Below, in pieces: positions 1 through 64,000 of a stretch of DNA of 64,000 nucleotides. Positions within the stretch are counted from its first letter, which is position 1. Every line of letters starts with the position of its first letter. Source of the DNA: Eledone cirrhosa (lineage: Eukaryota); the NCBI GenBank assembly GCA_964016885.1, contig OZ024743.1, forward strand, positions 155,496,001-155,560,000, in the 5' to 3' direction. The notes below the pieces were generated by a model, which was given only the letters and a program-made list of their open reading frames with translations, made no database searches and was not told the origin of the DNA. The translations under genes were made by a program, and so were the position numbers.

Positions 1-1178
1 AGACATTGCGTTGAAAACTGCAACAATTGGATTATCCACATATCTAAGGGAATCACATGATTGGATGATCAAACTCGTTTTGAAACACGAAAGCACCAAA
101 AGATCATATTCCATCACAAAAGATGCACAAAGATACAGTAATGGACTACAAATTTCAGAAGTCCCATTTACTGCTGAAATGGAAAACACAGAAAAAGCAA
201 AGCAGGTAAAAGTAACTGCAAAGAAAGAACTGCTACAGAAACTGGCTAAGAAATGGCAAGAAAAGCCTCTGTATGGAAAATACCCAGAGCGAGCTAACAA
301 TCCTGATGTTGACAAAACTTTAACCCATCAGTGGTTGGCATCCTCTGGACTGAAATCGGAGACTGAAGGACTGATTATCTCCGCACAAGATCAGTGTCTG
401 CCAACAAAAAATTACCAAGCCAACATAATAAAAAATGGGTGCAGCCCATTATGCCGTGTATGCAAAAAACAACCAGAGACCATTGACCATATAATTTCAA
501 TGTGCAGTCCTATAGCTCCAACCGAATACCTAAACAGGCATGACAGAGCTGCACAATACATACATTGGATAATGTGTAAGCATTTTGACCTGCCCCATCA
601 AAAGAATTGGTGGGAGCATCAACCACCTCCCATACTTGAAAAAGATCACATCTCAATCTTGTGGAACTTTAGCATCCAAACAGACCGAAAAATAGATGCA
701 AATAGACCTGATATAATATTGAAGGACTTTCAAAGGAGGGTATGCCTGCTAATTGATATGTCTGTTCCAATAGACAAGAATGTATCTATAAAAACATTTG
801 AAAAATTGAGCAAGTATAAGGACCTGGAGATAGAAATTGGAAAAATGTGGAAATTGAGAACTAAAACAATACCAGTGGTTGTAGGCGCTCTGGGAATGAT
901 ACCTAAGGGGTCTAACGACTACTTATCGCAAATCCCAGGAAACCCGCGTATAGGAGAAATACAAAAGATAGTACTAATGGGAACTGCCCATATACTAAGG
1001 AAGATCCTGTCAATATAAGTACATCACAAGTCTAAACACTAAGGATGCATGTGTGAATATGTGTGTTCTTTCTTGAACATGGCGGACCTTGTTGTCTCTT
1101 GAGGTCACTGGTTGTGACTTGGTGATAACTCGTATAAACATAAAGCAAGATAAATGCAAATAATAATAATAATAATAA
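1..1178 (+). mobile_element. Non-LTR retrotransposon, R4/Dong-like (RLE endonuclease), 3' part with 3' UTR and (TAA)n tail; truncated by the window start
   Basis: ORF ending at 1018 has a CCHC knuckle (CRVC...HIISMC), RHD motif and PD-(D/E)xK-type RLE motif (NRPDIIL...LIDMSVP...K..KY); (TAA)n at 1161-1178. Confidence 0.9.
11..1018 (+). CDS. C-terminal region (Zn knuckle + restriction-like endonuclease) of the R4/Dong-like polyprotein
   Basis: Uninterrupted 335-aa frame with the motifs above; the true start lies upstream of the window. Confidence 0.85.
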   Translation: MKTATIGLSTYLRESHDWMIKLVLKHESTKRSYSITKDAQRYSNGLQISEVPFTAEMENTEKAKQVKVTAKKELLQKLAKKWQEKPLYGKYPERANNPDVDKTLTHQWLASSGLKSETEGLIISAQDQCLPTKNYQANIIKNGCSPLCRVCKKQPETIDHIISMCSPIAPTEYLNRHDRAAQYIHWIMCKHFDLPHQKNWWEHQPPPILEKDHISILWNFSIQTDRKIDANRPDIILKDFQRRVCLLIDMSVPIDKNVSIKTFEKLSKYKDLEIEIGKMWKLRTKTIPVVVGALGMIPKGSNDYLSQIPGNPRIGEIQKIVLMGTAHILRKILSI

Positions 1179-1829
1179 TGTGCAGTCCTATAGCTCCAAC
1201 CGGATACCTAAACAGGATACCTAATCAGAGCTGCACAATACATATATTGGATAATGTTTAATCACTTTGACATGCCCCATCACAAGAATTGCTGGGAGCA
1301 TCAACCACCTGCCGTACGTGAAAACGATCACATATCAATCTTGTGGAACTTTAGTATCCAAACAGACCGAAAAATAGATGCAATTAGACCTGATATAATA
1401 CTGAGGACTTTAAAAAGAGCTTATGCTTGCTAATTGATATGTCCGTTCCAATAGACAAGAATTTATCTATAAAAACATTTGAAAAATTGAGCAAGTATAT
1501 CGACTTGGAGATAGAAATTGGAAAAATGTGGAAGTTGAGAACTAAAACAATATCAGCGTTTTGGGCGCTCTAGGAATCACACCTAAGGGCTCTAATGAGT
1601 ACTTATCCCTAATCCCAGAAAAGAGGCGTATAGAAGAAATTCAAACGATAGTACTAATGGGAACTGCCCATATACTAAGGAAGATTCTGCCAATATAAGT
1701 ACATCACAAGTCAAATACATAAAGTAGCATGTGTGTGAATGTATGTTCTTTCTTGAGATCACTAGTTGTGAGTTGGTGATAACTCGTATGAACATAAAAA
1801 AAGATAAATGCAGTAATAATAATAATAAT
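1179..1829 (+). mobile_element. Second, 5'-truncated and decayed copy of the same R4/Dong-like element, in tandem
   Basis: 1180 onward aligns to ~502-1178 (gtgcagtcctatagctcc...) with frameshifts, and ends in the same 3' UTR and (TAA)n. Confidence 0.9.
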
Positions 1830-2046
1830 GATTTCTTATATAGGCGCAAGGCCAGCAATTTTGGGGGAGGGGATATACGATTAAATGGACCCCAGTGCAT
1901 GACTGGTACTTTATTCTATCGACCCCGTAAGGATGAAAAGCAATGTTAACCTCGGCGAGATTTGAACTCAGAATGGAACGGGCTGTATTTCTATGCGTCA
2001 AAGCATGGCGTCTGACCCTCTACCGATACTGCCAATCCACCGCCTT
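1830..2046 (-). mobile_element. tRNA-derived SINE (octopus-type), near full length
   Basis: Minus strand: A-box TGGCAGTATCGG, B-box GAGTTCAAATC, body ...tcatccttacggggtcgata...aattgctggccttg..., ATT-repeat tail; other copies occur in the window. Confidence 0.85.
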
Positions 2047-2649
2047 ATTAATAATCATTGTAATAATAATGATTTCTTTGTTAACCAGTAGGGTTGACAT
2101 GAATTAAAACATTAAGGACAGCACAGGACGGTACAGGGTGGTACAAATGGGCATTTCTGCATGTAGAAAAAAATTATATATAATAAAATGTTATAGTTTG
2201 CTTCAATCATTGTTATAATATAGAACGTTGAATGAGATGGAATCTTGAACAATGCAAAATAGACTCTGATATGAGGTAACGAGAAGTAAAACTTACCCGG
2301 TAATCTTTGTTTTGTTTTGTTGTTGTTATTGTTGTTCTTTTATCTGTCCAATATCTCGGGACCTGAAAGTCACTTTATCAGGGTTTAAGGAGCCTTCAGT
2401 AGATAACGTTCCAATTTCCTCTCTTTGGGATACCATTTTGATTTTGATCAACATTTTTTCTAACTCGTTTTCAAACGTTTTTCGATGGATACTTCGCTTT
2501 CCACTTTAATGACGTCAATTGCCAGTATAGAATTTCGCGAAATCAATTATCTCTTTTTTATGAGATGTTTAGTTTGTCTGCCTGTGGTTATGCCTATTTT
2601 ATGGTATATATGGTGTACTGAGATCTAATCTATTATTTAATTGAGGGTT

Positions 2650-2750
2650 GAGTCGGTGGGATTTGAACTCAGGCCGTAAATGGACGTAACTCTACGCTGC
2701 AAAGCATGTCGTCCACCCCTCTACCGATACTGCCAATCCATCGCCCACCT
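2650..2750 (-). mobile_element. SINE 5' fragment
   Basis: Homologous to ~1950-2045 and includes the A/B boxes. Confidence 0.75.
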
Positions 2751-2899
2751 AGGAAAATCATAATAATGATTTCTTTATTAGACACACAGGGCTCACATCA
2801 AGGAAACATTAAAAATGATATAGGACTATATAGCGTGGCTTTTTCTTTGTTTAAAATAACATTTATAAAAGAGTCTAAGTATAAAACACTTTTGAAACA

Positions 2900-3560
2900 A
2901 ACTTCCCCAAAGTAGAGGAGACTCTAAGAATCGCACTCGTATAAATCCCACGAAAGTCACGATCAGGCTGTCTGCTAGCGCAAAGTGCCCTCTCTCAGTC
3001 TTTGTACTCCAATCTATAGTTGTATGCTCAAGGCAGTCCAATTCACCCGGACCATGCACGCCTCTCTCACCCACCTTTCAACAAACTGTTTGGATGACAA
3101 TACTGCCTTCTCTACTCTGAATTTCCTCTTCATGTGAAGTCTAAAAAGCTAATCAGAGCTTCGTCAAAGATGCCATCGGCACCAGCCAGATATAAAATCT
3201 CTGTCCTTTCACTAAAAGGAGGACAGTGGGGTGATTATCACAATGGACACACTTGATATTTGGATCCGTCCTACGCGTGACAGCAGGTGCTCAACATAAA
3301 CCCTAAGGAGAGGAATACAGCAAAGCAGCCTTCCACGTATTGGATGTTGACAGTAGATGGACCTCCTGACCATTGGACAACGTCCTTTCCACAAATATCC
3401 AAATATCAGACGCTCAAGTGCAGTCGCGTGAGGCTTAGGACATTGCATGACACCAGGTGGTAGTAGATGATGGACACGAGTATAGTTTCTCTGTCGGCCC
3501 ATTTCTGGGTGAAAGAAACCACTATAAACGTTACCTCGTCCGAGGTTTTGTGTATCTGGA
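2900..3560 (-). mobile_element. Decayed L1/Tx1-like LINE fragment
   Basis: Translation LERLIFGYLWKGRCPMVRRSIYCQHP resembles the post-RT region of Tx1-type ORF2; many disablements. Confidence 0.5.
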
Positions 3561-3576
3561 TGTCCAAATATTATTA

Positions 3577-3755
3577 TGGCAGTATAGGTAGATGGTCCGA
3601 CGCTATGCTTTCCAGCATAGTTACATCCCTTTACGATCTGAGTTCAAATCCCGCCTAGGTTGACTTTGCCTTTCATCCTTACGGGGGTCGATAAAATAAA
3701 GTAACAGTAATGCACTGGGTAATTGCTGGCCTTGTGCCTAAAGTAGAACATTATT
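3577..3755 (+). mobile_element. SINE copy
   Basis: tggcagtataggtaga...gagttcaaatcccgcc...aattgctggccttgtgcc...attatt. Confidence 0.85.
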
Positions 3756-5240
3756 ATGTGTCCTCCTTTTGTATTGTTGTATTGCTGTAATGTTTTCTTA
3801 TTATATGTTATTTATTTATTACTTAGTGTTGTCTCTGTTTGGGCATACGTGTGTGGTCGCGTTTTCTGTTTGATGTGTGTTCGTGTGTTCGTGTCTGTAT
3901 GGGTGTGTTTTTGTATTTTATCTTTGGTCACTAGTATGTTTTTATATGTGGGTATTGTTGTTGTAACTGTATATTTATTTATAATTATCTTAGAGCACTA
4001 TGATTGTTATTATTCCATTCATGTTTTCTCTTCAGCTTCGGTTTTCTTAATTCTATTTCAGTTGCTTGGTTAATTTGTCTACTTGTTGAATCTTTTTTAT
4101 GTTTAGATATTTTAATTTCTTTGTCTTTTTATTACCATCATGTCTTAGTCTGGCGTGTTCATATAGAACTGAACTGTCTTTTTGTCCTTTTAATTCATCC
4201 CAGTGTTCGTCTATTCCCTCTCCTATGCTACGGGCTATCTCTCGTATGTATGTCGTTGTCATGCTTTTGCAGGGACCTTATGTACTTAATACACTACAGA
4301 TTACATTTCCAGTTTAAGAATTTATTTGTGGATGTTTAGTACAAATCACACCGGGATTTCTTAAAGGGCTATGGTTTACTGATCAGGGATTTAAACATAG
4401 TTCCTGGTTTGCTACCATATTAATCTTTAAATGTCTTTCTTAGGGTCTTTCTAATTTGGTTAGCTACATCACCTTCAGGGGTAGCATCCACGAACATGAC
4501 ACTCGGGTATCTCTGGTTGACGAACCATGCCGTGACGTCCCTATTTTGTGTCTAGTCCTATATACTCTCTTCCATTATTTGCTCCTGTACAGTAAGCAAA
4601 TTCCTTTCATGTCCATCTCTCTGATAGTCTTATATTTCTTCGTGGCGCCTTTGTATACTCTGATTCTGTCTCTTTGCTTTTAGCCAGCGAATATCATGCG
4701 ATTGATGAAGTGTTGTACGTGTCTCTCCAGTTTAGTTGGATCGCACATGTGGGACACATTCATAAACAGTCTTACCAAGTCTGCTATCAGTATATTTAAC
4801 TTAGCACTTTTGGACATCGCTGAGCTTTTGTGTATTAGGTGCTTGGAGGCGATGGCTTTAGCTTAATGTGAGTGGAGAATTTGTATTGTCTCGTTCATAG
4901 TATGTAACCAGAGTTTAGTGCCTAATACTGGTAATCTATTGTTAGGGTGTTCGGAAAGAAGCTACTGTGATATTCAGGCATATGCTATTAGCTATTTGCT
5001 GGATGTTCTCCATGTTGTTAATTTCTAATTCGGGTTTATTGGTATTCTCTTGTGGGGGTTATCTTATTACTATATTAATATCATGTGCGTAACTAGAGTC
5101 ATGATGTGGGCTATGAAGTTCTCCACTAGTCTTTCTCTGAGTTTCCTTTCCCACCAGACCATGAATATGTTGGCAATATCGCCAGCTATGCTAACGCCGA
5201 TGACTGTTCCTTCATCTTGGGTGTAAAGTTTCTTATTAAA
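3756..5240 (-). mobile_element. Decayed, 5'-truncated PLE of the same family as 21664-25868
   Basis: Nucleotide similarity to ~21935-23475; GIY-YIG remnant (TTTYIREIARSIGEGIDEH). Confidence 0.85.
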
Positions 5241-8200
5241 TATATCTATGCTTCTATATATATATATATGGGATATTAGGGTTATTCTTAGTGATATATG
5301 CTAGTAGTCAAAGCTCAATTTTTGCATATGATTCACAATAATTAAAATAACACAACAGTGATAATAGGTTTATATACGAGACGACCAATACAGGACCTCC
5401 CACATTCATCCGACATTCACATATTCACTCCCGTACCGCGTCAATTTATTACCTGTTTTCCTTTATTTGAACGTAATTCTAACACTTCACAATGTGTGTA
5501 CACTATAAATATTTAGCCTGTATTATGAGTTGACATCATTTTTAGAAATGTATGAATTATCCTGCAATGAATGCACCTCACCTTGCACTACACACTTACC
5601 TTTTAAGCCGAGGCAATTTCACTGGAGCTACTTATCATGTAAACTACACTTAATATTATTACCAAACTTTTTGCTTTGGATAAAGAATGTCACTCCTGTT
5701 ATTGTATTTTATTATGGTTATTTTTAATCTGTACTGTTCATTATCAATTTAGTTCGCATTAATTTGAAATTATTCTGACTGATTTGATTAAAATCCATTT
5801 TTTATCCAATTATTATAATTTGATATAAGGTTGTTTAACCTGATGTTGTCAAATTTATTCTAGTATACAGATAATGATGTAATTAATATTTCACTGTTTT
5901 AATTCTAATTATAATATAATTATAATTTAACTACATTAAATATAATTAAATTATAATCATGAAATACTTCTTAATTTATGAATATCATCCCTATATAATT
6001 TCATTGTATTACATTTCATTCATACAATTGTGTTTTAAAACATTTAAATTTAATTTGGGATGTGTATGCTTCATTTACGCAGATAGCATTTTAATTTCGT
6101 TTAGTATAATCTAATTTAAATTAATTTGATTCATTTATGTTTGTTACACTCATTTGACTCATAGGCTGCTACCTAAAGTAGTAAACCTTTTCCATACATG
6201 GGATACATAGGAGGATGTTTCGCTGAAATGAAATAAGAAATTTGTATCGTGCGTGAATGATGAAACAGTTGTGACAAAATAATAAAAATGCAAAGTAACA
6301 ACAGCACTACACAACTGATTGTTTTAGACTAGGGGTGTATATTGAAATATATACACGTGATATTAGTAGTTAAAAAAACAACATAATAATGTGATGAGAA
6401 CGTAGTATACATAAAATCGAGGATCGTTAAACCAATGTAAGTGTGGTTTACACATTCAGTACGTAGGTAACTAGAAGCTAATCCCTTATTATACGTGTAT
6501 TTTGCCTATAACATATATTTGATGATGTCTCATTTGCATTTATTGAAAGCTTGAATTGACCACCGGCTTGTATTCATTTCCAGTAACACCAACAGCAAGT
6601 GATTATGTATGTAGACTTATATGGAAACATAAGCGGTTCATGTATTTTAAACGTACATAGAATATCTATGAGTACTGTAATCTGTAATCCTATCACTGCT
6701 ACCACATCATCCATGTGAGAACGCCGTATCAGGTACGGAAATCCATATTAATCGACGCTTACACACTCACCACTAAAATATAGAACTTCATGGCCTTGTA
6801 TTTATATATTGATATGTTTCTAGATACACCTCCCTTCTGCCACACTCTGTTACTGCAACTTATTAGCCCACAATACAAGTAATATATGCAAATTAGTCAT
6901 CATCATACATATCTTTTGCAAATTATTTATCTGAGAAACAATGTGCTTCTGTATATCAGTACTCAATGGTTATGCTTTGCTGAAGATATAACAAGGATCT
7001 TCACCTCGTTACTTTACAGTACATCAGTCAGCTTTGATAAAGTTACAGTTGCAATAGCGATCGTAAGATAACGTAGGGTTATTAAATATAAACCCACGGT
7101 ATGCTTCCCTATACATAAATATATAAATATAACTTACACGCATACATAAATATATAAATATAACTTACTCGTATAAGACAGTGTGTGAAGATTTACTAAT
7201 GCTTATGATTACAAATAATAATAATTGATCTAGTTTTTTCTGACGTCGATGGGTCGTGAATTACCGTCCGGTCATTATTCAGAAGCTGGCTACCGAACCT
7301 CAGGTTGTCCGCCTTAACGATAGGAATGAAGCATTGAGTAACTTTAAACGTTGCCAACAATGAAAATATGGAGTTTCACCTATCTCGTCATTGATATTAC
7401 AGTCGTCCTTCTCCAAGACAAACGCCAACCAAAGCTAGCGTGCCCTGTTTATATATGGTTTAAAATCACTATTCCTATAAATATTAACAGCAAAATGCAA
7501 ATAAGTTCCATGGATAATGTATCTCTAGATGTTACAAAGTAATCACCTTGAAAGTTTACTCATTGATTGTAAAATCAATTTGTTTGTGATTGCATCTGAT
7601 GTACTCAAACACCTGCCAGCGTAGCGATTTGTACTGTCCTTATGTTCATAGTGTTATTATTTAAGCATGGTTTGTATAATTATTAACATACACAATGAAA
7701 ATCCTTTTAATGAATTGAATGTAATTAAAGCTCCACCAAAATCCAAATACCAACCAAAGACAACTGATCAGCTAAACCTAAAGCAGCTTTTAAAATCCTC
7801 CCAGCACGTTTCAATCAAAGCCAAATTCTCCAAATTACTATATCTTAATGACAGTGAAGACATGCGGTCGGTGGAGGCGGGACACTACATAACATCTATT
7901 GCAATGTATGTATTCTACGTAAAATATACAAGTTGTGCACAAACATACCATCAAACAGAAAAATGGGTGAAAAGTGTGAAAATTAGTCATTTCGAGGCAT
8001 TTTATCACATTTAATAGACATTAATCGATTCATGGGGAAATAGGCTCCATGAAATCCAACAATATATAGCCTTTCTAGCCTACCAAATCCCTCTCACAAC
8101 TTATGCTATATATATAAATAAAAAAAAGCAAATATGAGAAGAAATCTCAATCGATGCCATAAATCACATCTTACACCATGCTAACCTATGATGCCAAAAC

Positions 8201-8729
8201 AAGTCATATAAACTGTTGTCAGCCTGTTCAAATGATGTGTTTATTAATTATGAAAATATGCAAACCAAATAGAATGCAGAGTATATTCTTTAGGAATTTA
8301 GTGTAAATTCTAAGTGGTATCATTGTCGATTGTGATACGCAAAAAAAGAAAGAAACAAAAAGACAGGAAAGTGAATTATTTTTACATATAGATTCCAGGT
8401 AAAACAAAGGTGTAAAGATAAAATAAAATTAATTAAATCAATAATATCACAATAAATATTTCACAAATCTTAATCTCGTTAACATTTATCCATCTGATGA
8501 TTCTCTGTTTTAATTTGTTGCGAATTAGAAACGAATTCAATTTTAAATTCATGCATGTTTCAGAAATTGTATATTAAAACATCATGGATAGCCAATTGAA
8601 TCAATAGAATAATGTTTAATCAAGGCGAATACATCCAATATGAGCCTAGGTAAGTACCTGAATGTGGCTAATCGAGCTACTGGAAAGGTAGCCATTGTAG
8701 ATTCTATAAGGATAACATATTAATAACAA

Positions 8730-8850
8730 CAATTGCCCCCGTGCATTGCCGGTGCTTTATTGTATCGACTCCGTAAGGATGAATAACAATGTTAACTTGG
8801 GCGGGATTTAAACTCAGACCATAAATGGCTGTAACTGTATGCAGCTAATG
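8730..8850 (-). mobile_element. SINE fragment
   Basis: gtatcgactccgtaaggatgaa...ggatttaaactcag matches the SINE body. Confidence 0.7.
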
Positions 8851-9585
8851 CATTTGATCATACGTACGCTTGATCTGGTAGGTTTGCTAAGCAAACTCCT
8901 ATGACACGACACATGAAATATACAATACTGTTATCTCTCTCACTTTTGAGTTCAGGTCAACTTCAAATATTAGTATTCCTGATTACTTCCTGTTTTGGGA
9001 ATTAAATTTACCCGTCTGAAATGTAACTTGAATTCGTGAAAATCTTGTGCGTATAGATACAGAATATAGGTCGCCATTTATCTTCCCATCCTTCCACAAC
9101 TAGTCTTTACGTCCCCACAGAATTACATTAGTTTTGCTTTTTTTCTTTCTTGCTTAGATATATAAAATGATATACATGGCAATACTTCCCTAAATTAGTT
9201 AGCAACGTAGTTTTTCCGAATATTATTTATATTTTTTTCCGAATATCATTTATATTTATTCATATTTTGAGATCTTTATAACAGTTCTACCACACTATCT
9301 ACTCCAAGATATGTAGACGCTACAGTTCAGTGTGAGAAAAAAGGGAGACAATAGATTATTTAGATTCTAAATGGTATTAGTACAATTTAAATGTTCCAAA
9401 TATTAGAACATTTAAATTGTACTAATACCATTTACGGGAGTAATAACTCTCTCACACAGGCACACACACGCACACACGCACACACACGCACACACACACA
9501 CACACACATACGCACACACACACGCGCACACATACACACACATACACGCACACATAGACACTTATATATATATATAAATATGTAA

Positions 9586-9620
<35 letters not shown>

Positions 9621-10060
9621 CTGATCCATCCTAGTGGCAGTTTGCAGTTGTCACGTTTCTTGGTATATACGAATATATACCTTCATAGATCTACGCATGC
9701 GTGCAGGATTAATTTCTTACACCACGCAGGTTCAATGAAAAATGAACAGAATTCTATTATCGGGCGTATATATATATTTTTTTATTTCTTTAATCCTCAC
9801 AGAATAAAACCTCTGAAGAGAAGTCCATTCTTTTAACAATGGCCATATCATTCTATTGAAAGCCTATCCGTTATTTCTTTGGATACTGAAACTCAGTAAG
9901 GATAATTTTTTTTATTATCCCGAGGTAAAAATGCTTCTACAGCAATCCACCGCTCGGTGATTTTGTATAAGATATTCTACTTGTATTTGCTTCTCTGAAA
10001 GAGATTATTTTAGCGTTTTCTTTTATTGAGATATTATATATATACAACATAGTGAATGGC

Positions 10061-11010
<950 letters not shown>

Positions 11011-11459
11011 ACAATATAACATATACATGTTAACAGATCAGCTGCATTGAATGTAGAACACATGGTTCATTTTGTTATTATATTTAAATTTAACAAAAAA
11101 ATTATATATTGATACCTGATAAAAATTGTTTATATTTCTCTTTGATACGTATCCTTCAGAATTTACGAATACGTTTCACCAAAAATATTAGTGCCGTTAG
11201 ATGATCGATCTTGGTCGTCAGGAGAGGAGAATCGATCCATCAGAACTTCCAAATGTAAAAATGCAGAAAAATCAACAGAAGCAATCGGTGGGAGAGACCG
11301 TCGAAATTTCTATACATATTGTATAAAGCTATGCTTGAAGCGAAATCTTATTCCTTTTCTATTATAAGTTGAGCCAACTTATGCAGCTTCATATGCAAAT
11401 GAGATTAATCACCTCATTTACACAGACGATGAAACTATATATTCTCGACTGTTTTCAAG

Positions 11460-11551
11460 TCCAGCAGTAGCAAGCGGTGGGAAGGACCGTCCTGACGAAG
11501 GCCAGTCAATCCTGAAATGCATAGACGGTTGTCCCGCTTGCTTCTGCTGGA
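11460..11551 (+). ncRNA. Type I hammerhead ribozyme with extended stem I, family B
   Basis: accgtc-CTGACGA-agg..cct-GAAA-tgca-TA-gacggt, plus a distal helix tccagcagtagcaagcgg/ccgcttgcttctgctgga beyond an internal loop. Confidence 0.85.
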
Positions 11552-11629
11552 CACCACCAGATGGCGTTATCCCTGGTGTTTGCATAGCTACGGCTTCCTA
11601 AAACCGTATTTCTTCAGAAATACGAAATG

Positions 11630-12050
<421 letters not shown>

Positions 12051-12798
12051 ACTTTCACCTGTGTAGGACACCTCGTTTATTTTTCATTTTGTAAAAAAAC
12101 CTCACTTACTAATTTGCATATAAAGACGAAGTTTTTTGTATGTGTGTGTGTGGACAATTTTTTTATGAGGGCTCATATATTCTAAACCATTCATGTGATT
12201 TCTTTGAAATTTTTTACAGAGCTTATCCTTGCACAAAACCTGTACATGATCTACAAAGGCTTTCAAAAATCGATATTGGGGTCTTTCGAGACATTAAACA
12301 AATTCGGTTATTTGTGTCAATTTTCGTGATTAAGTAAGACAAGAGTTATCTTTAAGTAAGACAAGAATTATCTTTCGTAATTCGGCTCATTGGGATTTTC
12401 ATTTAGTCTTTGTACTTGAAACAAAAGGTACGCTTCCTTGGGACTAATTATATCATTTTGTATATTTCGCAACCAGCAATTTCTAACAGTTATAGATTTG
12501 ACATTGTATAATTTATGGTTTCAAGCCTGATGTTCATACATTAAGTGATGTCATAACATTTACAATATTATGCTTAAATTTATCTAAAGGATGGTTTATT
12601 CATTAAAGACTTAACATTATTCTATTCTTTTCGCATTGATTAGATTACGTTTCTGACACATAATTTAGTTATTAACTTACATACCATGTACATTTCGAAC
12701 GTTCTACCGCTACATGTACTTCAAATACATTTTACAATTAATAGTTAGTTTTACATTCGATTGTGTTATATCGTGTCTACTTTACACATTTCGTTTTG

Positions 12799-15700
12799 AT
12801 GCCTCGTGATAAAAAACGAAGTTGCCTCAGCAGATTGTCTATCGCTGTAGTTAAGGAAAAGCAGGTCGAGCTAATGAAACTGAGGAGCAGAGGACAACAA
12901 GATTATCCACATTAGCTGCCTACAAGGCAAGACTCAATACTTCGCCACATCACATCGATACTCAGTAGAAAAACTTGCGGCCCGTATGGCAAACAATGCA
13001 CAAACAACTGCTGCTTCACGATCAAATGAGTCTACAGGGGAACGTACTATTCGGTTAGCGGTGAATGCTGCCGAGACTGTTGCTTCTAGAGTTGCGGAGA
13101 CGCCTGAACAGCGTGCAAATCGAGCAAAACGCAATACTGCCGCGACTACTGCCTCAAGAGCTGCAGATACACCTGAACAGCGTGCAACGCGAACAAAACG
13201 CAATGCTGCCGCGACTACTGCCTCAAGAGCTGCAGATACACCTGAACAGCGTGCAACGCGAACAAAACGCAATGCTGCCGCGACTGCTGCCTCAAGAGCT
13301 GCGGAGACACCTGAACAGCGTGCACCTCGAAGAAAACGCAATGCTGCCGCGAATGCTGCCTCGAGAGCTGCGGAGTCCCCTGATCAACGCATACGTCGCC
13401 ACGCTCCCGATTGTGCTTATCGGACTAATGCGAGAGCTTCTAAAACATTGGTTGAAAGAACTACTCGAGTACAAACAATTACGCATCATTAAGCTGTTCT
13501 GCTTCGTGCATCAAAACCTACGATGAATAGATTGGTTTTTAAAGCCTTTCATTATGACCTCTCAGAAAATTATACTGACCACAAAGATGTTGCCATTGGT
13601 CGTATGTCCAAAATCCGTCCACACTCTAAAGCACTAACTTGGCCGGGAGAGCCTGTTGGTCTATGCTGCTCACATAAAAGGTGTGTCTGCCCAACAGCCC
13701 TGAAACTCCACACCCTTTAAAGTCCCTTCTGCTTGGTGAGCATCCATATTCTCTAGATTTCATAAACCGAATACGGGCATTCAATTCTGGATTTCATATG
13801 ACAAGTTTTGGTCATAAGCCCATATCTTATGGAAACTGTAATCCCACTTTTACCATTCAGGGAGAGACGTACCATTTAATCGGTTCTCTTTTACCAACAT
13901 ATGCTTTTCATCATAATTTTCTTCAGATATACTTCATGGGACCAGAGAGAGAGAGCAAATTGCATGTAGGGCCACTGTTGCTCCAGGCACATACACGGCT
14001 GTTCTTGGACCACTTCAGGAAATGCTTCATGAGCACAACCGGTATATCAACCAAATTAAAACGGCTATTCAACGAGACCCGGCAGACAATGCCGACTTTA
14101 ACGTTGTTATTAGAAGTGACATGACTCCTGTTGGGGAACATCACCACTGTTACAACCGACCCGCAACAGAGTAGGTTGCTGTTTTGCTTTGCAATCCCAA
14201 TGCAATTCTTTACAAAAGAGATATCATCCTAGAGTGGCAGGACTCCCGTGTTAAGAAGATCAATGAATTAAATCCAGCCTATGACGCCCTTCAATACGCC
14301 TTACTATTTCCCTATGGAGAGGATGGATACAGTCCTCATATCCCTAGCATTGTACCTACAACACACCAAACAGCACAGCCTCCAAAAATGGTTTCCCAGA
14401 TAAATTCTACAGTTACAGATTGATGCTTAGTACGAACAACTTCAACGGTCTTCACAGAGCAGGGGCTCTTCTGAATCAGTATTGTGTGGATATGTATGCT
14501 AAGGTAGAATTTACTCCCCTTTGAGTCATGTGTACCTATAATTTTTTATTAAAATCTTTGCATGACCATCCTATTCCATACCCTTGCACCTTGCAGATTG
14601 ACTCAGAACGACTTCTTTGGATTTGCCATAATCAAAAGAAGCTCCGTGCAGATGAATATGCCAAGGTTCGAGACGAGATTAATAGCAATGACAATGTAAC
14701 TGCTTCTGAGTTTGGCATTCGAATCATCCTGCCATCGTCATATACAGGCGGCCCGAGGTATATGCATGAACAGATGCACGACGCTCTCACATACGTTCGT
14801 CTTTACAACCACCCTGACCTTTTCATAACGTTCACATGCAACCCCAAAATGGGAGGACATCCAAATGAACTTACTTCCGGGCCAACGACCAGCAGATCGC
14901 CATGACATCACTGCCCGCGTTTTTCATCTTAATGTTCGTAAAATGATTGATTTGTTTAAATGTGGTGACATTTTCGAGCCGATAAAATGTTTTATGTATA
15001 CTGTTGAATGACAAAAATGTGGTCTACCACACGCCCACATCTTACTCTGGCTACAAAGAAAACTTCGACCTTCTGACGTGGACACAATTATAAGTTCAGA
15101 ATTTCCAAATCCCAATGAAGTCCCCCCAGTTGTACGAAATCATTCGAAAATTTATGGTTCATGGGCCATGTCGGCACTTTAATTCTACGTCTTCATGCAT
15201 GACAAACGGAAAATGCACTAAGAAATATCCACGAAAGCTTTTGGCTGAAACGATCACAGGTAACGACGGTTACCATTATATCGCAGAAGAGCTCCAGGAC
15301 ATGGCGGTTTCACAGCAACAATCACAGATGGATCTAACCGAAAATTTACAATTGACAATCAATGGATTGTTCCACATAACAAGATGCTATGCAAGATATT
15401 AATGCGCATATTAACGTTGAATAGTATAACTCAGTTAAATCTATACGTTACGTTTGCAAATACGTCAATGAGGTATCCGATAGAGCCGTCTTTCAAGTGG
15501 CACAAACAGGAACAGCAGATGCATCAGCAGATGAGGTAGAACTGTTTCAAATAGGGCGTTTTTCTCATCCAATGAGGCCGTTTGGAGAACGTTTTGTTTC
15601 TCTATACACAAACGATTCCCCCCTGTTCAACATCTCAGTGTTCACTTAGAGTACATGCAGAGAGTTTACTTCACCCAAGAAAACTTACGTCAACAGGTCC

Positions 15701-17782
15701 TTGCCCCACGTAGACAACTTTGACTGTATTTTTCGAACTCTGTATGGTTGACTCCTACGCAAACTCTTCTGTATGTTGATGTTGCTCATTATTATTGTTG
15801 GACCCATTCAACTTGCTTATGGCAAAGAAGAAAACAGGGCCGATATATCGATTCAGATCCTGCCATTTTTGAAAGTGACACAATAGGACGCGTCTATACT
15901 GTTCATCCTTTGAACATCGAATGTTCCCATCTTCGACTGCTGCTTCACGTTGGATGTGGACCAACATCCTTTGCAGCCCTTCGCACAGTGGACGGTCATT
16001 TATGCAAGACATTCAAGTACGCCTGCTTTAAACGGGGACTCAACGATACGGACAACCATTATGAGAGTACACTTGAGGAAGCGTCTCTCCGTCGATCTCC
16101 ATCAAAACCTCGGCATCTATTCGCTATTATGCTGGTTTTCGGCAACTTTGTTAACTCGCCTTTGTTGTTGAATAAATACAGGGACCACATGTGCCACGAT
16201 ATATGGCTTCAAACCTGTCAAGCTACCGAAAATTCCACCACTGCTTTTAGCCCTATATGTATAACGCTGGTCTAATTATCTTGGGGGACTTAGTTGTGGC
16301 AATTGGAGGCCAACGTTTGGAGGCATACTGCCTCCCTTCTCCGGATAGAAACCAAGAGCAAATTTCTAATCGACTCCTCCTTAGAGAAACCAGCTACTAC
16401 AAAACCAAGCTTCGACAATACGTAGCTGTCAACGAGCCTCTCCTTAATCCAGATCAAGAATCTGCATACGAATATGTTCTAAACAAGGTATACAGCAATA
16501 CTGGTGGGATTATCTTCATAGATGCACCTGGAGGTACCGGTAAAACATTTCTGCTTAATATTATTCTTGGTAAGGTAAGGCAGAGTGGTGACATTGCACT
16601 TGCTGTTGCCTCTTCCGGTATAGCTGCGATTCTTTTAGAAGGTGGGCGCACAGCACACTCGACCTTCAAGCTGCCACTGAACGTCGTCCATCAAGAGAAT
16701 CCCATCTGCAATATCTCACATAGTTCTGACGAAGCTGCTATGTTGATAAGCTGTAAACTAATTGTGTGGGATGAAGCAACCATGTCCCATAAAGGATCTC
16801 TTCAGACACTAGATGTCACAATGAAATATCTTAATTCTAATGACATTATATTTGGAGGAGACACTCTCTTCTCGCAGGTGACTTCAGACAGACACTTCCC
16901 GTGGTACCAAATGGATCACCTGCTGATGAAATGAACGCCTGCTTAAAAAAAGTCCTGTTTTTGGCAGTTTTTTGAGGTACAAAAACTAACAATTAATATG
17001 CGATCGCTATTACAAACTGGTCGTCCGTCTACGCCATTTTCCACTCAACTGTTCCAAATCGGTGATGGCCAACTTGAGTCCGACGACAATGTAAACATTG
17101 ACACGTCTACCATTGGCGCTCAGTCTCAACGCCCGATGATTTATGTTCTTCAGTTTATCCAAATCATTCAACTGAATTCATGAATCCTGATTGGCTTTGT
17201 GAGAGGGCTATTCTTGCACCCACAAATGTTGCTGTTAAGCTGATCAATCACGGAATAACTGGTCAGTTACCCTCTATTCAACGCTGTTACAAGTCAGTTG
17301 ACACTGTTACAGACGTTGATCAAGTGACAACCTTCCCAACAGAGTTTCTTAACTCTCAGGATCCTCCAGGACTATCTACTCACGAGTTGTAGCTACACGT
17401 TGGAGCTCCTGCTACGTAAATTAACCCCATCCCCTTTCTTTGTAATGGAACAAGACTGGTGGTTAAGAAACTGATGAACCTTGTAATTGAGGCAGAAATA
17501 ATCACAGTACCCGGGCGAAATGAATCGATTTTTATTCCCAAAATTCCTTTTACCTCTTCTGATTGTCCATTTCTCATGAAAAGGTTACAATTCCCACTCA
17601 AGATTAGTTTTCCAATGACCATAAACAAATCTCAAGGCCAATCTCTTAACGTTGTTGGTTTGGATCTTCGAACCCATTGCTTTTCACATGGTCAGTTTTA
17701 CGATGGCTGTTGTCGGGTTGGTAATCCTGACAACCTATGTATTTATGCTCCTGACGGGAAAATCAAAAATGTTGTGTATTAA
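12799..17782 (+). pseudogene. Helitron RepHel gene with multiple frameshifts and stops
   Basis: Consecutive ORF fragments (12986, 13681, 14184, 14528, 15115, 15748, 16257, 17180, 17459) tile a RepHel; probable start MPRDKKR at 12799. Confidence 0.88.
13060..13390 (+). repeat. 69-bp (23-aa) coding tandem repeat in the Helitron N-terminus
   Basis: RNAAATTASRAADTPEQRATRTK repeated about 5 times. Confidence 0.9.
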
Positions 17783-18183
17783 TCTGCTCTTCAATAATCC
17801 AAAAGACAATGAGTGCTCCCACCTAACATCCACCTCTTTTTATAACGATTTGCTCATCCATCAGTTCTCCCCTGTTATGTCCAATCTGTATTGTCATTCC
17901 AACATATGTACATAATAGTGTCTATTATTCATATCACTTCTCTATTTCATGATGCGCTTTTACTGTTGTCAAAACAATTTATACCAAGACTGGATTTCTG
18001 TTGTTACATGGGATAACGGATGACAACGAGCTCACATAATAATTATTTCGCTGGAATAATGCCTAAGGTTTTCATGTTTATATAAAGTACCTTTTTCTTC
18101 TATTTATTCAAAATTACTTTGTTTAGTTTAATTAGCTACATCGAAAGCTATTTGAATCGTCCAAAGGACGGGCAGTTTAGCTA

Positions 18184-18246
<63 letters not shown>

Positions 18247-18609
18247 TGTGTGTGTACAGCATATACCAGTGGTATCTTCCAATAAAATGTCCATCAGAAT
18301 TGTCCACCAGCTAGAATTCAACACCATCCAATTGCACCCTGATTGGAATAATTTATTATATTCCACATGTCTCAACAGATTATGGCACCTCATCTACCTA
18401 TTCAGTATCACAAATACTGTGATATCTCACTATGTACCAGGTATAACGTTGTTAAAATAAGCTAAAAGGGCTCGTACTTGACATGTTAGCATCTCTCTTT
18501 CTTTTTTCTTCCGCTTTATCCTCCTTTCTCGCTATATATATTTATATAAAATATATACAATATATAAAATCTATGAATATACATGCTTATTCAAATATTA
18601 TACTATGCA

Positions 18610-19165
18610 AAAAACATGATTTGAACCACTGAAACAGGTGAAGAATTTCAAGTATCTCGAAGACCTTATCACGAGTGAATAAAGGCAGAAATTGAATTAT
18701 GCGCACGAATTGCAGGAGCTGGTCCACTAATGCGTCACATTCATCATTCAGACATCCGAAGAAGGGAGGTAGGTGTAAAAGTCAAACTCATTATCTTAAT
18801 TTCATTATTCGTTCCAAACATTTCGTACGGACAAGAATCTTGAATGATATGATACAATCGGGAATTCAGTAATGCATAGTTCGGAGGGTAGAGAGTTGCT
18901 CCAGCTGAAGCCGCTACGTCAAATTGAGAGATCACATTGCCGTTAATATTCTCAGGAAAGAGTCGCTAGATATATTCTATGGGCAAACAGCCGGGATGAG
19001 ACGCAGCGGTGGACCCCAAGTAAGTTTTTGTTATAACAAACGAGAGCTCGGCTGATCCTGCTTGTGTATCAAGCAGGATAAACTGAAGACAGCGGCTTCT
19101 GATAGGACCCGTTTTGTAAGGCGTGCTTATGAACTCTGCCACCACAACGCTTCCAATAATAATAA
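18610..19165 (+). mobile_element. Decayed RTE-like LINE 3' fragment
   Basis: LKQVKNFKYL motif at ~18629 and terminal AASDRTRF, then an (AAT)n tail. Confidence 0.5.
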
Positions 19166-19400
19166 TAGAAGAAGAAGAAGGAGAAGGAGGAGGAGGAGGA
19201 GGAGGGGTATGAGAAGGAGAAGGAGAAGAAGTAGAAGAACAAGAAGGAGGAGGATGAGGAGGCGGAATGGGGGGAGGAGGAGGAGGAGAAGAAGAAGAAG
19301 AAGAAGAAGAAGAAGAAGAAGAAGAAGAAGAAGAAGAAGAAGAAGAAGAAGAAGAAGAAGAAGAAGAAGAAGAAGAAGAAGAAGAAGAAGAAGAAGAAGG
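19166..19400. repeat. (GAA/GGA)n purine microsatellite
   Basis: Read directly; the poly-Arg ORF is an artefact. Confidence 0.95.
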
Positions 19401-21349
19401 TTTCGTTGTCTTTATCGACTAGAATGGGAATGTAATATTGTTTACAATTTGACGAAGTACATACGCAGATACTTATATTCTAGATTATTCCATTTGTCCA
19501 ATAAATATCGAGAATGTTCTACGCTTATTTTTTCATTGGCTTTATAATTACAATATCCGATTTCAAACTTGTAATTCATAATACTGTATTGAAATATTAT
19601 TGTACTTATATTTGGACACTAACTGAATCATACACGAATCTATTATTTGATAAGTTGATCGTTTCCAATGACTGCTTGGTTGTAGAGCCAATTTTAAAAT
19701 GGGACGGCTCACTCGATGCTTGGGATATGTTTTATTTAGGAATACTTTTTAAAAATATATTTCGTGCATCTAACTCATTTAAATACTTCTTTCATACCCA
19801 TCGATGTTCCGGCACACAAACATTGTATTTTTTTTATTTCCTCGGAAAACGATTTTCAATATACATATATTCAATATATTGTTGTTAATATACAGATATT
19901 GTTGCGTATATTTCAATAACTATTGTAAACATCGTCTCAGAAGAATTGAGCATTTATGTTAGCAATTTATTACCTATGACCAACCCTGATGTAAAAATAA
20001 ATGAAGTAGAATAATGTGCTGTCAGGATAGTTGTTGTTTACAATTACATATACCACTACATTTATTCCAATTTCTACCTTGTTCTCTTTTCTTTTAATTT
20101 CGAAAATAATAATTGTTTCAATGCACAAAACATGGGTATGTATATGAACATCATTGGTTAAGATGTTTTCATACTATACCTTACCTACGTCGTCTGGCAA
20201 TGTACATTATTAAATACCAAGATTAGAAAGATAACACAAAGATATACACCATCTTAAAGAAGCCTACAGCAACCAGTTAAATATTTATTAAAAAAGAAGA
20301 AAACATCAGAAGGAATCTGTAAATATAATATAATCTATAACACCAAACTGAAACTGCATAAATACCTCATAAAGGTTTGAGCTACTAAAAACAGGGTTTA
20401 TCTGAAAGGGTTCGCATTAACGTCTCTGGTGTTTAAAATATATGAATAGCTGCGATATATGCACCATATCAATCACAAACGATATGAGAATTGAATACCA
20501 TACTAAAGCGCCAGTAAGCTTGCTCAGAACCTGCAGATAGAAATGTTAATAAATACAACATTTGGCTTGGGTAAACTTTAAGATGTTCTTTCATTGTAGT
20601 TTTCTTTTCTCAGCCAATACGTTAAAGAAAATTGATAGTTACAATAATAAAGGTTGAACAGTGAACACACATTTTAACAAACTTTACAATAATTTGTACA
20701 ACCATAATGAAATTCAAAATAACAGAAAATACATAAATTACATTGTTAGAGCCTCAGAGTATACAATATTTTTTGTTCGGCCCTCGGGGGAAAAGGTGAA
20801 GAGATTGTTTGGCGAGCTCACCCTAGACCGTCCTACATACAATTGACCATGTTTTTCCCAGATGAAGGCCAGCCACTTTTAGGGTTTGACCCTGAGCTTT
20901 GTTGATGGTAATCGCGAAGCTTAGTCTCTCCGTTGCTCTAGTAACATTTTTCCTTCTGGAAAATCTGATCTTGCGGCCAGGGTAGTACTTTAGGGGTGGC
21001 ATATCGGCAGTAACAATGACGATAAGTTGTCTGTACTTTCGTGAAAAAAATACGTTTGTTTATATTTTTTTTTTGTGTATGCAAAAATATCTCTACACGA
21101 ATATATAATTATATATATATATATATATTAAAATAACAGATTAAAGTTTAAGCAATGAATCGCTGCTTTCACCCTTAACGGGATCTTCTGAAATTAAAAA
21201 AATCAATCTGTGAACGCAGAAGTAAATAATTCGAAAAACGTTGCAACCGAAAGAAAACAGGAAGATCATACTTTCGCTCGGGAAGACGTTAGGAATGTCG
21301 CATAACCGGAAGTGTCCACATTTGAAACATTTAAAGAAGTGAATATTTA

Positions 21350-21458
21350 AATAATTGTTTCTACTTTTGGAACAAGGCCAGCAATTGCCCAGTACATTAC
21401 TGGTACTTTATTTTATCGACCCCGTAAGGTCGAAAGTCAAAGTTAACCTGGGCGAATA
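21350..21458 (-). mobile_element. SINE 3' fragment
   Basis: acaaggccagcaatt...ggtactttattttatcgaccccgtaagg. Confidence 0.75.
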
Positions 21459-21614
21459 TTTAAATAATGTCTTTAATCTTTTAACAAAATTCATTAGATG
21501 AAAATACGCATAATTTTTCACTAGGAAAAAGTTACATCTATGGTGCAAATTTGTTGCTGTCTGGTCCAGCCGTTTGGCGGAAAGTTTGTTATCTACTTAC
21601 GGCCGTCAGCTTTA

Positions 21615-21666
<52 letters not shown>

Positions 21667-21884
21667 TGTTATATTTGGGGAGGGTCATATTTGCGTAATA
21701 TTGCCAGAATTAATAACAGAACACACTCACTGTTTGGTTGGTTTTCGCTTCTCGCTGTCTTTTATATATATATATCTGCGATCTAACTTACTCGGTCCTC
21801 AATGTTGCCATTGACTGACCGGCGGTCAAAAATAATACAGATACAATATAGACAAACACATATATATATAGTTTACATAATTTA

Positions 21885-21926
21885 CATAAATCTTTCGTTG
21901 CACATCTGCAACATCGTCAGTGGTGT
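21885..21926 (-). ncRNA. Degenerate or atypical hammerhead motif in the PLE 3' UTR
   Basis: CTGACGA-t-gttgca gatg tgcaac-GAAA; stems I and III pair poorly. Confidence 0.45.
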
Positions 21927-22185
21927 TATATTCATTGTTCCTCCTGTTGTGTTGTATGTCTACGCCATTTTTTTTTTGTATGTTTATTTATTTATTTGCT
22001 TGTTTGTTTATCTTATTTTATTTTGTCTTCTTTGCGCATGCGTTTGCGTGTGTGTATAGTGTTATGTGTGATGTGTGACTAGTGTGTATAGTGTTGTGTC
22101 TGCTGGGTGACTAGTGTGTGTTTATGTGCTTGTGTATGTATTTATTTATCTTATTTTATTTAATTTAATTTACTTATTTATTTAT

Positions 22186-25100
22186 TTATCTTAGGTCAGT
22201 GTTGTTTGTTTGGGTGTTGTTGTTGTTCCACTCATTCTTTCTGTTTAGCTTTGGTCTTCTAATTTCTATTTCACTGGCCTCTCTGATTTGCCTATCTGCT
22301 GGGTCATTCCTATGTTTAGATATTATTCTAATTTCTATGTTGTCTATGTTACCGTCATGTTGTTGTCTAGCATGTTCGTATAGTACTGACCCGTTTTTTC
22401 GTCCTTTTAGTTCCCCCCCAGTGTTGGTCTATCCTTTCACCTATGCTACGAGCTGTCTCACCTATGTATGTTGTTGTCGTGTTTCTGCAAGTACCCTCTG
22501 TACATCTTATGCTATAGACTACGTTTCTAGTTATACAGTTTATCCGGGGGTTCACCTTACATATGATACATTTCCTATTGGTACAGTGGGTTTTCTTAAA
22601 AGGGTAGGTTTTGCTGATCAGGGATTTTATGGTGGTTCCTGGCTTTTCTACCACCTTTATTTTTAAGTGGGTCTTTCTCAGGGCCTTTCTACACTGGTTA
22701 GCTAATTTCCCTCCAGGGGTGGCGTCCACAAACATGACACTCTGATATCTCTGGTTGTCGTACCATGATGTGGCCTTCCCTATCTTATGTCTAGCCCTAT
22801 CTAAGCTATTCCATGATTTGCTCCTGTATAGTGGGCAAGTTCCTTTCATGTCCAGTTCTATGAGGGTCTTATACTTTTCCATGGCTCCTTCGTATACTCT
22901 GACTCTGTCTCTTTGGTTGTAGCCAGAGAACTGCATGCGGTTGATGAAGTGTTGGATGTGTCCTTCCATTTCTGTTGGGTCGCACATGCTGGACACATTC
23001 TTCATCACTCGTACCAAATCTGCGATCAGAATATTAAACTTAGCACTACTGGACATTGCTGAGTTTTTGAGTATCATGTATTTGGAGGCCATGGGTTTAG
23101 CATAGTGTGAGTGGAGAATTTGGGCTATCTCGTCTATAGTGTTAATCCAGAGTTCTGTGTCTAATACAGGTAGTCTATTGTTAGGGTGTTTGGAAGGGAA
23201 GTCTATAGTTACAGTTATACTCTGGTGTATGGAATTAGCTATCTGCTGGATGCTTTCCATCGTGCTACGTTCTAAATCAAACTTGTTAGTGCTCTCTAGT
23301 GGGGGTGTTCTTATAACTATATTGATATCGTCTACATAACGAGAGTACATGATGAGGTCTATGGAGCTTTCATTAAGGAGATCTTTAAGTCTCCTTTCCC
23401 ACCATACCATGAAAAGTTTGGCAACATCACCAGCTATGCTGACGCCGATGGCTGCTCCCTCATTTTGGGTGTAGATTTTCTCATTGAACTTAAATATGTG
23501 GCCCTTTAGGGTAGTTTTGATACTAGCCCCTATTGCATGTGCGACCATTTTTCTTACCGGATCAGTGTTTTGGGGGGTCCGTATAGCTTTGGTCCACCCA
23601 ATCCACCTTCCTATGGGAGTCTTTTTAGCCATTGAGGTTATGGTGGGGGGTCTACCTCTTATAGGTCTACTAGGGCAGAAACATCTAAGGTCATGGCTGT
23701 CTAGGTAGTCAGTGTCGTAGGTAAGTCTAAGTAGGAGGCCCAGTTCGTCTGTGTCGACGTCGCAGAACTCCACCTCACTCTCAATGATCATCTCCACACA
23801 TCTTTTCACAGCAAAATCAATGTTAATGGATGGGTACAGTGACACCACATCCATGCTGCCTATTATGCAGTTGGATAGGCTCCTGTTTTTGTTGCACTCA
23901 CTGATTCTGCTGAGGAGGTCCTCTGTACTTTCACATACATCTGGGGACATCTTGATTATGGGGCGTATAACCATTGAGAGGAAGTAGGAGATCCTGTAGT
24001 TGCTAGCTATACTAGCTCCGCATACGGGTCTTGTTGGTGGTCCTGTTGTCGGGTCGTCGACTGTCTTGTGGTCTTTGCGGAGCCCATACAAGGGTGGTAT
24101 GCCATTGTTAGACGCCTGGAAGTTGTTGGCAGTGCGTCTGCTTGGCTTTAGGATGTCAGTCCACATCATCATGTGAGCGTTGAGGATTTTTTCTCTCCCA
24201 TCGTGTGTTAGTTGTGCAACTTCGCTCGTGTTGGTGATGTGGGGTTTCATTGCCTCGATGTAGTTCGGCATGCTATCTATTGACATCCTACCATACTTAT
24301 CTGTGGGTAGACACACTACCTCACCATCCCTTGTGCGCTGCTTGAGGCTAACCAAGCCTTCTACAGGTTTTATCCCAAGTTGTTGGGCCTCTGGTCTGCT
24401 CTGTCTCATAGTGTACCTGTCTACTACTTGTCTAATCTTATTTCTAGCTATGGTGAACTGTGCCTCCGTCTCGTCATCTATTTGCTGTGGTATGCAAACT
24501 CTTTTATTAAAGGGTAACCTCGTAGGATATATATTACCCATCTTATATGTTTTGTCAGCTGGGTTGAAAAATAGTTTCTCTAAGGGGTTGTCGTTATTTC
24601 TATCGTCATAGATGTGTGTGTTGCTATTATTGTTATCATGGTGGTTGTTGTTGTTTCTATCATTAGCATTAATATTATTATTGTTATGATTGCTAGATGT
24701 ATTGTTGTTTACTTCACCGTTATTGTTGTTGTTGTTACTGCTATTTCTACCATTGTGGTTGTTACTATTATTATGTTTCTTGTTTTTGTTGATGTTGCTA
24801 CATGTACTATTTCCATTATTACCACTGTGGTTATTGTTGTTGTTGTTGTTCGTATTGTTACCGTTATTACTACTGTGGTCACTGTTGCTGTGTCTGTGGT
24901 TAACGTTTCTATTATTATTATTATTGTGGTTGTTGTTGTTCTGTCTATCGCTAGTATTATTACCATTATCACTATTTCTCACTTTCCTGCCATTGTTATG
25001 GTTATAGCTGTTATTTCTATACCCAGAGTTATTGTTTATATTACTACTACCGTTATTATTGTTGTTGTTGTTTACCTTTGCATTCCAACGTATTTTTGTG

Positions 25101-25813
25101 AAACACTTTTCCAGCTCCGTTTTGCATTCCATAGGGTTAATCTTTTTGTAGATGGCAAATTTTGGTGGTAACTTTAGGATTTGTTGTTCTTGTTCACTGA
25201 TTAAAGTGTTCCCATAGATATTTACTGTGTGGTCATTGGTAAATTCTTCCGGTAGTTTTACATCACTCATACGGATGTTGTCGATGTTATCTGGGTATTT
25301 TTGAGAATATTCGATTTTCCTTTCTTGTAGTTTTTTCTTATTCATCCATTCTAATTTCTTCTTGAAATGCCTACAGCATTCGTTTTGAGCATATTTCGTT
25401 TCGCTTCGGATGACGCTCATGAAGTCATCTCTCTCGTTTGCTGTGATGAGATTTCGGATTTCCTTACCGTTGATGCGTTTTTGTCTGTAGAGTGCGTTGA
25501 CTTTTGTGTATGTTGTTCTTTTCATATTAACTGTTATTGTGTGTTTTAGCCGTTCAGCTTGTGTTGTGTTCAATAATAAATTATTTACTTGTTTTGATAT
25601 GTTTGTTGTGTATGTTTTGGAGGAAACACAGTGTTTTAAGAAGCGGATTTGTTCTGTTGTTATTGTAGTTTTTATATAACAGAAAACAGTGTCTTTCAAT
25701 AACCTTTCAGCTTGGCACAAGCTAATGCCATAGCGGCGATGAATTAGTTTTGCGAGGTTTTTTATATGAAATCGTGTGTCGAAACAGATATTGTTATATT
25801 TGGGGAGGGTCAT
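22186..25813 (-). CDS. PLE polyprotein: Asn-rich N-terminal region, RT with fingers insertion, C-terminal GIY-YIG endonuclease (one extra G at 22413-22419)
   Basis: TDKYG, SMDVVSLYPSI, GAAIG, YSRYVDD, LPVLD, CxxxxCxxC linker, NVVYSIRC...YIGETAR. Removing one G restores the C-terminus seen in the paralog at 4053-4262, with stop at 22186. Confidence 0.9.
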
Positions 25814-26559
25814 ATTTGCGTAATATTGCCAGAATTAATAACAGAACACACTCACTGTTTGGTTGGTTATATATATGTAGATAGCGAGAAAAAAGACGAT
25901 TATTAAGAAGAAAAAATATATTTTCCGCCTTTTATTTTATTCTTGTTTTTTCTGCGTTAGAAAATGTTTAAAACAAAATATTTCACTTTGTGTGAAGTGT
26001 TAAGGTATTAGTTAATTTATTTATTGATTTACAATGGCATTTATTTATTAATTAATTTAATTATTAATATATTTAATTATTGTCTATTATCGGTTTCAGC
26101 ATGTTATGGATTATCAAAGGAGGGAATTTGTATTGGTGTAAAATGTTAGAGAGAAGATAATGTCATGTTGAACATGTTAAAGAAATGGGAAAGAAAGAGT
26201 AATATTATTTTTAAACCAGGTTTTTGAAGTAAAAAGGATAATGAAAAAAAAAAGGGAGTGATGTGGAAGATGATAACGTATTGGGAAAGAAAGAATAATA
26301 TTATTTACAGGCATAGTTCTTGAGGATTAGCAGTTCAAAATGCGTTATTATGGCAAGCGCGCTTGGTTAGTCCATGATGGAGGCAAATGGTAGTCTTGTG
26401 TCTGATATGTTTTACCATTTTAGAGAGTTAATATGCAGGGGTAGATAATCCAGGGTGGTCGGGTAGGGGAGAGAGAGATGAGAGAGAGATGGATGAGAGG
26501 GGGTAATTCATTTTATATAAGAAAAAGGATTAGGTAGGGTGTGAGGGAGGTAACTCTTT

Positions 26560-27830
26560 AGAGAACATAGGAATTGGGACTGTAGTTCATTGTTCCTTCC
26601 AGTTTTAGTTTAGTCTGAGGTTTAGTCAATTAAATAGAGGTCGGAATTTGTTAATGAAGTGTTTCCTTATTGGTACGATGGATGAAAGAAACGTTGTCTA
26701 TGAATTTGTAAATGGAGAAACATTTTAAAGTTTGGATGTTGGTTAGGTGCACAATTGGCGATATGTTCACTAAAAGCAATCTTTCTGTATTCCTGTATTT
26801 TGATTTGTGATCTATGGTCGGTCATACGTTGTCGGAAGCTGTCTTTTGTCTGTCCTATGTAGTGCTCTCTACAACCTGAGCAGGTCAAAACATAGATTAG
26901 GATTTGAGATGCACATGCACAGTTGTATTTAACTGTGAAATGTTATCCTTGTTTAACATGGAATGTTGAACCTTCTATTAGATTTATGCAATATACCACA
27001 GTTGGGCCTTCCGCATTCTTTTAATGTAGGGTTCATTGTGAAGGTTGGTTGGATTTTGGCTTGTGTGAGGATGTTTTTTATGGATCTAGGTTGTCTTTTC
27101 TCTTTATGATGTTGTGTATTTGGAGCATTTTGTTCAATCATGGGTCTCCTTTTAGTAAAGGAATGTTCTAGAGGATGGTGTCGAATGCGTTATTGTTGAG
27201 GGGATTGTGTGTGGAGACGCATGGTATAGTTTTCTGCTGCGGTTCATTCCTAGATTTGGGGTGTCTGAGTTCCTGGATGTTGAGTTTTAAGGCACGTTGG
27301 AATGCATTATTAATTAGGGATGGTGGGTTGTTTCTGCTGATAAGTGTGTTCTTTAATTCTTCTAGTCGTGTGTAGCATGGGTATTTATCTGAAACTAATG
27401 TGCAGATCCTTCTGGCTAGGTTATAGGGAATTGCCATTTTGTTATGGTGAGGGTGGTACGAGTTAAATGGATAATATTGTTTGGGGTCTCTGTGTTTTTA
27501 GTATATGTCTTTTTCTATTTTGTTGTTTGTTTACTTGATGTCGTGAAAAGGGAGTTGTTCACGGCTGTATTCCATTAAAAAGTGTAAGTTTGTGTTAAGT
27601 CCATTTAGAAGGGTTTTAAACTCAATCAGTCTTTCTATACTTTCATGCGAGAGGATGAAGCAGTCGCCCAGATAATTCTTCCAGATTTTTTTCTATGTGT
27701 AGGTAGAAGTGGTTACCGTATTTGTCTAGAACTTTGCGGTAGAGAGTGGTTTCCAAATATCCCATGAAAAGGTTTGCGTATGAGAGGGCTACTTTCGTGT
27801 GCATGGCAGTCCCAGATTTATGTCTGTAAT
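26560..27830 (-). mobile_element. Decayed PLE (RT C-terminus + GIY-YIG), related to the 46413-50340 type
   Basis: GTAMHTKVALSYANLFMGYLE, IPYNLARRIC, CSGCREHYIGQT fragments. Confidence 0.85.
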
Positions 27831-27899
27831 ATATATATATATATATATTTACATACAATGATATTAAATAAATGGAAACTATATTTATAAAACCATATT

Positions 27900-27961
27900 T
27901 ATTCTATTATATATATTTCAAGGGTACCAACAACTTTGGTATGCTTTCATCAGATAAAATA
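27900..27961 (-). ncRNA. Minimal type I hammerhead, family A
   Basis: tattttat-CTGATGA-aagcatacca..tggtaccctt-GAAA-tatata-TA-atagaata. Confidence 0.85.
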
Positions 27962-28126
27962 CAAAGAGTGTTTTATAAATGTTGACATAGCCAAGGAAAA
28001 ACATACCTTATCTGTTGAATAGTCCTTATCAGTTAAATTCCTTATCAGTTGAATATACCCAAGCAATATTCAACTGATAAGGTATGTTTTTCCTTGGCTA
28101 TGACAACATTTATAAAACACTCTTTA

Positions 28127-28188
28127 TATTTTATCTGATGAAAGCGTACCAAAGTTTTTGGTACCCTTGAAATATATATAATAGAATA
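28127..28188 (+). ncRNA. Minimal type I hammerhead, family A
   Basis: tattttat-CTGATGA-aagcgtaccaaa..tttggtaccctt-GAAA-tatata-TA-atagaata. Confidence 0.88.
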
Positions 28189-28338
28189 AATATCGTTTAT
28201 AATTATAGTTTCTATTTATTCAATATCATAGACTATTTACTTGAAACTGTCGAGTGCTTTGAATCTGTTATAAACTTTTATATTTTGGGGATTTCCAACA
28301 AATTAAATATCCCCTCTACTTATTAAATATCCCTCCTA

Positions 28339-28451
<113 letters not shown>

Positions 28452-28648
28452 GACACAACAAAATAATATATATATATGACACTACAAAATAATCAGAAAC
28501 ACTTCATCTAAATTACACTTTTGATAAATCATAGAAATCGTGAAACCAGTAAAGTAAAAATATATACTTATCAATTTCTTTTCCTTAAATATATTATATA
28601 AATACACGCACACACACATATACCCCCCACACACACTCACATACGCAT

Positions 28649-28701
<53 letters not shown>

Positions 28702-28704
<3 letters not shown>

Positions 28705-29812
28705 TTATCTATGAAAGGCAGATTGTTGTTGTTGGGTGTGTGTGTGCACATGTTCGATGTTTATACATTTGCACAGTTTCAAACCGATTCGATTTAAAGT
28801 CTGTGAGAATGTTGTAAATAGTGTAACGTAGGTCATCGACTATGTGTTCCATTCAAACTCCCCCACAATTATGGAAATAATCGATAAAACTAAATACATG
28901 ACGTTTTACCCTGTAATAGAATCTGCTTACCTCTCTCTACTCCCCTTCAAATTCGATAAAACTACATACATGCTTACAAACTTCCTTTAGGTACGCCGAA
29001 GAGAGAGAGAAAAGAGAGTGAGAGGGAGAGAGAGAGATACCGTTTGTTTTGAGTGTAGAACGGTCAAACATGTATTTACTTCAATGACAAAGAGAACTTA
29101 ATTCTCCCCATATCACACTACACCCTACTGTCTTAAATTTAGAAAACATATTCTCTATGAGGTCATTAAACCTGCTAGAAACAGCAGCTAACTCTCGCCC
29201 ATATTACACCACTCCCTACTGTCTTACATTTAGAAAACATATCCTCTATGAGGTCACTAAACCTGCTAGAAACAGCAGCTAAAACTCCCCCATATCACAC
29301 CCCTCCCTACTATCTTAAATTTAGAAAACATATCCTCTATGAGGTCACTAAACCTGCTAGAAACAGCAGCTAACTCTCCCCCATATCACACCACTCCCTA
29401 CTGTCTTAAATTTAGAAAACACATATCCTCTATGAGGTCACTAAAGCTGCTAGAAACAACAGGTAACTCTCCCCCATATCACACCCCTCCCTACTGTCTT
29501 AAATTTAGAAAACACACATCAGACAACCATGCAGAACAACTCCATCGCAGCTCTGTGGTTCGGCTGGCATCGTCTACGCGCGTGTTGCACAAGTACTGTG
29601 AAACAATAAATGTCAACACATCTTTGCACAGAGATAATATCCATAGGCGAAACTACAATTGTCACTGCAGGCGCAGCTCCTGCTTCGGCAGTCCAGGTCT
29701 GCAAATCATTCACCCAGTGCCTGGCAAACAAAAAAGTGCTGCCATAAAATGGGTGGTGCAACCTTACTTTGGTAACTTACTGACCCCGAGCAACGCCGGG
29801 CTTTAATGCTAG
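28702..29812 (+). mobile_element. Non-autonomous Helitron with internal ~90-bp tandem repeats (about 4.6 copies, 29104-29520)
   Basis: 5' TC start after TA, 3' GC-rich hairpin cccg..cggg then CTAG at 29809-29812 followed by T. Confidence 0.75.
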
Positions 29813-31290
29813 TATATGTTAATGAGAAATTGAAACACACACCATTTACACGAAGTCTTACTTTCACAATTTGGGGAAATGTTCAGGAAAGAGGAAATAT
29901 AGTATATATAGCATAGGGGCTCGACATTTTTATGATGAATAGTGTAGTGTCAAGGTTGAGGAGATACGATCTGTCAGTGTGAAAGTAGTGAATGCGTGTC
30001 TTTGTGCCGTTGTCTTGGCAGAGCGTCAGTTTCTATTATAGGTGCTGGTACGTGCGTTCGAATGTGATGCGTTATGTTACTGTGTGTCTGAGTTTATACG
30101 TGTGTATAAACGTGTGTGCCTCTGTAACATTTGAAAGGTTTATGAGTATGGACGTATTGTAACGTTTATAGATAATCAGGCAATATCTAAAAACAGAATT
30201 CCGAACGAAGATATTTCCGAAATAGAATTTACTAATTTTCATTCTTGCTGTGCATTACTCGGCCGCAAACCTATCCTAAGTATGCAGGATATCACCATTA
30301 ATACAAACTCCTCGGTAAATTCCAGACGACTGATTCTATAGATACGACTCTTGATAACACTTCCAGCATGGATGTGAATGTGAAGCGTGTTAATGAACGG
30401 GGGAGGTATCAGTACGCAATGTTTCGACTTAGAACCATTTAACCAAACACAGATCTTATGTCATTGGAAAGGGGAATTCTAGGCAAGACGTTGTTGTCCA
30501 TCGATCCTATACTTCTACAGAATATTCTACAACATGCCAGTGAACTATGTACCTGTGTTTTTACTAGGAATCATGAATCACTTACACATGCCGAGCAGTA
30601 TTCCAAAGATTACTGGAAAACTTCCCACAGAGCGATAACGACACTATTAGTTAATTCGGCATCAACAATATCAATACGTTTCTTTGCCAGACATTTAGCT
30701 GAACTTTTAACAAGGATGCTTAAAAAGGCGTGGTAGAAAACTAGTCATATAGTTTATCAGATATTTTTCTTTATTGAAATATTTTCTCTTCCTTTGTCTT
30801 ACATTCAGCGTATAATTTATAATGTGCATATAACATATAATGAAGTAAAGATGTTGATAATGCAGGTTGAAATTAATAAATCTGTTTGTAAACATTTGAA
30901 AAGTTTTTATGACAATATTTAATGGAATGATTATCACAATGTTTAGGGCAAAGAAAGATATAATGTTGGTAAATGAACTTTCTCACTAAAACATGATGGG
31001 AGTATTAACATATTTTCACAAATCCGACCATTTGTTATATATGACAAGGATTTGTCAAAAATAATGTACTTAAACAATTTTATTCAGTACATATCAGAAA
31101 GCAATAGAAATTATTCCATGATTGATGAACTTAAAACTGTTGAAATTGTCATTATTTCCATTCCAGAAGTATGTGAATAAAGAAGGTTTCTTAATGATAG
31201 TAGCATCGGGATATAATTATATATTGCGAGGATGGCCTGGAAAAGAATAAAAGTAATACATTTGGATATACATATATATATATATTTGTT

Positions 31291-31415
<125 letters not shown>

Positions 31416-31416
31416 T

Positions 31417-31458
<42 letters not shown>

Positions 31459-31461
31459 CTT

Positions 31462-31599
<138 letters not shown>

Positions 31600-31874
31600 G
31601 GAATAGAATGAAACGAAATTTCATTTCTCACTCTTAGTACGGCACTTACTTAAATGTAAGTATGTATGTATACGTACATACATATATGTATACAGACGTA
31701 CAGTAGCATGAATATATATACATACAGGCACACACATATATATGCACGTATCAGTTTACCGAACATTTATTATAATACTCGGTTTGTTCGTTTGTAAACA
31801 AACAAAGAGTCTGAATTACGCCGTACAGTGTTTAGGCAACCACGTCACCTTTTTGTTCAACACTGACACATGAA

Positions 31875-31915
31875 CGATGTACTAGTTTCAAGCTTATTAG
31901 CTATCGTCAGCACCG
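31875..31915 (-). ncRNA. Minimal type I hammerhead, family D
   Basis: cggtg-CTGACGA-tagct aata agctt-GAAA-ctag-TA-catcg. Confidence 0.85.
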
Positions 31916-32315
31916 TATACCTTTCTGCCAGATGGTTGAACGTCCGAAAGTATATACTTTCCTTATGAAAATTAACGGCTGAGCAGCCTAATTTGCCTAT
32001 CGAGTGAGTTCAGTTGACCAGGCGCACCGAAATTGATAAATGGAATAGAATGAAACGAAATGTCATTTCTCACTCTTAGAACGGCACTTACTTAAATGTA
32101 AGTATGTATGTATACGTACATACATATATGTATACAGACGTACAGTAGCATGTATATATATACATACAGGCACACATATATTTATCCACGTATCAGTTTA
32201 CCGAACATTTATTATAATGCTCGGTTTGTTCGTTTGTAAACAAACAAACAGCCTGAATTACGCCGTACAGTGGTAAGCAACCACGTCACCTTTTTGTCCA
32301 ACACTGACACAGGAA

Positions 32316-32356
32316 TGATGTACTAGTTTCTAGCTTATTAGCTATCGTCAGCACTG
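32316..32356 (-). ncRNA. Minimal type I hammerhead, family D
   Basis: cagtg-CTGACGA-tagct aata agcta-GAAA-ctag-TA-catca; exactly 441 nt from the previous copy. Confidence 0.8.
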
Positions 32357-32427
32357 TATACCTTTCTGCCAGATGGTTGAAAGTCCGAAAGTATATACTT
32401 TCCTTATGAAAATTAATACGTAATACT

Positions 32428-32531
<104 letters not shown>

Positions 32532-32554
32532 TATATATAGATATATATATATAT

Positions 32555-32820
32555 ATAATATAAGATCAAAAGATGGTTAAAGGAGTTCCATGTATTTTAT
32601 TATGCGCATTTCAAAAACAAACATCATCATGCAATAATATTTGTGTTTTCATCAGATAAAAGAGGAGAACATGATATGAAGGCTAAAAAACACTTGTGGA
32701 TAGTGCAGTTTTAAATCAACATATCTCCTGTTTTATCTGATTGCATGATGATGTTTGTTTTTGAAATGCGCATAATAAAATACATGGAACTCCTTTAACC
32801 ATCTTTTGATCTTATATTAT
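32555..32820. repeat. Inverted repeat carrying hammerhead family E (left arm intact, right arm with a core deletion)
   Basis: The arms are reverse complements; the right arm lacks ~16 nt spanning the end of CTGATGA and the start of stem II. Confidence 0.9.
32595..32661 (-). ncRNA. Minimal type I hammerhead, family E
   Basis: ttttat-CTGATGA-aaacacaaatatt..gatgtttgttttt-GAAA-tgcgca-TA-ataaaa. Confidence 0.82.
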
Positions 32821-32903
32821 GTATACTCCAGTCCTACAAACCGTACAGTGCTTCTTATCCGATATCTGCATTGCTCTATTGTACTACAATAAAACTCACC
32901 TCC

Positions 32904-32973
<70 letters not shown>

Positions 32974-33071
32974 TATGTGAAGTAATTCCGTCGGAAAAGT
33001 CCAGGAAAAAAGAGTGCTCTATGTAGGTAACAGATCTTGATAGTTATGTAATAAACAACATAAGGCAATTA

Positions 33072-33131
33072 TTCCATTTACTAGTGGTTTCTTAAAAGCA
33101 AAAGATTTTGCTTTCAATCCTCAGAATGAAA
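33072..33131 (-). ncRNA. Type I hammerhead, family F
   Basis: tttcatt-CTGAGGA-ttgaaagcaaaa..ttttgcttttaa-GAAA-ccactag-TA-aatggaa; a degenerate copy lies at ~34356-34415. Confidence 0.75.
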
Positions 33132-33284
33132 AAATCCTAGTCTGTTTATTGAAATTGGTTTTAAAAACAAAAATGCAATCTATATGAAAGTGAGGCTGGA
33201 GAAGGAAGAGGGAAAGGAAAAATAAAATAAAACTACACATGCAAACACACACACAAAAACACGCACACTCACACAGAAAAGCAT

Positions 33285-33342
<58 letters not shown>

Positions 33343-33572
33343 GTATATACACACTCATATATATACATATACATACACACACACATACATATATACACAC
33401 ATATATTTGTGTATATAAATACACACAAACACATACATATACACATATATACATACGCACATAAATTTCAACACATCCATACATACACATACATATATAC
33501 AACCACACACATATATATACACACATACATACACATAGAAACATAAATATAAATACATATACATACACACAT

Positions 33573-33622
<50 letters not shown>

Positions 33623-34019
33623 ATATATATGTGTGTACAAGCATACACATACACAAATATAGCCATACACACATACATATACATACATACATACACATAC
33701 ATAAATGCACTCCTCTACATATTCACACACGCAAATAAAAATATATATATATATATATATATATTAAAAAAAAAATGTTTTGACAGCGATAGAAACTGCA
33801 GGTAACTGGACAGACACGCGTGGTAAGTAATACACACAAATGCACGTATACATACCTACGAAATAGTAAATACATACACACACTCTCGCACATAAATATA
33901 CATATACAAATACATGAACACATACATACACATACACAAATACATGCACAAACACGCACACGCTCACGTATACAATTATACACACACATATACACACACA
34001 TATGTATATGTAATTATAT

Positions 34020-34051
<32 letters not shown>

Positions 34052-34170
34052 ATAAATATAAAAATACACACACATATATGTATACATACACACACACATA
34101 TACATTCATAGCTATACAATTATACACATACAAATACGTACATATCATAAACACGCACAACCAAATACAA

Positions 34171-34237
<67 letters not shown>

Positions 34238-34445
34238 CACATACATACCCATATACATGTGTGTGTGTGTAAAACTCAGTCTTAGATAATTCATATGGAC
34301 CTTACATATATATAGTAGTAAGGTAATAAAGTAATAAGCAACATAAAGCAATTATTCCATTCACCAGTGGTATCTTAAAAGCAAAATATTTTTCCTTCAA
34401 TCTTCAGAATGAAAAAACCTGGTCTATCTACATACATATACACAC

Positions 34446-34516
<71 letters not shown>

Positions 34517-36812
34517 AATATACATACATTACACATAGGTATGTGAAGGGCAAGGCAAAAAGAATATATGGGGGGGGGGGGGGGGCATAGGAAAATGTGA
34601 AATATAAAGGGAGGTAAGGGGGAAAATATATATATATACAAGAGTACAGAACGTAGATTCACCAAAATAAAAACCGTAGCAGAAGTAAAGAGCAGAAAAG
34701 GAGTTCAAGGCGGTTGATTTATCATAGGAGTGTCAATCCAGTTACAGATCAGATGTTATTTCAGATGAGGACAGCATCTGAAGATCTCAATCTTTGAGTT
34801 AAGGCATGCGGAAGTGGCTCTCAAGTTTAGCAAAACCCTATACTTTTCTGTGGTACGCAAAGAACAATTCTTTGTGCCCCTTTGGTACTCCCTCTCATGG
34901 TCTAATATAGACCAATCAATAGAGTACGGGATGTTACTATCCTTGAGTTCCCACACCTTACTAACGAGGGCCGTTGATGTTCGTTTATCGGAGTGCTTAA
35001 AAGAAGCGACATATGTGTAAAATCTGGTTTTAAACCTTTAATGGGTCATACCGACATATCGCTCACTCCTGGCTGGCTGGATGTTGATTACCGGTGTTAT
35101 CTTAGCCTCATAAACAACAGATTTGGTGTTACATTTACCCTGCAATGGGCTTTCATCCGGCTTCCTGCAACTGCATCCTGGATTTATTCTCGTATGGTTT
35201 GAACTGGTAATTTTGGACTTCAGAGATGGGCAACAAGAGTAGCTGATCTTAACTACGTTCCTATTAAATATCTTATAATATCTATGATTAGGAGGAACAT
35301 GTTTGTCTAAGAGGTCAAGGAATTTCCTTCCTACATTAGTTTTGACAGTTAGAGAGAAGGGGTATGTGAACCAAATAATCTTCCTTTTCCTGTTATTGTA
35401 GTTAGTTTTAGGGGTGGTGGTGGTGGTGGTGGTGGTGTGGGTAGGTAAATCCTTTTTTTTTTCTGTAAAACCGCTGTTCTTAAAAGCTTTATTAATATAA
35501 GGGGCGGCTTTATTAACATTTCTATAGACGAAGATAAGGTAGAAATCCTACGGCTAATGTTAGGAATAAGATTATTAAAAAGTATAGGGGGATGGCAAGA
35601 TTCTTTGTGTATATACCTAAGATTTTCATTAGGTTTATGATAGGGTTTAAAAGAGGCGGTAAGTAGATCAAGATTAATATCAAGAAAGTTAGCATTAGTA
35701 AGGTTCGTATCTATAGTAATTTTAAGGTTAATATTAGCAAAAGTATTGATTAATACTTTATGGAATTTATCAAGGTTATCGCCGTTGGTGGTATGAGAAA
35801 CTGTTAATCCGTCATCAGGGTATAAACCGATATTATGGGACGGACATTTCTCTTTCAGGGTGTGGAGAAGGAATAATCCTACTAAGTCACACACATCCGC
35901 ACTGTCACATGAACCCATTGCAACATGAAAACAGTTTTCAGGGTTTGACTTTTTAACCCAAATATTATCATTAGTAAAGAGTAAAGTGTAAAGTTTTTCT
36001 AGCATGAAAGATAATGTCTTTTTCTAATTTAGAAATATTAATGAAGGGTCTTGCAAAATCTAAAGCATTAGTTAATAAGGAAACAGTAATAGATGGGTAA
36101 AAATCGACAATATCAAATTGGGTAAATCTACACTTATATATTATAAATCTACACGTGTATATTATTAAACCAAGAAATAACAGAGGAAGTATTTAGCCAC
36201 TGTGATAGGTCAGTGTTAGTTCTAATTTGGAGAATTATTTTTCTTAAGATTTTCTTACTTTCAAGGCCAACCTCGGATTTAGCCGGGTTAATCAGTCTAC
36301 AACTAGGTCGATTAGTAAATCCAATTTATGGTCTTTAAGGGTAATATATGCTCAACGCTGAGCTAGGCTTTCAATCCGGTTATCTATTTGTAAAGAACTA
36401 GCTAGTTCTTTACTTTAGCTTCTTTATTGATAGTATTGTAGGTATTATTATTAGTTAATTGATATTTATTGATAATACTATTAGTTCAAAGTTGGTTATA
36501 CAAAGTACTATTAACTTCAAAGAGATTTTTAGTTTTATCAGAAAGAACAAAAGTGTTTGTAGAATTTCTAAAATTAGAAATATCGTTAGATAGTTTAGTT
36601 TGAAAGTTATTATTGTACTTACGAAATTTGATATCACTAATTAGATTAACAAGGTCTAATTCGAAATTGGCCATGCCTTTAATTCTAGGTGGATATTTAC
36701 GGGATTTAATGTCAAAACAATCTTTAGTATCAGCACTGAATAGTCCATCGTAGACCATTGCCTTCCATCTCATTCTTTTAACGACTTGTTCGATTTTATC
36801 TATGAGGATTTT

Positions 36813-36937
<125 letters not shown>

Positions 36938-37079
36938 TTTTCTTTCTTATATTTATTTGCGTGTGTGAATATGTAGAGGAGTGCATTTATGTATATGTAT
37001 GTATGTATGTATGTATATGTATGTGTGTATGGCTATATTTGTGTATGTGCATGCTTGTATAAACACATATATATATATG

Positions 37080-37184
<105 letters not shown>

Positions 37185-37416
37185 GTGTGTATGCATATGT
37201 ATTTATATATATGTTTCTATGTGTATGTATGTGTGTATATATGTGTGTGTGGTTGTATATATGTATGTGTATGTATGGATGTGTTGATATTTATGTGTGT
37301 ATGTATATATGTGTATATGTATGTGTTTGTGTGTATTTATATACACATACATATGTGTGTATATATGTGTGTGTGTGTATGTATGAGTGTATGTATATGT
37401 ATATATATATGTATAT

Positions 37417-37483
<67 letters not shown>

Positions 37484-37653
37484 CGCGTGTGTGTGTATGT
37501 ATGCTTTTGTGTGTAATTGTGCGTGTTTTTGTGTGTGTGGTTGCATGTGTAGTTTTATTTTATTTTTCCTTTCCTTCTTCCTTCTCCAGCCTCACTTTCA
37601 TATAGATGCATTTTTGTTTTTAAAATCCAAATTCAATAAACAGACCAGGATTT

Positions 37654-37713
37654 TTTCATTCTGAGGATTGAAAGCAAAATCTTTTGCTTTTAAGAAACCA
37701 CTGGTAAATAGAA
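37654..37713 (+). ncRNA. Type I hammerhead, family F
   Basis: tttcatt-CTGAGGA-ttgaaagcaaaa..ttttgcttttaa-GAAA-ccactgg-TA-aatagaa. Confidence 0.78.
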
Positions 37714-37885
37714 TAATTGCCTTCTGTTTTTTATTACATAACTATATATATATATATATATATATATAAAGTTAATTAAAAAGTCAAACGTTTAAAATTT
37801 ATCTTTGTTTATTACTGCTATACATATTTCAGTGACAGCCATCTTCTCACAGTGAGAAAAACCACAGACCCTCCATCTCAACTCA

Positions 37886-37923
37886 CCTTTTGAAAAGCAG
37901 AAGAACTGCGAAACCGGTAAAGG
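37886..37923 (+). ncRNA. Minimal hammerhead with U3-A8 core variant, family C
   Basis: cctt-TTGAAAA-gcag aagaa ctgc-GAAA-ccgg-TA-aagg. Confidence 0.75.
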
Positions 37924-38088
37924 AACCAAATAAATATATATATTTAAAAAAAAAATAAGACTCCTGTTGCATTTTCGATTTCATCGATTTTTCTTTATAC
38001 TTTCACTCGTGTAGGGCACCTCGGTTATTTTTCATTTTGTAAAAAAACCCTCACTTTCTAATATATATATATAGATATATATACATAT

Positions 38089-38187
<99 letters not shown>

Positions 38188-38520
38188 CAACCAAATAACC
38201 AAACACTCTTAACAATCTCAAACAACCAAATAACATAAAACGTTTAACAAAGTCAAACTACCAAGTAACCAAATATCACATCCATGAAAGAGAATACATA
38301 TCTATATATACGCTACTTTAATATCTTCATATAACCAAAGGCTCACTCACATAAGGAAACAGTATATACAAATACAGGGGCTTTCCCTACAAACTCGCAA
38401 GTAAGTTTTCATATCTACAAATTATGATATACACTCGTTTTTCCTTGTATATCTTCAAACAACCAAATAACCAGAAACTATTAAAATCCTCAAACAACCA
38501 AACTCACATCCATACGAGAG

Positions 38521-38563
<43 letters not shown>

Positions 38564-38599
38564 GATTCTTTAATTTCTTCAAATAACCAAAGTTTCACT

Positions 38600-41500
38600 C
38601 ACCTATCAAATACCAAATGTCTTAAAACCAACACAAAAAATATGCCTACTGACCAGCAAGCCCAAAACGGGCGAAATTGGTTCTGATAATGAAATTGACC
38701 TCTTAATAAATACATGGTTTTCTCTGTCCCAAACAATAAACATTAACGCGTCATGTCTGAATGAAATTGCTGAAAAACAGCTCAAACCTTTACCACGAGG
38801 TCTGCTAAGCAATCCCCTAAACATGTAGAAGTCTCTTTCAAACTTATTCAAAACCACTTTGAAAAACTTCGACATATTTATACCAATGGACAAACAGAAC
38901 ATCAGCAACTACAACAGCCACAACAACAAAAACAGCCAGAAAATCAGGAGCAACCACTACTGAATTCAAGCATAATAGCTGAGTTACTGAATGACAGTAT
39001 CCCTCAACCACTCACTCAGCCATCATTATCGCCATCACCATCATCACCGTCACCATCTTCTGCCACATCAACTGCTAGTAATGGACCACTGCTTTCTCTC
39101 CCACCACAGTTATCATCACCATCGTCACCACCACCACTTGTTTCCCCCACAACACCACCACAACCATGTCATAGTCAAAAGAACCTTTAAAAAGATATGG
39201 AGCGGTGTGCGCCCCCTCACTACACATACTAGAAACCCCAGAATATGCCGCTACTCACTACGCAAGGGCTATGCACACGTAGCGACTGTATATTTACCCA
39301 TTTACCGGGTACTAGGCGCACTAACACTGCCAGCCAACACCAAAGCACGTTGCCCGCACGCATAATCAAGGTCCCAAAATCTGCCCACATTCCTAACGTG
39401 AGAGGCTATGTCTGCTGACTGACTGTCACTTCACTCATCTTCCTGCGACACAACGCACAAACAGAAAAGGGGTTCCATGCCAACACACGAACTACAATAA
39501 AGTCGCCTTCTGCTGCAGTAATGCTGCTCCAGCCTCTTCACAAATACATGATTACAACAACAAAAACAACAAAAGTAATGCTGTTCCAGTCTTTTCACGA
39601 AGACGTAATCAACAAATACAACAACAATAAAATAGGGGGAACTGTAACCCCAAATCCAATCAAAAACTGCTCTCTGAAGAAGAACATTTTTCTTTTTTAG
39701 CCATGAACCTGTCAAAAGCGATAGAGAAAAACATTTTAGCTATCACCCAACACCATCCTTGCTGTCTCTAACTCACAATCTCAAAACAAGCCCCCTGCAA
39801 CAGGGAAAACCAGCCACCAGACTAGCCTCCACATTTTTCTCAATACACAAGGTATCAGCCCATCCATCAATGCACAGAAATGGAAGATACAATTCATTGA
39901 GGATTGGGTTGGTAAACATCCATTTCAAATCCCCTTTTTCATTCTTACTGAGACCTACCTCGACCACTCCCAGCTGGGCCGTATGGGTTAAGATATTTCA
40001 CAACCATCCGTGTGGATCGCGTTGGCAGAAGGAAGGCTGGAACTGCCATTTTCCTGCATGATTCCTTTACGGCAGATGGTAACTCAACATTCTCCAATGG
40101 CTACTGTGCAAAATAAAGCCACCACAAACACCCATAATCTGCTTCAAAGAACGCCTCATCCGGTATTACATGCTTTATTAAACAGTGCCATTCTAGCAAC
40201 AAACTTTTGATGGGAGACTTTAATCTACTCTGTGTCGATTGGTCTACATGTAGTTTGAAACCAGGCACCACAACCAAAACCACTGACAAAGAAGCTGTTG
40301 AGTCACTTCTTGACTTCATGAATGGGTTTTTCTTGTCCCAACTTGTCCTTTCACCAACGAGTCATCATAAGAACATTGTGGATCTAGTGTTTAGTAACCA
40401 CACTAACACTATACTTAATATTACAGGGCAAAAATCCTTCTCTTTCAGACCATGACATAGTTATTTGTAACCTGAGATTCCACCAGCCGAAAGCTAATCC
40501 CAAGTTCCTCTTTCATTAACACATTAAATACTACCAATAGCAACACACACATACGATGGCTATCGCCCTGCTTGATTCAAAAAAATATAAACTCCAGCAT
40601 GATGACCATCATCAATAACCAGAAGAGAGGTGGGCCATTGAGAAAATCAAACTCAACCACAAAGTGTTCTTTTCATTTGCTAAAAAGCACAAGGTCCCGT
40701 CACCACTGTTGGCACTCTAGTTGATGAAAATAGCACACTCGAAGACAATGTCAAAACCATGGGCAAGATACTGTAGAAACAATACTGCTCTGTTTTCAGC
40801 AATCCTGATATGGCCAATATGGGCTGTATCAGTGATGTTACACTATATCAGATATATCGTTTGGCACCCTTGATGTCTTAGCGGAAATAAACGAAATTAA
40901 ACACAATTCAGCGGTATGCCCCGAAAGGTTCCCTGCTTATGTCCTGAAGGTGTGTCGACACCAACTTGCATCTCTTCTTGCTAATATGTGGAGGAATTCA
41001 CTGGGCACTGGCTATATTCCTGAAAACTTTCAGTCCCAGTCCGTTGTCCCAGTCTTCAAAAAGAGAAATAAGTCCCTTGCATTGAACTACCGTCCTATCT
41101 CACTCACCTCTCAAAATTATCAAGGTATTTGAGAGTGTGGTGAGATCCCGAATAACCCACTTTCTTGAAGGCAACGGCCTGCTGAACTCCAACCAACATG
41201 GGTTCCGTAATGGAAGAGACTGCCTAACGCAGCTCCTGCATCACTTTGACGATGTTTTGAGAGCCTTGGGAGTGGGCTCAAACACTGATGTCATCTACCT
41301 AGATTTCAGCAAGGCTTTTGACAGGATTGATCATAAGATTCTACTGAAAAAACTATCCCATCTTGGTGTCCCTGGAAGGTTACAACAGTGGATCAAATGT
41401 TTCCTGACAGACAGAAACCAGCATGTTGTAGTCGAAGGAGTAAAATCAAGCCGTGCCAAAGTCAGCAGTGGCGTCCTACAAGGCACTGTGTTGGGCCCAC

Positions 41501-41782
41501 TTCTTTTCATCATCTACATTAATGACATTACTGACATCATCAAGCACAGCAACATAATAATCTTCGCAGATGATTTCAAGCCCCAAAGGGTCATCAATGA
41601 TGTGGGTAACAGGACTTGCCTTCAGTCAGACCTACTGGCTGTTATCCAATGGGCATAACAGAATAATATGCGGTAAAATGAGTATAAGTTTGATTTAATT
41701 CACTTTGGGTATAATGATGCCTTGAAACTACCATACTCTCTTCCTTCGGGTGAAACTCTAGTGGCATCCAACAACATCAGAC
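38600..41782 (+). mobile_element. Decayed CR1-like LINE (ORF1 remnant, APE, RT), 3'-truncated
   Basis: MGDFNL, NYRPISLTS, QHGFRNGR, YLDFSKAFD, SGVLQGTVLGPLLF, IFADD; 5' boundary uncertain. Confidence 0.85.
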
Positions 41783-43872
41783 AGATTTGTAGTTATTCAA
41801 TAGGTGTTTGGAGACGTGTTGGCAGCGTCTGAAAAATTCATTTCTCGTGTTTATACAATTACTATTGCATAATCTCTTTACAATAGTTATTCGTTCGTCA
41901 ATACATAAGCCACACGTCGGTTTTCCCCTTGCTTATGGCTTGGACATAGTGATGGCTTTCCATTGAATGGAGTAGTCTATACTTGAGTCCTTGAGGGACC
42001 ATACCCGGCTCGCGAGTTTCGTGTATGGACGTCTGTCCGGGTACCTAAATGTCGGATGGTGGTTCAGGAAACGTTCTTTAAACCGGCCCTCCGCCATACC
42101 CACATAGGATTTGACCTCCTGTGGTTGGTTTGGTCGGTTGGAAGTGACCACAATTTCATAAATTACAGCTGGTGTGTTGCATTGGTTGAAGGGCGCAAGC
42201 TTCGGGCTTACGGCAAGAGCACCCTGGTGGGGTGTTGCTCCTAGGGCTGCTGGTGATGCGGGCCTTCATGTTCTTAGCGCAGGAGTATCTTAGTTTAACT
42301 TTGTGTCGGTTAAAGATGGAGCGGTATTTATGACCTATGGGAAATTGTCTATCTAAGAGGGATAGACATTGTTTTCCTACATTCATTTTAACGTTGAGTG
42401 AGAAGGGAGGAGAGAACCAGATAGTTTGTCTATTGTTGCGCTTACTTCTCTTATTTCTGTTGTTGATAGTGGGAGAGTAAGTGATAGGTTGTGAGAAGCT
42501 CCTGTTAGCTAATGCCGTGTTATTGTAGGGTGTCGCCCTGTCAAAGATAGTCTTATTAGAGTAGAGGTTTGAGATTCTAGTACTGATATTATTTACGAAG
42601 TTTCTAAAAACAGTGGGAGGGTGGCATGAATCCTTGTGAATGTAATTGAGTTTTTCGTTTAGCTTATGGAAGTGTATGTGCAAGTGTGTGCGACGGTCTA
42701 AATTAATGTCTAAGAAATCTACACTAGAGAGGTTGGTAGCTACTGTTATCCTAAGTCCTGAATCATTTAAGGTAGAAGCTAAGTCTTTTTTTAAACCGGT
42801 CGAGGTCGTGACCACTTTTATGGCTCGATAAAGTCAGTCCATCGTCGCGTTATATTCCCGTGTGGAAGTCCTGGAATCTAACACGTAATATGTCGAAGAT
42901 AAATATGCCAACCAAGTCACATACGTCAGCACTGTCAAACGATCACATGGAGACATCGAATAGGTCTGCAGTTGTAGACTTCTTTGCCCCGACTACTCCG
43001 TCGTTGAAGAGTAGCGTTTTCCAACAGTGAGCGATGATTTCCCTGTCTAAACCATCGACGGTGGTGTAAGTGGTAGCGAAGTCCAACGCTTTGTTTAACA
43101 GGGTCTCTGAGATCGACGGGTAAAAGTCGACAATGTCAAACTGTGTGAACTTCGCTTTTTTGGATTTTAAGGAGTTAAACCACTTAATTACGGAGTCGAT
43201 GTTCTCCCACTGGGGCACGTTGGATTTGGTCCTAATGGTCTTAACTATGTTTCTAAGTATAGCCTTACTGACTAGTCCCATATCTGTGCCTGCCGGGTTC
43301 ATTAGTATACATGTGGGGTTAGAAGTAAAGTCTACCTTGTGATCCTTGAGGATGAGGAATGCCTCCCGCTTAGCTAGAGACTGTAGCTTCTTATCTACCT
43401 TAAGGTCGGCGGCAAGTTCTTTGGCTTCTGTATTAATGTCGTGGTCGGCCATAGGGTTAGCTTTCCTATATTTACAAGAAATAGCGTGGCGGAAAGTGGT
43501 GTTGTCGACTTCGTAAATATTATTAGTTTGTGTCGGAAAGAACGAAGGTGTTATTAAAAGACCTAAATGTCTTAATATCATTTCTGAGTTTAGTTTGAAA
43601 GGTGTTAGTGTGTTTGCGAAAGGAAATGTTAGCGAGTAAGTCAAGAAGGTCCGTCTCAAAAGGTTACATTAGGAGGGTAGGCTTTCGATTTCAGGTTGAA
43701 CGTGCTATTGGTGCCTGTAATTTTGCCGTCAAAAGCTAGGGCTCGCCATCTTAAGCGTCTGACAATATGTTCCGCTTTTTGTAGGAGAAGCTTTTGGTAA
43801 ACATGGATGGAGGGAGTTGGAATGTTCTCCAGGGAGTAATCCAGTTCGTATAAATCTGTAGTGACCTACATT
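41783..43872 (-). mobile_element. Hydra-clade-like PLE, near full-length but frameshifted ORF
   Basis: YSLENIP, RLRWRA, FDIVDFYPSI, FDVSM, WFSPPFS, CSCRKPEAC (CxCx5C), YVGMAEG. Confidence 0.88.
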
Positions 43873-45518
43873 CCGCGGGCTCACATACATTCTCTGTGCG
43901 TGATTTGGCTCAGTTCAGCCAATCAGCGCCAGTAGAAGAGGATGTATCCTTACGCGCCCTGAGGAAGAAATTCCCCGCGAAGATTTGAAGAATCTCTCTC
44001 TTGTACCAGAAACATCGAACCAGCAACACGAATAATGTAACAGTGAGATATTGCACCCTAGCCTCGCCGGCTTTTCGGCGCAATGGCACATTCCCTTTTG
44101 TAACATCTTTTTATCTGTAACTTCAACCATATAAGTTAACAAACATTGTTTGTGCTACATCAAAAATAAAAATACATTTCATCTCTAATTTCTGCTGTTG
44201 AAATCATTATTATGTTACTCGTGTCTCAATAACATTATAATCCATGTTGCTGGAATTGGCGACCTGACGAAAGGAATATTGTATATACTAAGATGGTAAA
44301 TAGATCGAGGGACCTTCGCTCATGTCTATGTCGACAAGATAATACAACGACGATACTATCACTTACCACACTGGCAACTAACGACCTTCTATCATCTACC
44401 CTGTTAAAGTGGCGACCACGAGTAACCATACAGCTAAAAACCCATACTGAAGTTGATGAGACACAAAATTGTTTAGGACACGAGGATATAGAGAGCGCTC
44501 TCAGGGTAGTAAGCCAAACTCGTACGAGGTGAAGAATCTGCTAAAAGCCAAACTTCTACGTAGTGAAGCGAATCTGCTGACCGGTGCTGGAGACGTATAT
44601 AGTGGTGGAACACTGGAAGGTAATATCCGTAGTGGTAGAGCACTGAGTCCACGGAGATTCGACGGACACGTTTAATGATTTCGGACTATATTCTCTCACT
44701 GGGCCAGTACCGTAAACAAATTCATCCTCTTCGTGTGTCCTGTGATTGGCCGCTGGTTGTCTACGTCGTCATAATTCTGACCACAGGTACCAGTCCGCTG
44801 ACCATCAGGGCGTTGTCTGTCCCATGTCTGCTACGCTTCAATAAATTACTGCTGTGTTTGGTAGTTTACATATCCACGCGCGCACCCACAGACACACGCA
44901 CACCCGCACACACACACATATAATTACATAGATAACGACAGTCGTACGCATAGACTGCCGCTATACACACACATTTAAGGAGAACATATAAACATAAAAA
45001 CATACACATCCAGAGAGGCACGTACTTACACAGACAAGATACATGCCCACATGCCTATATACATCACCATAGACACATGTGTGCATACACATGCATACGC
45101 GTATATATACCCGTACACACAAACACATACATACATATACATATACCCACCACTTTCCGCCCATGCACACACAAATACACACACGTACCCATATACATAT
45201 ATACATGCACAGATAAACACTCGCTCGCAAACACACATATGTATACACAAACAAGCCCTTTCCCTACAGGGGTGCTTGTACAGACATACACTGTCTCATA
45301 TACACTCCTACAAATATGTGCATATTCACATACACACCCACACACGCATAAATATATATATATATATATGCATAAATAGAATATACACACAAAGTCATAT
45401 AAAGATACACAATTGGTCATACATGAAAGGATGCATCTTCTTATAAACATATACATACATAGTAAATACACACACACACACACACACACACGCACAGAGA
45501 CACACACACCCACACCCC

Positions 45519-45570
<52 letters not shown>

Positions 45571-45653
45571 AATATAACGAAGGAAATGTGGTAAGGAACC
45601 AGGTGGACCATAACGCACCAAAGTACTCAATACTTAGGGTAGTAGAGTGGGTA

Positions 45654-45764
45654 ATAGGAACGAGTAGGACTCTGACGGCTGAGCTCAAGCCGTTTCGACG
45701 GCTAATTCTGGACGGAATTAGCCGTCGAAACGGCTTGAGCTCAGCCGTCGGGATCCTACTCGTT

Positions 45765-45769
<5 letters not shown>
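45654..45769. repeat. Near-perfect 55-bp-arm palindrome made of two hammerhead 3' halves around a shared stem II
   Basis: gacggctaattc-tggacg-gaattagccgtc-GAAA-cggct..agccg-TC on both strands. Confidence 0.85.
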
Positions 45770-45848
<79 letters not shown>

Positions 45849-46412
45849 CGCATATGCTAATATATAAAAAAACTATAAAATATATTAAAAATATACATAT
45901 AACAACACATAGAGATAAACAGCGGGCTGTACAAGTAAGGTTGCGCCCAGTAATATGTCTACAGAGATGTCGTTACGTTGCGAACATGCATCAATCCACA
46001 TATGGTATCTTCCCTCAAAGCCACTAATAGGCGTTCATGGTATTACAGTAAATAGTAAGTGCAGACCGTACATAGAAAATGCTTGCAGAATATATATAAA
46101 AAAAGAAGGAACGTGTATGTATATGAGATACTACACAAGAGAAGTATGAGATACTGGCCGTCTCGGGTTTTGCCCACGCGTTATTTCGTCCCCTATGTTG
46201 CCGCTATCTCTATGTCTACCGTGGGCGTCGAGAGAGAGAGACGTTTGATCAGGAACGCTGTCAAGATGAAACTAGCTGTAAATAAAGGTTAAAAAGTAAA
46301 TTGATGAGGTGTATGTGCGAATATTATAGATGGTATTCAAATATTAGAGGTCAGCAATATAGGAACTGGGTATATTATTTTATACTGTGTTTAAATGGAT
46401 TAAGAAGTGTAA

Positions 46413-47639
46413 AAACAATCTACAGACGGAAAACTTATAACTCAACATATAAACTCTGAAATTAAGAATTTAGCTGAAATTATACCAACAGTTATCAAAG
46501 ATACAAGAGAAAGCCTACCACAACCCCCTTGGATGTCAGAAATAAACGAAAGAAATTTGGAAAACAAAACACATCGAATAAGAAAAGAAATGTGGAAGAC
46601 ATGGAAAAAATTCCTTAACATAAGAAAACAAAATTTCTGGAAAGCATACAGATGCGAAAAATATGTCGAAACACATTCGAAATGGCTCTCTCTAACGGCA
46701 CCCATACTCCCTCGTAAATACCTAATTACAGAAATTGCAGGAGAACCAGAAGAAGAAACAAAACTCCGATGGGAACTTACATTGACAAAATTCAGGACCG
46801 ACATCTCCATTTCTGAATGTAAACAATCCCGCTACAAAGCCAAATATGAAGCTATTGATGACCAAATTGAAGTTGAAATTTCAAAGCTAACGACTGGTAT
46901 TATAGCTGAAAAACTACGAGAACTATGGATCGGAGATATCTCAAAAGAAGAAAACAAATCAAGAAAGGTATGGCAGCAGAAACAATTATTTCTCGATGAA
47001 TATGCTGCAAATTACGGTAAAGACTCTGGAACCCTGAGAAAAAGCATTAAAAGTGGACAATCTCATCAACACAACATACGCCAGAACACGTGCCAACACA
47101 AACACTCACCTTACCTTGAATCAAAGAAGAACTACGGTAATAACTCTTCGCTTTTTCTACAAAAACACCCTATCGCACACAACATGAACAAAAAGCACAA
47201 ACACGATAGGTATTCCTTTGACCAGACCATGAGAAGTAGTAAAACCAGGAGATCATTCTCAAGATCTCAACAGAGACTACCAACAAGGAATGTGGAAACA
47301 AAACGTAGAATAACCAGATCACTCTCAAGATCTCAACAGAGATTGCCCACAAGAAACTGGACGAAAAAACGATCTAAACCTGAAAGCAAACCTAGGTCAT
47401 TTTCCCAGATTGTTAAAAATAATGCTAACAGGAAGAAAAATAATATACAGAATACCAAAAATAGGACAAAATACATAACGAAACCAAATATAATATCACG
47501 ACCAAAAGTTCATCAAGCGAACACCAACAGGAATAAAAATCCTGAACAAAGAAAAATTCATTTTTTAACGTCAGGACAACAAAAACCGGAAAAAGAAAAA
47601 CTCCAGGAGGAAACATACCCAAAACAGCTGTACACGTAG
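46413..47639 (+). CDS. PLE ORF1: helical/coiled-coil-like N-half and basic R/S/K-rich C-half (probably 5'-truncated; first ATG at 46533)
   Basis: Frame open from 46413 to TAG at 47639; internal repeat SRSQQRLPTRN x2; overlaps the ORF2 frame by 94 nt. Confidence 0.7.
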   Translation, partial: KQSTDGKLITQHINSEIKNLAEIIPTVIKDTRESLPQPPWMSEINERNLENKTHRIRKEMWKTWKKFLNIRKQNFWKAYRCEKYVETHSKWLSLTAPILPRKYLITEIAGEPEEETKLRWELTLTKFRTDISISECKQSRYKAKYEAIDDQIEVEISKLTTGIIAEKLRELWIGDISKEENKSRKVWQQKQLFLDEYAANYGKDSGTLRKSIKSGQSHQHNIRQNTCQHKHSPYLESKKNYGNNSSLFLQKHPIAHNMNKKHKHDRYSFDQTMRSSKTRRSFSRSQQRLPTRNVETKRRITRSLSRSQQRLPTRNWTKKRSKPESKPRSFSQIVKNNANRKKNNIQNTKNRTKYITKPNIISRPKVHQANTNRNKNPEQRKIHFLTSGQQKPEKEKLQEETYPKQLYT

Positions 47640-49873
47640 ATCCTAAAATAATTAATTTATCTAAAAGAGATCTTGACAATGGTGAAATGCAAATTCTGTC
47701 AAAAGGACTGAAATTCACACCGACTCCAACAGTCAACCACCAAGAACTGAAGGAGGATACCCAAGAATTCTGTCGAAAATTACGTCTTGTAGAATTCTTC
47801 GCTGATAAAAATAATGAGAGTGATGAATCACTAGTAAAGAATAAATCAAATTTCACTCCGCCAAAAGGAAGAAATATCTATTTCGACCAATACATTGACA
47901 TCCTGTATAAATTTCCTCTTAGACATAATACTAATGTTAGGCCAAACATTAACAAATCAGAAATGTCTGCACTTAAACGTATACAAAATGATAAAACAAT
48001 AATAATTAAACAAGCAGATAAAGGGGGTGCAGTTGTTATAATGGATACTGAATACTACAAGGATTTGGTTGAGGAACAACTGAAAGACACAACATTCTAT
48101 CATGAAATACCGTCAAATATAGACCACAACATCATGAAGAAGATCAACAACCTGGCTTCAAAATACCACAACTCATTTACTGATAAGGAAAGAGACTACA
48201 TCACCAATTTTGAGCCGAAACCCAGCAACCTGTATGGCCTACCGAAAGTTCACAAGTCAAAAGAAATACAACTGGCAGTAAGAGAACAAAACAGTGAGTA
48301 CATTAAATTATTACACCCAAAAGACTTAAAACTTAGACCTATTATAGCTGGTCCAACATGCCCCACTCACCGTCTAAGCAATTTTGTTGACATTATTTTG
48401 AAACCACTATGTATTCACATACCCAGTTTCATCCGGGATGATATCGACTTCCTGTCCCATCTTCCCAAAACCACGGAAACGAATTCACTTCTACTCAGAT
48501 TTGATGTGGTAAGCCTTTACACCAACATTACACATGATTTAGGAATAAAGGCGGTTAAATACTGGGTGGAAAAACATAGAGAAGTGATTCCCATTAGATT
48601 CACAGCGCCATTTATATTAGACGCAGTTAAACTTATTCTGGAAAACAACACTTTCTTCTTCAATGGAAAGAATTACATCCAAATTAGAGGCACAGCGATG
48701 GGAACGAAGTTTGCTCCCGTTTACGCGAACTCTGTAATGGGATACTTAGAACAACAACTCTACCAAGAAATAGAGGAAAAATATAGTACTGACTTTAGAA
48801 AGTACATTGAAAAATCTTGGAAGAGATACTTTGACGACTGTTTCATCATCTGGACAGAATCTTTAGATACTCTGGATGAGTTCAATATCCTCCTGAATAA
48901 CCTACACCCATCTCTCTAATTCACAAAAGAGATGAGTAGGACCAAATTACCATTCCTAGATATAATGATAATCAAAAACGACACCACCATTACCACGGAT
49001 ATATATTATAAACACACAGACACCCATCAATATCTGAATTTTAAGTCGTGCCATCCACCTCATACAAAACGCAACATCCCATACTGCCTAGCCAGAAGAA
49101 TTTGTACCATTGTAGAAGATACGAATACCAGGTACAAACGCCTAACAGAACTAAGAGAATTTTTGCTCAAACAAAAATACCCATCTCTACTTATAGAAAA
49201 TGGCATACAGCGGGCTATAAAAATACCTATACAACAACTTAGAACAACCCAAAGAAGAAGAAACCAAGAACTGGTCATACCATTTATAATGACACACAAC
49301 CCATGTCACCAGAATATCTTCAACACTGCCAAAGCAAACCTACTGATCATTGCTCAAATTAATGAATTAAAAGGCTTAATCACAGATCGATCTTTGACTC
49401 TTAGTAAAAGACAGCCAAAAAATTTGAAGCAATTGCTAACAAACGCAAAGTTTGACCTTAACAACAAAGACCAATCATTCACTGTATCTAAATGCAATGA
49501 TAATCGATGCGGCACATGTCAATCCATACACGCCGGTCAATATATGAAAACAAAAACTGGAAAAATATTCACAAATGCAAATATGAACTGCAAAAGCAGA
49601 AATCTAATTTACTGCATTAAATGCCCGAATTGTGAAGAACTATACGTCGGTCAAACTGGAAATGCACTATCGGAACGTGCACGGGTACACCGTCAACAAA
49701 TCAGAGACCCAAATGTCCGTCAGATACCCCTAAGCGGCCACCTGGCAACATGTGGTCAGGGAATATTTATAATATTCCCATTCTACAAATTACACAGCCC
49801 AAATGAAATCAAGAGAAAAATCAAAGAAAAGAATTTTATTGATAAATTCAAACCCAAGCTAAATGAACAATAA
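47567..49873 (+). CDS. PLE ORF2: RT + GIY-YIG, with one in-frame TAA at 48917-48919
   Basis: IINLS..KGLKFTPTP, ADKGG, FDVVSLYTNI, GTAMG, RYFDD, LPFLD, CNDNRCGTC, NLIYCIKC..YVGQT; ORFs 47687 and 48932 are in the same frame. Confidence 0.9.
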
Positions 49874-50040
49874 TAACGCCTAGGGGTATTACTTCTACTA
49901 CCACTATGACCACGACCACTAACAACAACAACAACAACAATAATAATAATAATAAAAGTGATGTTGATGGTGGTGATTAATAGAAAATGCTATTTTCATC
50001 ATTTCAAAAAAGCAAAACAATTGATACGTTGGATATGACT

Positions 50041-50215
50041 ATTGGTCGTTAGCATGCTCAACCAGCCGTGACGCTTAAACCAATCAGCTGTAGTAATTCA
50101 GTGAAACTACACACTGATTGGTCGTAATACAGTTTACAGGGCTTTGCATTCTGGAGCCACTTTTCTCTGTATAAAATGTATAAAAGGTAGGAAATTTACC
50201 CATCTCATTACAGTT
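50041..50215 (+). promoter_or_regulatory. Putative Pol II promoter in the PLE 3' pseudo-LTR
   Basis: CCAAT/ATTGG boxes at 50041, 50080 and 50117; TATAAAA at 50170 and 50179; Inr-like TCATT/CAGTT at 50205-50215. Confidence 0.6.
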
Positions 50216-50248
50216 GAAAATTGCAAACTCGACTGTCACCACATATCA

Positions 50249-50287
50249 TGAACCTGAAGATTGCGAAAGCATGAAAGTACTTGTTCA
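50249..50287 (+). ncRNA. Minimal type I hammerhead, family H
   Basis: tgaac-CTGAAGA-ttgc gaaa gcat-GAAA-gtac-TT-gttca. Confidence 0.85.
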
Positions 50288-50421
50288 ATTAACACTTAGA
50301 ATTTAATATTCTATCATACTATTTCATTATAATACCATTATATATATTTTAAAGGATTGTAAATAAAACGAGTAAATCAGACAAAGTTGGAATTCCTCTT
50401 ATTAATATATATATATATATA

Positions 50422-50496
<75 letters not shown>

Positions 50497-50503
<7 letters not shown>

Positions 50504-50934
50504 TGCTACTGTACGTCTGTATACATATATGTATGTACGTATACATACATACTTACATTTAAGTAAGTGCCGTACTAAGAGTGAGAAATGAAATTTCGTT
50601 TTCATTCTATTACAACTTATCGTTTTCGGTGCGCCTGGCCGAATGAACTCACTCGATATGCAAATTAGGCTGCTCGCCCGTTAATTTTCATAAGGAAAGT
50701 ATATACTTTCGAACGTTCAACCATCTGGCAGAAGGGTAAACGGTGCTGATAATAGCTAACAAGCTTGAAACTAGTACATCGTTCCTGTGTCAGTGTTGAA
50801 CAAAAAGTTGACGTCGTTGCCTGAACACCGTACGGCATAAATTCAGGCTGTCAGTTTGTTTACAAACGGACAAAGCGGACGTTATAATAAACGTCCGCTA
50901 AACTGATACGTACATATATGTATGTGTACCTGTA

Positions 50935-50940
<6 letters not shown>
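50497..50940 (+). repeat. Third, circularly permuted copy of the 441-bp HHR unit (HHR at 50741-50781, core CTGATAA mutated)
   Basis: Reverse complement of the 31598-32417 unit; a further short piece lies at 53190-53250. Confidence 0.9.
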
Positions 50941-50991
<51 letters not shown>

Positions 50992-50992
<1 letters not shown>

Positions 50993-53188
50993 AGAGTATT
51001 GAAGTTTACTTGAAGCATTTTTCGGGTTTCTTGGAGAGGTATCTTCGCAGGGAGAGGCCCGAGTGGGCCAGGTGGATGTCAAGGCCCTCCCTCCGTATAG
51101 CCTTGCGGATGGCGTTGGTGGTTTTCTCGCCCAGGTGTGGCATTTTAAGGAAGCACTTGCCTTGGGTGCTTCTCTGTCTCTTGCGTCTGGTGTCTCCTAT
51201 TCTGTCTGTGATCGAGGTAGGTACCCGTTCGTCTCCAGCACCTCGAGGAATCGCTTGGTATGAGTGACACCACTCGCAGGATCGCTGCATCTGTTTTTGA
51301 TTCGCGCGATCTCGTTCGTGATGTATCCTCTTTTGGCACTGTTAGGGGGCGGACTTGTAGTGAACAAATAGGTCCCTGCAGGCTGCCTTTCGGTAGAAGT
51401 TGCAGTGGATCCTTCCCTGTTCCGTGATGTTGATTCGGAAGTCGAGGAGGGCAAGTGACCCGTCTTCGTTGGGGTGTTCAACACTGAAGTCCATGTTCTC
51501 GTCCGTGTTGTTGAACGTCTCATAGATTCTGTTCGCCGTGTCTTGGGAAGATGTGAGGATGAGGATATCGTCCACGTACCTTGAGAAAAAGGCTACTGCG
51601 TTGGGGTGGCAGGCGTTGAGTGCCTTGCGTTCGAGGTTGTCCATGTAAGAGATCGCTAGCACACCTGATAGGCTTGATCCCATGGGCAATCCCGAGGTTT
51701 GTTGGTATATTTGGTCAAGGAATCCGAAGTAGGAGTTGTCGACAACGATGGATAGGAGTTGGTGGATGTCAGGGGTGGTGAGCCCAAAGCAGTGTAGGTC
51801 GGTGGATAGGACGCTTTCCATTAGTATATTGACGGCCGGGAGTGCCGGGACCGAGGTGTAGAGAGCGACTACATCAAGGCTGAAGACATATCTGTTATTC
51901 CTTCTGGTGTCGGGATCCATTTGATGCAGGCGCTTCAACACCTCCTCGGAGCTGTTAACGTGTCCCGGCAAGGTGTCTAAGATGGGTTTGAGTATTCTGG
52001 CTAGGAGCCATGAAATTTTGTAGAGCGGCCCCTCCACGTTCGATACGATGCGCCTGATTTTCAGGTCGGGTCCCTGTTTGTGTGTTTTCACGAGGTGGTA
52101 GAAGGCGGATAGTCTGCTGTTCCTCGTGAGGAGGTTGTATCGCAGCTTCTGCGGGAGCTTCCGCCGGTCGCAGATGTTGGTCCAGGCGGAGTTGATGAGT
52201 TCTTCTATCTGCGCGGGAGTGGTTCCCGTGACATTGGAGTAGAGGTTGTCATCGTCAAGGTGTTGTAGGGCCAGGGTGTTGTAGGCCTCTCTGCTGATGA
52301 CGCAGAATTCTTTTCCCTTGTCGGAGAGGAGATAGATGAGGTTCTTCGATTTTAGGTTGGAGAGAGTGGTGAGTTGAGATTTGGTGAGGTTATGTGTTGT
52401 GCGTGTGTGTGTGTGTTTGTGAAGTATATCCGAGATGGAGTGTTTTAGTCTGATGAGTTTAGTGTCGAGTTCATGGTTAGTGGGTGGGGGGTAGAGTGGG
52501 TTGTCGGGGTAGTAAGTGGGGGAACTTGGGGTGGGTTGCGTCGGCGCTGTTATTTTCTGTGGCGCTGTTGATGGCGGTCACCCATTTAAGTTGGTAAGCA
52601 GCTCGACAAAAGTTGGCCTCGATGTTGAGTTTGAGTCTGTCGTAGAGACGTTGTGTGACGATGAACTTAGGTCCGAGCTGTAGGAGTTTCAGCTCGTCGC
52701 TTGTGAGAGTGCCGGTTAGGTCGGTGACCAGGTGCGTCGCATCGTTGAGGTATGGCTCGGTGTTGCTGGTTGCGGCGGTGGCGGTTGTTAAGTTGTTGTT
52801 TTCCACGTGGTTCTGGTCCGTCTGTTCGTTGGTGTCGATGTTCTCGTTGTGGCGTTTCGATAAGATCCACTCATATTTTTGCTTGAGCTGTTTTTTCTCG
52901 TATTGTACTCTGGATTGGTAGCACTGGTCGATTGCTTTAGTGATTTTCAGGAGCAAGTCTCCGTGTGCTATTGGCAGTCGATGTGTCCGCTCTGAGAGTG
53001 TCCGCTTATGAACGTGTAATTGGCGGTTGAGATGTCTCAGGATCTGTTTAATACACGTGCGATGTATGCGGTTAGTGGTGTTTTTGGAAGGCTGGTGTAC
53101 GTAGGCTTACTGGTAAGTGGATGTTCTTGATGGTGTTGGGGATGACATCGTTTTTTAGGCAGCGTTTCAGGAAAATAATTTGGAAAAT
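50992..53188 (-). mobile_element. GC-rich PLE with frameshifted RT ORF and no GIY-YIG visible
   Basis: FLKRCLKNDVIP, LGPKF, SDKG, LDVVALYTSV, GLPMGS, RYVDD; ends KKPEKCFK* just before (TA)n. Confidence 0.85.
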
Positions 53189-53248
53189 AATATATGCATG
53201 CTACTGTACGTCTGTATACATATATGTATGTACGTATACATACATACT

Positions 53249-53306
<58 letters not shown>

Positions 53307-53349
53307 GTGGGTAATATTAAATTTATCAAATTACAAGTATGACAATAGA

Positions 53350-53475
53350 CGCATGGAGTTACGCCCCTTTCCATTCTGAGTTTAACTCCCGCCGAGGTTA
53401 ACTTTGCCTTTCATAAAGTACCAGTAATGCACTAGGCAATTGCTGGCCTTGTGCCAAACGTAGAAACAATTATTT
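53350..53475 (+). mobile_element. SINE fragment
   Basis: ctgagtttaactcccgccgaggttaactttgcctttcat...aattgctggccttgtgcc. Confidence 0.75.
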
Positions 53476-54656
53476 TATTATATTATATTTAATACGCGCC
53501 ACTCTTACCTGACTTTAGTTTTGTTAATATTATACTATACATTATCCATTACCTCACTCTTTAATTTTTCAGTAGCATATCTTCAATACTTATAAAATTT
53601 ATCAAATATTCAATTAACTATTATAAATGTTTTTATCCTTAGATCATTTTCTATCGTTTCTTATTATTTAACATATGTATATAATTATTTTCATAATACA
53701 TAGCATTTTAGTATACGTTAATAAATTATTATATTTGTATTTTGTAATATAATATTTTTTGAAATAATTTATTAAAATCATTTTTTAGTCCTATAAACAT
53801 TACCCTAAATATATTTTTTATGGAATTACACATTGACTGACGGAATATTTATTTTTCCATTTAATAATTTGTAAGTCTCTTATTAAAATGGTTTAGAAAT
53901 TACGTCCCGTCTATCCTTACTTGTGTCTCAACCGCCAACTAACAATACGTTTTCAAACTCAATGTTAAGATGGAGTTATTTATCCTTAGCATATTCTCTA
54001 TTATACTTATATTTACTCAACATTAGTGCCTTTGAGTGGTTTGGTTAATAATAATAACAATTTAATCTATATATTATCTTTATTTTGCTTAGTATACTCA
54101 TTCGCCATCATTACCTTTCAATGGTTTGAAACATAATTGGTTTATCTTTATGACTGAATAGCGCAGTCGAACCTTTTTATATCCATTATTAAATATATCT
54201 CTTGGAGATCTATTTTTTATATTTTTAAACTTACATTTGAACTGCACACCTAAGCTTATTAACTTTATAAACGTTTGTAATATATATGTTAATATAATGA
54301 TTATGATATATGTGTTGCACTATAATTAACCTCGCTATAGCAGCATGATTCTCTATGGCATCATACTTTTAACATGTTTAACGCTTTTAGCTACTCCTAA
54401 TTTTAATTCATTGCATTTATATGCTCATATGTTTCATATGCTTCTTTTGCCATTGCTATGCTTTATTATATACATGTTGATACTTATGCTTACTTCCCAT
54501 ATTATGTATACACATAATGTACTTCTGACAAACTTCTAATATCATATTTGTGTGCCAACCTGTATTATATATTCGATGATCCGGCCTTGTGCTAGGATGA
54601 AGCGATCGTAAGTGATTAAATGTTTAAACACTCTTTTATTGTTGTCTCTCTCTCTC

Positions 54657-54742
<86 letters not shown>

Positions 54743-55051
54743 AAGTCCATAGAATTATTAGATAAGATATATACAGTATTTCTTTTCCTAATCAGCATAC
54801 ATTAACCACACAAACAATCATTTAAACGAGGTTATAGGTTTAAAATGTACCTATGAAGAAATAGCAGATAAATGATACAGCTCTCTATCCGCGATTTGCA
54901 GGTATAAAACATTTACCCATTATTTCTGAGACCCTGTAGAAATTGACTACACATATAGTTAACCATACATAATTAGTTGCAAAATCAAAGTTACAAGAAA
55001 ATAATGCACATAAACATACCAAACTCATCAAAATATCTCAATATATACTTA

Positions 55052-55111
<60 letters not shown>

Positions 55112-55205
55112 TAAATATATATTGAGTCCCTTATAATCAAATTAGCTCAAGGAAATAAATTTCCGAGCCTTAACACAGTAAAAAGAGACGAACACACAAA
55201 CACAA

Positions 55206-55271
<66 letters not shown>

Positions 55272-55289
55272 CAGTTAATCTTGCTGCCC

Positions 55290-55810
55290 ATCAATGAAAA
55301 CTTAAATTAACAACTCTAATGGTACTAGAGTAAATCCAAGATGCAGTTGCAGGAAGCCGGAAGAATGCCCGTTACAGGGGAAATGTAATACCAAATCTAT
55401 TGCGTGTGAGGCCAACTTGTCACCGCTGATTAATAACCAACCAGTCAGGAGTGAACGATATGTTGGCATGTCTCAGGACAGATTTAAAACCAGGTACTAT
55501 GCGCATGTCGCTTCTTTCAAACACCCTGATGAAAGAACAGCAACGGCGCTGGCAAAAAAAAGTGTGGGAGTTTAAAGACAAAAAACATTCCGTACACTAT
55601 TGATTGGTCTATTTTAAACCATTCAAGAGAATACCAAAGGAATTTTCTTTGTGTACTGCGGAAAAATTTAGAATTCTCCAAAACTATAGAACCCCTCCCA
55701 CTTGTCTCAACTCTAAGACCGAGATCTTTAGATGTTATCCGCACCTGAAATCTCATCTACTTTTTAACTGGATTAACACACCAACGGTTACTCAACCACG
55801 TTGAGCTTCT
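55290..55810 (+). mobile_element. Hydra-clade-like PLE 3' fragment (linker + GIY-YIG)
   Basis: CSCRKPEECPLQGKC, YVGM, IDWSIL, CLNSKTEIFRC. Confidence 0.8.
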
Positions 55811-56340
55811 TCTTTACTTATCACGCCTTTCACTCACTACCAATATCATCACCTTATGAACACATACTTTCTACCAATATATACTTTTCCTCCCTCATCT
55901 CTTTCTATATAAATGTTTTTATTTTTTGTAATTATTTTTTTATGTTTTCATTTCATTAAAAAATCCCACCCTATGTTCTACCATACCCTTAACACATATA
56001 CACCCACCACCTTCATCCTTTACCCAGATCAGATTTCATCTGTATACCCTTATCCATATCTCATCACAAACATTCACGCTCTACTACAACATTTACACCC
56101 TATTTCTCCCTTACCTGTTCATAAAAAATGTGATTTTTATTAATTGATCTTATTTTACTCCGCATTGTACTTACTTAACCACTAGGTTGTTAAGTGTACT
56201 CACATAAGGTTGTATGTGGGCGCATATGTATACAGGCTTATGGGTACATACATATAAACGTGTTGTTATAATTTTATATGTATGTGTGTGTGTGTGTGTG
56301 TGTTCTTTATGCGTGTAATTCTTTTGTATGTGTGTATACT

Positions 56341-56371
<31 letters not shown>

Positions 56372-56639
56372 GCATGTGTATGTGTACACGTATTTATAAG
56401 CATAGGGATATTTATTTTGTCGGTTATTCAACACAAATATATAATTTTAACTGATTCGGGGCACTCGAGAGGTCTTCTGGAGTATAATATCACTGGTGGA
56501 TGTGAAGTGAAAATAAAAATAAAAATTAACATAAAGTTATAAATGAAAGCAGATCAGAAAGAGAAGTCTGTAAAGAGGATAATTTAAGGAAAGTGAAGAA
56601 CAAGAGTTTATGGAGGATAAGTATTTGAAAGTGAGTTTA

Positions 56640-57380
56640 TATGAGCTGGAAATCAAGTGTGATTTCATGTGTGGGCAACTGCAGAAAATGTCTGTTATTG
56701 TATTTAGGCAGGATCTTGGTGATTTTTGGTTCTGTAAAATCCAATATTTTTCACTTATGCAGAGTGTGCATCTTCATGTTCCTCTTGCATATTCTTTAGA
56801 TTGGTTCAAAATTGACCAATCCGATTTATATTGGATACCTTGGTCTTTCAAATCCCATATTCTTCTAGCCAGAGCTGTTGTAAATATTTTTTCCGGATGT
56901 CGGAAAGATGCGACATGTGCGTAATAACGCGTTTTGAATTTGTATTGTGTCATACCCACATATCGTTCGCTGGTGGCTGGTAGGTTGTTGCTGATGGTTG
57001 TCACTTTAGCCGCATATACAATGGCTAAGGTGTTGCATTTACCTTGTAATGGGCATTCACTTTTGACTCTACAGAAGCAATGTTGATGTTCTCTGGGTGT
57101 TTTCATATGATTTAATAGGGGGACCGCAGGAGTAGCTAATTTTGACACAGTTTCTAGTGAAGATCTTATAGTATATATGTGTTCTAGGGAAATGTTTATC
57201 TAAGAGCTCTAGGAATGTTTTGCCTACATTAGTTTTAACTGCTAGAGAGTATGGTGGTGTGAACCAGATTATTTTTCTTTTCCTATTATTATGTTTAACG
57301 GAGTTAGTATTGTGGGGTATATACTTAATCGGTTCGCTAAATCCGCTATTTTGAAGGGCTTTATTTCAACGGAAACTTCA
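56640..57380 (-). mobile_element. Hydra-clade-like PLE 3' fragment
   Basis: CFCRVKSECPLQGKCNTLAIVY...YVGMTQYKFK. Confidence 0.82.
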
Positions 57381-57419
57381 ATACATATATATATATATAT
57401 ATATATATATGCAGAAGTT

Positions 57420-57536
57420 ACATTTAATTTGTTGGGATTCAACAAGCTTAAAAGTTTTATAACTGATATAAAGTACTCAACAAGCAACTGGAGTAAATAT
57501 CCAATATATTAATAAATGGAAACTATATTTATAAAA

Positions 57537-57540
<4 letters not shown>
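57420..57540 (-). repeat. 3' part of the family A element, truncated before the HHR, between (TA)n runs
   Basis: Matches ~62070-62155 and the reverse complement of ~28195-28310. Confidence 0.7.
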
Positions 57541-57569
<29 letters not shown>

Positions 57570-57570
<1 letters not shown>

Positions 57571-57900
57571 CCTCGAAGGACAGAGATCAGCGGCCATAAT
57601 GTGAGTCGACTCGACACGAAGGGAGGAAGAGAATATAGGGAGAAGAAAAATAATGTATGAGAGTGAACAGGTCAAAGATATTAAATAATGCTCTTCCCAT
57701 CTCAACATCCTGCAGTTTCGACGAATTGCTGAGATTAATGCGGGGAATGGGAGGCTCGTAATGGAGCAACAAATATCTTTGTTAATAAAATATTTGTGTT
57801 TGGACACGTTAGAGAGAGAAGGAAAGAGGAAATGCATCTGATCAACCCCATTTCGTCGCGAGAAAGGAAAATTATTGGCGTAAGTATAGCTGGACTGTAG
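57570..57900 (-). mobile_element. Possible old PLE GIY-YIG remnant
   Basis: Weak LIRCIS...QDVEMG similarity; heavily decayed. Confidence 0.35.
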
Positions 57901-58394
57901 CAGGGAGAGAGAGGGAGGAAGTATGTGGCAATGGGAGGGAGAAAATTGAGGGAGCAGTGAGAGAGAATGAAGCGAAAGAAGAATGAAATATCTCTCTCAA
58001 TACAAACATATGTATATGTGGGTGTCTGTGTGAGCGCGCTCGCGCGTGTATGTGTGTATGTTCAAATCACAAGGGAGTGAAACCGGCAGGATTAAGAAAA
58101 TATTGACTAAAGACGGAACGGTGCATATAACTCAATTAAAATTATAAATCGAGATATACAAACCTACTGAGATATCTTTCAACATCCAGATAGCTTTTGA
58201 TTAAAACTGTTTCAATTGAGTTGCTTCTGCTTTCAAACTTACATTTAAACGCTTTCTTGAATTGGAAACATAACGTTGCTAATCATGGTAGAGGTGCGAC
58301 ATTAATATTATCGCCGGCGCCGCCACAAACACTACAACTTTTGATTGACTCAGGGTTTCCTCTCTTGGTGTGTGTTAATATAAAATTATGACGC

Positions 58395-58680
58395 CTCTCA
58401 TGTAGTATGGTGGTCATTGCTGTTCCTTCTCGAACAGATCCAGTTGGAACTATTTCATGCTTCCTCAGATATTGCCTTTAGGATTTTGCTCCGAGTCTTC
58501 ACATAGCCTGAAAGTTGTTTCATGAGATTGTAGGCAAAGTTGCCCAAACAGCCTCTGCATCCAACCTCTCCATTGACAGCGTTGACGCGGAAGATGACTT
58601 CCCGCAGACTTTTGACTAATATGGCACATGTTTCAGTCATGAATACCTGTCCTCCTTCTAATCTACATTAAAATGTAACG
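58395..58680 (-). mobile_element. RLE-type non-LTR retrotransposon 3' fragment
   Basis: EVGCRG motif typical of the RLE C-terminus. Confidence 0.55.
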
Positions 58681-58929
58681 GTATGTTCAATAAGAATCAG
58701 CTATTTGATGAACTGTAATGAAGTAAACTATATAGGCACAGAATATCTAGGCTCAAATGTCATTTTTTAATCCATAATCCATTTATAATGTATAAATGAC
58801 AGTTCAGAGTATAATCGAATTGGTAAGCTTCTAATCACAGTAGTTTTAAATTATCATAATGCATATATATATAAAGGAATAAAATAGCTAGGATTAAATG
58901 AAATTAAATCATTAAATTGAGTGACGAAC

Positions 58930-59340
58930 GTTTGATTGGAATGGGTCTGTAAATGCAGGTATGTGTATCTATATAAATATGTATTCCCCCACCCAAAAAT
59001 GCATAGGAAAAATTGAAGATTTCCTAGATACATCTAATCCACAAAATAAAACGCTACTTTTAGGGGACTTCAACGCACACCATCCATTTTGGAATACTAA
59101 AGTTAACAAAAACAACATAAAAGAAGAAGAATATCTATTATAGGTCATGATTAAACGCAATTTTATTCTATATAAAGTACCAGACTCCCCTACCTACAGA
59201 TATTTTAACATCAGAACCTAAACAATAGACCATTTGTGGTCTTCTCTCCCAGTCTCTCCGTTCATATAAAACTGTGAATTAGCCACAATATGGATCTAGT
59301 GTCGGATCATGCCACCAATACCTTTAAAATAGCAAGTCCC
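58930..59340 (+). mobile_element. LINE APE endonuclease fragment
   Basis: NMYSP...LLLGDFNAHHPFW. Confidence 0.65.
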
Positions 59341-59819
59341 TCCTATTATTGAATACGAACTACTAGCATTTAAGAATGATGTAAAAATAGAAACAGCCAC
59401 ACGCCCAGATGGATATCCAATTTAATCATCAATAAATGTTAACATTATATAGTTCTAAGTTGTATAGTGTTTAAATATCATACGGTATTTATCGCCAACA
59501 GGGAAGTGGAGGTAAATGAGGACTAGCAATTGTTTTACTTGCATAAGATTTTAAATTAAGCTTCGAAAGGTTTTGCGAAGCATATAAGGTTTTTTATGTA
59601 TAGATCTGAAGAGAAAGTGATTTTATTCAGAGAAGTCACTGTTGCGTTGTGTTAAATTATAATAGGGTGCTACTCTATCAACGATTGTTTTGCTAGACGG
59701 GAGGTTGGATACCCTCATACTAATGTTACAGATAAGACGGTTTAGTTCAATTAGTCATATCTCCCTGCATGGAAACCCTCCTTCTTAACAACGGTGACCT
59801 ATGGATAAAGAAATTCCCT

Positions 59820-60950
59820 ATCAACAACCCATTTCATGTGCCAATGGGATCATTATATGCGATTTGGTAAGGTAGGCCTACTTAATTTAGAGACAATACA
59901 AGCAAATTCCTAACTTTCATACGGGACTATATCGTGATGACGATCAGGCACTATCGAGCTGCCAATGAGGCCATGGCATTGACACCTTTACAAAAAACCT
60001 AATCACCAACTTCAATAGCTTTGAATTAAAAATTACGATAGCCAGCAAACTCACAATCATTAACTTCCTAGACCTCGATTTAGACCTAATTTAAACCATT
60101 CCACAATCCAGTGAGGGACCTAAATACACCCATAAGGACTGTAGCCAAACCCTATAGTTTTTAAAAATCTTGTCAATAACATTAGTAAGTTGGTATAGCA
60201 CCTCTTGTCTAGCAAAGTCATATTTGATAGGGCAATATGCACAAATCAACAGCGGCTTCTCTGAAAAAGTCACTTATTCACCTGATTGCTGCCTTGACAT
60301 GAATATGACATTGGTTCGTACTACCTTTCGCACTTAATGTGAAAACTAATGTAGATTAAAAAGTTCCTGAACCTCCTGACATCCACTTCCAAAAATACCG
60401 AGAGACTTTCAATGGCCATACAGGGAAAATAGGCTACTCGTGTACTAATAACGTTAAATTTCACAACACCGGTAAACGGAGAAGCCCTTCACCGAACGGA
60501 TGCTCATACTGAAGATCAGAGACATGTGTGCTAGACCAACAATGCAACACTCCGGCGGTGATATATCAAGCAGAATTTACACCCACCAACCAGAACTACC
60601 AAACTGAAGCCTGGAACAGTGATGAAATGACCAAGGCCGGTTTAAAAACAGGTACCTGGACTATGACAACCTTCAGTATCTTGACAAAAACATGCCACCC
60701 AGCTCGCGAAGCATATATGGATCCTTGAAAAAAATGACACATTTTCCATCAAATGTGTAGTATATTAGAAAGATACATATGCTATATTAATGGGACGAAA
60801 TTATGCCGCCTTTCTGTGTCGGAAAAATGGAATATACTCTCTCAACTAGCTTCAGAAAAACACAGCTTAAATACACGAGGTGACAGATTCAACGGCTGTC
60901 CACACGAAAAAAATTATGTGCTAAATAAATGGTTTAGTCCTGATTAACTA
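59820..60950 (+). mobile_element. Old Hydra-clade-like PLE fragment
   Basis: GLYRDD, NFLDLDL, AVIYQA and CPH remnants. Confidence 0.7.
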
Positions 60951-61209
60951 GTGCTGATATCAAGGAATATACTTTCTTTCAACTACGGACTAATATGTAT
61001 GGTAAGGAATTTGGATTCTTTCAGTTAACTTAACAACATTTTTTTCCTTATTCCGGACATTAGCTTTGCAACATTGAACCATTCAAATAATTCTGCTTAT
61101 CACTATTTATAACTTTTTTTCCGAAATGAATTCTCTTTATTAATGCTTCAGACTTAATTGATTCTCTTAGTGAAGAGAAATCAATAAGAATCAATCATTG
61201 AGTATTCCA

Positions 61210-61958
61210 AATATCAGCGCCATATTCCGGCTGACGCTTGAGCCTTAAACATTTGGGGTTTTGGAGGCGTCGGGTGATGCCATTTCATGGAGTGCCATTT
61301 TAACTCAGGTTCATGATGAATCCAGGTTTCTAAAGAACATGTTGTCTCTTTGACTGAATCCAAGGAGTGCAGTTGTTAAACATTTTAGAATTGTGCTCAA
61401 CTTTCATTTGTCTTGGTACCCAAATGGCCACAGCCTTTTGAAAACCCAAGTGAGTCAACAATGCTGCGAGTACTACCATGACTTACTTCAAGCTCCAATG
61501 GCAACTAATCAAGCGTTATGCGACTATCAGCTCTGGTTAAAGCATCTGCTTTTGCTTTGTAGGCAGGGTTGACAGAAGTTGAGGGTGGCCTTGAAGGTGC
61601 TTGCCACGTGAGCTTGCAGTTCCCAACCTTTCATTTCCATTCAGACAACGTGGTCATCTACGCACTTTACTAAAGACTAGGCGTCACATTTATGTACAAT
61701 TTTTTTGTCTATTGTGAATGGTCACAGGTTTTATCTTTCAGCAACAAATAATTAAATTAGTGTTCTTCGCTGAAACGTACTCCAAGGTTGCGGCCATCTT
61801 AAAATCAACTCACTCAACATATTCAAATCTGAGAAAACAAAATGAGATAATCTAGTCTCAGGAAAATATGTTTCTTTAACTTTGTGTCAAATGTCAACTC
61901 CTATCAAACAAATTATCTTGTTATGATAAAAAAATCATTACGTTATGAATGGCCCTCG
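61210..61958 (-). mobile_element. Mariner-type DNA transposon, 5' half
   Basis: TA|CGAGGG terminus at 61958; WVPR motif and ETWIHHEPE..SMKWHHPTPPKPQMFK. Confidence 0.8.
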
Positions 61959-61979
61959 TATATATATATGTATATATAT

Positions 61980-62028
<49 letters not shown>

Positions 62029-62158
62029 GAAATTATATTTAAATTGTTGTGATACAAGAAGCCAAATATTTTTATAACTGATATAAAGCACTCAACAAAT
62101 TATTGGAGTAAAAATACGATATACTAACAAATGGAAACTATATTTAAAAAAACATATT

Positions 62159-62222
62159 TATTCATTATACATATTTCAAGGACACCAAGTCAAATTGTGG
62201 TGCGCATTCATCAGATAAAATA
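62159..62222 (-). ncRNA. Minimal type I hammerhead, family A (within element ~62065-62260)
   Basis: tattttat-CTGATGA-..cacca..tggtg..-GAAA-tatgta-TA-atgaa. Confidence 0.7.
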
Positions 62223-62269
62223 TAATATCGATCAGTTTTATAAATAAATATTGACTTACCCTTAAATAA

Positions 62270-62322
62270 CTGTTTCTACTTCAGGCACAAGGCCAGCAAT
62301 TACCCAGTGCATTACTGGTAAT
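62270..62322 (-). mobile_element. SINE 3' fragment
   Basis: ggcacaaggccagcaattacccagtgcattactggta. Confidence 0.6.
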
Positions 62323-62699
62323 AATGCGACCATTTCTGTTGGAATCCCCCGGATAGTGGGGTCATTAAATTTATTTAGTCTATTATGCAGATTAGTGTCG
62401 GATATGTTTAAATCACAGTAGATTTAAAATAGGCCGCTGGAGTGAGGAAAAAGAAAAAAAGGAAAAGAGAAAGAAAAAGAGAAAAAAAGAGCAATCTCTA
62501 AGAAGAAAAGAAGAAAACAAAAGAAAGAGAAAAAGAAAGAGAAAGCCCTAAGTAATAGGTTCTTGTATTAACGTAAATTTTAAGATGAAGCGAAAAAATA
62601 AATATTTATTGGATGAGTTAGGCAGTGTAAATAAGCGTGAATAGAAGATAAATGAATAATAATAACCGGAGAATGTTATCTAATGTTTAAATTTGATTA

Positions 62700-64000
62700 A
62701 ATGTTTAGTTTATCAATTAAATTATCAATTAAATTATTGAGATCTATACATTAAAAAATGAGATCTATATATTAATAAAATCTATATATTATTAAAAAAT
62801 CGATATATTATATACGACAAAATAAGGAATTATCTTATTTAAAATTATGGAAAGGAACTAATGAAGTTATCGAATGGTTTAAGGAAATTAAATATAACTA
62901 TAATAATAAGTTTATTCAATTGGATATAAATACTCCTAATCTACTTAATAAAGCACTAACATATGCATTTAAACATACAGATTTAACTAGTAATGAAATA
63001 CACATTATCTTAGCAGCACGGAAAACATTAATTGAATTTAATAACCAACTCTGGACTAGAGCAGATAGAAATAATAATTTCGATATCACTATGGAGTCAT
63101 CCGATTCCGCTCAGGTAACGGATATTGTGGGGCTTTTTATAAATAATTTTCTACATAGAAAAATACCGGAGATGACCGGAGGTTTATATCGCGACGATAT
63201 CCTATTACTTATCGAAAATAATAACTGTGAATTAAAGAAATTATACAATTTTTTAATTACCTTAATCTAAAAGTAGAATTAGAGAATAACCATAAAATAG
63301 TTAATTTTCTAGATGTTAAACCTTAACACATGTCTTCATTATCCATTTCACAAACTAAACTAGAACTTAAACTACGTTAATTTTAACTCTAATCACCCCA
63401 GATCCGTTAAAAATTCTATAGTGAATTCTGTACAGCAACGTATTTCTAGAATTTCAGCTAATAGGAATATATTTGATGATAAAGCACATTATTACAACGA
63501 AGCGTTAGATAGAGCTGGATATAGAAAATAAAATTAAATGCATTGATAAGAATAATAATATAACAACTAACCATAATCTTAACAATTTTAACAACTATAC
63601 TAGAAAACCTTACAATGATTCGGAAAACAAAAAAAGAAATAGAACTAGGAATATAATATGGTTCGCTCCTCCTTTCTCATTAAATAATAAAACTCCTATT
63701 GCTAAACTATTCTTTAAAGCTCTTGACAAATGCTTCCCCAGAACACATAGATATTTCTCAATATTTAATAGATATACTATAAAATTAACTTATTCAAGCA
63801 CCAATAATTTAGCGCAGAATATTAATAGAATTAATAATAGAAACATAAAACCTAACCAAAATACCACTAACAACCCCAGCAATATCAAATTTAATAATAC
63901 AGCTCCTAGTAACTTGAATTTTGATAAATGTGACTGTAGAAATAAATCTAACTGTCCATTAAATAACAATTGTTTAGCTAAAAATATAATATATAATTGT
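62700..64000 (+). mobile_element. AT-rich Hydra-clade-like PLE, decayed, running off the window end
   Basis: FDITMESSDSAQVTDIVG, GLYRDD, WFAPPFS, CDCRNKSNCPL. Confidence 0.82.

Follow-up and report, generated by a model that had tools for sequence, protein, structure and literature searches.

Does a Penelope-like element (PLE) that keeps its GIY-YIG endonuclease (EN) at the C terminus carry, between motifs A and B of its reverse transcriptase (RT), a relative of the telomerase IFD, or an insert of another origin at the same place? The question is raised by one element in the window, i.e., the whole stretch of 64,000 nucleotides of Eledone cirrhosa DNA that was analysed. In the available text of PMC8557442, the IFD is assigned to Naiad and Chlamys, measuring about 20 aa in Naiads, with sporadic IFD-like regions in the EN-minus Coprina, and none is shown for Penelope/Poseidon, Nematis, Neptune, Athena or Hydra; the role of the IFD in PLEs is stated to be unknown, and the IFD is used to link PLEs with telomerase. 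The answer that we regard as fairly probable is that the element belongs to a Nematis-related PLE lineage of marine animals with a lineage-wide RT insertion of 70 aa, likely gained independently, which is predicted to form a helix-and-loop subdomain and likely aids the holding of the RNA template or primer.

The element is a 4.2-kb PLE on the minus strand, running from 25868 to 21664 with (TA)n flanking both ends. Its parts, and a relative elsewhere in the window, are as follows.

25869-25876, strand not given: short (TA)n, read from the sequence, 5' flank and target sequence
25789-25868, minus: upstream 80-bp terminal repeat (pseudo-LTR), with the first Met of the ORF inside, at 25813
22367-25834, minus: one ORF, 1155 aa from stop to stop
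25085-25171, minus: N-terminal PPKF...RW motif, counterpart of the Nematis-like GPKF...RW
24590-25069, minus: Asn-rich low-complexity linker, residues 256-415, 50% Asn
24293-24307, minus: DK motif, DKY in the window copy
23834-23851, minus: RT motif A, Asp 662 at 23851
23561-23779, minus: insertion of ~70 aa, residues 686-758, between the helix after motif A and the helix before motif B
23444-23458, minus: RT motif B, GAAIG, Gly at 23458
23327-23338, minus: RT motif C, YVDD
22413-22419, plus: C7 run (G7 on the coding strand), frameshift inside the endonuclease
22189-22428, minus: second half of GIY-YIG (H, R, E and N residues), in the next frame
21887-21920, minus: minimal hammerhead-like core (CUGACGA, one unpaired base, 6-bp stem II, GAAA)
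21664-21743, minus: downstream 80-bp terminal repeat, 3' end of the element
21618-21661, strand not given: (TA)n microsatellite, 3' flank and target sequence
4004-5240, minus: decayed 5'-truncated relative, 76% DNA identity, starting just before motif B and adjoining (TA)n

The ORF encodes, in this order, an N-terminal domain, the Asn-rich linker, the RT, the thumb, a Zn-finger linker and the first half of the GIY-YIG domain. The C-terminal GIY-YIG of the original prediction is confirmed, and it splits at the C7 run, which is also the single homopolymer indel noted there in a frame of more than 1100 aa. Two Cys of the CCHH signature lie between GIY and YIG, and the His residues are spread over both frames in the window copy and unbroken in homologues. 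A Pfam search of the whole ORF gave no match at E 0.1; the Pfam GIY-YIG model scored above its cut-off in one of 12 homologues scanned and weakly in 2 others. The DK motif reads DKS in 74 of the 77 homologues scored. The linker spacing of the window copy, C-x4-C-x2-C-x7-C, recurs identically in 26 of the 38 homologues scorable under a strict pattern (102 of 120 have the EN, and 64 are unmatched by the pattern). Asn-rich inserts were previously known from Adineta vaga PLEs (PMC3846280). The two 80-bp direct repeats, earlier thought to be one G apart, are 100% identical. The hammerhead-like core with stem II, whose pattern agrees with the description in PMC4209133, is found at 21920 and also in 4 of the 56 loci of the lineage, a set in which many sequences end before the 3' end of the element; stem I of this candidate is weak in the window copy (fold z -0.5), and an Rfam search returned no hammerhead match, only three chance matches on the (TA)n run. 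The traits of EN-bearing PLEs are thus present: a telomerase-related RT in a single ORF, GIY-YIG with CCHH, a pseudo-LTR overlapping the ORF start, and 5' truncation.

The offset from the motif A Asp (23851) to the motif B Gly (23458) is 131, i.e., the 130 intervening residues originally counted, and the other two PLE RTs of the window (47546/47687 and 51342) have offsets of 62 and 61, i.e., 61 and 60 residues between, in line with the earlier 60-61. A protein search with the last 726 residues returned 267 proteins, the best 120 of which (32-67% identity) were aligned with the query into 121 rows. All 113 rows that could be scored have an offset of 129-135, so the insert is present in other copies; the remaining 8 lack an anchor residue and were left unscored. 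Among metagenome loci, 14 ORFs with all motifs have offsets of 127-133. A profile of the insert alone matches 47 of the 56 lineage loci, and none of the other stored proteins outside the lineage matched it better than E 1.6. The offset is 57-63 in the 106 measurable of 146 relatives of the Nematis-like element at 51 kb, 61-63 in nematode-type Nematis proxies, about 61 in Neptune-like RTs, 83-89 in 26 of 28 Naiad-type loci and 56-64 in 13 further ORFs, mostly Coprina-like. The block is complex, as had been claimed, and is conserved across the lineage in the motifs E-L-G-L-Y-L, C-P-x-R, G-R-x-P-T-I-T and R-x-x-x-W; with numbering relative to the Asp of motif A, the residues E36, L39, R62, G66, P69, R82 and W86 are each retained in 94-98% of the 112 rows compared. 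Its first part is acidic and its second basic, with mean net charges of -3.8 and +4.5. On this sequence conservation, the insertion is a trait of the lineage and not a peculiarity of the window copy. It is hardly credible that the extra block is intronic, results from misassembly or entered this copy by a secondary insertion. Introns are possible in PLEs and the interval holds three in-frame GT..AG pairs of 190-230 nt, but all of these lack both a canonical donor and a pyrimidine tract, the protein sequence of the block stays conserved in homologues with as little as about 32% overall identity, and an independent contig from another study covers 23205-24025 with 3 differences and no gap.

The lineage is spread over three phyla, cnidarians, molluscs and echinoderms. 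Hosts were named for 3 of the 10 clusters examined, which come from Octopus vulgaris, the jellyfish Sanderia malayensis and the sea cucumber Holothuria leucospilota, and the nearest named protein, at 67% identity, is from O. vulgaris. The viral contig set yielded no relative and no Naiad motif match, and a PDB sequence search gave two bacterial RTs only, at E 0.0014 or better. In the ESM Atlas the insert region leads to unnamed eukaryotic clusters (0.93) and a homologue to generic PLE clusters. The divergent members L051 and L082 keep the length of the insert (offset 127 in L082) and lose the GRxPTIT motif. As side observations, L082, L083 and L088 are very divergent: they are extended at length ahead of motif A, and their insert is degenerate but of comparable size. 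Such members are of use for breaking up the long stem of the lineage in RT trees. Another member (L030:2-4792, plus strand) has a 1597-aa ORF with N-terminal Thr/Asn/Ser/Ala repeats, and its N-terminal part holds a stretch resembling Ulp1/C48 peptidases (Pfam E 0.0012, under the cut-off).

The PLE RT thus occurs here in a conserved and apparently undescribed form, by which a widespread lineage related to Nematis can be recognised. No description of it was found in the papers searched, and the lineage motifs were not found in the available supplements of PMC3846280 and PMC11167929. It is unlikely that the lineage has already been catalogued in Repbase or Dfam, as Penelope or Nematis families, with the insertion noted there or in another source. 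Its abundance in well-sequenced phyla speaks for such an entry, as does an O. vulgaris repeat annotation in which 31 Penelope-like families with recent activity appear without assignment to clades (PMC13282606). However, the available text of PMC8557442 states that canonical PLEs lack an IFD and its Fig. S1 has none for Nematis, its supplement contains neither the motif B nor the RPPT words of the lineage, and the available part of a 2026 preprint (10.64898/2026.07.22.740005) still gives eight clades; moreover, since the ORF has no Pfam match, automated classification can miss the lineage. For the same reason, annotations of marine invertebrate genomes likely under-represent this family, young and abundant as it is. 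The original statement that such an insertion is unreported for clades with a C-terminal EN needs qualification: a short Cys-rich insert lies between RT motifs 3 and 4 of A. vaga Pen3 and Pen5a (PMC3846280), and there are the sporadic IFD-like regions of EN-minus Coprina (PMC8557442).

For the trees, the reference clades were proxies labelled by motif and architecture and not published reference sequences. They comprised Neptune-like proteins, the 51-kb family with its wider kin, single Poseidon-like and Penelope-like proteins, Coprina-like loci, and Naiad loci with the DKA motif (and an N-terminal GIY-YIG in the 4 loci that reach far enough). The wider kin of the 51-kb family include nematode-type Nematis; one of these, from Gnathostoma spinigerum, has the motifs given in Figs S1 and S2 of PMC8557442. 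The label Nematis for the 51-kb family itself is provisional, its linker being different. Athena, Chlamys, Hydra and TERT sequences were absent, the insert columns were removed, and the poorly aligned Hydra-like fragments of the window and the short L082 were excluded. In the RT trees built without the insert, the lineage forms one clade (100/100) on a long stem (0.96-1.41). It is sister to the 51-kb family in the first tree of 52 rows (97/89), lies within an unresolved Nematis-like group in the LG+G4 tree of 61 rows (93/96), and again falls within this unresolved group, outside its nematode-type subgroup, in the C20 mixture tree of 39 rows (98/96). Profile scores against the reference groups run in the order DKS (366), the 51-kb family of the window (340), nematode-type Nematis (302), DKT (270), Coprina-like (245), Neptune-like (207) and Naiad (112). 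In the EN tree, the lineage joins nematode-type Nematis and the DKS group (92/81) and is separated from Naiad and Neptune (100/98); grouping its EN with either Naiad or Neptune is rejected (p=0.027). In AU tests on RT columns alone, neither lineage + Naiad (p=0.254) nor lineage + Neptune (p=0.185) is rejected, while the control Nematis + Naiad is (p=0.012). Because of the long stem, the RT placement is less firm than the bootstrap suggests. Taken together, these comparisons indicate that the lineage, unplaced in the original prediction, is most likely Nematis-related, with its RT in a broad Nematis-like group of proxies and with other places left possible by the AU tests.

Insert-less Nematis-like groups with DKS or DKT were also observed (P0425, P0438, P0465, P0473, P0486; P0452, P0457, P0475, P0482, P0497). 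The DKS set scores closest to the lineage and may include its sister group.

Two AlphaFold2 models were obtained, one of 726 aa (mean pLDDT 90.6) and one of 331 aa (mean pLDDT 91.1). The insert is predicted in both as three or four short helices with loops and isolated bridges only, without any strand of 3 or more residues, with block pLDDT values of 86-98 (long model) and 65-98 (short model). In both models it follows the helix after motif A and precedes a long helix before motif B (helices 103-116 and 188-208 in model m5511315dfcd6), which by this prediction puts it at the telomerase IFD position, between the same two helices that flank TRAP. The RT core matches Candida TERT best (Z 15.7, rmsd 3.1, 224 aligned), followed by human TERT (14.5), a group II intron RT (14.0), R2 (13.7) and LINE-1 (13.5); telomerase as the best structural match is what is expected for any PLE RT. 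TRAP-bearing TERTs align over 220-242 of 331 residues, LINE-1, R2 and Prp8 over 224-231, and Tribolium TERT over 211-214. As the TRAP-bearing TERTs align over lengths similar to those of LINE-1, R2 and Prp8, the 70 extra residues appear to add little or nothing to the TERT match, an indirect argument from ranges and aligned lengths, not residue pairs. Fold searches with the RT models containing the insert listed no insert-specific match, and hhalign found no similarity between the insert and the Naiad IFD (probability 0.4%).

The competing view of the origin is that the lineage branches deeply, its long stem having led to misplacement in the trees, and that its insert is an IFD kept from an ancestor and sharing descent with TRAP and with the IFD of Naiad and Chlamys. 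The shared position, the telomerases as best structural matches of the RT, the RT-only AU result for lineage + Naiad and the A-B length all agree with it, the offset of 131 falling within the TERT range of 118 (human) to 152 (Tetrahymena) counted from Fig. S1 of PMC8557442. Nevertheless we judge it distinctly improbable, since the insert is predicted to be helical and not beta, shows no profile similarity to the Naiad IFD and seems to add little or nothing to the TERT match, while the EN, the N-terminal RW motif and the profile scores point to Nematis-like kin that have no insert. The original use of the term IFD is not supported in the sense of homology, the excess also being more than three times that of Naiad. 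In the models, the insert shares its position with TRAP but not the beta-hairpin. Its gain was most likely independent of the IFDs of telomerase and Naiad, with convergence in position only, so that the suggestion of an unplaced-looking PLE lineage with an independent gain agrees with both the RT trees and the AlphaFold2 models.

Under this independent gain, the insert would have arisen once, on the stem of the lineage. From known PLE biology (PMC8557442, PMC11167929), the nuclease would nick (TA)n or AT-rich DNA, the RT would copy the element RNA from the nick by target-primed reverse transcription, and copying would leave 5'-truncated and partial-tandem copies, the partial tandems giving rise to the terminal repeats. 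Human TRAP has an extended beta-hairpin that touches DNA and RNA (PMC12920920). By analogy, the conserved basic half of the insert, with its Arg, Gly, Pro and Trp, could contact nucleic acid leaving the active site and thus be an analogue of TRAP in role with another fold; we put the chances of this at about even. A bolder version, which we advance only tentatively, would make the lineage a ninth clade of PLEs, as yet unnamed, that is abundant in cnidarians, molluscs and echinoderms and missed by standard RT profiles, in which a subdomain of telomerase length but different fold sits at the TRAP position and does the template or primer gripping of TRAP. Less probable is that the same independently gained insert serves as a structural or protein-contact surface, towards the thumb, the nuclease or a second subunit, and touches no nucleic acid. 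The acidic first part with its hydrophobic ELGLYL helix would suit such a surface, as would the divergent L051 and L082 with their retained length and lost GRxPTIT; a Poseidon PLE protein is predicted to dimerise (PMC11167929), and the IFD is dispensable in some Naiads (PMC8557442). On the other hand, two Arg, a Gly, a Pro and a Trp are among the most conserved positions; they lie in a loop of net basic charge, at the site of the DNA and RNA contacts of TRAP.

Among described groups, Nematis (PMC8557442) is the nearest by RT tree, EN tree and profile score. The lineage shares with it the RT followed by a C-terminal GIY-YIG, the CCHH, the linker spacing of Nematis_C4 and Nematis_Cr and the pseudo-LTR; its hammerhead-like core is a candidate counterpart of the minimal hammerhead of that group. 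It differs in the A-B offset of about 131 instead of 61-63, Nematis having no A-B insertion in Fig. S1 of that paper; in its DKS, PPKF, LRKDHK and GxIG, where Nematis has DKG, GPKF, (LP/LI)KxHK and GxxMG; and in a second short insert after motif C, a very long RT stem and a core identity of only 17-27%. With Naiad and Chlamys (PMC8557442) it has in common an insertion between motifs A and B and, for Naiad, (TA)n targets, but theirs is an N-terminal nuclease with DKA and no canonical hammerheads, whereas its EN follows the thumb and its motif is DKS; the Naiad IFD of about 20 aa is unrelated in sequence to the excess of about 70 aa in the lineage. Telomerase is alike in where its insertion sits, between the helix that follows motif A and the one that precedes motif B, has a similar total length and gives the best superposition of the RT core, yet TRAP has an extended beta-hairpin and works with the TEN domain (PMC12920920) and the insert has predicted helices and loops in an autonomous transposon with its own nuclease. 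Pen3 and Pen5a of the Penelope/Poseidon group (PMC3846280) likewise have a C-terminal EN, Asn-rich coding inserts and an insertion that separates RT motifs 3 and 4, but this insertion is short, Cys-rich and limited to two families, in contrast to the fixed one of about 70 aa in three phyla. Hydra has DKT, no CCHH, a CxCX5C linker and no IFD, unlike the DKS, CCHH, CxxC linker and long insert of the lineage.

The insert would be a third one at the IFD site, much longer and, by prediction, differently folded, and it is fixed throughout a lineage with canonical domain order. This suggests that new subdomains have settled at the site more than once, and position by itself becomes weaker evidence that such inserts are homologous. 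If the lineage is a ninth clade with a TRAP analogue, it would form together with its insert-less Nematis-like sisters a natural plus/minus pair for function at this position in the PLE and telomerase RT family. Such a pair could be tested, since in vitro activity has now been achieved with a PLE protein (PMC11167929).

The stretch is wholly or partly present in twenty runs from 16 studies, with at least half of its words in 6. Three contig sets (X1, X4 and X7), from runs that need not be of the window's own individual, were aligned to 21664-24560. One base fewer at 22413 is seen in 42 X1 contigs, accounting for 187,802 of 394,399 summed depth, and in the sole covering contig of X4 and of X7, and since that base is missing there, the other copies read through the nuclease. 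The extra base is either specific to the window copy or an assembly error. Among the 130 rows of differences, 40 were read and include 23 in-frame substitutions, of which 16 are protein-changing, one of them at the DK motif, a ratio that would fit neutral decay of the window copy. Summed depth in X1, which is not a copy number, drops from more than 500,000 close to the 3' end to some 31,000 at 24.5 kb, which fits many 5'-truncated copies. With the frameshift absent from other copies, the family is young and the window copy is probably dead. The youth and possible activity attributed to the element thus hold for the family and, in view of the frameshift and the substitutions, probably not for this copy. 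Contigs ~99% identical to the element over 21664-24560 occur in three differently coded organisms from three studies (X1, X4 and X7), which could reflect close species, mixed labels or recent horizontal spread.

The window contains other mobile elements. A Neptune-like PLE at 47546-49873 (plus) has DKG, a long CxxC linker and one stop between the RT and the thumb/EN, and an Arg/Ser/Lys-rich ORF at 46413-47639 lies upstream of it. The PLE at 51342-53106 (minus), of a Nematis-related family with many relatives, has a C-x4-C-x5..7-C linker and not CxxC. By their motifs, we take the stretches at 12884-16934 (plus), 2-1018 (plus) and 41086-41658 (plus) to be Helitron-like Rep/helicase fragments and two non-LTR retrotransposon fragments; window positions 2-1015 have a weak zf-RVT match. 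Decayed fragments at 42156-43668 (minus), 35041-36023 (minus), 62779-63270 (plus) and 56777-57199 (minus) have motifs like those of the Hydra rows in Fig. S1 of PMC8557442, and with these the window holds at least four PLE types. Further hammerhead-like cores lie at 32351, 33124 (minus) and 37661 (plus), two of them near-identical, in opposite orientation and about 4.5 kb apart. Naiad retroelements (L001-L028), some in tandem arrays, were found in about 20 bacterial genome assemblies, where they are most likely host contamination.
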